A DNA stretch of 64,000 nt, from the NCBI GenBank assembly GCA_947502835.1, contig CANNBJ010000005.1:40429-104428 (forward strand). Reading direction: 5' to 3'. The notes under the pieces were generated by a model, which was given only the letters and a program-made list of their open reading frames with translations, was not told the origin of the DNA and did no database searches. Source of the stretch: Bdellovibrionales bacterium (lineage in GTDB: Bacteria > Bdellovibrionota > UBA1018 > CAIMNF01). The translations under genes were made by a program, and so were the position numbers. Positions 1 to 64,000 of the stretch are shown one piece after another. How positions within the stretch are numbered: position 1 is the stretch's first letter; each line of letters opens with the position of its first letter.

Positions 1-748
1 ACGGAATTCCCCTCAGGTATTCAGCCGCCTGGTCGTAAGAGTCTCCCTCGGGAAACAGGCGTTGGATTTCGATGAACTTGGAACGTGCCTCGTCATAGCG
101 CTTTTGCCGGATGAGGGTTTTCCCCAAGGCAATGTGGGCCTCGCTGATTCCGGAACAGGCCCCCTTGGTTGCCAAGGTAAGGTTTCGCGCAGCTTTCCCG
201 AGCTCGTTGCGTTCCAGCATGATCTTTCCGAGATAGAATTGCGCCATGCAGGTGACCGTCCCGCCCTCCGCAATCGCCTGGTTGAGCCACTTCTCCGATT
301 CCGGAAAATTCGACTTTTTGAAATACAGGATCCCGAGGTTGATTTTGGGAAGAACGCTCTCGCGATAGAGAATGTCAGCGGCGGCCGCCTTCAGGAGTGT
401 CTCGGACTCCTGAAGCTTTCCCTGGTCGAGCAGGACCTTCCCCAGAGTGTTTTTTGCAGCCGTGAATTTCGGATCGAGTCGGAGTGCAGTTCTGGCAGAG
501 GCTTCGGCAAGTGCGAGTTCATTCTTGCCAAGGTAGGCAAGGGCATACAGGTAGTGCTCCTGGGGAATCGAATCATCGAGCTCTTCGACCCGTTTCAGGG
601 CCTCCAGCGCGCTGATGTGATCCTTGTCGTTCACTGCGGCCGCCGCGATTTTCATCAAGCCGTCGATCTTTTCCTGTTTACTCAGGGTGCGGGGGGCGTT
701 CGGGGAGCTTGCGCACGCTGACATCAAAAGCAGGATGGCTGCGGGCAT
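1..748 (-). CDS. TPR-repeat lipoprotein (5' partial at window edge; start ATG complement at 746-748)
   Basis: By-eye reverse-complement translation gives MPAAILLLMSACASSP... (signal peptide with lipobox-like LMSAC) followed by repeated ~34-aa helical TPR-like units (…YLYALAYLGKNELALAEA…). Not in the ORF track because it runs off the window edge. Confidence 0.6.
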   Translation of the reverse strand, partial: MPAAILLLMSACASSPNAPRTLSKQEKIDGLMKIAAAAVNDKDHISALEALKRVEELDDSIPQEHYLYALAYLGKNELALAEASARTALRLDPKFTAAKNTLGKVLLDQGKLQESETLLKAAAADILYRESVLPKINLGILYFKKSNFPESEKWLNQAIAEGGTVTCMAQFYLGKIMLERNELGKAARNLTLATKGACSGISEAHIALGKTLIRQKRYDEARSKFIEIQRLFPEGDSYDQAAEYLRGIP

Positions 749-801
749 GAAGCGATTCAAACCCAGTTTTTGCCGAAAATTCATACCGGCGACTCTACCG
801 C

Positions 802-1986
802 TTACCGGGAGAAAAGTGCAAGGGATTCAACATGGGGAGTTTGCGGGAAAAGGTCCAAAACGCCCATTCGAACCAGTCGGTACCCGTGTTTCAGGAACTG
901 GTTGGAATCCCGGATGAAGGAATCCACTTCACAGCCGACCAGGATCAGGGTTGAGATTTCGGTGTGTTTCAACTTTTCGCACAATGCGCGGGAATGGGGC
1001 CCCATTCCCTCCCGTGGCGGATCAAGAATCAGAGATACGGAGCCGCCGGAGATCTCGGAAGAAAGCGGGGACAGGACCCACTTCTCGATGGGTTGGCGGA
1101 TGAAGTGAAAGTGATCGGGGGTGCTCGCGGGACGCTCCTTCGGGGTGAAGAGATCAATGCATTCAACCCGTTTGAACCGGTTTGCGATTGGAAGACTCAG
1201 GTTCCCCGAGCCCCCATAGATGTCGAGCAGGGCGTCTGCATTTGAAATGTGGGAGGCGACCCACTGTTGAAGCTTGGCGTTCTGTGCATCGTTCACCTGG
1301 CGGAAACCGAAAGCCGCGTGGCGACGGTTCCATGCGGGGCGCACCGTTCCTTCTGGGGAAAGATCGAGTTCGAGCTTGAAATCGCCCCTGAAGTTCTGAA
1401 ACCCCTGCTCCCGAAGGTGAGGGAGTGTTTCGTTGATCCGGGAGTCTGCGATCGCACATTTTCCGATATCGACGATTTTTTTCGAGCCCGGCTCGAAGAA
1501 GCCCAGCACGCGGTCGTCGGTGTTTCCGTGAAGTTGGATCCGGTTGCGATAGTGATACGGGTGTTCGGCCGGGAGCTCGTCCACCGGAATCGAATCCGCT
1601 TGGATGCCCGCCCGTCCGAGGGCGTGCAGAAGTCCTTTTTTCTTGGTTTCGAATTGAAGCGGGTACGGGATGTGTTGCCAGCTGCACCCGCCGCACTTTG
1701 TGAATGCGGGGCATTCGGGATTTGCCCTGAGGGAGGATCTTCGGATCCACTCCAGTGCTTCGCCCTGGCAATAGTTCTTCTTTCGATCGATGATTCGCAC
1801 GCGAACCTGATCGCCGGGTGCCGAAAAGGGGACGAACACGATCTCGCCGGACTCGAGGCGCCCTACACCGGACCCTCCTCGGGAGAGGTCATGAATGTCG
1901 ATGATGAAATCTTCCACGGGTGGGGTACCGGGGGTGCCGATCAGTGGAGACAAAGGGATTCGTAGCGGAACTCGGGATGCACCCAC
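802..1986 (-). CDS. rlmD: 23S rRNA (uracil-5-)-methyltransferase RlmD/RumA family (TRAM + 4Fe-4S + SAM MTase)
   Basis: TRAM domain near the N-terminus. Cys cluster CPAFTKCGGC is typical of RumA. Class I MTase C-terminus (DLFPQTPHVE). True start is probably the internal GTG at 1917, which avoids the overlap with the upstream gene. Confidence 0.8.
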   Translation of the reverse strand: MGASRVPLRIPLSPLIGTPGTPPVEDFIIDIHDLSRGGSGVGRLESGEIVFVPFSAPGDQVRVRIIDRKKNYCQGEALEWIRRSSLRANPECPAFTKCGGCSWQHIPYPLQFETKKKGLLHALGRAGIQADSIPVDELPAEHPYHYRNRIQLHGNTDDRVLGFFEPGSKKIVDIGKCAIADSRINETLPHLREQGFQNFRGDFKLELDLSPEGTVRPAWNRRHAAFGFRQVNDAQNAKLQQWVASHISNADALLDIYGGSGNLSLPIANRFKRVECIDLFTPKERPASTPDHFHFIRQPIEKWVLSPLSSEISGGSVSLILDPPREGMGPHSRALCEKLKHTEISTLILVGCEVDSFIRDSNQFLKHGYRLVRMGVLDLFPQTPHVESLALFSR

Positions 1987-2312
1987 CGTGTGCAGGTGCC
2001 GGATTCGCTTCTTTCATTGGAGGCGGCGATGTCGCGGCCGCTCAGTTCCCCGGAACGGACCACTGTGCCCTCATTGAAGTCCACGAAGGTGTTGCGTCCC
2101 TGATTTTCGGATTTTCGGAACTCGTAGATCCAGCGGTCAAAACTGTCCTGATGAATCACGGAGTCGGGATGTCCGAGGAGGGAGAGGACTCGCTGTTGGC
2201 TCATGCCCTTTTCGAGGCGGGCGAGGTTTTCCCGGTTCTCGGCCCCGAGGAAAGTCGAGCACGCGGAGAGCAGGGTTCCTGTCAAAAAAAGGACTGCAAG
2301 TTTCTGTTTCAT
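1941..2312 (-). CDS. bamE: BamE/SmpA-OmlA-like outer-membrane lipoprotein
   Basis: Signal peptide + lipobox (LLSAC). [16 protein letters not shown] motif characteristic of the SmpA/OmlA family. Confidence 0.6.
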
Positions 2313-2505
2313 GGAGTCACCATCCTTCTCTTATTATACGGCTGCCGCAAAGCACATGTTAAGGGAATTCGGCCGCTTCACGCCTTTTTTATATTTTTGC
2401 TATGTAAAAAATTCATTTCCCGGGGAATGGGGCCCTGCGCGAGGCGGACGATTTCGGGGGTGGCATTTGAATGCGCTTCCTGATAGTTTGCGGAAGAGCC
2501 ATCTC

Positions 2506-4302
2506 ATGTCAAAAAACATTCGAAATTTCTGCATTATCGCCCACATTGACCACGGCAAGTCCACGCTGGCGGACCGCCTTCTGGAAAAGACGGGCACCGT
2601 GACCGCTCGTGAGATGGAGGCGCAGTTCCTCGACAACATGGACCTGGAGCGTGAGCGGGGCATCACCATCAAGGCGCAGAGCGTCCGCCTCAAGTACAAG
2701 GCAAAAGACGGCAAAGAATACATTCTGAACCTGATCGACACCCCCGGGCATGTGGACTTCACCTACGAAGTTTCCCGCTCCCTTGCTGCCTGTGAGGGAG
2801 CCATTCTCGTGGTGGATGCAACCCAGGGCGTTGAAGCCCAGACCCTCGCCAACGTCTTCCTTGCCCTTGAGAACAATCTTGAGGTGTTTCCTGTCATCAA
2901 CAAGATTGATCTTCCTTCTGCGGACCCGGAAAAGGTGAAAAAAGAAGTCGAGGACACCATCGGTCTTGTGGATGTGTCCCGCTCGGTGCTCGCGAGTGCC
3001 AAGTCCGGAATCGGGATCGAGGATGTCCTGGAGGCAGTGGTGAAGTATGTGCCCCCGCCGCCGGATGATGATGCGGGAAAGATGCGCGCACTCATCTTCG
3101 ACAGCTGGTTTGATCCGTACCAAGGGGTGATTGCATTGATCCGTGTGTTCAACGGGGTGATCAAGCCCGGGATGAAGATCAAGCTGTTTCACGTGGGCAA
3201 GGAGTACGAGGTCCAGAAGATTGGGGTTTTTGCCCCGAAATACAAGGACGCTGAGCAGCTCGCAAGCGGCGAAGTGGGCGCAATCATTTGCGGCATCAAA
3301 GATGTGCGCGACATGAAGGTGGGCGATACCGTGATGTCGGCGCATGATCCGGTGGATCAGCCTTTGTCGGGTTTCTCCGAAGCAAAGCCCATGGTGTTTT
3401 GCGGCGTGTATCCGGTGGAATCCGAGAATTACCAGGACCTGAAAGAGGCCCTCGAAAAACTCAAGCTCAATGATTCCGCGATTGCGTTCGAGCCGGAAAC
3501 CTCGAATGCGCTCGGGTTCGGCTTTCGGTGCGGGTTCCTCGGTCTTCTGCACATGGACGTTGTGCAGGAGCGCCTTGAGCGCGAGTACGGGTTGAACATC
3601 ATCACCACGGCTCCTTCCGTGGTCTACCGGGTGACGAAGACCGATGGCGAAGTGATCATGGTCGAAAACCCCGCGAAACTTCCCGACCAAGTGAAGATTC
3701 TCACCATCGAAGAGCCCTACATCCGGCTCAGCATCCACATGCCGGCCGAGTATGTCGGCGTGGTCATGGCACTTTGCAATGATCGCCGGGGGATTCAGGA
3801 GAAGCTCGATTTCATCACGAGTGACCGGGTGACGCTGGTGTATCATTTGCCGCTGGCGGAGATGGTGTTTGATTTTTACGACAAGCTGAAGAGCTGCACC
3901 CGCGGGTATGCATCCATGGATTACGCTCTTCTTGATTATCGCGCATCAGAGCTTGTGAAAATGGACATTCTCATCAACAGCGATCCTGTGGATGCGCTTT
4001 CCCTCATCATTCACAAGGACAAGGCTCATGTGCGCGGGCGCGAGCTTGCGAAGAAAATGAAGGAATTGATTGAACGCCAGATGTTCGAGATTGCGATTCA
4101 GGCTGCGATCGGAGCGAAGATCGTCGCCCGCGAAACCATTTCGGCCTATCGGAAGAATGTGACTGCCAAGTGTTATGGTGGCGACATCTCCCGGAAGAGA
4201 AAACTCCTCGAAAAGCAAAAAGAGGGGAAGAAGCGAATGAAGCAGGTGGGTGCGGTGGAGATTCCTCAAGAGGCGTTCCTGGCGGTTCTCAAGGTGGATT
4301 GA
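2506..4302 (+). CDS. lepA: Elongation factor 4 (LepA)
   Basis: [27 protein letters not shown]1 motif. LepA-specific C-terminus. ATG at 2506 within the longer ORF. Confidence 0.95.
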
Positions 4303-4305
4303 TCC

Positions 4306-5823
4306 ATGGCACGAACGTATTTGATCCCGTTCGTGCTCCTGTTTTTCCTGAAAACGGTTCTTGCTGCAGTATTCCCTGTTTTCGGGGATGAGGCCTACTA
4401 TGTTTATTGGGGCAGCAATCCTTCGGGAGGCTTCTATGATCTTCCCCCGATGATCGGATGGTGGCTTGCCCCGCTTCTCAAGGTCTCGGCCCATCCCCTC
4501 TGGATCCGCATGGGGAGTCTCCTTGCACCGGTTCTGATTTCGATTGGAATCCATGAGTGGCTCTTGAAGCCCAAGGGCCGGGAAATTTCATCCCTGGGAG
4601 CGCTCCTGTTTTTTGCGTTTCCGCTTCCGTTTCTGACGGTTCTCTCGTTCCCCGATGTACCCCTTCTGTTTTTCAGTTTCTTTTCGGCTCTTTTGTTTCA
4701 TGCGGGTGTCACCCGGCAGAAAAATTTTTTCAGTCCGATGCTGATGATGGCAGGGTCCCTCTTTGGGGCTGCGTTTCTTTCAAAATATTTCGCTGCATTC
4801 CTCCTTCCAGCGTTCGTTCTCTGGGCCTGGCCTCGGTCCGCGCACCGTGCGGGTTCCGTGCTCTCTTTTTTCGCCGGTGCCGCTCCCTTCCTGTTCCAAC
4901 ACATCCTTTGGAATGAGCGGAATTGTCGCGCGAATGCCATTTTCAATCTGGTGACGCGGCAACGCGTTTTTGAAGGTTCTCCGGTTGAAACCACGGGATT
5001 CCTTCTGCTGCATCTGGCTTTGGTTTCCTTCACGGTGCTTCCATTCCTCGAATGGCGCAAGGGCCGCGGAGGGGAGCGGAGTTCCGACCCGCAATCCTTT
5101 TTGTTTCTTCTGTGGTTTGTTCCCGTCCTCATTTTCCTGATCACCGCGGTTCTTGGTCGTGGCCAGGGGCTGCACTGGCTTTTGTTCCTGACTCCGTTTT
5201 TCTCTGCATGGGCGGCCTGCAAATTGGAAAGGGTCCGGCTCAGGCGTGCTTTTCTTTTGTCCGCGTTTGTTGCGGCGACCTTGGCCTCAGTGGTCAGTGT
5301 CTCCTTTTTGATGCCGGAGAGGTTTGTGCACCCGGAAGTGAAGCAAAGATTTGCATTTGAATTCGGGGTGATCACGGGCGCTCCGGAGTTCGTCCCTCAA
5401 ATCGAGGCTCAGACGGAGGGATCCTCCGCGCTGTTGTTTCAAAGTTATGGTCTGGCCTCGCTTGTCCATTACGAGTTTCTCCGCTTCGGAAACCCCGGAC
5501 GGACTCCCGCTTTCGGGGTCGCGATGAGCGGATCGAGGTTTGGGCGGGTGTTTGATTTCACGACCGACTGGGCGGAGTTGGAGGGGAAAACAGTCTCCAT
5601 CATCAAAACGGGTCATCCGGAATCCGCAAAGTTTGCACCTTATTTCAGGAGCGTCAAAGAGGGCCGGTCTTTCTTCAGGGGCGCGGCGTACTCGGTGCTC
5701 ACGGGCGAGGGATTTGATGCTCGCAAGTTCTGGGGGGAGCGGGTCCTGCCGGAGCTTGAGGAATTTTATCCCTCCGGTTTTGCCGGAGCCTGCCGATTGA
5801 AGGAGGTGTTCCGTGCCCCATGA
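4306..5823 (+). CDS. GT39/GT83 (ArnT/PMT-like) polytopic glycosyltransferase with extra C-terminal soluble domain
   Basis: Multi-TM N-terminal region with the GDEAYYVYWG (DE…YY) motif of the ArnT/PMT_2 family. ~200 aa non-TM C-terminal region. Confidence 0.6.
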   Translation: MARTYLIPFVLLFFLKTVLAAVFPVFGDEAYYVYWGSNPSGGFYDLPPMIGWWLAPLLKVSAHPLWIRMGSLLAPVLISIGIHEWLLKPKGREISSLGALLFFAFPLPFLTVLSFPDVPLLFFSFFSALLFHAGVTRQKNFFSPMLMMAGSLFGAAFLSKYFAAFLLPAFVLWAWPRSAHRAGSVLSFFAGAAPFLFQHILWNERNCRANAIFNLVTRQRVFEGSPVETTGFLLLHLALVSFTVLPFLEWRKGRGGERSSDPQSFLFLLWFVPVLIFLITAVLGRGQGLHWLLFLTPFFSAWAACKLERVRLRRAFLLSAFVAATLASVVSVSFLMPERFVHPEVKQRFAFEFGVITGAPEFVPQIEAQTEGSSALLFQSYGLASLVHYEFLRFGNPGRTPAFGVAMSGSRFGRVFDFTTDWAELEGKTVSIIKTGHPESAKFAPYFRSVKEGRSFFRGAAYSVLTGEGFDARKFWGERVLPELEEFYPSGFAGACRLKEVFRAP

Positions 5824-6565
5824 GTTGCTCCTGGTGTTCGCAGGTCTTGTGGCCGGGACCATCGACAGCATTGCTGGAGGAGGAGGCCTCATCACGCTTC
5901 CGGTATTGTCCACGGTGCTGGAGGCAGGGCCTCATGCCATTGGAACCAACAAGATTGTCGGCACCACGGGAGCGTTGATTGCGTTTCTGGTCTACCTGAG
6001 AAAGCAGCCATTGAATTTGCAACGGGGGCTGGCCTTTGTCATCGCCGTGGGGTTCGGAGCTCTTTTGGGCTCGTTGTGTTCTCCCCTCGTGCCCAAGATC
6101 TGGTTTCGCTACTTGCTTGTGGGCGCCTGTCCGCTTGTGCTTTGGGTAATCTGGAAGAAACAGGATTTCCTGAACGAACTCAAGGGCCACGCCAAGCGCA
6201 GCGTGTACGCGCTTGTGGTGGCAGGTGCCGCGGTCGGATTTTATGATGGTTTTTTCGGCCCCGGTGGGGGGACGTTCATGTTGATCGGATTGATTTGGGG
6301 AGTCAGGTTGCCCTTGTTCGAGGCGCTCATGCTCTCCAAGCTTGCCAATACACTTTCGGCCGGGGTGTCTCTGGTCTCGTACGGAGTTCAGGGGTATGTC
6401 CATCCGCGCTTCGGGATCATCATGGCAATCGGAATGGTTTCGGGCGGGTATCTGGGGGCCCAGCTCGCCTCCAAGAAGGCCGAAAAAGTGGTGCAGCCCG
6501 TGCTGGTGCTCGTGGTGTCCATCCTGATGGTGGTTCAGGTCTTCGAAGTCCTACATTCCCGTTGA
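5813..6565 (+). CDS. TauE/SafE (DUF81) family anion exporter
   Basis: Polytopic membrane protein. GGGGLITLPVL and FFGPGGGTFM duplicated motifs typical of TauE/SafE. Confidence 0.75.
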   Translation: MPHELLLVFAGLVAGTIDSIAGGGGLITLPVLSTVLEAGPHAIGTNKIVGTTGALIAFLVYLRKQPLNLQRGLAFVIAVGFGALLGSLCSPLVPKIWFRYLLVGACPLVLWVIWKKQDFLNELKGHAKRSVYALVVAGAAVGFYDGFFGPGGGTFMLIGLIWGVRLPLFEALMLSKLANTLSAGVSLVSYGVQGYVHPRFGIIMAIGMVSGGYLGAQLASKKAEKVVQPVLVLVVSILMVVQVFEVLHSR

Positions 6566-6611
6566 GTTTCCGGCGTGAAAACGGTAGCTTCAAGCTCCGG
6601 GAGGTTTTCAG

Positions 6612-7547
6612 ATGTTCCCGGAACGCTTCAATGCAATACGCGGTCTTGATCCCGGGGTTCTCTGTTCCCTTTTGGCTCGTTCCTCCCGCATGAAATCCGA
6701 TCCGGGTTCTTTTTCCACGATCTTGAAAGGCAAGACGGTTCTTCAGTTTTTCGTCGAGAACTCAACACGCACCCGTCTTTCCTTTGAGTCCGCGACGCGA
6801 AGGCTCGGGGGAATGAGTCTTGCGTTCAGTCCATCGAGCTCGAGCCTCTCCAAAGGGGAAACCCTTGCAGATACCGTGAATGTGATTCGTCAATACGGGG
6901 TGGATGGAATCGTGGTTCGTCATCGCTCGATGGGCGCGCCCGATTTTCTGGCGGATGCAACAGGATTGCCGGTGATCAATGCGGGGGACGGGGCTCATGA
7001 GCACCCGACCCAAGCCTTGCTGGATGCGTTCACTCTTGGCGAATGCTGGGGTGTGGATTTCTCAAAAGCCGGAGCGTTTCGTAACCGGAAGATCATGATT
7101 TTGGGCGATCTCCGCCATTCGAGAGTCGCACGATCCAACATTCATCTTTTGACCGCGCTCGGGGCCGAGCTTCATCTTTGTGCGCCTGCAACCCTGGGCA
7201 TCCCTGATCTTGGATTGTTTCCACGGGTTCATGTCCATTCCTTCCCCGATGAGGGGATTCCCGAAATGGATGCAGTGATGACGCTTCGGCTGCAGACGGA
7301 AAGACAGAATCAAGGCGTGATTCCATCCCTCCCTGAATATCGCGAGTTCTGGGGGCTGACGGTTGAGCGCGCAAAACGAATGAAGACGGATTCGGTGATC
7401 CTTCACCCGGGGCCCGTGAATCGGGGAGTGGAGATCGATTCGGAAGTGGCCGACTCCGGGAGGTCCCTCATCTTGAAGCAAGTGGAGAACGGAATTTTTG
7501 CCCGCATGGCGGTGCTCGCCTCCGTGGTGGGAAGGATGGATTCATGA
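6612..7547 (+). CDS. pyrB: Aspartate carbamoyltransferase catalytic subunit
   Basis: ENSTRTRLSFE carbamoyl-phosphate-binding motif. HPTQALLD motif. Stop overlaps the downstream pyrC start. Confidence 0.9.
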   Translation: MFPERFNAIRGLDPGVLCSLLARSSRMKSDPGSFSTILKGKTVLQFFVENSTRTRLSFESATRRLGGMSLAFSPSSSSLSKGETLADTVNVIRQYGVDGIVVRHRSMGAPDFLADATGLPVINAGDGAHEHPTQALLDAFTLGECWGVDFSKAGAFRNRKIMILGDLRHSRVARSNIHLLTALGAELHLCAPATLGIPDLGLFPRVHVHSFPDEGIPEMDAVMTLRLQTERQNQGVIPSLPEYREFWGLTVERAKRMKTDSVILHPGPVNRGVEIDSEVADSGRSLILKQVENGIFARMAVLASVVGRMDS

Positions 7548-8842
7548 TCCGGATCGAGAATGGATTCGTGGTGGACCCCTCTCAAGGAGTGGAGGGAGAC
7601 TTTGACCTTCTGATCGAAGCGGGCAGGATCAAGGCTTTGGATCGCCCGGGGAGTTTTGCCGGTCTCACTGTGTCGGAATCCTTTGATGCACGCGGCAAGG
7701 TGATTGTTCCCGGGCTCATTGATGTGCACGTGCACCTGCGGGAGCCCGGTTTTGAACACAAGGAAACGGTGGCAAGCGGAAGTCGTGCGGCGATTCTTGG
7801 CGGCTTCACAAGCATTGCACCGATGGCGAACACCAGCCCTGTGAATGACCATCCCCTGATCACCGAGGCGATCTTGCACAAGGCCCGCGCGGCGGGGCAG
7901 GCAAGGGTTTTCCCGATTGGTGCAGTCACGAAGGGGCAAAAGGGTGTTGAGCTTGCCGAGATCGGACTCATGGCCCGAGCCGGGATCCGTGCGATCAGTG
8001 ATGATGGAATGCCTGTGATGAATTCCGCGCTCATGAGGCGCGCGATGGAATATGCGCGGATGTTTGATCTTCCGGTGATCAGTCACGCCGAGGACTCGAA
8101 TCTCTCGGGGGGCGCTCCGATGACAGAGGGTGCCGTTTCCTCGCTTTTGGGAGTTTCGGGAAATCCAAACGCGTCCGAGGAAATCATGGTTGCCCGCGAG
8201 ATCGCGCTTTGTCGCTTGACGGGTGCCCGGGTGCATATCGCACATCTTTCAACCCGAGAGGGCCTCGAGATTGTAAAACGTGCAAAGGAGGCCGGCCTTC
8301 CGGTCACTGCGGAAGTGACCCCGCACCATCTTCTGTTGGACGAGGGCTCCTGGCTCACTGGAAGGCATTCCTGTGCCCACCATCAGGTTCGTGCGGACTA
8401 CAAGATGGCGCCTCCGCTTCGCTCGGAGCAGGATCGTGAGGCACTCCTTCATGCACTGAACTCGGGACTCATCGACATGGTCGCATCCGATCACGCACCT
8501 CACGGGTGTGTGGACAAGGAGACCGAAATCGAGATTGCTGCAAACGGGATTCTTGGCTTGCAAACCACGGTTCCACTGCTGCTGGGTTTGGTGAATGCGA
8601 AACGGATGAAACTTTCGCGCATGGTGGAATCCCTTGCGACGGCACCGGCGAAATTGCTCGGACTTCAGGGGTTGGGAACGCTCAAGATTGGATCGCATGC
8701 CGATCTTGCGGTGCTTGATTTGAACGAGTCCTGGACGCTCATGCCAGGCGACCTTGTGTCGAAGAGCGGAAACACCCCGTTTGCGGGACGCACCTTTCAG
8801 GGAAAAGTTCTGCGAACCATGGTGGAAGGAGAATGGAAATGA
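7544..8842 (+). CDS. pyrC: Dihydroorotase
   Basis: DVHVHLREPG metal-binding HxH. Amidohydrolase-fold motifs (HAEDS, ASDHAPH). 4-bp overlap with pyrB. Overlaps carA. Confidence 0.85.
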   Translation: MIRIENGFVVDPSQGVEGDFDLLIEAGRIKALDRPGSFAGLTVSESFDARGKVIVPGLIDVHVHLREPGFEHKETVASGSRAAILGGFTSIAPMANTSPVNDHPLITEAILHKARAAGQARVFPIGAVTKGQKGVELAEIGLMARAGIRAISDDGMPVMNSALMRRAMEYARMFDLPVISHAEDSNLSGGAPMTEGAVSSLLGVSGNPNASEEIMVAREIALCRLTGARVHIAHLSTREGLEIVKRAKEAGLPVTAEVTPHHLLLDEGSWLTGRHSCAHHQVRADYKMAPPLRSEQDREALLHALNSGLIDMVASDHAPHGCVDKETEIEIAANGILGLQTTVPLLLGLVNAKRMKLSRMVESLATAPAKLLGLQGLGTLKIGSHADLAVLDLNESWTLMPGDLVSKSGNTPFAGRTFQGKVLRTMVEGEWK

Positions 8843-9963
8843 AGGGAATGGTGGTCTTGCCCGGTGCAGGGGATGCGGATGATCTGATCTTCGAGGGGGA
8901 ATTGTTCGGCGCCGTTTCGCCAGAGACCGGGAAGAACGTGGTTTTCGGAGAGCTGGTCTTCAACACCTCAATGACGGGCTACCAGGAGATCCTGACCGAT
9001 CCCTCCTACGCAGGGCAAATGGTGTGCTTTACCGCGGCACACATCGGTAACACGGGCGCAAATCCCGAGGATCTTGAGAGTGATTCCATCCGTGCAGAGG
9101 GAGTGATTCTTTCTCATTATTCCCCAAGGCCCTCAAACCACAGGTCGGTGGAACCTCTTCATGAGTTCCTGATGAGGCAGGGAAAGATCGGCATTCATGG
9201 TGTCGATACGCGAAGGCTCACGCTTGTGCTTCGGGATCGGGGCGTCTCTGCCGGAATGATTTTGCCTGCAGCCATGCGAGAGCGGTTGCCCGAGATGAAA
9301 AAAGAACTTCGCGGGAAGAATTACGGGAGCTTCGACTGGATCAAGTCGGTCACCACCGCGACTCCCTATGTTTATCCTGCGAGTCGCGCAGGGGGAGTGT
9401 CGCGGTTCAAGGTCGTTGCCTATGACTATGGCATCAAGGGGCAGTTGCTCAGGGACTTGGCTGCACGCGGGTGCGATTTAACAGTGGTTCCGGCTGATTT
9501 TCCGGCAGAGGAAGTCGAGAAAATGAAACCCGACGGAGTGTTTCTTTCGAATGGTCCGGGCGATCCCGAGCTTGCAACCTATGCGGTGAGGAATGTGAAG
9601 GCACTTCTTGGTCGAACACCCATCTTCGGGGTGTGCATGGGACATCAGATCCTCTCGCTTGCGATGGGGGGAAAGACCTACAAATTGAAATTCGGCCATC
9701 GCGGCGGAAACCAACCCGTGAAGAATCTCGGACCCGGCACAGTCGAGATCAGTTCTCACAATCACGGATATGCAGTGGATCCGGAATCCCTCCCGGATAC
9801 GGTGAAGCTCACGCACGTCAACCTGAATGATGGCTGCTGTGAGGGCATTTCCGTTCCTTCTCTCAATGCATTCTCGGTGCAATACCATCCGGAAAGTTCC
9901 CCCGGACCGCATGATTCAGGATATCTGTTCGATCGTTTCATCGGAATGATGGAGCAGAACTGA
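8833..9963 (+). CDS. carA: Carbamoyl-phosphate synthase small (glutaminase) subunit
   Basis: VFNTSMTGYQEILTDPSY N-domain. GATase triad region GVCMGHQIL. Confidence 0.9.
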   Translation: MEMKGMVVLPGAGDADDLIFEGELFGAVSPETGKNVVFGELVFNTSMTGYQEILTDPSYAGQMVCFTAAHIGNTGANPEDLESDSIRAEGVILSHYSPRPSNHRSVEPLHEFLMRQGKIGIHGVDTRRLTLVLRDRGVSAGMILPAAMRERLPEMKKELRGKNYGSFDWIKSVTTATPYVYPASRAGGVSRFKVVAYDYGIKGQLLRDLAARGCDLTVVPADFPAEEVEKMKPDGVFLSNGPGDPELATYAVRNVKALLGRTPIFGVCMGHQILSLAMGGKTYKLKFGHRGGNQPVKNLGPGTVEISSHNHGYAVDPESLPDTVKLTHVNLNDGCCEGISVPSLNAFSVQYHPESSPGPHDSGYLFDRFIGMMEQN

Positions 9964-10182
9964 ATGAATCACCAGTCCGTCGGCACGCTTCTTCTGGGCA
10001 TTGGTGCCCTTGCGGCCCTGGTCGGTGCGATCGTCTATTTTTTCGGGGACAAGCTCGGGTGGATCGGGCATCTGCCTGGCGACATCAGTTATCAGAATGG
10101 AAATTTCAGTTTTTATTTTCCGCTGACTACTCTCATTCTGGTGAATGCAATCATCTGGGTAGTCATCAAAATCTTCCGTTGA
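9964..10182 (+). CDS. DUF2905 small membrane protein
   Basis: 72 aa, two TM helices. GHLPGDISYQNGNFSFYFP motif typical of DUF2905. Confidence 0.6.
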   Translation: MNHQSVGTLLLGIGALAALVGAIVYFFGDKLGWIGHLPGDISYQNGNFSFYFPLTTLILVNAIIWVVIKIFR

Positions 10183-10225
10183 TCTTTTCAACCCGGCCCC
10201 GTTCGAGAATCATTATGGAAGGCGG

Positions 10226-10921
10226 TCAGAATTTCGAGTTGAACACATAGATGTGTTTCACATCGATGTGGGAGAAGCGCTGGTGCTTCAGTTTCATCTG
10301 GGCAAGCTGAAGGATGAGTTTCAAGTGGCGCGATTTTTCCTGGAATCTGATTTTTTTGATTTCTCCCAGGATGAATGAGCGCATTTCAACGGGGTGAAAG
10401 CAGAACCCTTGGGTGAAGTGCCACTTGCCTCCATGGGGAAAGATCCGTCCCTCGAAAAGATCCCCCTTTGAGAATGCGATCTTCTTCATCGGATTGATCA
10501 CCACATGTTTTTTTCTCGAAAACAAATCCTGGATCACGAGATTCTTGTTTCCGAACCACGTGAACCCGCTGACCATGAACAGGGAGTGGATCGAATTGGA
10601 GAGATCCTCGAAGACGACGCGGTCTTCGGGGGTGAAGTTAGCCTGTTTTTGACGGACAAAATACCGGATCGGAGGGAGGTCCACTCCCGGGAGGTCCCGA
10701 TCGAAAAGGTACCAGTCCATGAAGAGATTCATTCTTTGTTCAAACTCGGCATCATCCTCGTGGACCACGCCTGCGCGATCAAAAAACTCCTCCTTGGCCC
10801 TGAAGACTTCAGGGTAGTAGTCACCTGTGGTGAATTCCCGGATTACCGGTTCGAGTTTTTTCTGCATCTCTTCCGTCATCCCCGTAGCATTCCCGAATTC
10901 GGGGGCCTCCGCAACCCGCAA
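10226..10921 (-). CDS. Hypothetical cytoplasmic protein (probable start at MTEEM, ~10879)
   Basis: Long ORF with no recognised family. No signal peptide. Confidence 0.45.
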   Translation of the reverse strand: MRVAEAPEFGNATGMTEEMQKKLEPVIREFTTGDYYPEVFRAKEEFFDRAGVVHEDDAEFEQRMNLFMDWYLFDRDLPGVDLPPIRYFVRQKQANFTPEDRVVFEDLSNSIHSLFMVSGFTWFGNKNLVIQDLFSRKKHVVINPMKKIAFSKGDLFEGRIFPHGGKWHFTQGFCFHPVEMRSFILGEIKKIRFQEKSRHLKLILQLAQMKLKHQRFSHIDVKHIYVFNSKF

Positions 10922-11087
10922 AACTCCTCCTTGGGGCCTTGCGCGCTCTGTTCAGGATTTGGGCGCCTGTCTAGAAAATTTACAGGGCTCGGGTCTCAGG
11001 AGAGCGGCGGGAGCCAATATAAATACCATACGCAAGCAGTCAACAATGGCATGAATTGTGCTCAGTGCGGTGCAGGAGATCGTGAAT

Positions 11088-11654
11088 ATGAAGTTTTTTA
11101 AGCCGGTCGTGTTGATGGCGCTTTTGACCTCGATGGTGGGCTGTGGAACCAGCCAGGCCCCGGCGATCAATCTTGGCTCCGGGCAATACCCATACACAAA
11201 CAATCAGTGGAACAATTGGCCGAATGGCACCCAAACCGGTGGTTGGACCTATGGAATCCCGGGCGGTGGAACCAAGCAAATCATCCCTGTGATCTCTTAT
11301 TACGGGTCCGCAAATTCGAGCAGGCAGTTCATGGTTTCTCCTTCAGTGCAGCCACTGGATCAGGTGGAAGTCCAGGCATCAGGCGGTCAAGTGTATGCAC
11401 AAGGGCTTTTCAGTTCGACAAATATGATTTGGGTAACACAATTGAAAGTGAGTCTGAATGGATCGATGCTGGGTGCTTCCACTTACGCGAAGTACAACAT
11501 CACCCAAGCGGGCACTCTTGCGCTTTCTTTCGAAGGAAACGGACTTTCGGGTCTCTTCGGAAACAATGCCCAATATACGGTTCAATTCCCCTACGGTGGC
11601 GTGTGGATCAATCGCTGTCAGGACCAGAGCGGTCAAAGCATCCAGTGTCCGTAA
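11088..11654 (+). CDS. Hypothetical lipoprotein
   Basis: MKFFKPVVLMALLTSMVGC lipoprotein signal. G/N/Q/Y-rich mature protein. Confidence 0.55.
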   Translation: MKFFKPVVLMALLTSMVGCGTSQAPAINLGSGQYPYTNNQWNNWPNGTQTGGWTYGIPGGGTKQIIPVISYYGSANSSRQFMVSPSVQPLDQVEVQASGGQVYAQGLFSSTNMIWVTQLKVSLNGSMLGASTYAKYNITQAGTLALSFEGNGLSGLFGNNAQYTVQFPYGGVWINRCQDQSGQSIQCP

Positions 11655-11657
11655 TTC

Positions 11658-12275
11658 TCAAGTCAATCGCGGAGTACTTGAAGTAAAATCGGCACTTTTC
11701 CTTGCCAAAGCCATCACCGCTTCGATGATGGGATGAGTTGCAGGCATCGCAAGTTTCTTCATCCGCAACTCGAGGTATTCCACCGCAACGGCCAGGTCCC
11801 ATCCGGCTTGGGTGAGGTTTCCCTCCAGAATCCAAGTCTCCCTCGGCAACAGGAGAATTCTCTCCTTTGCACGCAAAATCGTGTCGTGATGATCCTGCAT
11901 CCAAAACGGGGAAGGGGCATCGTGCATCGAACTCTCCTGAAAAAATGCAACCGTTCCTTGGATCATTCCCGTGACCAAGGTCGATGCGGATCGGATGTGG
12001 ACCCGAAGGCTTCGGTCTTTGGGCCAAATGGCGCCCGTCAGATCATCAAGGTGTTCGAGGATTGCACTCGAATCAAACAGACCAAATCCCTCTGGAGTCC
12101 GGAGTGCGGGCACCATGCCGAGCGGGTTCAGGGCCAAAAGTTCCGGGTGATCGCCGAAAACATCGATGATCCGCTCCTCGACCGGCAACTGAAGGCGTTT
12201 CAGGGCGAGTCTGACCCGTCTGGCAAAGGGGGAGCGTTGACTCAAAAATAAACGATAAGTGTTGGGGTTGCTCAT
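11658..12275 (-). CDS. Glutathione S-transferase family protein
   Basis: N-terminal thioredoxin-like GST fold (RVRLALKRLQLPVEE…NPLGMVPAL) and C-terminal helical domain. Confidence 0.7.
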   Translation of the reverse strand: MSNPNTYRLFLSQRSPFARRVRLALKRLQLPVEERIIDVFGDHPELLALNPLGMVPALRTPEGFGLFDSSAILEHLDDLTGAIWPKDRSLRVHIRSASTLVTGMIQGTVAFFQESSMHDAPSPFWMQDHHDTILRAKERILLLPRETWILEGNLTQAGWDLAVAVEYLELRMKKLAMPATHPIIEAVMALARKSADFTSSTPRLT

Positions 12276-12303
12276 GGCGAGTTATGCTATCATCGCCCCC
12301 ATC

Positions 12304-13401
12304 ATGCTCAATCCAAAACGCATCCTCGTGACGAAATTCCGGGCCATGGGGGACACGATTCTCCTGACGGCCGCACTGAAGGAGCTGCATCGCAATTTTC
12401 CGAATGCACAGATTCATGTGGCGGTTCCCGACCCTTGGATTTGGCTCCTGGAAGGATTTCCGGGAGTGACCAAGCTCCTTCCGATCACCTGGCACCACGA
12501 TCGAGCTGCGAGAACCAAGGCCGCGACACGGCTCGCGTTCCAGCTTCGCAAGGAATCCTACGATATCGTGTGCGGCTTCCATTCCTCGCCGGCAGCCGCC
12601 ATGGTTGCCCTTTCAACGGGCGCGAAGGTCCGGGCAATCCATTTCCACAGCTTCAAGGCAAAAAACATGTATTCGACGGTGGAGATCCCGGGTAAGGGAA
12701 CCATGAAGCCCGTAGTCCAGCGGGATCTTGATACGATCCGGGGTCTTGGCATTCAGGTGGATGAAACCGTTCTCCCCGAAATCTTTCTGAAGCCCGAGGA
12801 AAAGTCTCTTGCTCGCGAAGAATTCAAGGCTTGGGGCATGAATCGTCCGGTGCTCGGCATGGCGCTTGGCGCGTCCCGTGCCACCAAGATTTGGCCATTG
12901 CATCGCTTTGCAGAGGTTGCCCAGAAGTGGGTGAAGGAAAAGAGCGGCTCGGTTCTTGTGATCGCAGGCCCGGGCGAAGAAAAACTCACTGAGGAATTCT
13001 TCAAATCGATTCCGAACTCAACCGAACTGCGGACAGCAATCCAGGTCATGCCCTCCTGCAATGTGCGCGTTCTTGCCTCGAGAATCTCGCAGTTGAATGC
13101 GCTGGTCGGCAATGACTCGGGTCCGCGCCATTTGGCAACCGCGCTCGGAGTTCCCACGGTGACCTTGTTTGGTCCCGAGCATCCCCTTGAGTGGCATCCG
13201 TATCCGCAAGACCGGCACCCGAGGCTCTTCATCGAGCCGCTTGCCTGCCGAAAAAACGACGAGCCCGGCTCGCCGCCCTGGTGCGGTCTTCAGGAGTGCA
13301 TCGTCGAAGCCCATCAGTGCATGACCCGGATCGGAGTCGATCAGGTGGTCGAAACCGTGAGCCGTGTGTTTGATTCCTATGGAAAAGATCTCGGGATTTA
13401 G
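12304..13401 (+). CDS. GT9 family LPS heptosyltransferase (WaaC/WaaF-like)
   Basis: KRILVTKFRAMGDTILLTAALKELH N-terminus and NDSGPRHLATALGVPTVTLFG C-terminal motif, both typical of GT9. ATG at 12304 chosen to avoid the GST overlap. Confidence 0.8.
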   Translation: MLNPKRILVTKFRAMGDTILLTAALKELHRNFPNAQIHVAVPDPWIWLLEGFPGVTKLLPITWHHDRAARTKAATRLAFQLRKESYDIVCGFHSSPAAAMVALSTGAKVRAIHFHSFKAKNMYSTVEIPGKGTMKPVVQRDLDTIRGLGIQVDETVLPEIFLKPEEKSLAREEFKAWGMNRPVLGMALGASRATKIWPLHRFAEVAQKWVKEKSGSVLVIAGPGEEKLTEEFFKSIPNSTELRTAIQVMPSCNVRVLASRISQLNALVGNDSGPRHLATALGVPTVTLFGPEHPLEWHPYPQDRHPRLFIEPLACRKNDEPGSPPWCGLQECIVEAHQCMTRIGVDQVVETVSRVFDSYGKDLGI

Positions 13402-14317
13402 CCTCGTTCGAAACGGGGTGAAGTTCGATTACCCCTTTTTGGAGTCTCTTCGTTCGCTGCTTCCCCTGGTGGATGAGCTTGTGCTCAATGTCGGGGTCGG
13501 GGAGGACGATACCCTTTTGCGATGTCAGGAGCTGGCGCGCACCGAGGGGCAGGGCAAGATCAAGATTTTCGAGAGCGTCTGGCCGCTCAATGATCCTGAA
13601 AAGAAAAAAGCCGGCATTATTCTATCAGAACAAACCAATCTTGCCCTGGATCAGTGCGAGAATGATTGGTGCTTTTATCTTCAAGCGGACGAAGTGCTGC
13701 ATGAAGAGGATCAGTCCGTGATTCGACGTTCGGTGGATCTTGCGCACGCACTCGGACTGGAAGCCGTGGTCTTCCACTATCGCCATTTTTACGGGTCCTT
13801 CAATGTGATCCAGGATTCACGCTCGGCCTACCGGCGCGAAATGCGCATCCTGCGGAAATCATCGGGCGCCCGGAGTGTCGGCGATGCCCAGAGTTTTCGC
13901 AAACCCGAGAGCACTCCTGGAGGCGACACCAAACTTCAAGCGCTGCTTTCGCCGGCACGAATCTTTCATTATGGATGGGTGCGCACGCCCGAGGCGATGC
14001 TTGAGAAAACCCTTTTCATGGATGGCCTCTATCACGGGGGTGTCGACTCCGCCCCCGGAAAGGGAGCAACCAAGCCCCATACCGGCGACAATTATCGCTA
14101 CAAGCGATTTTGGGGATTGTACCCGTATTCAGAAACACATCCGAAGGTAATGGCCACCCGGATCCGTGAAAAGGGCTGGAACTGGGACCTGCGCGCATCA
14201 CCCTTTGTGTTTACCGCAAAAGACATCGGCAAGGTCCTGCTGGATGGAGTTGAGCGTGTGACCGGGATTCGTCCCTTTGAATTCAAGAATTATCGAATCA
14301 AAGAGAGATTGGATTAG
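13379..14317 (+). CDS. Glycosyltransferase-like protein (GT2-like, LPS-core cluster)
   Basis: ISGFSLVRNG…YPFLESLRSL N-terminus resembling family-2 glycosyltransferase-like proteins. Operonic with the heptosyltransferase. Confidence 0.45.
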   Translation: MEKISGFSLVRNGVKFDYPFLESLRSLLPLVDELVLNVGVGEDDTLLRCQELARTEGQGKIKIFESVWPLNDPEKKKAGIILSEQTNLALDQCENDWCFYLQADEVLHEEDQSVIRRSVDLAHALGLEAVVFHYRHFYGSFNVIQDSRSAYRREMRILRKSSGARSVGDAQSFRKPESTPGGDTKLQALLSPARIFHYGWVRTPEAMLEKTLFMDGLYHGGVDSAPGKGATKPHTGDNYRYKRFWGLYPYSETHPKVMATRIREKGWNWDLRASPFVFTAKDIGKVLLDGVERVTGIRPFEFKNYRIKERLD

Positions 14318-14349
14318 GGCGGGAATCTGTCTATGATCCCAACAGAACC

Positions 14350-15090
14350 ATGATCGCATCCGGAAACCGCCCCTTCAGAATCCTGCTCCTCGACAACACC
14401 CGCGAGCCTTCCTCGTTTGGAAGTCCCAACCTTTTCCGGCTTGCTCTGAGCACCGCACCTGCGGGCGCGGAGATTCTGGTCCGCAGGGGGCCGGACCTTG
14501 ATTTCCTGACTTGCCCGGATCCGGATGCCCTGATCGTATCGGGTTCGATCACTTCGTGCTTGCCTCCCTATGAGGAGTGGGTTCTTGCGCAGGATGAATT
14601 TCTGAAACGGCACATGGAGAGGCGCACACCCGTTCTTGGAGTGTGTTTCGGGCATCAGGCGCTTGCGCGGTGCCTGTTTTCGAAGGAGGGCAAGTCTCCC
14701 GCCCTTGCAAAATCCAAGAGGGCCGAGGTCGGGTGGCAGACGATGAGGATTCTCGGCGAATCACCGATCTTTTCGGGACTCGGCAGGGAATTTGTGAGTT
14801 ATCAATCGCACTACGAGGAGGTAACAACTCTACCTCCGGGAACCGTTCATCTGGCGGAGTCGGATCGGTGTTCCCTCCAGGCGTTTCAGGTGAAGGGCGC
14901 GCCCGTGTTCGGAATCCAGTTCCATCCCGAGCACACGCTCGAATACGGCGAGGCCGCCCTCAAGCGAAAGATCGAGAAGGGCGAACGGGGAGATTGGATC
15001 CTGAATCCGGGTCTCGGCGCCAAACTATATCAAGAACAAACGGGAAAACTCATCTTTGGAAACTTTTTCAAAATCGCACAACAGCGCTGA
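14350..15090 (+). CDS. Class I glutamine amidotransferase-like protein
   Basis: GVCFGHQALA Cys-His GATase1 signature. GIQFHPEHT. Confidence 0.7.
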   Translation: MIASGNRPFRILLLDNTREPSSFGSPNLFRLALSTAPAGAEILVRRGPDLDFLTCPDPDALIVSGSITSCLPPYEEWVLAQDEFLKRHMERRTPVLGVCFGHQALARCLFSKEGKSPALAKSKRAEVGWQTMRILGESPIFSGLGREFVSYQSHYEEVTTLPPGTVHLAESDRCSLQAFQVKGAPVFGIQFHPEHTLEYGEAALKRKIEKGERGDWILNPGLGAKLYQEQTGKLIFGNFFKIAQQR

Positions 15091-16099
15091 ATCCGAAACC
15101 ACAGCATCGACGGCGAATCCGCCGGCCGTCAGCCCGAAAGAGCGTGTGAAGCTTTTTTTGAAATTCGCACTCGTGGCGGCCGTGTTTTTTTACCTGGGTC
15201 AGCGTGGATTCATTACAGCCGAGAGCTTTCGCAAGCTCGCCGCTTCTCCGAAGACCTGGATCTTGTGCACTCTCCTTACGGTACTCAACACGGTGCTGGG
15301 AGCCCTTCGATGGCAGGTGTTGCTCCGGACGCAGGAAGTGGTGCTTTCGTTTCGCGAAGTTCTGCGGCTGAATCTGGTAGGTGCGTTTTTCAACATTGCC
15401 CTTCCGGGCGCTGTGAGCGGGGATTTCGTGAAAGCGGTGATCGTGACCCGGAAGTTCAGGGACAAGCGAGCGCTCATTTTCGGAAGCATGATTTTCGACC
15501 GCATTCTTGGTGTTTCAGCTATGGTGTTTGTGGGCGCGTTCTCGGCCCTCCTTTCGGTGCTCGTACCCTGGGGGGGAGCGTTGCCGCAGGTTCTTCTTTT
15601 CTCCATCGGTGCTGTGGGTGCGGGTGCCGCATTCTTCTTTGTGTACCTGTTTTTGTCCCGCAAACGGGATCCGCTTCTTGCACTCCTGCGGATCTTCACC
15701 CGACGTTCCGAGAAACTTGGATCGCTTGAGCGTCTTTATCAAGGCGTGATGGGGTATCGTGTTCATCCGAAGCGAATCCTGAAAGCGATCGCTCTCTCGA
15801 TTGCAATCCATCTTTTTCTCATCCTGCTTTCCTTTTTCATCACCGAGGCGATTTCAAGCGAGTCTCTCTCGGTATTTGCGGTTGCCGTGGTGGTGCCGAT
15901 CGGAATGCTTGCGACCACCATTCCCGTGCTGCCGGCGGGTGTGGGAACAGGGCATGCTGCATTTCTTGGACTGTTTCATCTGGTGGGGTCCTCTCAGGGC
16001 GCTGAGGTGTTCAGCATGATCGTCCTGTATCAGGTGCTGCTCGGGGTGGTCGGCGGGATTGTGTATCTGAGAATGCTTGCGCAGGGACACTCGCGCTGA
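15056..16099 (+). CDS. MprF/LPG-synthase TM-domain (flippase-like, UPF0104) membrane protein
   Basis: Polytopic. LRWQVLLRTQ…FFNIALPGAVSGDFVKAVIV motif of PF03706. TTG start at 15056; alternative GTG at ~15144. Confidence 0.6.
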   Translation: METFSKSHNSAESETTASTANPPAVSPKERVKLFLKFALVAAVFFYLGQRGFITAESFRKLAASPKTWILCTLLTVLNTVLGALRWQVLLRTQEVVLSFREVLRLNLVGAFFNIALPGAVSGDFVKAVIVTRKFRDKRALIFGSMIFDRILGVSAMVFVGAFSALLSVLVPWGGALPQVLLFSIGAVGAGAAFFFVYLFLSRKRDPLLALLRIFTRRSEKLGSLERLYQGVMGYRVHPKRILKAIALSIAIHLFLILLSFFITEAISSESLSVFAVAVVVPIGMLATTIPVLPAGVGTGHAAFLGLFHLVGSSQGAEVFSMIVLYQVLLGVVGGIVYLRMLAQGHSR

Positions 16100-16128
16100 G
16101 GGCAGTGAGTGGAACTTGGGCCTGAAAC

Positions 16129-17238
16129 TTGCGTTCACATGTGTTCGTGCACGCATTGAAACCCTTCCAGCAAGAGGCGCTCGATTCCCTACTTCGCTTC
16201 GATCACACGCTCTTGATCGCACCGACCGGGAGCGGAAAGAGTCTTGTGTTTCAACAATTCATGGCAAAGGAGCGGCCAAAAACAAGGGCTGTTTTCATCT
16301 CTCCCCTGAACGCGCTTGCCCGCCAACAGGCAGAGAGGTTCCGGGCGTTCGGAGTTTCGGCGAGTGTGGGGTGCGGTCTCGGGGGCTTGGGTCCGCCTTC
16401 CGGTCCCGGGGTCTGGATCCTGAACCCCGAGCGGCTTTCCGGACGGTTCCTTTCGGTTCTGCGCGAGTGGGGTCCGGACCTGTTGATCGTAGATGAAGCC
16501 CACTGCATCTGGGAATGGGGAGAGTCGTTCCGTCCAGCGTTTCGAAGGGTTCCGGAACTGCTGGCAGGAGGTTCCATTCGAAAATCCTTCTGGTGCACGG
16601 CCACCTTGCCCGGACCGGCGCTGCGAGAACTCCGCGAGAGGCTCGGGCCTGCGCTTCGAGCGCTTGGTTCCTTCGGGCTCCCTGGAACTCTGCAGCTCAG
16701 CGTGGTCCGTTCGCCCTTGTTTGAACGACTCGATCTTTTGCAGCGGCTCCTTGCCGAACATGCGAACGAATCGGGGATGATTTTTGTCAACACGCGGGCC
16801 TCGGCCGAACGGGTGCAGCGGATCCTGCGCTTTTTTGGCGTACACTCGCTTTTTTATCATGCGGGAATGAGCGTGGAGGAGCGCCTAGGACTTGAGAGCA
16901 TTCTGTCGCGGAAAAAACCCGATGACCCTCCCCTCTGGATCGTGGCCACGTCGGCCTTCGGGATGGGGATGGATTATGCCTGGCTCAGGGTGTGCATCCT
17001 GTTTGAGCCATCCTTGAGCTTGCTTTCGCTTGCCCAGGCTTTGGGCAGGGTTGGGCGCGGCGGACTTTCCTCCCGGGCCCATGTGCTGTGGCACGAGGAT
17101 GATTTTTTGCGACAAGGGTGGTTTGCCGGAAGCTGTCCTCGAAATCGAAGCCGTTTACTTGAGGTGAAGCAATGGCTTGAATCCCCGGGAGATCCCCGCT
17201 TCCGGCTCGAAAAATACTTCAAGGAAGGGTATGACTAG
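16129..17238 (+). CDS. Short RecQ-family ATP-dependent DNA helicase
   Basis: Walker A IAPTGSGKSL. DEAH box LLIVDEAHCIWEWGESFRPAF. Helicase C motifs. Only 369 aa, with no HRDC/RQC. Confidence 0.7.
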   Translation: MRSHVFVHALKPFQQEALDSLLRFDHTLLIAPTGSGKSLVFQQFMAKERPKTRAVFISPLNALARQQAERFRAFGVSASVGCGLGGLGPPSGPGVWILNPERLSGRFLSVLREWGPDLLIVDEAHCIWEWGESFRPAFRRVPELLAGGSIRKSFWCTATLPGPALRELRERLGPALRALGSFGLPGTLQLSVVRSPLFERLDLLQRLLAEHANESGMIFVNTRASAERVQRILRFFGVHSLFYHAGMSVEERLGLESILSRKKPDDPPLWIVATSAFGMGMDYAWLRVCILFEPSLSLLSLAQALGRVGRGGLSSRAHVLWHEDDFLRQGWFAGSCPRNRSRLLEVKQWLESPGDPRFRLEKYFKEGYD

Positions 17239-17244
17239 GGCTTC

Positions 17245-18201
17245 ATGAGCATTCCGAGTGATCCGAAACTTCTATTGAACGAAGCCCGAGCCGGCAACCG
17301 CGCGGCCCTTGCGCGTCTCATTTCCCGGATCGAAACCCGGAACGAGGATACCAAACGGATCATCGAGCTGCTGTATCCTCTCACGGGCAGGGCTCAGGTT
17401 TGGGGAATCACGGGTCCCCCGGGGGCAGGGAAGTCCACCCTGGTTGACCGCCTCATTGCAAAACTCCGGAGTGAGGGAAAAAAGGTCGCGGTCATCGCCG
17501 TGGATCCTTCAAGTCCGTTTTCGGGGGGCGCCATCCTGGGCGATCGGATCCGGATGCAACAGCACTTCCAGGATGAGGGTGTGTACATCCGGAGTCTTGG
17601 CACTCGCGGACGGCACGGAGGTCTTTCGCACTCGACGAAAGAGGCGGTGCTTGCGCTCGATGCAACGGGGTTTGATGTGGTGCTCGTCGAGACCGCAGGT
17701 GTGGGGCAAACCGAACTTGATATCTTGAAACTCGCCCAGACCGTCATTGTGGTGCTCGTGCCCGAGAGCGGAGACTCGATCCAGGTGATGAAGGCCGGTC
17801 TCATGGAGATCTCGGATGTTTTCGCAGTGAACAAATCCGATCGTCCCGAGGCGGACAAACTTGTTCGCGAGCTTGTGGCCAACGTCGGACTCAATCCCCA
17901 TGACGAGCACTCCTGGATGATCCCCGTGTGCAAGACCGAGGCAAACCGGGATGTCGGGGTCGCGGAACTTTTGGAGCAGATCGCAAAGCACCAGGCCTAT
18001 CTCGAAACCTCAGGCAAGAAGGCAGAGAAAACCAAAGCGTTCCTGCGAGAAGAGCTCGTGGACATCCTGATCGAGGGGCTCAAGTCCTCGCTTGATTCCG
18101 TGCTCGCCACCGATGGAGGCCGAGAGCTTCTTGATCAACTCTATCGAAAAGAGATCGCGCCCTATGAAGCGGCGAAGATTCTTTCAGGGAGAGCGGGGTA
18201 G
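17245..18201 (+). CDS. meaB: MeaB/ArgK G3E-family GTPase (methylmalonyl-CoA mutase accessory)
   Basis: GITGPPGAGKST Walker A. VETAGVGQ and NKSD G-motifs. Confidence 0.85.
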   Translation: MSIPSDPKLLLNEARAGNRAALARLISRIETRNEDTKRIIELLYPLTGRAQVWGITGPPGAGKSTLVDRLIAKLRSEGKKVAVIAVDPSSPFSGGAILGDRIRMQQHFQDEGVYIRSLGTRGRHGGLSHSTKEAVLALDATGFDVVLVETAGVGQTELDILKLAQTVIVVLVPESGDSIQVMKAGLMEISDVFAVNKSDRPEADKLVRELVANVGLNPHDEHSWMIPVCKTEANRDVGVAELLEQIAKHQAYLETSGKKAEKTKAFLREELVDILIEGLKSSLDSVLATDGGRELLDQLYRKEIAPYEAAKILSGRAG

Positions 18202-18255
18202 GCTTCCACTGGAATTTCCTCTGGTCCTCCTGCACCCGGGGTGTTCGGAACCTCT

Positions 18256-20223
18256 TTACTGAAATTGGTATGGACCACCGTACTCCGTGTGTTCGCTGCA
18301 CTGGATTCTCAGGTACACGGTCTCAATGATATTGGAGTTGGATCGAGAGAGCTGGAAGGAGGCTTCGCCATTCGGAGGGATCGTGAAATCCGCCCCATAC
18401 TCATGAGATAGAGAAATGGACTCCGGAGAGTTGAAGCAACCTTGCAACGAGCAGGATTCCCAAATCGAGGCATTGCATCCGGTTGCTCCGGTGTTTCCGA
18501 GATTCTTCACGATCACGGTTCTTGAGAGCGAAACATACGTGGTCAAGAGGGGTGGATCAAACGTAAAATTCACAAATGCCCCCGGAGCCACAGTGAAGGC
18601 TTGGGTGGCGACCCAGTTTGAATTTTGACAATTCGCTTTGAGTTTGAATTTTCGAAGAATGGTACTCCACGAGATGGAAACGGTACGCGTGACAGTGGTT
18701 CCAACGGGGAGATTGAAGGATTGCCCGGAGGTTGTGATTCCAAGTGTTGAGGGGTAGGGAGTTTCGTTGGCATTGTCCTCGACTAGATAGGACGAACAGT
18801 TGATTCCTTCAGTTGTGCCGTTGTTTTTCAGTGTCACCTCGACCGTTTGCGGACTGTGCGCCTGAAGAAAGGCCTCCACACTGAAATCGCTGTAATTTGA
18901 AGGGGCCACGCTGAGGATTTCTAGATACGGGGACGGCGTGCCCGGCGGAATGGTAAAAATTCCTGAATATGCAGTGATGTTGGCACATGATGCTTTGACC
19001 TTGAATTTCCGTTGGACCGGGCTCCACCCCACGCCAACGGAAACACCGGATGATTGCCCGGCGTTGAGGGTGGGAATCTGGGGGGCTACCACGACAATTC
19101 CCGAGGGGGCGGGAGTGGCATTGTTTTGGTCAACGAGACTGAAGGAGCAAGCGATTGCAGGAATCGAGGAGATGTTGGAGATAAAGCCGCTGAGGGTCTG
19201 GCCTTGAGCTGCCGTGATCGGATCGGGCGAGGAATCGGGAAAGGAAAAAGAAAGATCGGGCGTGCCTAGGCCTGCCTGAATGGTAAAGACGTCAGAGAGG
19301 AAATCCGAATTGGAAGAGCTGCAGAGAACCCTGATTCTTGCTTGCCGAATGCTTTGGGACCAGTTTGCCAGAATGCCGAGGGTCCGCGTACCCGTGAGGG
19401 CGTTCAGGGAGAAGTTTCCACCACCTGAAAGGGAGAGGCCGGAGTTTGCGAGAAGATTCGGATCGGATGGATTTACAAGCTGGGCCGAGCAACCGCTTGC
19501 CGGTGCGCTTCCGGAGTTTTTCAGGATTACCGAGTGTTGATTTGTGGAGATCTCCTCCGCTGTCATCGCGGGAATCGAGTAAGCTGTTGAAGAATCAAGC
19601 GACAGAATCGGATTCACGGGAGGGGCTGAGGCGCCGAAAGTTGCGGAAATGGTTCCTCCGGCCAGGTTCACGGATTGAGCGCATTCGACCTTCAATGTGC
19701 CGGTTTTGAGTCCGCCGTTTTGCTGAAAGTTCACATTCACCACCACAGGAATGATCGCAAGGGGAGCAATGATCGCGGGCTGATTCGAAGCGAGACTGAA
19801 ACTCGGTGCACCGGATTCCAAGGAGGCCACGCATCCGGTCGCGGCTTGGGTTCCGATATTTTTCACGTAGAAGGTGCGAGTGGTGGCGGAGGTGATCGTT
19901 CCTGCGTCGATGGCGCTCGTCAGGAACTGAAGCGAAGCAGGAGTGTTCTGCACGACGGTTGAGGTGCTTGGGCTGAAAAAACAGGTTTTCGCTTCAGTTC
20001 CGATCAGGATGACCTGGTTGGTGCAGTCGCTTGCGCCGGTGGAGTTCGCACACTCGCCAAAGGTTCCGAAAAAGGCGAGGTTTCCTGAAGAGGCGCTTGC
20101 GCAGGAGGCGGACTGGGTTTTTGAGGATTTCGGAATGCAGGATCCGGACGCGAGCGCGCACGCTATGACCAGAACGGCTCTTTTCAAGGCGATTCCCATG
20201 AGTTCTCGATCCCCCAGATTCAA
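18256..20223 (-). CDS. Secreted/lipidated repeat protein with ≥5 tandem choice-of-anchor-D (ASH/HYDIN-like) Ig-like domains
   Basis: Signal peptide MGIALKRAVLVIACALASGSC. Repeated ~100-aa units with VxLKNxGxxxxxGC…K[FL]K[LV]KAxC pattern. S/T/N-rich. Confidence 0.65.
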   Translation of the reverse strand: MNLGDRELMGIALKRAVLVIACALASGSCIPKSSKTQSASCASASSGNLAFFGTFGECANSTGASDCTNQVILIGTEAKTCFFSPSTSTVVQNTPASLQFLTSAIDAGTITSATTRTFYVKNIGTQAATGCVASLESGAPSFSLASNQPAIIAPLAIIPVVVNVNFQQNGGLKTGTLKVECAQSVNLAGGTISATFGASAPPVNPILSLDSSTAYSIPAMTAEEISTNQHSVILKNSGSAPASGCSAQLVNPSDPNLLANSGLSLSGGGNFSLNALTGTRTLGILANWSQSIRQARIRVLCSSSNSDFLSDVFTIQAGLGTPDLSFSFPDSSPDPITAAQGQTLSGFISNISSIPAIACSFSLVDQNNATPAPSGIVVVAPQIPTLNAGQSSGVSVGVGWSPVQRKFKVKASCANITAYSGIFTIPPGTPSPYLEILSVAPSNYSDFSVEAFLQAHSPQTVEVTLKNNGTTEGINCSSYLVEDNANETPYPSTLGITTSGQSFNLPVGTTVTRTVSISWSTILRKFKLKANCQNSNWVATQAFTVAPGAFVNFTFDPPLLTTYVSLSRTVIVKNLGNTGATGCNASIWESCSLQGCFNSPESISLSHEYGADFTIPPNGEASFQLSRSNSNIIETVYLRIQCSEHTEYGGPYQFQ

Positions 20224-20459
20224 TGGTAAGGCTGTCCGGTTGGGGATGCCACCCCTATTTTTATATCAATTTAGTTTACAAAAGCCGACAAAGAACGACT
20301 CTGGCCCGGGTTCCAAAGGCTTGTCATTCCGGTTTTCCATTGACAAAAAAAGCCCCTGAGTTACAAGATACCTCGTTATTGAGAGTCTGAAGGGTTTCGC
20401 TCGGTCGGTTTTCGTCAGAAAACAGGCTCTGCTCTACTCAGATCGAAATAGGGATCTAA

Positions 20460-20535
20460 GCTGGATTAGCTCAGTTGGTAGAGCAGCTGTTTTGTAAACA
20501 GCAGGTCATCGGTTCGAGTCCGGTCTCCAGCTCCA
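20460..20535 (+). tRNA. tRNA-Thr (anticodon TGT)
   Basis: Cloverleaf read by eye. Anticodon loop TTTGTAA. 3' CCA encoded. Confidence 0.85.
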
Positions 20536-20561
20536 TTTCCTCATTTCACAGGCTCAAAGAT

Positions 20562-20647
20562 GGTGAGGTTCCGGAGCGGTCAAACGGACCAGACTGTAAA
20601 TCTGGCGGCGTCAGCCTTCGAAGGTTCGAGTCCTTCCCTCACCACCA
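20562..20647 (+). tRNA. tRNA-Tyr (anticodon GTA)
   Basis: Anticodon loop CTGTAAA. Long variable arm typical of bacterial tRNA-Tyr. Confidence 0.85.
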
Positions 20648-20696
20648 TTCCATGAAACGGATTGAACGTGCGTGGAAGGGGCATTTGAAATTTTGG

Positions 20697-20773
20697 GCGG
20701 GAGTAGCTCAATTGGCTAGAGTATCAGCCTTCCAAGCTGAGGGTTGCGGGTTCGAGACCCGTCTCCCGCTCCA
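20697..20773 (+). tRNA. tRNA-Gly (anticodon TCC)
   Basis: Anticodon loop CTTCCAA. GTTCGAGAC T-loop. Confidence 0.85.
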
Positions 20774-20813
20774 ATTTTCAAATTCTCCATTCAATAAGAC
20801 CAATCAGATCGAT

Positions 20814-20888
20814 GCTGATGTAGCTCAGGGGTAGAGTACTCCCTTGGTAAGGGAGAGGTCGTGGGTTCAAATCCCATCATCAGCTCCA
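20814..20888 (+). tRNA. tRNA-Thr (anticodon GGT)
   Basis: Anticodon loop TTGGTAA. Canonical Thr-Tyr-Gly-Thr-tuf arrangement. Confidence 0.85.
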
Positions 20889-21005
20889 CTGATTTCTCGG
20901 GCCAGGTCAAAAAAAAACTGGAATATTTCTGGTTTTTCTTGGTATGACCTAGCAAATCACCAGAAAATCAGTGAATTATTTCTTGAATCGGAAAGGGAAG
21001 ACGAC

Positions 21006-22196
21006 ATGTCTAAGGAAAAATTTGAGCGGTCAAAACCGCATTGCAACATTGGAACAATCGGTCACGTCGACCACGGGAAGACAACTCTGACTTCTGCAAT
21101 CACCAAGGTGCTTGCAAAGGCAGGGAAGGCAAAAGCGATGGACTACGCTTCCATCGACAAATCCCCTGAAGAAAAAGAGCGCGGGATCACCATCAACACC
21201 ACTCACGTGGAATATGAAACCGACCAGCGTCACTATGCGCACGTTGACTGTCCCGGTCACGCCGACTACGTGAAGAACATGATCACCGGTGCTGCTCAGA
21301 TGGACGGCGCGATTCTCGTCGTTTCTGCTGCTGACGGCCCTATGCCTCAAACTCGCGAACACATCCTTCTTGCTCGTCAGGTGGGTGTTCCTGCGATCGT
21401 TGTGTTTTTGAACAAGTGCGACATGGTTGATGATGCAGAACTCGTTGACCTCGTGGAAATGGAAGTTCGTGAACTTCTCTCCAAGTACAATTTCCCTGGC
21501 GATAATATTCCAGTGGTTCGCGGTTCAGCGCTCAAGGCGTCTGAAGGCGATGCAGGCGAATTCGGCGAACCTTCCATCATGAAGCTCATGGAAGCTGTGG
21601 ACAAATACATTCCTCAGCCTGCACGGGTTCTTGATAAGCCGTTCCTGATGCCAGTCGAGGACGTGTTCTCGATTTCCGGTCGCGGTACCGTTGTGACCGG
21701 CCGTATCGAGCGCGGTGTTCTTAAGGTAGGCGATGAAATCGAAATCATCGGGATCCGCCCAACCACCAAGACCACCATCACTGGGATCGAAATGTTCCGT
21801 AAGCTTCTCGATTCAGGTGAAGCAGGAGACAACATCGGTGCACTTCTTCGCGGAACCAAGAAGGAAGAAGTTGAGCGTGGACAAGTTCTGGCGAAGCCAG
21901 GCTCTGTTACTCCTCACAAGAAATTCAAAGGCGCAGCGTACATTCTCACCAAAGAAGAAGGCGGACGTCACACTCCGTTCTTCAAAGGCTATCGCCCTCA
22001 GTTCTACTTCCGTACAACGGACGTGACTGGTGTCGTTACTCTTCCTGAGAACGTTGAAATGGTAATGCCTGGCGATAACATCTCCATGGAAGTTGAGCTC
22101 ATCACTCCAATCGCAATGGAGAAGGATCTTCGCTTCGCAATTCGTGAAGGCGGCCGTACCGTAGGTGCGGGCGTTGTTTCCGAGATCGTGGAATAA
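21006..22196 (+). CDS. tuf: Elongation factor Tu
   Basis: [28 protein letters not shown]… full EF-Tu. ATG at 21006 inside the longer ORF. Confidence 0.97.
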
Positions 22197-22207
22197 TTTC
22201 TTTCAAC

Positions 22208-22241
22208 GGGTGGCTCCGGGTTCCGGGGCCACCTGTTTTTT
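22208..22241 (+). terminator. Rho-independent terminator after tuf
   Basis: GGGTGGCtccgggttccgggGCCACC followed by TTTTTTT. Confidence 0.7.
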
Positions 22242-22271
22242 TAAAGTTGGAGATTGGCTCCAAAAGTCCGG

Positions 22272-22347
22272 AGGCCGGTAGCTCCAATGGTAGAGCAACG
22301 GATTCCAAATCCGTGGGTTGTGGGTTCGAATCCCTCCCGGCCTGCCA
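22272..22347 (+). tRNA. tRNA-Trp (anticodon CCA)
   Basis: Anticodon loop ATTCCAAAT. Canonical position between tuf and secE. Confidence 0.85.
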
Positions 22348-22394
22348 ATTATTGACAGGGTAACAAGACAAGAACAGGTCTACGAAAACAGGTC

Positions 22395-22769
22395 ATGGAA
22401 AACCAAAGACAAAAATGGGTTAACTTAGTTTTTACCGCACTTGCGATTCTCGTCGCAGGGGTTTCCTTTGTCGGGTTTTCGAAGCTTAGCGCGGTTTACA
22501 ATCTGGAGAGCACGATCAAGCAGATTGATCTGGTGATCCGCTTTGGATCCCTGCTGTTTGGTGCGGCCCTCGGTTTTGGCTTGTATCTCAATGACAAATC
22601 CAATGCGTTCATGAACGAGGTGGTTCTCGAGATGGTTCGGGTGACCTGGCCTGCAACCAAGGACACCACGAACGCCACGCTTTGGGTCGTGATTTTCGTA
22701 TTGATCGCCGGGGCAGTTCTCGGCGCATTTGATTCACTTTGGGCGTGGATCATCAAGATGGTTTTATAG
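22395..22769 (+). CDS. secE: Preprotein translocase subunit SecE
   Basis: ~124 aa, 3-TM SecE. Conserved position upstream of nusG. Confidence 0.8.
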   Translation: MENQRQKWVNLVFTALAILVAGVSFVGFSKLSAVYNLESTIKQIDLVIRFGSLLFGAALGFGLYLNDKSNAFMNEVVLEMVRVTWPATKDTTNATLWVVIFVLIAGAVLGAFDSLWAWIIKMVL

Positions 22770-22771
22770 AT

Positions 22772-23326
22772 ATGGAAAATGCACAGAATACAGCTCCGGA
22801 AATGGCCTGGTATGTGGTTCACACCTATTCCGGGTTTGAACACAAGGTGAAGCTTTCCCTTGAGGAGCGCTCAAAACAGCTTAAAAAAGAACAATTCTTC
22901 GGTGAAGTAGTGGTTCCCGAGGAGAATGTGGTCGAACTGGTCAAGGGCCAGAAGCGCACCACGAAACGCAGGTTTTTTCCGGGGTATATCCTCGTAAAAA
23001 TGATCCTGACCGATGAGACCTGGCACATCGTGAAGAACACGCCGAAAGTAACCGGATTTGTGGGCGACAAGCTGAAGCCCGTACCGGTTTCCGAGGCGGA
23101 GATCCAAAAGATGACCAACAGGATTGTCGAAGGTCAGGCAAAGCCCCGTCCGCGGGTTTCCTTTCAGGAAGGCGAAAACGTCAAGGTGGTGGATGGACCA
23201 TTCTCCAACTTCAATGGCGTGATCGAGGAAGTGAATCAGGACAAGGGCAAGGTTAAAGTATTGGTGAGCATCTTCGGGCGCTCAACACCGGTTGAACTTG
23301 ATTTTATTCAAGTTGAAAAAGTTTGA
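22772..23326 (+). CDS. nusG: Transcription termination/antitermination factor NusG
   Basis: NGN domain (WYVVHTYSGFEHKVK) plus KOW C-terminus. ATG at 22772. Confidence 0.9.
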   Translation: MENAQNTAPEMAWYVVHTYSGFEHKVKLSLEERSKQLKKEQFFGEVVVPEENVVELVKGQKRTTKRRFFPGYILVKMILTDETWHIVKNTPKVTGFVGDKLKPVPVSEAEIQKMTNRIVEGQAKPRPRVSFQEGENVKVVDGPFSNFNGVIEEVNQDKGKVKVLVSIFGRSTPVELDFIQVEKV

Positions 23327-23350
23327 TATTTCTGATAGGAAGTTACGCTT

Positions 23351-23776
23351 ATGGCAAAAAAGGTTACTGGACAAATTAAATTACAAATCCCTGGCGGAGC
23401 TGCGAACCCTGCGCCCCCGGTAGGCCCAGCACTCGGACAACGTGGTGTTAACATTATGGAATTCTGTAAGGCGTTCAATGCAAAGACCGCCGACCAGAAG
23501 GGCATGGTGATCCCAGTGATCATCACTGTTTATTCCGATCGTTCTTTCACTTTCATCACGAAGACCCCTCCTGCGGCGGTTCTTCTCTTGAAAGCTGCGA
23601 AGCTTGAAAAGGGATCCGGCGAGCCAAACCGCAAAAAGGTTGGTTCTGTGACCAAAAAACAAATTGAAGACATCGCAAAAATCAAGATGCCGGATTTGAA
23701 TGCGGCATCTGTTGAGACTGCGATGCACTCGATCGAAGGAACCGCAAAGAGCTGCGGTCTGACGGTACAGGGTTAA
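23351..23776 (+). CDS. rplK: 50S ribosomal protein L11
   Basis: [44 protein letters not shown]. Confidence 0.95.
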
Positions 23777-23846
23777 CCCGTCCCGAGAGGGACTATTTTT
23801 GGGAGCTACCGGTAAAGCCCGGGGCGTTTGCACCAAGGAGAATCGA

Positions 23847-24605
23847 ATGGCAAAAAAGAAGTCGGATGCTGCTGGCAAAGCAAGCACTCCAAAAGATCCA
23901 ATCACAAAGAAGTACGGGAAGCGCTATGCTGCGGCTGCCGCTCAGGTTGATGCAACCAAGATTTACGGCATCGATCAGGCGTTCGAGTTGCTCTGTACGC
24001 TGAGCTCGGCAAAGTTCGACGAAACCGTGGATGCTGCGTTCAGTCTCGGTGTTGATACCAAGCAGGGCGATCAGCAGGTTCGTGGAGCGGTTGTTCTTCC
24101 TCACGGAACCGGCAAGAAACTCAAGATCGCGGTTGTTGCAAAAGGTGAAAAGGCGAAAGAAGCCGAAGCCGCTGGTGCGGACATCGTGGGTGCGGATGAT
24201 TTAATCGAGAAAATTCAGGGTGGATTCCTTGATTTCGACAAGTTGATTGCAACTCCCGACATGATGGTGGCGATCTCCAAGGTCGGTAAGATCCTCGGAC
24301 CCCGCGACTTGATGCCAAACCCTAAACTCGGCACCGTGACGCTGGATGTTTCAAAGGCGATCAACGAGCAACGCAAAGGTAAAGTTGAATATCGTGCTGA
24401 AAAGGCGGGTATCGTTCACGTAAAGGTCGGCAAGAAGTCTTTCGGCGCACAAAAGCTGAAGGAAAACTTTCTTGCTGTGGCAGGAGCGGTGATGCGTTCC
24501 AAGCCGCCGACCAGCAAGGGAACCTATCTCAAGGCGATCACCATCGCTTCAACCATGAGTCCGGGAATCAAGCTCGATGTGGCAAGCGCCGCATCCGCAG
24601 GCTGA
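23847..24605 (+). CDS. rplA: 50S ribosomal protein L1
   Basis: MAKKKSD… L1 family. ATG at 23847 within the longer ORF. Confidence 0.9.
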
Positions 24606-24626
24606 TCGGAATAAGGAGAGATTCAC

Positions 24627-25145
24627 ATGGATCGCACAAATAAAGAGACACTCGCAGGCAGCCTTCGCGACAAGTTCGGAAAAGCGAACATCGCCCTGTT
24701 TGCGGATTACAAAGGTTTGAAGTCCACCGAAGCAGATGCTCTGCGCCGCGCGCTTCGCGCGAAGCAGGCTGAAGTGAAGGTGCTCAAAAACAACATCGGA
24801 CGTCTGGTCACCAAGGGTGGCGAGATGGGCGAGGATGCAAAAGGATTGATGGACCGTGTGGTGGGTCCTACCCTCGTTGCATTTGCGTACGGAGATCCTG
24901 CGGGAGCAGCAAAAGTGCTGAACGACTTCGCAAAGGATCACGAGGCGCTGAAAATCAAGGAAAGTCTGTTCGGGAAAAAGCTTCTTTCGCCCGCTGAGGT
25001 TTCTCAGCTTGCGGAACTTCCCTCCAGAGAAGTCCTTTTGTCGATGCTACTTTCGACCCTCAATGGGCCTATCCGTAGCTTCGTAACCGTGCTGGGTCAG
25101 CTCGAAAAGAAACGAACCGAACCAGCTCCGGCTGAAAACACCTAA
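24627..25145 (+). CDS. rplJ: 50S ribosomal protein L10
   Basis: Position and sequence (L10 family) upstream of rplL. Confidence 0.9.
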   Translation: MDRTNKETLAGSLRDKFGKANIALFADYKGLKSTEADALRRALRAKQAEVKVLKNNIGRLVTKGGEMGEDAKGLMDRVVGPTLVAFAYGDPAGAAKVLNDFAKDHEALKIKESLFGKKLLSPAEVSQLAELPSREVLLSMLLSTLNGPIRSFVTVLGQLEKKRTEPAPAENT

Positions 25146-25172
25146 CCCCCTGATAAAGAAGAGGAATGCATT

Positions 25173-25553
25173 ATGTCTACCGTAACTAAAGAACAAGTAA
25201 TCACTTACATTGAAAACCTTTCCGTGATCGATCTTTCGAATCTCGTGAAGGAACTCGAGACCAAATTCGGCGTATCCGCTGCCCCTGTGGCTGTGGCAAT
25301 GGCCGGTGGCGCAGCAGGTGGCGCAGCAGCCGCTGCTGAGAAGACCGAGTTCGACGTGGTTCTCACCTCGGGTGGCGACAACAAGATCAACGTAATTAAA
25401 GAAGTTCGTGCGATCACCGGTCTCGGCTTGAAAGAAGCAAAAGACCTGGTCGAAGGCGCGCCAAAGCCTGTGAAGGAAGGCGTTGCCAAGAAAGACGCAG
25501 AAGAAATGAAGAAGAAGCTGGAAGCAGCTGGAGCGAAAGTAGAGCTCAAGTAA
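25173..25553 (+). CDS. rplL: 50S ribosomal protein L7/L12
   Basis: Ala-rich hinge ([13 protein letters not shown]) plus conserved C-terminal domain. Confidence 0.95.
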
Positions 25554-25583
25554 TCGGGCTTGTTCCTCTTCAACCGATTCAAT

Positions 25584-25638
25584 GGATAGGCGCAATCCGG
25601 AAAGAAGCCCGGTTTGTGCCTATCCTATTGTGTTTTTG
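25584..25638 (+). terminator. rplL–rpoB intergenic attenuator/terminator hairpin
   Basis: GGATAGGCGCAA…TTGTGCCTATCC stem with inner CCGG…CCGG, followed by TATTGTGTTTTT. Confidence 0.6.
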
Positions 25639-25846
25639 ACGATTAGAAGTTAGTTTCTGGGATTCGGATAAATCCCAAATTGCGATTCGAGCTTTGGCCA
25701 GTGCGGAATATGGCCTACCCAGATGCGGCAACCGGATGCGGCCGTGTTTCGGATGATGACCGGTGAGCGGTCTATCGAGTAGGCGAAAAAATTGTCCTGG
25801 TTGCAAACGAACAAAACAGTTTGTGTTTTTGGCTAAAGGAGAATTC

Positions 25847-28800
25847 ATGAGTGCACCATTCACTGAAGGGCAAAGGGTTAGGCGCGAGTTTTCAAAAATA
25901 AAGACTCCGCTTGAGATTCCAAATCTGATCGAGTTGCAGCGTCGGTCCTACGACAAATTCCTGCAAGCGGATGTTCCGGCCGACAAGCGCGCCAACATCG
26001 GGCTTCAAGCAGTTTTCAAGTCCATTTTTCCGATCGAGGATTTCGATAAAACCTCCGCACTCGAGTTCGAAAGCTACAATCTCGAGCAGCCGAAGTATGA
26101 CGTGCAAGAGTGCCGTCAGCGCGGGATGACCTTTGCCGCTCCGCTTAAGATTACGGTTCGTCTCGTGGTGTTCGATGTCGAGGAAGAAACCGGCAATCGC
26201 AACATCCGCGACATCAAGGAACAAGAAGTATATATGGGTGAAATCCCTCTCATGACCGAGAGCGGATCATTCATCATCAACGGCACCGAGCGCGTGATCG
26301 TAAGTCAGCTCCACCGTTCTCCGGGTGTGATTTTCACCCACGACCAGGGTAAAACCCACTCCTCTGGCAAGATTTTGTACTCAGCCCGCGTGATTCCGCA
26401 TCGCGGATCTTGGCTTGATTTTGAATTCGACCACAAAGACCTTCTGTACGCTCGTATCGACCGCAAGCGAAAGCTTCCTGCGACCACCTTGCTCAAGGCG
26501 CTCGGGTACTCGGTTCCCGAGATTCTGAACTTCTTCTACAAGATCGAGAAGATCCAGATCGAAGGCGAAGGCAAGTCTGCAAAGTTCTTCAAGATCGTCG
26601 ATCTCGAGATCCTCTCCGGGCAGCGCGCCGAAGAAGACATCATTGATCCGAAGACCAAGGAAGTGATCGTCCGCAAGAACCGCAAGTTCACCAAAGCAGT
26701 GCTCAAGAAGGTGGAAGAAGCGGGCATCAAGCGCCTCGAAGTTCCTGTTGAGGCCGTCATCGGGCGCGTGATCTCGGAAGACCTCGTCGACAACAAGACC
26801 GGCGAAGTTCTCTTTGAATCCAACGAAGAAATCACCGAAGCCAAGCTCAAGGACACCATGGCCCGCAAGGTGAAGGAATTGAAGGTAATCTACACCGACA
26901 ACCTCACCTACGGTCCATTCGTTCGCGAGACTCTTCTTGTTGACAAGATCAATACTCCCGATGAGGCCCTGATCGACATCTACAAGCGCATGCGTCCGGG
27001 TGATCCTCCGACCTTGGATGCTTCCAAGGTTCTGTTTGAGAATCTCTTCTTCAATACGGATCGCTATGACCTGTCCCTGGTTGGACGTCTGAAGCTCAAT
27101 TACAAGTTCCCTGAGAACAAAGAGAGCCGCGAGAGCACCACCCTCACCAAGGAAGACATTCTCAGCACTCTGTTCTACCTCTGCGAACTCAACAACGGCC
27201 GCGGAACGATCGATGATATCGATCACCTCGGAAACCGCCGTGTTCGTGCGGTGGGTGAATTGGTCGAGAACCAATTCCGCATCGGGCTTGTCCGGATGGA
27301 GCGCGCCGTTAAGGAACGCATGAGCATCCAGGAAATTGAGACGCTCATGCCGCATGACCTCATCAACCAAAAGCCGGTGTCGGCCGTGGTGAAGGAGTTC
27401 TTCGGTTCAAGTCAGCTCTCCCAGTTCATGGATCAGACCAACCCGCTCTCTGAAGTGACCCATAAGCGTCGTCTTTCGGCGCTCGGGCCCGGAGGCTTGA
27501 CCCGCGATCGCGCAGGGTTCGAAGTGCGCGACGTTCACAACACCCACTATGGCCGGATTTGTCCGATCGAGACCCCTGAAGGACCAAACATCGGTTTGAT
27601 CGCGTCTCTTTCGACTTTCGCCCGCGTGAACGAGTTCGGGTTCATTGAAACCCCGTACCGTGTGATCAAGGAGCGCAAGGTTTCAGAAGAGATCCAATTC
27701 TTCACTGCAACCGAAGAAGAAAACAAAGTCATCGCCCAGGCGAACCCTGAAGCCCTAGCCAAGAAGAAATTCGAAGGCGAAGTGGCTCCAGCACGTCGTA
27801 AGGGTGAATTCGCTCTCGTCAATCCTGACGATGTCGAGTTGATGGATGTTTCCTCCAATCAGCTCGTGTCGATTGCCGCATCCCTGATTCCGTTCCTCGA
27901 GCATGACGATGCGAACCGGGCCCTCATGGGTTCGAACATGCAACGTCAAGCGGTACCGCTTCTTCGCTCCAAGGCTCCGTTTGTCGGAACCGGAATTGAG
28001 CGTGTGGTTGCCCGCGATTCAGGCCATGTGATCACAGCAAAGCACGATGGCGATGTGATCATGGTGGACGGTGGCAAGATCGTGGTTCGCAGAACCGATG
28101 ATCTCGCCGAAGATGAGTCCGGAGTCGATATCTACAACCTTACCAAGTACATGCGTTCCAACCAGAACACCTGCGTGAATCAGCGTGCGGTGGTTCGCGT
28201 TGGTGACAAGGTTGCTGTCGGCGACGTGCTTGCGGATGGTCCTTCGACCGATGCAGGTGAATTGGCGCTGGGTCAGAACATGCTCGTGGCGTTCATGCCA
28301 TGGGGTGGATACAACTTCGAGGATTCGATCCTCATTTCCGAGCGCGTGATCAAGGATGACGTCTTCACTTCGGTTCACATCGAAGAGTACGAGTGCGTTG
28401 GTCGTGACACGAAACTCGGCAAGGAAGAAATCACCCGCGACATTCCAAACGTCGGCGAAGAGGCCCTGAAGGACCTCGACGAAAGCGGAATCATCCGGAT
28501 CGGTGCGGAAGTGAAGCCCGGCGACATCCTCGTCGGTAAGGTCACTCCAAAAGGCGAGACCCAGCTCTCTCCCGAGGAGAAGCTCCTTCGTGCGATCTTC
28601 GGCGAGAAGGCCGGAGATGTGCGTGATACCTCGCTTCGTGCTCCATCCGGAGTGTACGGAACCATCATCAATGCCCAGGTCTTCGCACGCGAAGGCACCG
28701 AGCTTGATGAGCGCTCCAAGCAGATCCTGGAAGAGCAGATCGCAAAGATCCGTCGCGACGAGAAGATCGAAATCGACGCAATCAAGCGCACGACCTACGA

Positions 28801-29989
28801 GCGCGTAGCGAAGGCCCTGAATGGCGCTGCAACTACCGGCAAGCTCCTCTCGGAAGACGGCTCGGAAGAGCTGCTCTCCAAGGGACAGAAGCTTGATCTT
28901 ACCACCCTCGAGAAGGTTCCTTTCGAGCTCATCGGCTTTATCCCTGTGAAGAGCGATCTTGAGCAGGAAGTCACGAACCTCGTGAAGGCTGCGAAGAATC
29001 GCGTGGAAGCGGTTCGTTTCGTATTCCGCGAGAAAACCGAAAAGCTCAAGCGCGGAGACGAACTTGCTCCGGGCGTGATCAAGATGGTGAAGGTCCAGAT
29101 CGCAATCAAGCGGAAGCTTCAGGTTGGTGACAAGATGGCCGGACGCCACGGGAACAAAGGGGTGATCTCCAGAATCATGCCACTCGAAGACATGCCGTTC
29201 ACGGCAGATGGTCGTCCGGTGGATATGGTTCTCAATCCACTCGGGGTTCCGTCGCGGATGAACATCGGGCAGCTTCTTGAGTTGACGCTTGGTTGGGCTG
29301 CAAAAGGCTTGGGCGACAAGCTCACGCACTACATGGAGCAGTACAAGCCGGACAATATCCGTAAGCTCTTGAAAGAGCTCTATTCGGACAAGTCCGTTCA
29401 CGATTATCTTGCGAAGGCCTCTGACGCGGATGTTGTGAAGATGGCTCGTCACCTGAAGGATGGCGTTCATTTTGCTTCGCCTGTGTTCGATGGCGCGTCC
29501 GAAGCGGACATCGAAAAGGTATTGAAACTTGCGGATCTTCCGACCCTCGGAAAGACCACACTGTATGACGGAGTCAGCGGCGAGCCGTTCGCCGAGGAAG
29601 TGACTGTCGGCGTGATGTACATCTTGAAACTTCACCACTTGGTGGAAGAGAAGATCCACGCACGAAGCATTGGTCCATACAGCTTGGTGACGCAGCAACC
29701 TCTCGGCGGGAAAGCCCAGTTCGGAGGTCAGCGTCTCGGGGAGATGGAAGTGTGGGCGCTCGAAGCTTATGGAGCAGCCCATGCCCTTCAGGAATTCTTG
29801 ACCGTGAAGTCGGATGACGTCACGGGCCGGAACCGGATGTATGAAGCGATTGTGAAAGGCGAGCAGCTCCTTGAGCCAGGCCTTCCGGAATCGTTCAACG
29901 TTCTGGTGAAGGAACTTCAGTCCCTCGCACTCAACGTGGAGTTGATCGAGGAAGAAGATAACAAAGAGTTGAAGGCAGACTTACTCTAA
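25847..29989 (+). CDS. rpoB: DNA-directed RNA polymerase subunit beta
   Basis: Full-length RpoB. ATG at 25847 ([13 protein letters not shown]). Confidence 0.97.
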
Positions 29990-30046
29990 GGAAATCGGCG
30001 CGGGTCCCACAGGGGACCTGCGCCAAACAGTAAAGAGGGCAAGACG

Positions 30047-34189
<4,143 letters not shown>

Positions 34190-34224
34190 TGATTCCTGAA
34201 ATGGAATCCATCTAATGTTTCACT

Positions 34225-34256
34225 CCGGGTCTGTCCGATGGGCAGGCCCGGTTTTT
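34225..34256 (+). terminator. Rho-independent terminator after rpoC
   Basis: CCGGGTCTGtccgatggGCAGGCCCGG + TTTTT. Confidence 0.7.
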
Positions 34257-34259
34257 CGT

Positions 34260-34334
34260 GCGAGCATAGCTCAGCGGTAGAGCACTACCTTCACACGGTA
34301 GGGGTCACAGGTTCAAATCCTGTTGCTCGCACCA
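34260..34334 (+). tRNA. tRNA-Val (anticodon CAC)
   Basis: Cloverleaf by eye. Anticodon stem CTACC/GGTAG, loop TTCACAC. Confidence 0.75.
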
Positions 34335-34420
34335 ATTCTCATCACAGCCTTGAAAAAGGCGTGATTCCCGGATTGGCAAAAGCCGGATTTTAGAGTATCA
34401 CTATCAAGTCATTTTCATCC

Positions 34421-34496
34421 GGGCGATTAGCTCAGTTGGTAGAGCAGGATGTTTACACCGTCAAGGTCGGGAGTTCGAGCCTCTCATCGCCCACCA
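34421..34496 (+). tRNA. tRNA-Val (anticodon TAC)
   Basis: GGGCGATTAGCTCAGTTGGTAGAGC… loop TTTACAC. 3' CCA encoded. Confidence 0.8.
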
Positions 34497-34617
34497 TCCT
34501 TCCGAATTTCCTTTTTTAGTTCATCTCGCATCGGTCTCACTCGCTCAAAGTATTCGTACATACATTTCGCTCGTTCGCCTTGCTCGATTTCCTAAAAAAG
34601 GAAATTGGGAAGGATGG
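34494..34617. repeat. 26-bp-arm imperfect inverted repeat (arms 34494-34519 and 34592-34617) flanking a 72-nt spacer
   Basis: CCATCCTTCCGAATTTCCTTTTTTAG … CTAAAAAAGGAAATTGGGAAGGATGG (1 mismatch). Arm 1 begins inside the 3' CCA of tRNA-Val. Confidence 0.7.
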
Positions 34618-34627
34618 TCGCTCGGTT

Positions 34628-35100
34628 GAGAGGCGAGAAGCGAGTGAGCGGCTGCGGACGAAGCACTGCTTCGGACGCAAGCAAATCATGCAGGATGCAT
34701 GATTGAGTGAGCGAGGTGGCTAGGCGGAGCCGAAGCGGGACGCGCAGGCGAGCGCTTAGCCGAGCCGATCGAATATCAGGCATCCTGCCTTTACACTTCC
34801 ATTCGCCATCCATGGCTGAAGTGAATGCGCGAAGGGGGCCTTTGTCTTTGCCTGCTCAAGTCAGGATCTGCGGTAGGGAATTTAGGGTGTCGATGAACCG
34901 AGTCTTTATGGGGGAGGGGGATTCTGGTGGGCGATGAGAGGCGAGAAGTGAATTTTACGGCCGCGGTGAGCATGAGTAAAAGTCATGTTCACCACGGCAA
35001 GTTCGTGCAGGATGCACGACTTAGTAAAAGAGGTGGCTAGGCGGAGCGGGACGCGGAGGCGAGCGCTTAGCCGAGCCTCATGCATCCATGGCTGAAGTGT
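34628..35100. repeat. Two tandem copies (34628-34824; 34935-35100) of a GC-rich structured non-coding element, period ~307 bp
   Basis: Shared blocks: GAGAGGCGAGAAG[C/T]GA; GCAGGATGCA…AGGTGGCTAGGCGGAGC; GGGACGCG[C/G]AGGCGAGCGCTTAGCCGAGCC; CATCCATGGCTGAAGTG. Each copy has nested inverted repeats GGATGCA…TGCATCC and GGCTAGGC…GCTTAGCC. No ORF. Confidence 0.7.
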
Positions 35101-35276
35101 GTGCTGCCCGGGGCAGGGCGGAGCACTTCACCTCGTTAGTGCATCAGTGTTTTGACTAGAATCGGAATGCCTTGGCTATTTTATCTTCCATTCAGCTACT
35201 TGGAGGGTGATCCATTACCTCATCATTTAAGGCCTCACCAGGTTAGGCCGCGTGTCCAAAGCGACACAGCTTTTCT

Positions 35277-35304
35277 TTGAAGCAGCATGACATTAAACTA
35301 TAAT
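35277..35304 (+). promoter_or_regulatory. Sigma70-like promoter (TTGAAG-16-TATAAT) overlapping the first ATGs of the 949-aa ORF
   Basis: -35 TTGAAG at 35277-35282, 16-nt spacer, -10 TATAAT at 35299-35304. Implies a TSS near 35311 and translation from the downstream ATG at 35354 (MIRILPC…). Confidence 0.45.
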
Positions 35305-45415: not shown

Positions 45416-47388
45416 GTCAGTTACTTGTTCTGCTCGCGATTTTACCCGTAGCACTCGCGCAAACCCAGATGGTTTTTCCGCCCACCCCGAATGGACCGGA
45501 GGGTGAAAATCCGGTCATGATGAATCCAAACCCGGGGGCTGTGCCTGGTGTGGGGCAACCGTCAGCACAATCGTCCGCCCAGTTACTCGGCAGTCTGCCC
45601 AACCAATGTCCCTATCTTGAAAAATCAGCTGATGCCAAGAAACTTTTAAACGAGGTAAGTAAAGACATTGCATCCGCGATCGCAGAGCTGAGTAAACAGG
45701 GGGATCGATGCGCGCTTCAGGGGAGCAATCTCATCGGGCAGATGCAAAGTTACAATGAAGCCATCAATCAACTTGCTCAGCAGCGGATTCCGGATCAGAG
45801 GGCCATGAGCAATCTGATGGTGGGGAGCGAGCCATTTCCCTGTGGCCCGGACAATCAGGAGTTCACATCGTTTTTAAGCCAGTATGCCCGAGGGCGTGTG
45901 GTCGAAAAGATGGCCCTCGCATCGCCAGAGTCAGCATTGATCGGAGCCTACGGTAGCCATATCGAGGGTACAATCGATTCTTGCATCACAACCGCCCAAA
46001 GGAATTCAAGCTCCAGGGCCGCAAGTGAGCTCGGGATCACTCAATGCACCTTCTCTTCGCTGTTCGGAGACAGAACAGGCGCTCAATCGAGCCCTGGCTC
46101 CTGGGCAGCTAGTGCCTGGAACAATGACTGCGGCACTGGAAGTACCAGTGCAGTGAATTCAGCGCGCAGAGGAATCGAAAGCAAGCAAGTCGAACTCGAA
46201 ACATCACGAAGGAATTTTGAAAACGCTCTCAACTCCGTGACGAATCAATTCAGCACTCTTTCTGGTAGCATCAGTGCCATCCCGACTCAAAGGTGTGCCG
46301 CAGTGAAACAACTCCTTTTGGGGGCAACTCAGGGAGGCCTTGGGGTCACAGCAGCACTCACAGGTCCTTGGGGCGCGATTGGATCGGGCTTTCTATCGCA
46401 GATTCTATCCGGTTCCATCCAGGCTTTGGGAACCAATCAGAACAGGATCAATCGACTGCAGCAAACCGAGGAGGCCATAAAAAACAGCAATCGCACCCTG
46501 TTTCAAAACTTCAGTTGTCACATATTCAAGACAAACCAGCTGAATTGCGAGCTCCTCACCCGATCCCAGATGGAGGAAATGAATCCGGGACAAGCGCAAT
46601 TCATCTCCTGTCAAAGTGATTCGCAGGTTCGATCCAACCTGCTCATGACCGGAAAACTCAGGAATGACCTCCGTGAATTCTCAGCAAAAAACCAGTCTCA
46701 AGCGCCTCAGGCTCTTCAATTTTCCTTGGCCCAAGTTCCATCTCAGGTATCCCCCTCGGAGGAACAGACTGACTATGTCTTTGACAAATTCTTCTCAACC
46801 AAAGATGATTTCGGAGTGATTTTGCCGAGTGGAGAACACATATCCACCTATGACTATCTTTACAAGGATCCTAATGGCTTGATTTCAAGCGCAATAAAGG
46901 GCTATTCCGATCTTAAGCCGGGTGACGATCGCAAGAACCTCGCGAATCACAATGTCATAAAACAATCCCAACTGCTCAAGAGCCAACTGGATGAGTTCAG
47001 ACAAAGAATGACCATCTTCAGAAGGACGAATTCCTTCGATCCTGTCGGGAAGGACGGAAAGAATCTCGTAAGCGGGATTCTCGAATCCGTCAAAGGCGGG
47101 GAGTACCTGGACGCGGTCGGTTTCTATCTCAAGGATCGGGCAAGTACCCCTGATTCCGGAGACAACAACAACTTTGGCATCACCAGAGCACTCGCCGATG
47201 AAATGAGCACCACCCTTGAAAACCGGCTTTTTGAACAATTGGGACCTGGAATTCCGAAGAAAAAAGCGGAATCCAACAATCTTCGAACTACGATCACGGA
47301 CATCTATGACAATTTTCTTGGTCCCAAATCGATCATCAAGGACCGGTATGTCAATGGTCACCGGGACGAGGCCTGGCGCCAGATTTAA
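45412..47388 (+). CDS. Hypothetical secreted Cys-rich protein (ends at in-frame TAA; same frame continues to 47781)
   Basis: Signal peptide MSQLLVLLAILPVALAQTQ. ≥12 Cys in paired arrangement. Q/N/S-rich. Confidence 0.6.
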   Translation: MSQLLVLLAILPVALAQTQMVFPPTPNGPEGENPVMMNPNPGAVPGVGQPSAQSSAQLLGSLPNQCPYLEKSADAKKLLNEVSKDIASAIAELSKQGDRCALQGSNLIGQMQSYNEAINQLAQQRIPDQRAMSNLMVGSEPFPCGPDNQEFTSFLSQYARGRVVEKMALASPESALIGAYGSHIEGTIDSCITTAQRNSSSRAASELGITQCTFSSLFGDRTGAQSSPGSWAASAWNNDCGTGSTSAVNSARRGIESKQVELETSRRNFENALNSVTNQFSTLSGSISAIPTQRCAAVKQLLLGATQGGLGVTAALTGPWGAIGSGFLSQILSGSIQALGTNQNRINRLQQTEEAIKNSNRTLFQNFSCHIFKTNQLNCELLTRSQMEEMNPGQAQFISCQSDSQVRSNLLMTGKLRNDLREFSAKNQSQAPQALQFSLAQVPSQVSPSEEQTDYVFDKFFSTKDDFGVILPSGEHISTYDYLYKDPNGLISSAIKGYSDLKPGDDRKNLANHNVIKQSQLLKSQLDEFRQRMTIFRRTNSFDPVGKDGKNLVSGILESVKGGEYLDAVGFYLKDRASTPDSGDNNNFGITRALADEMSTTLENRLFEQLGPGIPKKKAESNNLRTTITDIYDNFLGPKSIIKDRYVNGHRDEAWRQI

Positions 47389-47781
47389 GAAGAATTCAAA
47401 AACGGGGTCGGAATCAAGGATGGGAAAGAGACGATCAAGAACAAAGAGCTGTTTTCAACAAATGTGGTCTATGCCGCAATCACGCACTGCTCCCTCAATT
47501 ACCCCTTTGCACTGAATGCGGAGGGAACGAAGCTGGATGAAGGATATATGGAACAGTGCGGATTCTTGAAGGCATGCAAGGGTGAAAATAATACCATTGG
47601 CTGGCCTATAGATCTGGCGGGGCCCAATCAAGCAAAAGTAAAATCCCACTCGGTTGCTGAATTTGGAATGTGTTCCATGGTGAGCAACTTCAAGTCGATC
47701 GAGGCTCGTCTTGAAAAAGAGTTCAAGAAAAGTGGAACGATTTGCGGAAAATCCGTGTTCGAGATTGAGTCCTTTCGATAG
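47389..47781 (+). pseudogene. In-frame continuation of the 45412 gene after a single TAA stop (possible pseudogene, sequencing error or readthrough)
   Basis: Same frame as the upstream 658-aa ORF. No ATG until 47464. Same Cys-rich composition (ITHCSLNYP…EQCGFLKACKG…GMCSM…TICGKS). Confidence 0.4.
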
Positions 47782-47818
47782 AGGGGCATTCAGGTTGCCG
47801 TACGATTGGAGGCCCCCG

Positions 47819-48154
47819 TCAAAGGTTCTCGCACCACCGGAAGAGGTCTTCAATGAAGGGATTTCGCTCGAAACACGCAGCGGTCTTTCCCCAAAGGAGA
47901 ACCCTTTCACATCCGGAAACGCCGCCTGGGTTCGCCGAAACGGGCGATTCCAGGCTCTCAAGCCCTCGCGGTTTGATCAGATGCCACGGAGTTTCCGGAG
48001 TACGACACCGAAAACCATCCTTCTCCTTTCTCAGGGAGATTTGTCGAACCTTTTCGTGGGAATTCTTGGACTCGATGCGGACCACGACCTCGTTTGCTGG
48101 ACCTGCAAAGGAAGGAGTTGGGGTAGCAAGGAGTATCCAGAAAACCAGGATCAT
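47819..48154 (-). CDS. Hypothetical 111-aa secreted protein (downstream member of the coupled pair)
   Basis: Signal peptide MILVFWILLATPTPSFAGPA. 4 Cys. ATGA start/stop overlap with the upstream gene. Confidence 0.4.
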   Translation of the reverse strand: MILVFWILLATPTPSFAGPANEVVVRIESKNSHEKVRQISLRKEKDGFRCRTPETPWHLIKPRGLESLESPVSANPGGVSGCERVLLWGKTAACFERNPFIEDLFRWCENL

Positions 48155-48555
48155 AAATTACACTCCTTGGTGCCCGGTTCCGGATCGCATCCGAGGATTT
48201 CGCAGATTTCCCGCGTGAGGAGCTCCCGCCTGCGTGCAGGGTTCAAGGAGTGCGGTTCCGGATCGTACATTTTCTGAACCATTGCCTCATCCGGATAGCG
48301 TTCATCATTTCCCGGAGGATCGCAGAATGTCGACAAATTATGGTGGAACAGGCTCGTCCGTGACTCTTCTGGCTCTGCGCGGAGAATCCGAGCCATTACT
48401 TTCGAGGAGATCATATCGGCAAATCGCTCTTCGGTGTCTTCAGCAAGACCTCTGACCACTAACCCTGAGTCGGAAGAATGGATCCCTTGCATCGGGATCG
48501 TCGATTCCAGAATTTCTTGCTGGACTTCTCTCGATTTATCAATTGCAAGTCGCAT
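48151..48555 (-). CDS. Hypothetical 134-aa protein (upstream member of an ATGA-coupled pair)
   Basis: ORF with no family assignment. Its TGA overlaps the ATG of the downstream gene (ATGA at 48151-48154). The plus-strand alternative ORFs are R/S/P-rich antisense-like. Confidence 0.35.
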   Translation of the reverse strand: MRLAIDKSREVQQEILESTIPMQGIHSSDSGLVVRGLAEDTEERFADMISSKVMARILRAEPEESRTSLFHHNLSTFCDPPGNDERYPDEAMVQKMYDPEPHSLNPARRRELLTREICEILGCDPEPGTKECNL

Positions 48556-48796
48556 CTTATTCGAAGGATCGGTTTCGCTGCTGCACTGGTACTCGGCAAT
48601 GAAAAAAGAGTAAGCTGCTGAATCGAGAGTTTTGTTTTCAGCGACGAAGGGGTAGCCCTCGCAAGGAGTCAGGAAGGTCGCTGAAGGTTCCCTTCAACAA
48701 CTAACGGAGCTTTTGTTCGCGACTTGGCTTCTGTGAGCACTACTCCAGGGTCGAATCTGGATATCTGGGGCTAGGCGGGTTACTTGGATGAGCAGT

Positions 48797-48821
48797 TCAA
48801 AACCAAGGAGTTATGCCTTGG
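48797..48821 (-). terminator. Rho-independent terminator for the 48858-49487 gene (minus strand)
   Basis: Minus strand reads CCAAGGcataactCCTTGG followed by TTTTG, 37 bp after the stop. Confidence 0.6.
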
Positions 48822-48857
48822 TACTCCTGCAGACTTCCGTGTCATCTCATCACCCTG

Positions 48858-49487
48858 CTATTCCCCGACAGCTCTTCTAGAAGTCCGCGCATGGGCGCCG
48901 AGATTATACTGAAGCACTTGCGGACTGAGTTCCTCCGGTTGTGAGATCAAGCCGCCAAAGCTTGCCCAGCCGATTCCACACTCAAGGGTCGCGCTGGCAA
49001 GGACTTGCCCTTTGGGTGAGTAAATAGAACCTTTCCAGGTAGCAGCAAACACCTTTTGTTCGATAAGGTCAAAGCGATCCAAAGAATCAAGAGATGCCTT
49101 GATCCGGGATCCCGATTCCAGGGTGATTTTTCCTGCTGAACTGCGAAGTATTGCGAGGCAAGCCGTTTTCCCGCCAGCGAGGGTGGCATCGCCCGCAATT
49201 TCGGTTCCATCATTGAAGGTGATGGAAACAGGCGTGATCGAAGTGCTCCCAAGGAGACCCCTTGATGAAGATGCAAAATGGTATCCCGACTGAAGGGTGA
49301 CTTCGATCGAATTTGCGGAAGAGAGCTTTTCAAAAAGTTGCGAGATTTTTTCTGCGCGAGCCTCTTCTGCCATTTGCTCCAAGGATGCGGCAAGAAGCTC
49401 GTCTTCACGCACTTCAAGACCAGATTGTGCGTGTGCCGGATCAGATCCAAAAACAAGTGCGATCAAAATGGGGATTAGGCTCTTCAT
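48858..49487 (-). CDS. Hypothetical secreted protein
   Basis: Signal peptide MKSLIPILIALVFGSDPAHA. S/G/T-rich, β-rich composition. Followed by a terminator. Confidence 0.55.
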   Translation of the reverse strand: MKSLIPILIALVFGSDPAHAQSGLEVREDELLAASLEQMAEEARAEKISQLFEKLSSANSIEVTLQSGYHFASSSRGLLGSTSITPVSITFNDGTEIAGDATLAGGKTACLAILRSSAGKITLESGSRIKASLDSLDRFDLIEQKVFAATWKGSIYSPKGQVLASATLECGIGWASFGGLISQPEELSPQVLQYNLGAHARTSRRAVGE

Positions 49488-49638
49488 TGCGCGCTGAGAG
49501 TAGCGGACAGAATGGGAGAGGTCAATGGTGGACTCAAAAGCTTAAGAATTAAACTGTCTCGATTTATTTCCTTGGAAATGGAGAACAGTGTTGAATCGAA
49601 AGGGAAGACTCGAGCTCGACTGCCCGCGCTCACTCGAC

Positions 49639-52600
49639 TTAGAGACCCTGTACCGAGTCAATGATCATGTGATCCACTCCGGTTTGGTTGCTGTCGTTGT
49701 TTCCGAAGCAATAGGGAGTTCCTGTGGAGCTGATGGCACAGAAGGTGTGCTCGGTCGGTGCCTGCGAAATTGAAGTAATATCGGTCATGCCGGGGACTTC
49801 GTAGGATCGCCGGTAGAGCGAGGTGTTGATATTGCCAAGGCCGCGCTGTCCGAAAGAATTCTGTCCCCAGCAAACAAGCTGTGTCGTTCCAGTTGCTTTG
49901 CGTATTCCGCAGGATGAGTTTTGGGTCGAACTAATCGCGGTGATTCGAGTAAGAACCGCACCGCCCTCCTCACCGGATACGACAGAATCAGGGGTTCTTT
50001 GGGAATTGATAGAAACACCGTTTCCGAGCATTCCGTTTGCACCAGCTCCCCAACATTTGACGGTGCTATTATTCAAGAGTGCGCAGGTGAATTTGTTCCC
50101 GGCCGAAATTGCAATCACACCTGAAATATCAGCTTGTTGCGGAATGTTTCCGAATACACCACTCCCACCGGTATCGTTGCCGTATTGACCATTGGTATTG
50201 TCCCCCCAGCATCGCACCGTGCGATCTTGAAGAAGTGCGCATGCGTGATCATAGCCAACGGAAATTTGGGTTGCAGTTGTGATCCCAGAGACTTGTACAG
50301 GCACATTGGATTGGACTCCGGGGCCAGGTATGGCAGGTGCATTACCCAGCTGGCCGCGGGTGTTCATACCCCAACACCACACAGTTTTATCCGAAAGGAG
50401 AGCGCAAGAGTAGTAGTTTCCGGACCCGACTTGATTCGCGTTTGAGATTCCGGAGACTGGTTGTGGAATAAGGGCACCGGAAGTCGAATTATTTCCAATT
50501 GTCCCGAACTGTCCATGTCCCCAACACTTGATGGTCGAATTGCCAAGGAGCGCGCAATAATGAGAGTTTCCCGCGGCAATTGAGGTTGCGGTCAAGCCGG
50601 TTCCAAGATTCACAGTGGTTGCGCTTTTGTAGCCGTTGTTTTGGCTTCCATTCCCGAGTTGACCATTGCTTCCAGCGCCAAAGCATCTGACCTGGCCCGA
50701 AGTGGTGAGTGCGCAGGCGGATGAACCTCCGGATGAAACCTGCCTTAATGGTCCAAGACTGCTAACAAGTGTACCCGTGCTCGGGATCAGAACACTTGGA
50801 TATCCACGACCTGTGCGATAACTGGTGGCAAGACCCCAGCATTTCACGGGAGATTCTGACGACGAGGTCAGGGCACAGACATGATTTTCTCCCATCGAAA
50901 TTTGAAGTGCGTTGCTGATGCCTGCCACGGAAACTGGGCTCAAGCGGGTTGTTTCAGTCCCGTCGCCCAGAATTCCATAACGATTGAGCCCCCAGCACTT
51001 TACTCCACCCGCGCCAGAAAGAACGGCGCAAAAGGAACTTCCTCTTGAGGCGGCGACTACAGAGGTCGCAGAAGTGATACCGTTTGCTGTTGGGTAGGGT
51101 TGCTGTGTGGTAGACCCGTTTCCGATTTGCCCGGACCCGCCTGTCCCCCAACATTTGATTACCCCTCCCATGCGGACGCAGGCGCTCGAGTCGCTCAATG
51201 CAATTGCGGATGCTCCAGTCAGGACGTTTCCAGCAGAGGCGAGCACGTCGACGGCCACTGAAGAAGGTACTCCTGTGTTATTTCCAAGTTGCTTCGTAAA
51301 TGTGCCGTTGGCTCCCCAGCATCTGACCCCGCCATTTGTCCGAACGGCGCAAGAAAACCCGTCTCCTCCAGCAAGTGCACCAGAGGATGGCTGGGCATCG
51401 GTGATTCCCGAAATAGGGAGAGCATAGGTGCTAGGAGAGGTGGTTCCGTTTACGGGGGCGGTTTCGCTTCCCTGGCCCCAGCAATAGACTGATCCTGAAT
51501 TCAGGGTCGCACAAGTGTGATTCGCTCCAGCCGCAATGACCGCGACGTTCGTGAGTGGGGCGCCTGGGCTCGTCTCGATCTGAACTGGGGATAAGGATTT
51601 AACTGTTGAGGTCCCCCCTGCCTGGAGGTTATCGTTGATACCCCAACATTTCACCGTTTGGTCCGATAAAAGGGCGCACGCGTGGAGATAGCCCATGACG
51701 ACTGCGGTTGCGCTATTGATGCCGGACACCGCTCCCGAATTGGGTTGATCCGTGGTGACTCCGCTTCCATTCACGCCATTACCACCCTGGCCCCAGCACC
51801 GAATGGTGCCATCAGAAATCAGGACACAGGAATTATTTGCGCCTAGAGTGGAACTGAGTGCAGAAACTGATCCACTAAAGGCAGAGAGACTCAAGGCCAC
51901 AGAGATGCTCGATTGGGTGCAGGCTCGGTTCAGGGTGCCGTCAATCCGACTCGCCACAGTTGGCTTTGCCACCACTGTCACGGTGCAGGCTGCTCCTTTG
52001 CTGAGGTTTGAGGTGCCGCAGGTGTCACTGACAATCATGAAGTCGGAGGAATTACTCAGTGTCGGAGCACTGCAACCCGTAAGGGTTCCGAATCCGGAAT
52101 TGGTCAAGATGATCTCTTTTTTCGCTGACGCACTTCCGACCCTGACGTTGGCAAAGTCCACTGTAGAATCGGCATATGAGGTAAGAATGGGTGCCGAAGC
52201 GACTCCTGCAACCTCGATCCCATTCGTGGTGGTGGATTGGGTTCGGGTCTCACCGAAGAGGTTCGTACAAGAGCGCGAAAGAGTTGTGGTCTGGCGACCG
52301 GAAGCGGTCGGAGATGCGGCCACTTGGACGACACAGCTTGCTCCAGCTGCGAGATTTGCGGTGCCACAAGTGTCGGACGTGATTCTGAAATGAGTTGAGG
52401 GGCTTAGGGTGGGGGCACTGCAGCCACTGGCCGCACCATTTCCGGAATTGGTGATTGTGAAGGAAAGACCTCCTCCGGTCTCTCCCACTGTGACCGACCC
52501 ATAGGGGCGTGCGACAGGGTCAAAGGTGAGATTCGGAAGGGAAATCGAAACTGTGGCGGTGCCTTCCTGAGAGTTCAGATTATTCGAAAAAACCGAGTAT

Positions 52601-55600
52601 TTGAAGCTACCGCTTGTGGTTCCCAACGCGGATGCGGTCAGGCCCACTTGGCAAACTCCATTGGAGCATTCGCAAGGCAAGGAAATGGTGACATTCGAGA
52701 GATCGGTAATCGAACAGGAGCTGATCGTATCTCCGTCCGGATCAGTCGCGGAGGGAAGTGTGAAGAGCGCCTGGATCGCAGTAACCGGAGTCGTGGGTGC
52801 CCAAGCAAGATTCGATAAAACCGGAGGAGAATTGGAGAGGTTCAAGGTTCCGATATTTGAGGTGAGTCCATCGGCTGTCGTTACGGTGTAGGTGAATGTT
52901 GCGGAGTTTAGCCCGTTGCTGCCCATAATTCCCACCCTGCACACTCCAGACGTGCAGGAACAAGGTGAGGAGACGACGAGACCGCCCGAAGAGATCACGC
53001 TGCAGGCCGTGGCGAGATCGCCCTCACTATCTGTGTAGGGAAGGGTAAGAGTCATTGCGGCTTGGGAGAGGCCTTGCGAAACCGTACTGGCAACCGGAGC
53101 GCGGCTGTTCACAACGCTGATTCCGCTTTGACAGGTGGTGATGGATCCGAGACTTGCCTTGATCGAGCGGATCGTGGTGTTTTGGATTGAAAGCCCGCTA
53201 AAAGTAGCGATCCCTAAGCTAAGTGGTTTGATCAGCGTGCCGCCCAGGCCTGCGTTGATCACTGAGCCGCTGCAATTTGAAGCGTTATATGCGGTCAGAC
53301 TGATCTGGGAGGAGGAGTCCAGAGAGGAGATGTTTCCTAATGAATCCAGCGCAGTCACCACGGGTTGGGTGGAAAAGCTCAAACTGTAGGCGGAAAGGGT
53401 CAGGGGTGCAGGTGGAGTGCTGAATGCGATTGAAGCGGGTGAGCCCGGGCCCACACTGAAACTCGGAAAGACATAATCTGTAAAGGGAATATACAAGTCA
53501 ATATTCCAGGCATTGATTCCCAAGGCTAAGGGGGTATACCGAACGGTATAAAGGCCAGGAGCAGGGTTTGCGACTTGGCCAAAAGTACCCCCGCCCTCGA
53601 CAGTATAAAAGTGAGCCGAGGTCGGAAGGCCAACGGTAGAATAATTTCCAAAATGATCCTCTAAACTCAATTGGATTTCGAGGAGAAAGGCCTCGCCGAC
53701 TCCGCCATGATTGGAAGCGAGCACGTTTACAGAGGTGCTTGAGGTCCTTACCGGAGTCAAACGATTATCAACGGAGCCCGGGGTGACGGGTATCGCGGGT
53801 GAGCAATCTCCGGTGAGGTTCCCGGAACTCACCTTCAGATAAAGCGGGCCTGTTCTGTATTGTTGCCATCCGGGCTCTGATCGACGAAAAGTCAGACTTG
53901 ATACCGTTGCCGTACCACTGGTCATGCTGAGCGAATTGCACGAAGCTTCGTTGCAGAGGAGACTGGATAGAAAATATCTATTGGTGAAAGCGGGAGATGC
54001 GACCGTACATCCGGCATCATCGTACAAGGCGAGTTGCGCTGTGCCTGAAGTGGATACTTTATTGTGATAGGCATCATGGATCTCAAAGGAAAGTCCGGAG
54101 GCAATCGGAGTACCGGCCGTGGCCGTACTCGGCACTTGCGAAAAAGTAACCTGAGTTGCAACACCTTGCAGCGGTCCCGGAGCAACATTGAAGCCACTGG
54201 TGCACGAGGTGATACTGCCAAAGATCGCTTTGATGGACTTCATCGAAGTGCTGAGGGCGCTCACGGACGAAAAACTTGCAACCCCATTGACGAGGGATTT
54301 GCTTACGTTCATCGGGGTTGAGCCCCCGCCTAAGCCAAATTTGAGCTCTGATCCCTCGCAATTGAGATCGGAATAAGCCGCAATTCGTACTGTGCCACTT
54401 GCGCTGGCAAGAAGATTGTCATAGGGATCCCGGACCGAAATTTGAGGCTGGCTTGTAAAAACCATGCCTGCAGTGAGGGAGGCGGGGGCTGGGTCAAGGT
54501 CCCAAGTGAGTCGAGACGCGGCGCCTGCGCTAACCGTTACACTTGCGCTCGCAGAGGTGATGCCGGTGCTTGCTGCGGTGATGGTGATTGATCCAGCGGT
54601 CTTGAGAGTGACGGAAAAAGATCCAGTGCCTGATGTCAGAGATGAAGCTGAGGGAAGGATTGCTTGAGTATCGCTTGAGGTGAAAGAGACAGGGTTTGCA
54701 AAGGATGTAGCCGTGTTTCCGTTTCCATCAAGAGCAGTGATTGTGACATCGAAGGCCGTTCCGGCAGGAGTGGATGCAGGAACAGAGGAGAAGCTCAGGC
54801 GAGTGGCGGCCCCTGGAATCACGGTGACGGAGTCATTGGCCAAGACAAGTGAGCCAGAGATGGAAGCGCCAAGAATGACTGAGCCTGCGAGAACCCCCGT
54901 GAAACTTGAGGTGTAGAAGCCCGATCCCGAGGAGTCAATCCTATCAAAACTTCCGGTCCCGCCAACCGAACTTGAAGTGAAGAGGATTGAGGAGTCAGAG
55001 GGGAGGCCTGAGGGATTCGAGTTCCCGAACTGGTCTTTGGCAGTGAGGGAGATGGAGATCGAATCGCCTGAGGCGACAGAAGCCGCTGATGCGGTGACAG
55101 AGGACTCGGCGAGGGAGTAGGCGCCCGGGTTGATCGAGAAGGCGCGGGAACAGGCAGAGATCAAGCCCGCACTTGTCGCTCCCAAAAAGAGCGACTGACT
55201 TGCAAGGTTCACCCTGACATTTTCAAACTGGAGCTCACCGGAAGCAGAATTTCCGCTCAAGCTCCCCGAGAGGGAATCACTTCGATTCGGAGTGGTTGCA
55301 ACCGGCACTTGGCAGTCGGAATCCGAAAAGAGTGAAAGAACGATGGGAATGGAATTTGCGGTGGTGAGAGCATCTGTTTCCGAAAGGATCTGAACTTTGG
55401 GTTGTACCGAGAGCAATGCGCCGGCCTGAAGGCCGGTCGTAGCGATGGGCTGGACGGCAAAGATCAGGTGATGAGGCACCACTGAAGGGCTTGCTGAAAG
55501 AGTAATGCTGACCGGGCTTGAGTCGAGAGATCCGTGATCATTCACTGCGGTCACTTTGAACTCATAGGTCGTATTGTTTTGGAGACCGCTCACCACATAA

Positions 55601-55875
55601 GGCGAAGCGGCCCGGTCGCTTGCGAGAGTGAAGTTTGAAGCGCCCGAGATCCGATAGTAGACCGAGTAGGCGGAAGCATTCTTGGAGGAGCTCCATTGCA
55701 GGGTGGCCTCGAGGATTCCCGGAGAGGCCGACAGGATTTCAAATCGATTGGGCGAAATGAGGAAGGGTGTGTGATTCAGGTTGAAGGTTGAGCCGGACGA
55801 GCCCAAAAGGGGATTGCCGGTGCAAGCCCCTAACATGGAGATCAAGAACAACGATTGAATCCACTGAAATTTCAT
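49639..55875 (-). CDS. Giant (2078 aa) surface lipoprotein: N-terminal FN3, multiple Ig-like/choice-of-anchor-D domains, C-terminal RCC1/BLIP-II β-propeller repeats
   Basis: Lipoprotein signal MKFQWIQSLFLISMLGAC. FN3-like YSVYYRISGASNFT…YEFKVTAVN. ITNSGNGAASGCSAPTLS…TCGT choice-of-anchor-D units. ≥7 RCC1-type repeats (YHACALLSDQTVKCWG, GANHTCATLNSGSVYCWG…). Confidence 0.8.
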   Translation of the reverse strand: MKFQWIQSLFLISMLGACTGNPLLGSSGSTFNLNHTPFLISPNRFEILSASPGILEATLQWSSSKNASAYSVYYRISGASNFTLASDRAASPYVVSGLQNNTTYEFKVTAVNDHGSLDSSPVSITLSASPSVVPHHLIFAVQPIATTGLQAGALLSVQPKVQILSETDALTTANSIPIVLSLFSDSDCQVPVATTPNRSDSLSGSLSGNSASGELQFENVRVNLASQSLFLGATSAGLISACSRAFSINPGAYSLAESSVTASAASVASGDSISISLTAKDQFGNSNPSGLPSDSSILFTSSSVGGTGSFDRIDSSGSGFYTSSFTGVLAGSVILGASISGSLVLANDSVTVIPGAATRLSFSSVPASTPAGTAFDVTITALDGNGNTATSFANPVSFTSSDTQAILPSASSLTSGTGSFSVTLKTAGSITITAASTGITSASASVTVSAGAASRLTWDLDPAPASLTAGMVFTSQPQISVRDPYDNLLASASGTVRIAAYSDLNCEGSELKFGLGGGSTPMNVSKSLVNGVASFSSVSALSTSMKSIKAIFGSITSCTSGFNVAPGPLQGVATQVTFSQVPSTATAGTPIASGLSFEIHDAYHNKVSTSGTAQLALYDDAGCTVASPAFTNRYFLSSLLCNEASCNSLSMTSGTATVSSLTFRRSEPGWQQYRTGPLYLKVSSGNLTGDCSPAIPVTPGSVDNRLTPVRTSSTSVNVLASNHGGVGEAFLLEIQLSLEDHFGNYSTVGLPTSAHFYTVEGGGTFGQVANPAPGLYTVRYTPLALGINAWNIDLYIPFTDYVFPSFSVGPGSPASIAFSTPPAPLTLSAYSLSFSTQPVVTALDSLGNISSLDSSSQISLTAYNASNCSGSVINAGLGGTLIKPLSLGIATFSGLSIQNTTIRSIKASLGSITTCQSGISVVNSRAPVASTVSQGLSQAAMTLTLPYTDSEGDLATACSVISSGGLVVSSPCSCTSGVCRVGIMGSNGLNSATFTYTVTTADGLTSNIGTLNLSNSPPVLSNLAWAPTTPVTAIQALFTLPSATDPDGDTISSCSITDLSNVTISLPCECSNGVCQVGLTASALGTTSGSFKYSVFSNNLNSQEGTATVSISLPNLTFDPVARPYGSVTVGETGGGLSFTITNSGNGAASGCSAPTLSPSTHFRITSDTCGTANLAAGASCVVQVAASPTASGRQTTTLSRSCTNLFGETRTQSTTTNGIEVAGVASAPILTSYADSTVDFANVRVGSASAKKEIILTNSGFGTLTGCSAPTLSNSSDFMIVSDTCGTSNLSKGAACTVTVVAKPTVASRIDGTLNRACTQSSISVALSLSAFSGSVSALSSTLGANNSCVLISDGTIRCWGQGGNGVNGSGVTTDQPNSGAVSGINSATAVVMGYLHACALLSDQTVKCWGINDNLQAGGTSTVKSLSPVQIETSPGAPLTNVAVIAAGANHTCATLNSGSVYCWGQGSETAPVNGTTSPSTYALPISGITDAQPSSGALAGGDGFSCAVRTNGGVRCWGANGTFTKQLGNNTGVPSSVAVDVLASAGNVLTGASAIALSDSSACVRMGGVIKCWGTGGSGQIGNGSTTQQPYPTANGITSATSVVAASRGSSFCAVLSGAGGVKCWGLNRYGILGDGTETTRLSPVSVAGISNALQISMGENHVCALTSSSESPVKCWGLATSYRTGRGYPSVLIPSTGTLVSSLGPLRQVSSGGSSACALTTSGQVRCFGAGSNGQLGNGSQNNGYKSATTVNLGTGLTATSIAAGNSHYCALLGNSTIKCWGHGQFGTIGNNSTSGALIPQPVSGISNANQVGSGNYYSCALLSDKTVWCWGMNTRGQLGNAPAIPGPGVQSNVPVQVSGITTATQISVGYDHACALLQDRTVRCWGDNTNGQYGNDTGGSGVFGNIPQQADISGVIAISAGNKFTCALLNNSTVKCWGAGANGMLGNGVSINSQRTPDSVVSGEEGGAVLTRITAISSTQNSSCGIRKATGTTQLVCWGQNSFGQRGLGNINTSLYRRSYEVPGMTDITSISQAPTEHTFCAISSTGTPYCFGNNDSNQTGVDHMIIDSVQGL

Positions 55876-56057
55876 TAAATTCCGCCCATCATCCTTCTTT
55901 TCGGGCTGATTTAATTATCCTTTAATTGACTTTTTTGGTCAAAATTAAAGAAATCTTTTCACTTTGGGGCCCATGAGGGGTGGGATCATTATAAATAATT
56001 GTATTTATTGGTATATTTTATGAAGAGCTTTCGACTCCGTCCACCTCTGGATCGGTC

Positions 56058-57782
56058 TTAAGGGCCTTGGTTCGCCTCGAGCAGGACCAAAGTCACATCA
56101 TCGGGAGGCGTGGAGCCGAAAAATTCCCGCGCCTGCTCCATCAGGTTTTCAAGAATTTGTTCGGGGGCTATTCCCGATTTTACCCACGAATCAATGAGAG
56201 GGAGGATTTCCTTCTTGTTCAAAGCCTTCTGGTCCGTCGGACGATGGTCAAAGAGACCATCACTGTAGAGCACCAATCTTGATCCCGAAGGGAAGGGCTT
56301 GGTAAAGATGGTGGCGATTTCGACATCCTCGGTTCCCATGGGGTGGGAGGGTGCGGATTTCAGGCTTTCGGGTTCGGCGGATGCTCCTTCCCAGAAGAAA
56401 GGCCTCGGGTGTGAATAGTTCTGATAGCTCATGACACCCGAATCAAGGTCGATGATTCCGATCATGCAACTGAACCATGTGGCTCCTTTTGCAGATTTTG
56501 TCACCGCGGAGTTGAGCGTGCTGCCGAGATGTTGGAGGGATTCCTCGGTCGAGCTCAAGTGAATCGAGTGCGATTCGACACTTTCCATCAATGCAGTGAA
56601 GGCTCCGAATACCGATGCGGTAATCAAGGCGGCGGGAACTCCGTGGCCTGTGACATCACCGAAAACGAAATAAATCCGGCTTCCGATTTTCCGGAACTGC
56701 CAGAGATCGCCTCCGCACTCTGACGCGCTTTTGCTGACTCCCTTGATTTTGATCCTTTGGTCCTGAAAAGAGCCGCTTGGAAAGAACTGCTTTTGCACGA
56801 ATTCAGCAGCCTCCAACTCCTTCTCCATCCTTGCCTTGGTGGCTGTTTCGCTGATCAACATCTTGATCTTGCGACTCATATCAAGAAAGGTATTGGAGAG
56901 TACCGAGATCTCATCCCGGCTGGCTTGGGTTTCATCAAGGGTTATGTCGAGATTTCCCTTTGAAATTTCACGGGAAGCAAGAGTCAGGTCATCAATTCTC
57001 CGTGTAATCGCTTTCAGCAGAATGAGTGTGATCCCGAGGGCAAAGAACAGCAGGGCAAGGCCAAGAATAATCGATCTTTCAATCAAGGATCGTGCAGACT
57101 GGAATGCGACATCCTTTGAAACCATGCTCAAAACCAGAATATTCCCTCCTAGAATCGCGCGATACCCGAGGAGATAGGACCGTTGGTTGATGGTGATTTC
57201 CTGGGTGCCCTGTTCAAAACCGGGATTCACAGTGGCTGCAATCAGGTTGCAGGAGCCGTCTTTTTTGAAAGTTTCCCGTTCGATCCCGAATAAAACCCGC
57301 TTCTTGGTCGGGGAGGTAACACAGAGGTTGAAGTCCTGGGCGAGTTGTTCCTCATTCAGTTGCAAGCGGTTCGATGTGAAACTGAACACTCTCCCGTCCG
57401 AAAGGTGTAAAACCACATCGACGCCGCTCTGATCACTGGAGCGGATGAGATCAATGTATTGGGGTTCGGGGCTCGTTCTTTTCAGCTCCCGGGATTCGAT
57501 TCCAAACAGATTCTTAAGCGCGAGCAATTGAGTAGCGATATCCTGATTCCCGCCCTCTTCGGCTCGAACCGCAAGTCTTGATACCGGCTCAAGGAGCAAA
57601 TTGAGATTCTTTGCCACCGAATCGGCCTGTGAGGCAGCGTAATCAAAAATGTAGGAAGTCTTATCCCGAATGATGAGATTGCTCCCGAGAATGACCAGGG
57701 CTGATCCGCTGATCAGAAGGGCCATGAGGATCAAAATCGTGATCTTCGTTCGAATCGAAAGGTCGAATCGCATAAGGTGCAT
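56058..57782 (-). CDS. Membrane sensor PP2C-family Ser/Thr phosphatase (periplasmic sensor + HAMP + SpoIIE/RsbU-like)
   Basis: N-terminal TM, ~200-aa periplasmic region, second TM. HAMP (ITRRIDDLTLASREISKGNLDITLD). PP2C motifs GDLWQF…GDVTGHGVPAALITASV…VLYSDGLFD. Confidence 0.75.
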   Translation of the reverse strand: MHLMRFDLSIRTKITILILMALLISGSALVILGSNLIIRDKTSYIFDYAASQADSVAKNLNLLLEPVSRLAVRAEEGGNQDIATQLLALKNLFGIESRELKRTSPEPQYIDLIRSSDQSGVDVVLHLSDGRVFSFTSNRLQLNEEQLAQDFNLCVTSPTKKRVLFGIERETFKKDGSCNLIAATVNPGFEQGTQEITINQRSYLLGYRAILGGNILVLSMVSKDVAFQSARSLIERSIILGLALLFFALGITLILLKAITRRIDDLTLASREISKGNLDITLDETQASRDEISVLSNTFLDMSRKIKMLISETATKARMEKELEAAEFVQKQFFPSGSFQDQRIKIKGVSKSASECGGDLWQFRKIGSRIYFVFGDVTGHGVPAALITASVFGAFTALMESVESHSIHLSSTEESLQHLGSTLNSAVTKSAKGATWFSCMIGIIDLDSGVMSYQNYSHPRPFFWEGASAEPESLKSAPSHPMGTEDVEIATIFTKPFPSGSRLVLYSDGLFDHRPTDQKALNKKEILPLIDSWVKSGIAPEQILENLMEQAREFFGSTPPDDVTLVLLEANQGP

Positions 57783-57901
57783 CTTCGTATCGGTAAAGGC
57801 CTTTGAAATCTAAAGTGAATCCCAAAAAGCCGGGGTCCTTGACCAAGGCGAGGCCGATTAAAGCTCTGTCGCGATTCTGACGAAAAGGGAGACGGGAGGA
57901 A

Positions 57902-59713
57902 ATGTCCTTAAGTCAAATGATAAAGCCGGATGGATCGATCATCACGTCGAAGGAAGGCCTTTTGGGCATCCTGTGCCTTTTGTTGGGTGCAGGGTTCTCT
58001 TATGCGTTCTTCTTGAACGGATTTGCATCCTCTGAAACCCGGGCGCGAGTCAGATCGAGTATCGGAAGCCTCGAGAGTATGACTGGCGGGGTTCGATACC
58101 GGTACACAAGCTCGGCCCTTTGGCAGGACATTCCTTCAACCGCGAAAAAAGAGGTGGGGATTGGGGATGCGGTTTTCACCTCAAACAGCGCTTCTGCGAA
58201 AATCGGGATGGAGGATGGAATTGAAGTGCTCATTCAGCCTTCCTCCATGGTGGTTTTTTCCCCTCCGAAAAAGATCATGGGTTCGATCCCGGCTGAGAGG
58301 GCTGTCATTCAGGTGAAAAAGGGGCAAGTCAAACTGAGTGTAAAAGCCCTGGCAGCGACACCGATCCTCCTTGAACTGAATGGAAAGACCTATACGATTC
58401 CGAAGGATAGCCTTTCCTCGAGTGAGGGAAAATCCGTGGTGGTGTCCCTGAACGAGACCAATCAAAAGCCCATGATTACCCTTGAGTCCACGGATCCAGT
58501 CCGGGGCGCCCCATCCCCTGCGATCGAGATTCCCTTTGAAGAGGTCAAGGTTGAGGAAGTGAAAGTCGAGGAGGCCACGTCCGCGAAAGATCCATTGGAG
58601 TCTCAGGCCCGGATCGCAACCGTGCCTGCATCGAATCCGGTGGTGGAGCTTGAGAAAAATGCACCCATTCGATTTACCGCGACTGAAATCAAGAAGGTGG
58701 AAGTACCCCTTCCCCGCTCACCCAAAGCTGAAATTGAGGTGAGGCCAACGGTGGAGCCGCCACCTGATGTTGCGAAGGCCCCCGAGCCAGCTCCCATTCG
58801 AATCACGATGAGTGAGCTGAAGGACGTCAGTGTCGAGGCTGCGCCACGGATCTCAGAGGCCAAAGCAGAAGAGTTGATGCCAGTTCCCGAGCCCAAGCGG
58901 GCGCCATTGCCTGTGGCACGAAAAATCGCGTCAGAAGCACCTGCTGAATCCAAATCCGATCCCGGAACTGAGTCGAAGGTTGACCCGTCGCCTGCCCCGC
59001 CCAAAGTGGATTCAGCAATCCTGGGCGAAGAGGAGTCCAAGAGCCTGATTCAGGTAAATCTTGGTTCGTCCTTTTTGAAGTATGAGGGCAAGGACACCAC
59101 GAACGGCAGCACCGGAGTGCTCGGTTCAAGCTCTTCGATTCGATTGGGTATGGATTGGATTGCGAAGATCGGTGAAATGAGCCAAATCCGCCTTGGCATG
59201 AATCTGCAAAAGGTGGAGATCTCGGATTTGAGCTCATTCTCCTTGCAAGGAACCGCTCAGTCCCTGGTGAAACTTCATGCGGCGTATGAGACACGGATTC
59301 TAGACCAGTTCGACCTCGTCATCGAGGCAGGACAGAGGGACCATTTGCTCTATCGGGCAATTTCGGTTTCGTCGATCAAGATCGATAAGGCGCCCGCGCT
59401 CTATGGTGAGATTGGGATTCGATCCCGTGTGATTTCGAATTCCTACCTGAATGGAGATCTTCGCGGGGGATTCCGGATTCATGCTCCGATCAAAATTGAT
59501 TTCTACCAGTCCAGGATGGGTACCGGGTTCACTGGCGCGTTCACACTCTCTCAGGAACTGAAAGCCATGACTCTGTTTGCGGAGCCTTTTTATCAGAGGG
59601 ATGCAATTCCGTTTCAGTCTCTCGATTATACGGAGACAGAACTCGGCTTGGTCTTTGGAGTAAACTTCAGATTGGGCTCATTTCTCCCAAATCCACGAAA
59701 AGGGAGCCGGTAA
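57902..59713 (+). CDS. Hypothetical single-pass membrane protein with FecR-like β-domain, Pro/Glu-rich linker and C-terminal β-rich domain
   Basis: TM LLGILCLLLGAGFSYAFFL. FecR-like region (GDAVFTSNSASAKIGMEDGIEVLIQPSSMVVF…KGQVKLSV). PEPxP-rich linker (aa ~200-370). Confidence 0.5.
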   Translation: MSLSQMIKPDGSIITSKEGLLGILCLLLGAGFSYAFFLNGFASSETRARVRSSIGSLESMTGGVRYRYTSSALWQDIPSTAKKEVGIGDAVFTSNSASAKIGMEDGIEVLIQPSSMVVFSPPKKIMGSIPAERAVIQVKKGQVKLSVKALAATPILLELNGKTYTIPKDSLSSSEGKSVVVSLNETNQKPMITLESTDPVRGAPSPAIEIPFEEVKVEEVKVEEATSAKDPLESQARIATVPASNPVVELEKNAPIRFTATEIKKVEVPLPRSPKAEIEVRPTVEPPPDVAKAPEPAPIRITMSELKDVSVEAAPRISEAKAEELMPVPEPKRAPLPVARKIASEAPAESKSDPGTESKVDPSPAPPKVDSAILGEEESKSLIQVNLGSSFLKYEGKDTTNGSTGVLGSSSSIRLGMDWIAKIGEMSQIRLGMNLQKVEISDLSSFSLQGTAQSLVKLHAAYETRILDQFDLVIEAGQRDHLLYRAISVSSIKIDKAPALYGEIGIRSRVISNSYLNGDLRGGFRIHAPIKIDFYQSRMGTGFTGAFTLSQELKAMTLFAEPFYQRDAIPFQSLDYTETELGLVFGVNFRLGSFLPNPRKGSR

Positions 59714-59876
59714 GGCGAACCCAGGAGTTGACCTTCAAGGCGAGAGAATCAACACAGGAGCATCGATCCGACGAGTATTCACTCAGATGGCTCTCGTCCC
59801 AATTCAATGATTCTCAGTGGAACCCATGGGCTTTTGTGCTGGTACGGTGGTCATCATGGAAACAATTCAAGGAACC

Positions 59877-60350
59877 TCAGCATGGACTGGTGTCATCAGC
59901 CGAGCAATAGAGAAGCAACTCAACAGGAGTTCCTGCCTCGCCATTGATGATCGGGGTTACGAGATAGTAGGTACCGCTTCCGGGACCATGTGCGCCGCCA
60001 CAGAAATTGGTACCAGAATCCCTGAAGTCACTGACTTCACAGGTGGAGGGATCGATGCTTGGGGGAATGTAGGGAGTTGGACCTCGAGAATAGGCAATCG
60101 TGCAGTTGGTGAGAGTTCCCCCCGTAACACTCGGGACCCCCGAGGTGGCGTAAGTATAGCCGTTTGACATGTTATAGCTCACGAAATTGATGGAATTTGA
60201 AACATAGGTGACGGTAGCTGTTTGCGAGGAGTTTCCGTCATTCGAAGCCGAACCCTCACCTCCCTGATTCAACATTCCGCAAGAGCTCGTAAAGGGGCCC
60301 GCAGCCATAAGACAAAGTAAAATTAATTTTCTCGAATCAAGAATGCCCAT
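59877..60350 (-). CDS. Hypothetical lipoprotein
   Basis: MGILDSRKLILLCLMAAGPFTSSC lipoprotein signal. G/S/T-rich, 6 Cys. Confidence 0.5.
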   Translation of the reverse strand: MGILDSRKLILLCLMAAGPFTSSCGMLNQGGEGSASNDGNSSQTATVTYVSNSINFVSYNMSNGYTYATSGVPSVTGGTLTNCTIAYSRGPTPYIPPSIDPSTCEVSDFRDSGTNFCGGAHGPGSGTYYLVTPIINGEAGTPVELLLYCSADDTSPC

Positions 60351-60544
60351 GGCTATAGAGTCGCATGAAATCGAAAATTAACAATGTGTCGTGCCTTACC
60401 CGGATTGTGTGGAAAGACAATTTGGCAATTCCTTCGGATACTTGAACAAGAGTCCGAGACCCGGCTTGGGTGAGGTTTGATCCGCACCGGGAATGCAACT
60501 CTTCATTTTTGACATGCCGCGAATACGGTGCTAAACCCCTTCGC

Positions 60545-61249
60545 ATGATCAAATTCACCAAATTCATTGTACTCTTGGCCCTGATTCAAACCCTTCCAGC
60601 CCGTGCTGAAGGACCAGCGACGGTGATCGCAGAAGAGGCGGAACTGGCGACTCTTCCCGGTGAGGAATCCACAAGTCTTGCGGGCTCGATCCGCGTAAAA
60701 GAAATCCGCGAGTACCTGAAAACAGCCGATGTCACCCGGACCTGCATGGATGAAATGGTGAAGCTTCGGGGGCGCATGATTCTGAAGCTCTCGCTTAAGC
60801 CGATTGAAGGCATCATCGAGTTTGCAGGGGGCGCCTACTTTGGATTTTTTGCAGGCGCGATGATCGCAGGAGGGCCCGCAAAGGGCTGGGATGCGCTGCT
60901 CGGTGGAGTGCTTGGAGCATTTGCGGGAATGGGTGGAGCAATCATCTACACCGGTGTCGACACCTCCGTCACCTCTGTGAAGCTTCATCGCTTGAATTTG
61001 ATTTTGAAGGCACTTGGCGAGCAGGCCATGGGTCGCGCGGGTTCAAAAACCGATGCTTTGTATGATTTTTATTCCCGTCGCTCCCCGACGGCTCCGATGT
61101 CAAAAGAAGCGTTTGTTTCAAGGCTGATTGAGGCGGATCGCAATGGATCGCTTTGTGATGGTTCGATGGTCCGTCAACGCATCTTTCGACGCGGTCTTCG
61201 TTCCCGCGTTGCGGGAGCCAAAGAATTTGTGAATGCGATTGTGCCTTGA
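60545..61249 (+). CDS. Hypothetical secreted protein with glycine-zipper membrane segment
   Basis: Signal peptide MIKFTKFIVLLALIQTLPARA. GGAYFGFFAGAMIAGGPAKGWDALLGGVLGAFAGMGGAIIYTG Gly-zipper. ATG at 60545 within the longer ORF. Confidence 0.5.
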   Translation: MIKFTKFIVLLALIQTLPARAEGPATVIAEEAELATLPGEESTSLAGSIRVKEIREYLKTADVTRTCMDEMVKLRGRMILKLSLKPIEGIIEFAGGAYFGFFAGAMIAGGPAKGWDALLGGVLGAFAGMGGAIIYTGVDTSVTSVKLHRLNLILKALGEQAMGRAGSKTDALYDFYSRRSPTAPMSKEAFVSRLIEADRNGSLCDGSMVRQRIFRRGLRSRVAGAKEFVNAIVP

Positions 61250-61256
61250 AGTCTGA

Positions 61257-61676
61257 TTAGCCTTGGACTCTTCTCGCTAAAATCAGAATCAACTGAATCG
61301 ACCAAAGGATGGTCCTGATCCAGTTTGATCGGATCAAACGGTTGATCGAATATTCATTCTTCCCGTTCGCAAGGAGGGAGTGGGTGGGAGCGGATAAAAT
61401 TGCTGTTGCGGCAAGAATCAATCCGATCGAAATTGCATGGAAAATCCATTCGAAGTTTCGTTCGCCTTCGAGCACCACCATCGCAACGAAAAAAGGCTCG
61501 GCAATCATCGGGCCTACGAGGAATGAAATCCTGTCACAATGCCGTTTGTGAAACGCCTTGAAGTCCGAGTCCGCCACGAGCCTGAAGTTGGGATAAACCA
61601 GGACCTGCACAAGCCAGATCACGGCCGTCATCCAGATCACACAAAAATCATGAAGATCAATCCAAAGGGAATGCAT
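61257..61676 (-). CDS. Hypothetical 4-TM membrane protein
   Basis: Hydrophobic helices (VIWMTAVIWLVQVLV, LVGPMIAEPFFVAMVVL, ISIGLILAATAILSA, ILWSIQLILILA). Confidence 0.45.
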   Translation of the reverse strand: MHSLWIDLHDFCVIWMTAVIWLVQVLVYPNFRLVADSDFKAFHKRHCDRISFLVGPMIAEPFFVAMVVLEGERNFEWIFHAISIGLILAATAILSAPTHSLLANGKNEYSINRLIRSNWIRTILWSIQLILILARRVQG

Positions 61677-61704
61677 CGCTTGCCCTCCATGGTAGCATGC
61701 CTTT

Positions 61705-62397
61705 GTGAGTTGGACGATTGAACAGCGGTGGAGTCATGCGCTCTTTTTGAACTGGAAGGTTTCCGAGGCGGCCCTCCAGCATCAGGTGCCGTTTCCCCTT
61801 GATTTGCATGAGGGGCAGGCGGTGCTTTCGCTCGTTCCCTTTTTCATGGATCAAATCCGGTTTCGGGGGCTTCCGAGAGTCCCCGTTTTTTCGAGCCTCT
61901 GGGAGCTCAACCTACGGACGTACGTGAAAGTGAACGGAGTTCCTGGCATTTATTTTTTCACTCTGGAGACCCCCCATGGACTCGGGAATTTCATTGCAAG
62001 AACCTTCTTTGATCTTCCGTACCGGAAAGCACGGATCTCAGCAGATGTCGGGGAGAAGGACTATTCCCTGCGCGCAGAAGGCCGGCGTGCGGATCTTGTG
62101 CCCTATGATCTAAGCCTTGATCTTGAGATCGGGGCGACCGAAAGCACAGATCCGTTTCAGAAATGGATCACCGAGCGTTATCACTTGTTTTTGAAGAAAG
62201 GGGATATCACGATCCGGGGTGATGTTCACCATGAACCCTGGAAGACCCGATCGATCAAAGTCCACTCGCTTCAGGGTGGCATCTCGATCCTGCCGAAGCT
62301 TCCGGGGGCCCACGAATTGGCATCAAGTTTTGCTGGAGATCCTCTTAAGGTGAGATTTTCGCCTTTTGTCGTTCAGGAAGACCAGCGCTTGCGGTAA
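61705..62397 (+). CDS. DUF2071 (YqjF-like) family protein
   Basis: N-terminal W..ALFLNW motif, SLWELNLRTYV and overall ~230-aa length match DUF2071. Confidence 0.55.
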   Translation: MSWTIEQRWSHALFLNWKVSEAALQHQVPFPLDLHEGQAVLSLVPFFMDQIRFRGLPRVPVFSSLWELNLRTYVKVNGVPGIYFFTLETPHGLGNFIARTFFDLPYRKARISADVGEKDYSLRAEGRRADLVPYDLSLDLEIGATESTDPFQKWITERYHLFLKKGDITIRGDVHHEPWKTRSIKVHSLQGGISILPKLPGAHELASSFAGDPLKVRFSPFVVQEDQRLR

Positions 62398-63713
62398 GCA
62401 CCATCGCCGTCGTAATTTTCTGCCTGAAGATCCGGATTGAAGATCCGATCCCGCGGATCCGTTCCCACTCCGGCAAGGTACATCCAGTTCCCCTGGTTGG
62501 TCTCGACATCGAAATCACTCAGATTCTCCTCAAACCACGATGCTCCCCAGAGCCAAGGGAGCTTCATGATTCTCGCAAGGAAGCTTGCCACATTTTGCCG
62601 TCCACGATTGGACATCCATCCGGAGACTTTCAGTTCCCGCATGTTCGCATCGATGAAATCGTTCCCGGTTTCGCCCGCGCACCAGCGCTCGAATTGCTTC
62701 TGGTCCGGAGACGACTCACGTTCTTCATTTCGAAGCCCTTGGGCACTAAAGAGTCGGTCGCCCGAGCGAAGTGCTAGGAACTTGAAATAATCGCGCCATT
62801 CAAGCTCATAAAGAAGGGCCTCGGCCCCCTTGCTTGGGCCTATCTGATCCTGGAGTCTCAAGATTTCAGCATGAACTTGCCGCGCGGAAATGCAGCCTTG
62901 CGCAAGATAGGGCGAGAGTTTTGAGGAATCGTCCCGTGCAAGGAGTCCGTTTCGGGTCTCATGATAGTGCATTACCGCGCGCGATTCCCAAAAATAGTCC
63001 CGAAGGCGCAGGATTGCATTCCTCTCTCCGCCACGGAAACGGAAGCTGCGATCTTGCAGCTCGACAGGTGCGATTCCATTCGTTGAAATCTCCGGAAGTG
63101 AAAAACCGGAAATCGGTGGCACGATCTGTGTTTTTGCTGCTCTGATTTTCCTTTGGAAGGGCGAAAAAGTGGCAGGCAGTCCGTCCAAGGAAAATGGCAG
63201 ATCGGATTCAAGGTAGAGCGTTCCATGGTCGTAGAGGGTGATCTGTTTCTTCGGAAGGACGGAAGTGCACGAATCAAGCAACTTCTGATCCCTGGAATTG
63301 AATCTTCGGGAAGTGAGCAAGGCAAGATCGGGATTTGCGTGAAACACATTTCTGATGAATGACTCAACTTCTGTGCTTTCAAGTCTCAGCAAGGGAATCT
63401 CAAGGAGCTTAAGGGATGCTTCCAAATCATCCAGGCACTCCCGCTCAAAGCAGCCGGCAGGCGAGAGAGGATTTCTTGGTGAGAGCGCGAGCGCAATCCA
63501 GCGGCCACCCGACTCCAGTACGAGATTCATTCCCGCATGATCGTTCACGCGCAAATCTCGATGAAACCAGATGAGGCCTTTCGGGGGATTGTCTTTAAAA
63601 TCAATGCTCACATCCCTGATGTACTCCGGACCGTAAAAAAAGAAAACATCATCAGAGAACTTGCAACTTTCAGCATCTCGGGTGAAAGTTCGACTCCGGA
63701 GGTCGATTCCCAT
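62373..63713 (-). CDS. phr: Cryptochrome/photolyase family protein (CRY-DASH-like deoxyribodipyrimidine photolyase)
   Basis: LIWFHRDLRVNDHAGM N-terminal α/β domain. FAD-binding C-terminus (WRDYFKF…GxTGxDFIDANMREL…GWMSNRGRQNVASFL…NQGNWMYLAGVGTDPR). Start uncertain: ATG at 63713, or internal GTG (VSIDFKDNPPKG). Confidence 0.8.
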   Translation of the reverse strand: MGIDLRSRTFTRDAESCKFSDDVFFFYGPEYIRDVSIDFKDNPPKGLIWFHRDLRVNDHAGMNLVLESGGRWIALALSPRNPLSPAGCFERECLDDLEASLKLLEIPLLRLESTEVESFIRNVFHANPDLALLTSRRFNSRDQKLLDSCTSVLPKKQITLYDHGTLYLESDLPFSLDGLPATFSPFQRKIRAAKTQIVPPISGFSLPEISTNGIAPVELQDRSFRFRGGERNAILRLRDYFWESRAVMHYHETRNGLLARDDSSKLSPYLAQGCISARQVHAEILRLQDQIGPSKGAEALLYELEWRDYFKFLALRSGDRLFSAQGLRNEERESSPDQKQFERWCAGETGNDFIDANMRELKVSGWMSNRGRQNVASFLARIMKLPWLWGASWFEENLSDFDVETNQGNWMYLAGVGTDPRDRIFNPDLQAENYDGDGAYRKRWSS

Positions 63714-64000
63714 GTCATTGCAGAAAAACGTGCTCGGGACTGTGCTGAGACCGTGTTCACGGGATCCACTCACCGGATTTTTCAGGAATGGCTGCTGCGA
63801 GACGGACGAGGAGGATGCGGGCGAACATACCGCTTGCGTTCGTCTCACCGAAGAGTTTTTGCTCTTTTCAAAGCGGGTCGGCAATGATCTTTCGACACCG
63901 AGGCCTGAGTATGATTTTCCGGGACTCCTGCCCGGACAGCAATGGTGTGTTTGCGCGGGAAGATGGGTTGAGGCCTATCGTGCGGGTGTCGTTGCACCGC
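63712..64000 (+). CDS. DUF2237-family protein (3' partial at window edge)
   Basis: MSLQKNVLGTVLRPCSRDPLTGFFRNGCCETDEEDAGEHTACVRLTEEFLLFSKRVGNDLSTPRPEYDFPGLLPGQQWCVCAGRWVEAY matches the DUF2237 signature (…DP.TGF.R.GCC.T…G.HT.C…EFL.FSK..GNDLSTP.PEY.FPGL.PGD.WCLCA.RW.EA). Not in the ORF track (edge). Confidence 0.6.
   Translation, partial: MSLQKNVLGTVLRPCSRDPLTGFFRNGCCETDEEDAGEHTACVRLTEEFLLFSKRVGNDLSTPRPEYDFPGLLPGQQWCVCAGRWVEAYRAGVVAP

Follow-up and report, generated by a model that had tools for sequence, protein, structure and literature searches.

In the 64-kb stretch of DNA analysed here (the window), from an uncultured Bdellovibrio-like bacterium, the region downstream of the rpoB and rpoC genes is probably built from two layers: a slot on the side of a tRNA-Val gene, and a species-fixed piece of chromosome rich in exported proteins. 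For the first layer (34497-38459), we propose that the tRNA-Val(TAC) 3' end is a slot for insertion and recombination, where mobile elements would enter and then decay to strain-specific leftovers; in this strain these would be i) nested palindromes with inverted copies of the tRNA end, ii) a low-GC gene for a 949-aa protein and iii) the stub of an anti-repressor (ORF6N) gene. The second layer (38.5 to about 63.7 kb) would be species-fixed chromosome that holds many envelope and exported proteins between tRNA-Val and a DUF2237 gene, close neighbours in related genera. It would itself be a mosaic of a vertically inherited p185-p458-p408 module, a small variable patch (48695-49624) and several decayed genes. 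An earlier note, most of whose listed features are present, had taken 34494-55875 for a single accessory island, which does not agree with a strain variation confined to 34497-38459 and 48695-49624.

The left edge of the slot can be placed to the base. The rpoB (25763-29989) and rpoC (30047-34189) genes are followed by a terminator-like hairpin on the plus strand (34225-34251; 12-bp stem with nine G-C pairs, then a T run) and, as reported before and confirmed by ARAGORN and Rfam, by two plus-strand tRNA-Val genes with the anticodons CAC (34260-34334; Rfam tRNA 73.3 bits) and TAC (34421-34496). Conspecific strains are 96-98% identical to the window up to 34496, the last base of the second tRNA, and again from about 38400-38459, and the DNA between the tRNA and the YceI gene is different in each strain examined. 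In strain L165, an alignment of 98.45% identity across 14,450 bp stops exactly at 34496 and identity returns at 38400 (97.3%); from 34497 to about 38399 this strain matches the window only in pieces of the repeat units and in a 197-bp stub left of the 949-aa gene. Its slot codes for a multi-pass membrane protein of 377 aa, a secreted protein of 160 aa and a Doc/Fic toxin (Pfam 3e-14, PHROG 3.7e-27), and it also contains two small Cys-rich ORFs and, at 98% nucleotide identity, the final 63 codons of the 949-aa gene. In L166 (98.2% identical), contig and alignment both stop on the last base of tRNA-Val(TAC), and the L169 metagenome contig stops 2 nt past its tRNA 3' end. The suspicion that the tRNA 3' end is a point of plasticity is thereby borne out. 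By tetranucleotide profile, the slot is also the most deviant stretch (correlation 0.70-0.72).

We regard it as unlikely that there is no island of any kind, only ordinary chromosome at a rearrangement breakpoint, with deletions and local recombination at work and the tRNA adjacency incidental. This explanation can draw on strain L081 (95.6-96.7% identical), in which the equivalent of window position 34975 is fused directly to 38459 and 34976-38458 are missing: the breakpoint cuts a hairpin in repeat unit B, no target-site duplication was seen at it, and L081 may have lost this DNA instead of preserving an empty site. Moreover, L165 retains a stub of the 949-aa gene, so that this gene predates the split of these strains, and gene order erodes fast in the phylum, each relative having different genes after tRNA-Val. 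An incidental adjacency is, however, difficult to reconcile with an L165 identity break that coincides with the final tRNA base, with two other assemblies whose contigs stop at the tRNA 3' end or no more than 2 nt from it, with the clear GC3 outliers (the 949-aa gene and p209) and with slots that hold a Doc toxin and an anti-repressor stub. The same applies to a relative represented by a contig from ERZ1426847, whose RpoC and that of L168 are identical: immediately after rpoC, this contig carries a phage-like element with a methyltransferase, HTH regulators, Peptidase_M78 and Phage_integrase, and L168 has Bax1-I at this position instead.

The favoured two-layer reading has its closest known counterpart for the slot in tRNA-associated genomic islets and tyrosine-integrase hotspots. 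Common to both are variable DNA that starts at the exact tRNA 3' end, cargo that differs among conspecific strains and has low GC3 with toxin-antitoxin-type and phage-regulator remnants, and, in a relative, the integrase element after rpoC. In contrast to such islets, the slot is only about 4 kb long, and the tRNA end recurs as inverted copies in nested palindromes instead of as a direct repeat. Because no integrase, transposase or direct att repeat was found in the window, an integrase-mediated origin of this strain's cargo would be an analogy with the relative that has the integrase element.

The palindromic part begins within the tRNA itself. Palindrome 1 (34493-34618) has arms at 34493-34530 and 34581-34618, of which the left one starts in the tRNA CCA end; an inverted repeat overlapping this end had been reported as 26 bp long, and it is present, but with arms of 38 nt that are 84% complementary. 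The palindrome has a folding energy of -49.7 kcal/mol (z = -7.9; 0/200 shuffles fold as well) and is missing from L165, where another palindrome occupies the same place. Two repeat units follow. The head (34612-34639) of unit A (34606-34830) repeats the tRNA-Val 3' end in inverted and degenerate form, and the unit, over its head and 34627-34689, is 97% identical to L165 14670-14732. Unit B (34918-35140) contains blocks 78-92% identical to unit A, with starts 311-317 nt apart, and the GGCGAGCGCTTAGCCGAGCC block occurs at only two sites in 64 kb, one in each unit. Thus, the structured repeats described earlier exist, but as dispersed units of about 180-220 nt each and not in tandem; Tandem Repeats Finder reported no tandem repeats. 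Within unit B, an inverted copy of the tRNA-Val(TAC) 3' end lies on the minus strand at 34925-34947 (23 nt at 91%), 18 nt of which are exact (34925-34942) at a chance expectation of 0.07 matches, and L165 has the same inverted copy at 14660-14677. The earlier failure to find a second tRNA 3' end consequently holds for direct copies, which occur nowhere else in 64 kb, but not for inverted ones. Such inverted copies are not the product expected of simple integration.

The slot also carries the ORF for the toxin-like 949-aa protein (35303-38152, plus strand; GC 46.6%), an ORF that is present as the earlier note described. Its likely true start is the ATG at 35354, which yields a signal-like N-terminus, and a promoter-like site (35277-35304) overlaps the first ATGs of the ORF; the protein is most likely exported by Sec. 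Among 5.8 billion proteins we found only three relatives, one of them the protein itself, and there was no plasmid or phage match. The design appears to be a conserved body of ~650 N-terminal residues, which includes a hydrophobic segment rich in glycine, joined to a C-terminal module (about 150 aa; 37700-38152, plus strand) that is exchangeable: residues 47-712 are 50% identical to P0003, whereas the C-termini are unrelated, and the module recurs with 36% identity in P0023 (311 aa), which has a different N-terminus. This module may be an EndoU/BECR-type RNase. The assignment is weak although full-length, since Pfam EndoU_bacteria matches over profile positions 5-128 of 129 with E = 0.02 and 15.7 bits, below the cut-off of 25.3, and EndoU was not seen when P0002 or P0023 was scanned alone. 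Neither sequence nor structure gave a PDB match for the module. The invariant residues of the module alignment A1 (H12, H29, T90, S143) agree with 'H, H, [SNT], [SNT]', the signature described for Tox-EndoU (PMC3482391).

We compared this architecture with polymorphic toxin systems (Zhang et al. 2012, PMC3482391), for example the MafB islands of Neisseria (PMC4287609) and CdiA-CT toxins. As in these systems, a large and probably exported protein combines a conserved N-terminal body with an exchangeable C-terminal module that recurs behind an unrelated N-terminus (P0023) and resembles Tox-EndoU in its H, H, T and S, the gene lies in a variable islet, and a stub is left in another strain. It differs from them in that there is no immunity gene after the 949-aa gene or beside P0003, no recognised T5SS, T6SS, T7SS, RHS or MafB-N trafficking domain in the 949-aa protein, a toxin domain below the Pfam threshold, and an extremely rare family. 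The protein is built like a polymorphic toxin and may act as a toxin.

Downstream, the ORF6N remnant (38235-38468, minus strand; Pfam 27.4 bits, cut-off 27.8) is a genuine stub, as had been suspected, because the match is limited to profile positions 2-28 of 86; it also resembles a PHROG anti-repressor (E = 0.005), and its ORF6N-like part falls in the window-specific 38157-38399. The second strain-variable patch (48695-49624) carries p209 (48858-49487, minus strand). L081 has an unrelated 1.66 kb in its place, and p209 shows no similarity to the L081 protein there.

To the right of the slot, the species-conserved block starts with a YceI-like exported protein (38484-39152, minus strand; Pfam YceI 3.8e-9; 91-93% identity in L081 and L165). 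It is followed on the plus strand by the p185-p458-p408 module (39587-42757), two signal-bearing proteins with C-terminal anchors and an HExxH...E protease-like protein. For p408 we found more than 412 full-length homologs (40-98% identity) across Bdellovibrionales and Bacteriovoracaceae with H267, E268, H271 and E288 invariant, and it is predicted to be a gluzincin-like protease; a sister species may keep it within 27 kb of rpoC. The next gene fuses an RDD membrane domain to a thioredoxin-like domain (42913-43974, plus strand), as proposed, with a firm RDD match (Pfam 1.4e-15) and a weak one to Thioredoxin_2 (4.2e-4, below cut-off), and is 100% identical in L081 and L082. The signal-bearing p240 (minus) and p174 (plus; together 44009-45415), so called by an N-terminal heuristic, are conserved in the same two strains and have no Pfam or NCBIfam match. 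The p658 gene (45412-47781, plus strand) is interrupted by a stop at 47386-47388, where L081 has Gln in an alignment without indel, and encodes 789 aa in L081 and L082; with 10 Cys (1.5%), p658 is at best weakly Cys-rich. Of the minus-strand genes p111 (signal-bearing) and p134 (47819-48555), the latter is a 3' stub whose intact form, a secreted HExxH protein of 611 aa, is found in L081. Finally, the 2078-aa putative lipoprotein (49639-55875, minus strand; 97% identical in L081) matches its earlier description, with a lipobox-like MLGAC at residues 14-18 and fn3, Ig-like and RCC1-propeller repeats (Pfam RCC1-like 3.9e-92). Judged by a crude heuristic of N-terminal hydrophobicity and lipobox only, 12 of the 14 ORFs within 34494-55875 look exported or anchored, as many as had been claimed, and the two exceptions are gene stubs.

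No basis was found for a right boundary at 55875, as exported or anchored proteins run on to 61.2 kb and composition is alike on both sides. Outside the originally described island, the lineage-specific neighbourhood continues (56058-63713; Pfam and N-terminal heuristics) with a HAMP-SpoIIE phosphatase, p603 (membrane anchor), p157 (lipoprotein-like), p259 (signal-bearing), p139 (membrane), DUF2071 and a photolyase/cryptochrome, and GC3 of 56-63.7 kb is indistinguishable from that of 38.5-55.9 kb (Mann-Whitney p = 0.53). A check for a shift in GC or codon usage returned outliers limited to the 949-aa gene (GC3 0.475) and p209 (0.478) and not a whole island: GC3 is 0.52-0.61 for each other gene at 38.5-63.7 kb and 0.60-0.71 for most upstream genes. 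The DUF2237 gene (63712-64000, plus strand; Pfam DUF2237 7e-42) runs off the window. Its counterparts in L001, L164 and L167 (77-79% amino acid identity) have the same orientation and are no more than about 5 kb away from tRNA-Val(TAC); that of L164 is placed between the two tRNA-Val genes. No other gene downstream of tRNA-Val in the window recurs in the 10 kb after rpoC of these genus-level relatives.

The distance between tRNA-Val and DUF2237, within about 5 kb in these relatives and 29.2 kb here with nothing else in between that the relatives share, would fit one old 29-kb island (34497-63711) that arose by a single tRNA integration, lost its integrase and att and ameliorated its composition, the first 4 kb being later secondary insertions. 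The strong enrichment of exported proteins would fit as well, and the mean GC3 of the block (0.57) is below that of 15 upstream genes (0.635; Mann-Whitney p = 0.0005), but it equals that of the upstream translation genes (p = 0.42). We nevertheless consider this origin improbable. L170, another Bdellovibrionota genome, keeps the p185-p458-p408 trio with the same 14-nt overlap of p458 and p408 in a housekeeping context, between dnaX-recR and mltG-rho-prfA, which also speaks against the island as a unit; p408 is widespread in two groups, the block also contains the photolyase, DUF2071 and SpoIIE phosphatase, and neither an integrase nor a direct repeat was found. Comparison of gene order thus supports the earlier proposal in so far as the slot varies among strains and relatives differ after tRNA-Val, but 38.5-55.9 kb are fixed in the species save for 48695-49624.

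A co-functional secreted arsenal, in which the exported proteins from YceI to the 2078-aa lipoprotein and further on make up a single locus for predation or host interaction, seems to us very unlikely. Bdellovibrionota include predators, about 16 of 18 consecutive ORFs at 35.3-61.2 kb have signal-, lipobox- or anchor-like N-termini compared to roughly 6 of 24 upstream, and among these proteins are two with HExxH, a thiol-redox fusion and a giant lipoprotein that resembles an adhesin. The genes are, however, spread over the two strands and at least six transcription units, three of them have decayed in this strain, the trio alone is known to stay together in another genome, where it lacks the other genes, Pfam found no secretion-system genes in the window, and no evidence of a predatory organism was obtained. 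Many consecutive hypothetical signal-bearing proteins, HExxH proteases, a giant repeat lipoprotein and at least one module shared across the phylum are also features of other lineage-specific exported-protein neighbourhoods in Bdellovibrionota, but here they separate tRNA-Val from DUF2237, two genes that lie side by side in related genera.

In the two-layer reading, there is no sign that the second layer is one system. The remaining genes of this layer were presumably inherited vertically; some could still have been acquired, because only one of its gene families was traced outside the species. As judged from the strain sequences, a true swap-in/swap-out slot appears confined to the ~4 kb that directly follow the second tRNA-Val, here with a rare toxin-like gene, and the region represents ordinary genome plasticity and not one recently acquired island.

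The stretch derives from an uncultured Bdellovibrionota-type bacterium. Among species-representative genomes, those closest in RpoC (C-terminal 350 aa) belong to MAGs labelled Proteobacteria (85% identity), Bdellovibrionales (78%) and Oligoflexia (73%). MAGs listed by NCBI as 'Bdellovibrionales bacterium' are included in the 90%-identity cluster of the window's RpoC. A metagenome scan with the RpoC C-terminus returned no match above 70% identity and was therefore of no use for synteny, and exact-protein look-ups with the window's 949-aa protein, RpoC, YceI and p240 gave no matches. The conserved block tRNA-tuf-secE-nusG-rplKAJL-rpoBC ends with rpoC at 34189 and is followed by a terminator-like hairpin (34225-34251), tRNA-Val(CAC) (34260-34334) and tRNA-Val(TAC) (34421-34496). 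The tRNA-Val pair is also found in L001, the closest relative, and the TAC gene alone in the relatives L002 and L003. The earlier note had proposed a single accessory island from 34494 to 55875 behind these genes. Our data confirm a real plasticity point at tRNA-Val(TAC), although one that is less extensive and less remarkable than this proposal: a slot of approximately 4 kb at the 3' end of this tRNA turns over among strains and carries here a rare toxin-like gene together with mobile-element debris, whereas the rest is fixed in the species.

The extent of the slot follows from contigs of conspecific strains. Using the RDD-Trx fusion, for which the window protein is found unchanged in Logan assemblies, we recovered L081 (SRR35819065_615864) and L082, both with 95.6-96.7% identity to the window, and L165 (GCA_027483485.1) and L166 (GCA_027488645.1; both 98.2-98.5%) were recovered from members of the RpoC cluster. 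With L165, the alignment runs unbroken from 20048 up to the final nucleotide of tRNA-Val(TAC) at 34496 and picks up again at 38400; the L166 contig ends at exactly 34496. In both strains identity thus stops at the tRNA 3' end, from which variable DNA extends as in tRNA-associated islands; the contig of a related genus (L169) ends 2 nt past its tRNA-Val. In L081, the equivalent of 34975, inside repeat unit B, is joined straight to 38459, so that this strain lacks the 949-aa gene (35303-38152) and the ORF6N stub. The breakpoint cuts a hairpin, and no target duplication is visible at the junction. In L165, the slot (14782-18195 of that contig) holds pieces of the repeat units and a different cargo. 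It carries genes for a multi-pass membrane protein (377 aa), a secreted protein (160 aa) and a Doc/Fic toxin with no obvious Phd partner, as well as two small Cys-rich secreted ORFs (85 and 88 aa) and a stub in which the 949-aa gene is reduced to its final 63 codons (98% DNA identity). The 949-aa gene predates the divergence of these strains. Based on this strain-specific content, 34497-38459 is a hypervariable slot. Presence/absence differences among close strains are confined to this slot and to a second patch at 48695-49624; the rest of 38.5-55.9 kb is not strain-variable and is 95.6-97.3% identical in L081, L082 and L165. The ORF6N remnant reported earlier was matched again, albeit just below the cut-off (PF10543, 27.4 versus 27.8 bits); it is a gene stub, covering only profile positions 2-28 of 86 and thus about one third of the domain. 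No ORF between 34.5 and 64 kb contains an integrase or transposase domain, which we found only in the element of a relative.

This element is located on the contig ERZ1426847, whose encoded RpoC is identical to that of the relative L168. Directly after rpoC comes a phage-like element that spans 9.4 kb or more (genes at 5970-15054 of the contig) and encodes MethyltransfD12, HTH regulators, DUF7687, Peptidase_M78 and a tyrosine integrase (Phage_integrase), while L168 has Bax1-I in its place. The presence of this integrase-bearing element, which is known from its genes, indicates that in this group integrating elements make use of the site downstream of rpoC. Beside tRNA-Val in L001, L002 and L164, no integrases were found.

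Beyond the species, the gene content changes completely. Across rpoBC, the relatives L164 (GCA_018266375.1), L167 (JGI 3300076274) and L168 share 77-79% DNA identity with the window and keep rpoC and tRNA-Val, followed by wholly different genes, with rpsB-tsf-pyrH 6-8 kb further on in L164 and L168. Of all 21 window proteins past the tRNA, none has a counterpart within 10 kb of rpoC in L164, L167, L168 or L001-L003, apart from an unrelated RDD domain in L002 and DUF2237. A comparison of synteny, which had been suggested as a check, thus gives different genes after tRNA-Val in the relatives, but an arrangement at 38.5-55.9 kb that is constant within the species save for 48695-49624. The DUF2237 gene (Pfam 7e-42) starts at 63712 on the + strand and runs off the window at 64000. 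Its orientation is the same in the window, L001, L164 and L167; it lies 4-5 kb past tRNA-Val(TAC) in L001 and L167, compared with a gap of 29.2 kb in the window, and between the two tRNA-Val genes in L164. There, a 69-aa ORF together with DUF2237 occupies 14192-15078 between tRNA-Val(CAC) and tRNA-Val(TAC), which means that the spacer of the two tRNA genes is also variable. A gene for a pyridoxal-phosphate enzyme (PALP) follows DUF2237 in L001 (15254-16684) and L167 (19457-22064). DUF2237-PALP is a small conserved backbone and a possible further synteny anchor beyond the window end. The + strand ORF 63537-63887 was rejected as the DUF2237 gene because it is in the wrong frame, and the TTG-extended N-terminus of the photolyase ORF (62373-63884, - strand) is merely the antisense of DUF2237.

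In the second variable patch (48695-49624), p209 stands in place of the 5' three quarters of a gene whose product, a secreted HExxH protein of 611 aa, is complete in L081 (9871-11706 of that contig, HELAH motif). Replacement of this 5' part left p134 (48151-48555, - strand) as a stub, corresponding to the 3' quarter of the 611-aa protein. The p209 segment is unrelated to the part it replaced and low in GC3; the idea that p209 and the L081 protein are alleles that have diverged was rejected, as there is no similarity between the two. A further decayed gene encodes p658 (45412-47781, + strand), in which a stop at 47386-47388 takes the place of a Gln codon in L081 and L082, where the product has 789 aa; what is left of the gene after the stop persists as ORF 47464-47781. 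Either a nonsense mutation occurred here or the stop is an artefact of sequencing.

With GC3 values of 0.475 and 0.478, the 949-aa gene and p209, the two genes in the strain-variable pieces, are clear outliers. All other genes between 38.5 and 63.7 kb have values of 0.52-0.61, which overlap with those of the translation genes and of the flank beyond 55875. They are lower than in the 15 upstream genes (mean 0.635, p = 0.0005), but show no difference from the translation/transcription genes (p = 0.42) or from the genes beyond 55875 (p = 0.53). In tetranucleotide profiles, 34-40 kb stands out, as does the repeat-rich gene of the 2078-aa protein. A compositional shift is clear for the 949-aa gene and p209, and there is no compositional boundary at 55875.

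The run of consecutive signal-peptide proteins described earlier is present: by a crude N-terminal heuristic, 12 of 14 ORFs between 34494 and 55875 begin like a signal peptide, a lipobox or an anchor (the two exceptions are gene stubs), and the run continues past this interval to 61.2 kb. Pfam supports YceI, an RDD together with a weak thioredoxin-like domain, in agreement with the RDD-Trx fusion first read from the sequence, and, for the 2078-aa protein, repeats of the fn3, Ig-like and RCC1 types; further on it supports HAMP-SpoIIE, DUF2071 and photolyase. The best-traced gene of this neighbourhood encodes p408 (41531-42757; family alignment A2). Its full-length homologs, more than 412 of approximately 405-415 aa, come from MAGs of Bdellovibrionales and Bacteriovoracaceae and are 40-98% identical, with two invariant Cys and a C-terminal Gly-Phe. 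There is no Pfam model for the family, and the sole Pfam match of p408 is DUF2268 (E = 0.004, below cut-off). Across 13 sequences, with identities as low as 39%, H267, E268, H271 and E288 do not vary, which gives the HExxH motif with a Glu 20 residues downstream, as in gluzincin-like zinc metalloproteases. In another Bdellovibrionota genome (L170), homologs of p185, p458 and p408 (the latter 55% identical) occur together, flanked by dnaX-recR-subtilase and mltG-rho-prfA-murA and not close to any tRNA-Val; the 14-nt overlap of p458 and p408 is kept, so that a p458-like gene precedes and overlaps p408 in both contexts seen. A p408 homolog at 86% identity exists as well, and we infer that p408 may have stayed close to rpoC in a sister species. 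Judged by the one family traced at sequence level, the block would not be an acquired one. The approximately 25 kb up to DUF2237 form a neighbourhood that is specific to the lineage and fixed in the species; it has many envelope proteins and was inherited vertically at least in part.

Within the slot, the 949-aa protein has three relatives, itself counted, among 5.8 billion proteins. Residues 47-712 are 50% identical to the relative P0003, which is encoded in a genomic context unrelated to that of the window, while the last approximately 240 residues are unrelated. In an exhaustive HMMER scan, the last 250 aa match only P0002 (82% identity) and P0023, a 311-aa protein with 36% identity over the last 135 aa behind a different N-terminus. 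This combination of a kept N-terminal region with variable C-terminal modules is the layout of polymorphic toxins. A cognate immunity gene was not seen, as no co-directional ORF lies in 38152-38459 and the next gene after P0003 is on the opposite strand. Likewise, no secretion or trafficking domain was recognised: the first 700 aa have no match in Pfam, NCBIfam or PHROG, and all that can be seen is a signal-like N-terminus that begins at Met18. At 35277-35304, a sigma-70-like promoter (TTGAAG, 16-nt spacer, TATAAT; 10 of 12 matches) coincides in part with the first two ATGs of the ORF, which makes ATG 35354, with a product whose N-terminus is signal-like, the probable start.

For the C-terminal module, Pfam offers EndoU_bacteria (PF14436, profile positions 5-128 of 129) at E = 0.02 and 15.7 bits, below the cut-off of 25.3, with no match when P0002 or P0023 were scanned. 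H12, H29, T90 and S143 are invariant in the alignment of the module (A1), which has little power with its three sequences, and these fit the Tox-EndoU catalytic pattern 'H, H, [SNT], [SNT]' (PMC3482391). Structure models of the module were of poor quality. A PDB sequence search with the whole protein found no match, and one with the A1 profile only a VirB9 chain (E = 1); a word-based homolog search with the C-terminus had no match, and the plasmid and phage collections searched contained no copy of the protein. A less likely reading is that the 949-aa protein is the founder of a new family of modular toxins, Sec-dependent and without immunity proteins, which Bdellovibrio-like bacteria would use against prey.

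The only truly odd feature of the region is the presence of inverted copies of the tRNA 3' end inside strain-specific palindromes. The 26-bp inverted repeat noticed earlier at the CCA end is real and even longer, with 38-nt arms (34493-34530 and 34581-34618) that are 84% complementary and fold at -49.7 kcal/mol (z = -7.9). The repeats that had been called tandem are instead two dispersed units (approximately 34606-34830 and 34918-35140) with starts 311-317 nt apart and blocks that are 78-92% identical; Tandem Repeats Finder reported no arrays, and the units do not occur again in the 64 kb. The statement that a second copy of the tRNA 3' end is missing holds for direct copies, none of which occurs in the 64 kb (18 or 32 nt searched with a tolerance of 3 mismatches), and a direct att repeat was rejected accordingly. 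It does not hold for inverted copies: one of 18 nt, at 34925-34942, is exact (34925-34947, 23 nt at 91%), and another, at 34612-34639, is degenerate. Both copies form heads of repeat units, and they close off long palindromes that start inside the tRNA itself. The palindrome of L165 differs (14433-14509 with 14563-14677 of that contig), and it also starts in the tRNA end and has its other arm end in the same inverted copy. Genus-level relatives (read in L001, L167 and L168) have a plain terminator hairpin at this place. A tRNA pseudogene at the inverted copy was rejected, since neither ARAGORN nor Rfam found one; at gathering and relaxed thresholds, Rfam returned only tRNAs in the repeat region, and IMG/VR contained no exact copy of the repeat-unit head or the tRNA end. 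The palindromes may be a functional hairpin-type attachment or processing structure rather than scars, possibly the folded single-strand att site of an element targeting tRNA-Val, or possibly a 3' trailer that controls tRNA maturation. We regard this reading, like that of a new toxin family founded by the 949-aa protein, as improbable.

In summary, a vague 21-kb 'island' is replaced by a precise map with a 4-kb hypervariable slot, a 0.9-kb variable patch and a species-fixed neighbourhood, which leaves the current understanding of genome plasticity unchanged. Besides, the analysis identified a rare family of modular toxin-like proteins and a phylum-wide three-gene envelope module, p185-p458-p408 with p408 as a predicted zinc protease, which could be studied in cultured Bdellovibrio relatives.

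Follow-up and report, generated by a model that had tools for sequence, protein, structure and literature searches.

Among the closest described counterparts of the locus analysed here are the Dehalococcoides ssrA islands, which insert in the T-loop and are accompanied by tandem direct repeats (PMC3146451). In a 64-kb stretch of Bdellovibrionales DNA (the whole of which we call the window), two tandem copies of a folded, non-coding element lie downstream of a tRNA-Val(UAC) gene, and related units follow other tRNA and tmRNA genes elsewhere. Like the ssrA islands, these units carry a ~20-nt direct repeat of the host 3′ end, accrete in tandem downstream of the host gene and have a conserved sequence directly upstream of each repeat (PMC3146451). 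Unlike them, the units measure 150–300 bp rather than kilobases, hold neither an integrase nor any other gene, and contain an inverted copy of the target together with a covarying single-strand fold. Of the two hallmarks of an integrative island, a direct repeat of the 3′ end at the far boundary is present in perfect form (18–21 nt from C56 in loci L003, L004, L009 and L025), and an integrase inside the element is absent. We put the probability at about 0.55, slightly better than even, that the copies are tandem members of an undescribed family of protein-less, folded insertion modules at tRNA and tmRNA 3′ ends.

CIMEs and MITEs are, like the units, non-autonomous, non-coding, flanked by att-like or terminal repeats and presumably moved in trans. 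As in a CIME, attL/attR-type flanks (the host 3′ end and the direct repeat) surround a non-coding unit without recombination or transfer genes. A MITE has terminal inverted repeats and a target-site duplication; in the units the anti and direct-repeat segments (described below) are inverted copies on either side of the core and the duplication is 18–21 nt, yet these copies derive from the host tRNA rather than from a transposon end. The units further differ from both classes in having no known parent element and in occupying one locus per carrier genome, instead of multiple dispersed copies related to an autonomous transposon. Nor do they resemble the many dispersed palindromic units of REP/BIME elements, there being no other copy in the window and one exact match per genome among the matches listed.

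Strand-specific hairpins that rebuild or recognise a target by pairing are found in integron attC sites, CTXphi attP(+) and the guide ends of IS200/IS605 elements (IS608). The predicted fold of the units is likewise a strand-specific hairpin that rebuilds a double-stranded target, with G·T pairs conferring strand specificity as in folded single-strand att sites, and the integrated order X - loop - anti - rest - X is the outcome expected from inserting a folded single-stranded circle. In contrast to these systems, the target is the tRNA T-loop and not attI, dif or a tetranucleotide, the pairing spans 17–23 nt, and no IntI, Xer-exploiting phage or TnpA was found for the units. They are not IS200/IS605-derived PATEs (subterminal hairpins, no direct repeats, insertion 3′ of a 4–5-nt target), because an 18–21-nt target duplication is present.

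Among RNA-based systems, copy B shares with the primer-binding site of retroviruses and LTR elements an 18-nt perfect complement of a tRNA 3′ end including CCA, but it is bacterial, has neither a reverse transcriptase nor LTRs, and its complement runs into the T-loop and flank. The tRNA 3′-trailer sRNAs and tRNA-like ncRNAs (3′ETS-leuZ, YrlA) also place a structure with tRNA-derived end helices beside a tRNA; the units differ in matching no Rfam family, being preceded by a terminator, duplicating the tRNA end and varying between strains. A T-box riboswitch, which would place a specifier loop, a T-box bulge and a terminator/antiterminator ahead of a gene related to aminoacyl-tRNA, was rejected, there being no Rfam T-box match and no relation among the downstream genes. 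An IS110 bridge RNA or OMEGA guide RNA was rejected as well: no cognate recombinase or nuclease gene is adjacent, and neither HEARO nor any other Rfam family matched.

Two tandem units behind tRNA-Val(UAC)

The two diverged units (n = 2) extend over ~34615–34812 and ~34925–35088 (Table 1; loci from other sequences carry L numbers). They had been predicted to share four blocks in the same order, and this was borne out: the pairs A/B are 34627–34643/34935–34951 (94% identity), 34686–34744/35003–35061 (78%), 34728–34766/35039–35077 (92%) and 34807–34828/35083–35104 (91%), with A-to-B spacings of 276–317 nt and 75% identity over all columns. In the 64 kb there are exactly two occurrences of the 16-mer GGTGGCTAGGCGGAGC and exactly two of the 20-mer GGCGAGCGCTTAGCCGAGCC, against 0.38 and 0.01 expected by chance. 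Both insertions claimed for copy A were recovered, as CCGAAG in the hairpin loop and ~33 nt after the hairpin; the first hairpin is longer in copy B than in copy A. The inner inverted repeat GGCTAGGCG/CGCTTAGCC is real. The proposed outer pairing GGATGCA...TGCATCC exists in the window (I3, 14 nt, 93% in A; I11, 10 nt, 90% in B) but is not kept by the homologues, in which GGATGCA sits in the local hairpin P1b, TCGTGCA-GGA-TGCACGA, where a G:C pair of one copy is replaced by A:T in the other, a compensatory change. On the + strand the folds of the two copies are more stable than those of shuffled sequences (z = −3.4 and −4.6). As originally predicted, the region is a conserved, highly structured, non-coding element rather than random intergenic sequence. 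The statement that no ORF covers it holds only loosely, as mechanical ORFs of up to 76 aa do overlap; compensatory changes argue against a coding role.

Table 1. Parts of the array in the window.
Feature	Position	Strand	Sequence or content	Basis
tRNA-Val(UAC), host gene	34421..34496	+		ARAGORN, Rfam
Segment X	34474-34496	+	TTCGAGCCTCTCATCGCCCACCA; T54 to CCA of tRNA-Val(UAC)	
Spacer S	34494..34617	+	~125 nt; palindromic arms CCATCCTTCCGAATTTCCTTTTTTAG / CTAAAAAAGGAAATTGGGAAGGATGG	Inverted repeat I1, 38 nt at 84%
anti_A	34615..34639	+	TGGTCGCTCGGTTGAGAGGCGAGAA; degenerate reverse complement of X	Inverted repeat I5
Unit A linker and hairpins P1a, P1b	34640..34715	+	Linker GCGAGTGAGCGG	Inverted repeat I6, fold
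Unit A P1a	34652-34681	+	Tandem G·A internal loop	Fold
Unit A P1b	34685-34703	+	ATCATGCA-GGA-TGCATGAT	Compensatory pair versus copy B
Unit A conserved hairpin P2	34716..34761	+	GTGGCTAGGCGGAGC-CGAAGCGGGACGCGCAGGC-GAGCGCTTAGCC	
Decayed direct copy of tRNA 3′ end after unit A	34761..34812	+	CGAGCC (from C56 of the T-loop), 33-nt A-specific insertion (34767-34799), CATTCGCCATCCA (34800-34812)	
Junction J between units	34813..34924	+	Starts with TGGCTGAAGTGAATGC	D5
anti_B	34925..34947	+	TGGTGGGCGATGAGAGGCGAGAA; reverse complement of the 3′-terminal 23 nt of tRNA-Val(UAC), CCA included	I2
Unit B linker, P1a (34959-34998), P1b (35003-35019)	34948..35032	+	P1b TCGTGCA-GGA-TGCACGA	Fold
Unit B conserved hairpin P2	35033..35072	+	GTGGCTAGGCGGAGC-GGGACGCGGAGGC-GAGCGCTTAGCC	
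DR_B	35072..35088	+	CGAGCCTCATGCATCCA; decayed direct copy of tRNA positions 56 to CCA	
Hairpin	35089..35132	+	TGGCTGAAGTGTGTGCTGCCCGGGGCAGGGCGGAGCACTTCACC	Read from sequence

The first reading had missed that both copies open with the 3′ end of tRNA-Val(UAC) in reverse complement. The 23 nt of anti_B are complementary to 34474–34496 at 21 positions, the first 18 without a mismatch (0.00 expected by chance), and L002 and L005 retain its first 19 nt (TGGTGGGCGATGAGAGGCG) without change while the flanks drift. The segment anti_A retains the CCA and the T-arm part, TGAGAGGCGAGAA, which it has in common with anti_B, and carries other sequence in place of the acceptor part. The 76-nt tRNA gene itself is identical in L002, L005, L014, L016, L017 and L018 and reads the same in L023–L025. 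The left arm of spacer S begins within the tRNA CCA, and S without any core unit follows both tRNA-Val genes of L014/L015. Within the units, the P2 stems of unit A are identical to those of the Saccharibacteria and Paceibacterota loci, and the P1 region of unit B forms, with L002, L005 and L013, a consensus that includes compensatory changes. The decayed copy after unit A occupies the position of the perfect direct repeats of L003, L009 and L025, and the L025 counterpart of DR_B is a perfect CGAGCCTCTCATCGCCCACCA at the same position. The flank TGGCTGAAGTGAATGC recurs after unit B, and J is conserved with drift in L002 and L005. To judge by its place behind the last direct repeat, hairpin TGGCTGAAGTGTGTGCTGCCCGGGGCAGGGCGGAGCACTTCACC is probably the one that originally followed the tRNA gene and was later displaced.

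Searched against Rfam 15, as originally proposed, neither window unit matched a family (E ≤ 10), nor did the units of four loci from the candidate phyla radiation (CPR; E ≤ 1); the tRNA model alone reached its gathering score, others remaining well below. ARAGORN reported no tmRNA, permuted tmRNA or intron-containing tRNA in the units on either strand. With blastn the core yielded only chance matches of 20–37 nt in phages and plasmids, and among the matches listed in IMG/VR pattern scans there were just three, which we regard as chance because they lie inside coding sequence without the partner strand. We found no description of the element in the literature, which was searched for sequence strings as well.

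Related units at other tRNA and tmRNA genes

An exact-pattern search with the shared hairpin GGCTAGGCGGAGC...GCGCTTAGCC located it in at least 11 further loci from Bdellovibrionales, Saccharibacteria, Paceibacterota and unassigned metagenome contigs; the invariance of P2 is partly a product of this way of collecting loci. Among the matches listed, 10 of the 11 lie just downstream of a tRNA or tmRNA gene. At least eight different host genes are represented, the window included (Val-UAC, Gln, Ser (twice), Ala, Trp, Tyr, Glu and tmRNA), the tmRNA locus comprising two contigs, L009 and L011, with the same sequence around the unit. A covariance model built from the CPR units alone matched copies B (34925–35096, E = 4e-7) and A (34671–34763, E = 1.2e-6); neither it nor the pattern search detected a further copy in the window. 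The same core is present in other phyla, at the 3′ ends of tRNA and tmRNA genes and with target-matched inverted and direct repeats, so the units are more than a local duplication.

The layout is a fixed one. The host gene is followed by a terminator-like hairpin and by anti, which repeats the stretch between T54 and the 3′ end of that gene in reverse complement; then come a GA-rich multi-helix core and, last, the host 3′ end once more, copied in direct orientation from C56 onwards. In six of eight CPR host loci anti starts at T54 and ends 44–45 nt before P2, with scores of 14–19 where shuffled sequences reach 11 at most; likewise in six of eight, the final C of P2 doubles as C56, the first nucleotide of the direct repeat. 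Perfect repeats measure 18 nt in L003 and in the second relic of L004, 19 nt in L009 and 21 nt in L025, whereas those of L008, L010, L012 and the window have decayed. Decayed relics stand in tandem in L004, L009 and L010. Comparison of the loci shows the putative module with the intact host gene on one side and, on the other, a displaced copy, in direct orientation, of that gene's 3′ end from C56.

The anti segments bear on a further possibility, that they are 17–23-nt guides or primer-binding sites which bring a trans-acting recombinase, HUH transposase or reverse transcriptase to the tRNA 3′ end, the target thus being set by base pairing; we consider this quite improbable. They match differing host genes (16–21 aligned nt, each with its own host, in six CPR loci), and that of copy B complements the terminal 18 nt including CCA, 18 nt being the length of a retroviral primer-binding site. 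Because anti reaches T54, 2 nt deeper into the T-loop than the direct repeat, it matches the intact target and not the repeat; and because anti of L025 is only 14/17 complementary beside a perfect direct repeat, it is carried by the element rather than copied at insertion. Against such a role, anti is only weakly complementary in L003 and L012, its pairing with the element's own target copy would leave a guide mostly sequestered, and the loci scanned with Pfam have no gene nearby for a reverse transcriptase, an HUH or IS110-type enzyme or any other such enzyme. We know of no system that works by such targeting of tRNA ends.

Close relatives differ in whether they carry units. In L017 and L018 (RpoC 90% and 88%) a plain terminator follows the tRNA, which is identical to that of the window, and L024 and L025 share the same RpoC protein and identical upstream DNA, the unit being in L025 only. 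The window has two units, L005 (RpoC 98.5%) three and L002 one plus an orphan anti; copy 3 of L005 repeats copy 1 with half of S. As far as these comparisons go, they show that even very near relatives may or may not carry modules, which accumulate in tandem and later decay; arrays such as that of the window can be explained in part by local duplication and unequal crossing-over. As DNA downstream of the 'empty' sites is not syntenic and the L025 contig stops 5 nt past the direct repeat, the insertion boundaries rest on the repeat structure, not on a filled-versus-empty alignment. Synteny was unusable at the CPR tmRNA locus, where an empty site was sought through the adjoining DinG-like helicase, because its nearest homologue is 62% identical.

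The neighbouring genes raise the prospect that the units are scars of integrase-borne islands, namely attL-proximal ends left by larger prophages or islands that had integrated at the tRNA T-loop before being deleted, with the core as recombinase-binding DNA. The tRNA-Val(UAC) gene is an integration hot spot, a large serine recombinase adjoining the identical gene in L016; the array is followed by strain-specific, low-GC cargo in the window and by an ORF6N/Rha-like gene in L002; and each direct repeat of the Dehalococcoides ssrA islands has a conserved motif directly upstream (PMC3146451). We nevertheless hold this origin to be distinctly unlikely. In six of eight CPR host loci the core stops precisely at C56 of the repeat, a right boundary without a single nucleotide's variation that random deletions would not produce. 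In no locus does a gene lie between core and direct repeat, L003 and L004 having no sizeable ORF between host gene and repeat, and phage, plasmid and IMG/VR collections gave no match beyond chance. Hypervariable yet perfectly compensated stems and strand-specific G·U pairs would not be expected of double-stranded protein-binding sites.

Pfam found no recombinase or integrase, reverse transcriptase or transposase in the flanking ORFs of the window, L002, L005, L006 and L009, and no candidate enzyme gene across the right half of the window. The 949-aa neighbour was rejected as a part of the system, being absent from L002 and L005 and without a domain hit, and the label 'toxin-like' given to the next gene found no support.

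Covariation and strand specificity of the fold

In the core helices 99.6% of cells are paired, compared with 87.7% in shuffles and 24–41% with slid partners, and double-sided changes occur at 10 core pairs. The core cells include 15 G·U and no A·C, which makes the fold specific to one strand, that of the tRNA sense. Tandem G·A motifs, read from the alignment, recur in P1, P2 and at the top of the anti helix. In L025 the long hairpin in which the tRNA from T54 to the 3′ end pairs with anti across S has z = −9.4. Copying of the hypervariable P1 stem from local or host sequence was rejected, only chance-level matches of 7–8 nt being found, and hammerhead-like motifs in anti proved to be merely the T-arm complement.

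Such a fold would also suit a structured ncRNA gene, read through from the tRNA promoter, with a 3′-trailer-type RNA as its functional product and mobility as a secondary matter. The strong compensatory covariation, the G·U pairs valid on the sense strand only and the G·A motifs typical of RNA point this way, as do the same-strand position directly downstream of the host gene, the single match in each of the six exact-match genomes among the matches listed, and the complementarity of anti_B to the live tRNA, perfectly kept in three genomes while flanks drift. We think such a gene unlikely, and are equally doubtful of its corollary, that tRNA-like pairing sets the ends of the RNA, anti pairing with the direct repeat or tRNA end to give a site at which RNase P, RNase Z or RNase III would cut. 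Neither window unit has a promoter-like site in front of it, a strong terminator-like hairpin with a T-run separates the tRNA from anti in most loci, some close relatives lack the element and no Rfam family matches. Moreover, the direct repeats decay freely, so a closing helix between anti and repeat is not maintained.

A proposed insertion module and its meaning

On the reading that we prefer, that of a folded insertion module, the module would insert site-specifically in the T-loop, between positions 55 and 56, like T-loop-targeting genomic islands, and would supply a replacement tRNA 3′ end and a terminator. Since it encodes nothing, a recombinase or transposase would have to act in trans, making the module non-autonomous and CIME- or MITE-like. 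By pairing with the tRNA-end sequence, anti would form a long hairpin of ~40–50 bp that, on a single strand (ssDNA or RNA), may present the attachment sequence beside the conserved core; our best reading is that the module acts as a folded single strand targeting the tRNA T-loop. The decayed direct repeats of the window, with anti_B and both P2 stems intact, indicate old insertions, locally recombined, in which the core is still constrained. Against the insertion module stand the lack of a candidate enzyme gene in the scanned neighbourhoods and the single exact match in each of six genomes among the matches listed, which is unlike a proliferating MITE and would also fit a resident RNA gene. 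Of the earlier suggestions of a structured sRNA or a REP- or MITE-like element, the structured, non-coding character stands and a MITE-like mobile nature fits best; a REP-like element and a mere local sRNA duplication do not.

That a target-matched inverted segment adjoins the conserved fold suggests that the target may be recognised by base pairing and not by a dedicated integrase. Taken further, the 17–23-nt anti would select the T-loop-to-3′-end sequence of a particular tRNA or tmRNA gene for a trans-acting enzyme, and the protein-less element would rebuild the tRNA as it enters in the form of a folded single strand, either ssDNA or RNA-derived; this base-pairing-programmed insertion site is a tentative proposal that we think unlikely to hold in full. 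Recognition by pairing, if true, would be relevant to mobile-element biology and to a possible principle of programmable insertion, and the programmed form would amount to a nucleic-acid-guided insertion system of natural origin that can be retargeted, present in CPR bacteria and Bdellovibrionales.

Read conservatively, the units are a well-supported covarying structured motif that is new to Rfam, and they explain why 'tRNA fragment' clutter follows the tRNA genes of these lineages. As judged from the genomes that carry it, the setting of the family is predatory (Bdellovibrionales) and ultra-small bacteria. If the units are indeed insertion modules, they would form the smallest class known among insertion elements that target tRNA and tmRNA genes, consisting of nothing but structure over a few hundred bases; each would replace the end of an essential gene and so not be easily lost, and the module would cross phyla between ultra-small episymbionts and predatory bacteria.

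Units downstream of tRNA and tmRNA genes

The window contains the rplK-rpoBC region, and its RpoC homologues fall among Bdellovibrionales/Oligoflexia MAGs. Both units lie in the 806 nt that separate tRNA-Val(UAC) from an ORF of 949 aa. As originally predicted, they share four blocks in the same order (spacings 276-317 nt, 78-94% identity; 75% identity overall), and the window has exactly two occurrences each of a 16-mer and a 20-mer from the central hairpin (chance 0.38 and 0.01). In a fold check, the + strand of both copies outperformed shuffled controls (z = -3.4 and -4.6). An Rfam search with E up to 10 gave no match on either unit, and no promoter-like site was found upstream of either. 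Elsewhere in the window, a 2078-aa protein combines RCC1/WD40_RLD repeats with fn3 and Ig-like domains.

Further copies were found by scanning a species-genome and a metagenome collection with the exact pattern GGCTAGGCGGAGC-N(0-30)-GCGCTTAGCC. Counts from these scans are lower bounds: at least 6 loci in the species-genome collection carry the hairpin (two in Bdellovibrionales MAGs, both at the tRNA-Val locus seen in the window, three in Saccharibacteria and one in Paceibacterota), as do at least 6 more in metagenomes. Each matched locus has the hairpin 107-230 nt 3′ of a tRNA or tmRNA gene and in the same orientation, except L013, a Bdellovibrionales-type copy where ARAGORN predicts no tRNA. 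A covariance model built solely from the candidate phyla radiation (CPR) units finds both window copies (E = 4e-7 and 1.2e-6) and nothing further within the window. Searches of cultured phages, plasmids and IMG/VR returned no match to the core, and we found no description of the element in the literature. About 1 kb 3′ of the Saccharibacteria tRNA-Trp unit lies a probable divergent CPR RNase P RNA: the class A bacterial RNase P RNA model aligns there over its full length, scoring 60 bits, below its gathering threshold of 100.

Features of the window and of comparison loci (L numbers); RpoC identity is to the window protein
Locus	Host gene	Feature	Coordinates	RpoC identity
Window		rpoC	30047-34189	
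Window		tRNA-Val(CAC)	34260-34334	
Window	Val-UAC	tRNA-Val(UAC)	34421-34496	
Window	Val-UAC	S element	34494-34617	
Window	Val-UAC	start of unit A	34615-34639	
Window	Val-UAC	start of unit B	34925-34947	
Window		949-aa ORF	35303-38152	
Window		2078-aa protein	49639-55875 (minus)	
L002	Val-UAC	one unit and orphan anti		
L003	Gln-UUG	perfect DR, 18 nt		
L004	Ser-GGA	perfect DR copy, 18 nt, at second relic		
L005	Val-UAC	three units; middle with variant P2; half of S before third		98.5%
L006	Ala-UGC	unit		
L007	Trp-CCA	RNase P RNA match	898-1410	
L008	Tyr-GUA	unit		
L009	tmRNA	perfect DR, 19 nt; sequence around unit identical to L011		
L009	tmRNA	decayed copies, 3′ of unit	7560-8040 (minus)	
L010	Glu-CUC	unit		
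L011	tmRNA	unit		
L012	Ser-GGA	unit		
L014	Val-UAC, Val-CAC	S element only	8266-8410, 8528-8652	95%
L015	Val-UAC, Val-CAC	S element only		95%
L016	Val-UAC	island; large serine recombinase	8301-10046	91%
L017	Val-UAC	ordinary terminator, no unit		90%
L018	Val-UAC	ordinary terminator, no unit		88%
L023	Val-UAC	second core type	7445-7585	
L025	Val-UAC	second core type; perfect DR, 21 nt including CCA	6975-7145	

On the tRNA-sense strand, the order is host gene; a terminator-like hairpin (S); an inverted copy of the stretch between T54 and the 3′ end of the host (anti); a conserved linker, GAAGGCGAGCGCGG or GAGAAGCGAGTGAGCGG; hairpin P1; a second linker; hairpin P2; and, abutting P2, a direct copy of the host gene that starts at C56 (DR). 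The anti segment spans the host from T54 and ends 44-45 nt before P2 in 6/8 CPR host loci, where its alignment scores are 14-19 versus a shuffle maximum of at most 11; in L003 and L012 it is only weakly complementary to the host. Since anti extends 2 nt deeper into the T-loop than DR, it corresponds to the intact gene rather than to the repeat. DR begins at C56 in 6/8 CPR host loci, where this base is also the final C of P2. A right boundary this exact, to the nucleotide, argues against the units being scars, that is, remnants of integrase-borne islands, which we consider decidedly unlikely.

Fold and covariation

RNAalifold applied to the eight CPR units yields a three-way junction. P0 pairs anti with DR. 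P1 is a long helix with a base of GCGAGCGCG/CGCGYGAGC containing tandem G·A, a hypervariable distal 8 bp with compensatory changes in 6/8 pairs, and an AGCA-like loop, while the P2 stem is GGCUAGGCG/CGCUUAGCC with a GA-rich internal loop. The helices covary across the eight units: 99.6% of core cells are paired, versus 87.7% after shuffling and 24-41% with partners slid (core only), and both sides change in 10 pairs. The invariance of the P2 stem was given no weight as evidence, because P2 was the search pattern. Bdellovibrionales units have an extra small hairpin, P1b, with compensatory changes of its own.

Of the core cells, 15 are G·U and none is A·C, and the fold is thus valid only on the tRNA-sense strand; this points to a single-stranded form of the element, RNA or ssDNA. 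The element could be an RNA gene, as might be suggested by its plentiful tandem G·A motifs and by the first 19 nt of the anti segment of unit B, TGGTGGGCGATGAGAGGCG, whose complementarity to the live tRNA has stayed perfect in three genomes while the DRs decay. We regard this reading as unlikely.

Age and turnover at tRNA-Val(UAC)

Unit B opens with TGGTGGGCGATGAGAGGCGAGAA, a feature that the original prediction overlooked. Reverse-complemented, this sequence corresponds to the final 23 nt of tRNA-Val(UAC), CCA included (21/23, the first 18 perfect; chance expectation 0.00), and unit A starts with a degenerate form of the same reverse-complemented end. The P2 stems of both units are intact and identical to CPR P2 stems, P1b differs between them by one compensatory pair, and P1a is wholly different. 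The DRs have decayed after unit A (CGAGCC...CATTCGCCATCCA) and after unit B (CGAGCCTCATGCATCCA), and the 3′ sides of the two share the flank TGGCTGAAGTG. This pattern and the reshuffled order in L005 indicate old insertions subsequently rearranged by local recombination, neither a pair of fresh insertions nor a simple recent duplication.

Among relatives with RpoC 88-98% identical to that of the window, the 76-nt tRNA-Val(UAC) gene shows no differences, and what follows it is listed in the table. The clearest case for insertion and turnover is the pair L024 and L025, which have the same RpoC protein and identical DNA until 4 nt beyond the tRNA. From there, a plain terminator follows in L024, and S, anti, core and DR follow in L025. 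The core type of L025 and L023 ends ...AAGCTTCTGAGCAGGAGCGAAGAAGCGCAGGC immediately 5′ of DR. Beyond P1b, it has only GA-rich segments in common with the window units, and CTTAGGAAA and GAAG..GCGCAGGC recur in both. It is devoid of the GGCTAGGCG/CGCTTAGCC stem and is missed by the CPR covariance model; the family is therefore wider than our census. Tandem decayed relics also occur in CPR loci (L009, L004, L010). Beyond the tmRNA-linked unit, L009 carries at least 4 more decayed remnants of the tmRNA 3′ end (CGATTCC...), along with a divergent unit whose P2 differs; the same stretch contains two small hairpins with arms resembling anti and X, the host-gene segment from T54 to the CCA end. The second units of L004 and L010 are internally deleted.

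The tRNA-Val site has other users. In the window, S is a separate element of ~125 nt with palindromic arms CCAtcCTTCCGAATTTCCTTTTTT...AAAAAAGGAAATTGGGAAGgaTGG; it abuts the CCA end of tRNA-Val(UAC), and its arms take in the tRNA CCA and the matching TGG. L014 has S after both tRNA-Val genes and is free of core units. In L016 the recombinase (Resolvase, Recombinase and Zn_ribbon_recom domains) lies directly 3′ of the identical tRNA-Val(UAC) and is followed by small HTH genes; this is a different mobile element at the same tRNA. The 949-aa ORF had been called toxin-like, a label for which searches of Pfam, NCBIfam and PDB returned no match. Its GC content is 0.41-0.52 (mostly ~0.45) versus ~0.55 in rpoC. 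L001, found via the 949-aa protein, has the window sequence across the array and both units. The ORF is missing 3′ of the array in L002 and L005 and therefore looks like strain-specific cargo at a tRNA-Val hot spot.

Proposed mode of insertion

The DR running from T-loop to acceptor end, the intact host with a new terminator, tandem accretion and strain differences together form the signature of elements that insert site-specifically in tRNA and tmRNA T-loops. Dehalococcoides ssrA-GIs are documented islands with this signature; their insertion point is likewise in mid-T-loop, and each of their repeats has a conserved motif immediately upstream (PMC3146451). Unlike those islands, the units are 150-300 bp long and without genes, and they have a covarying strand-specific fold and a target-matched inverted segment. 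A Pfam scan of flanking ORFs (window, L002, L005, L006, L009) revealed no integrase, transposase or reverse transcriptase, and the L003 and L004 units have no sizeable internal ORF.

In L025 the anti segment is complementary at 14/17 positions only and the DR is perfect, so anti is element-borne and not copied at insertion. A guide-directed or tRNA-primed mechanism might be considered for such a target-matched segment; we judge it very improbable. Taken together, the insertion signature, the X-anti layout and the element-borne anti lead us to favour an insertion module that is non-autonomous and depends for its movement on a trans-supplied enzyme (probability roughly 0.55). For such a module, an integrating circle with one X would yield X - hairpin - anti - core - X, and an element acting as a folded single strand would account for anti. 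The X-anti hairpin of L025 has z = -9.4. In the folded form, X paired with anti (~40-50 bp) would rebuild the target duplex next to the conserved core, for which integron attC sites, the CTXphi attP hairpin and IS608 guide sequences may offer a comparison.
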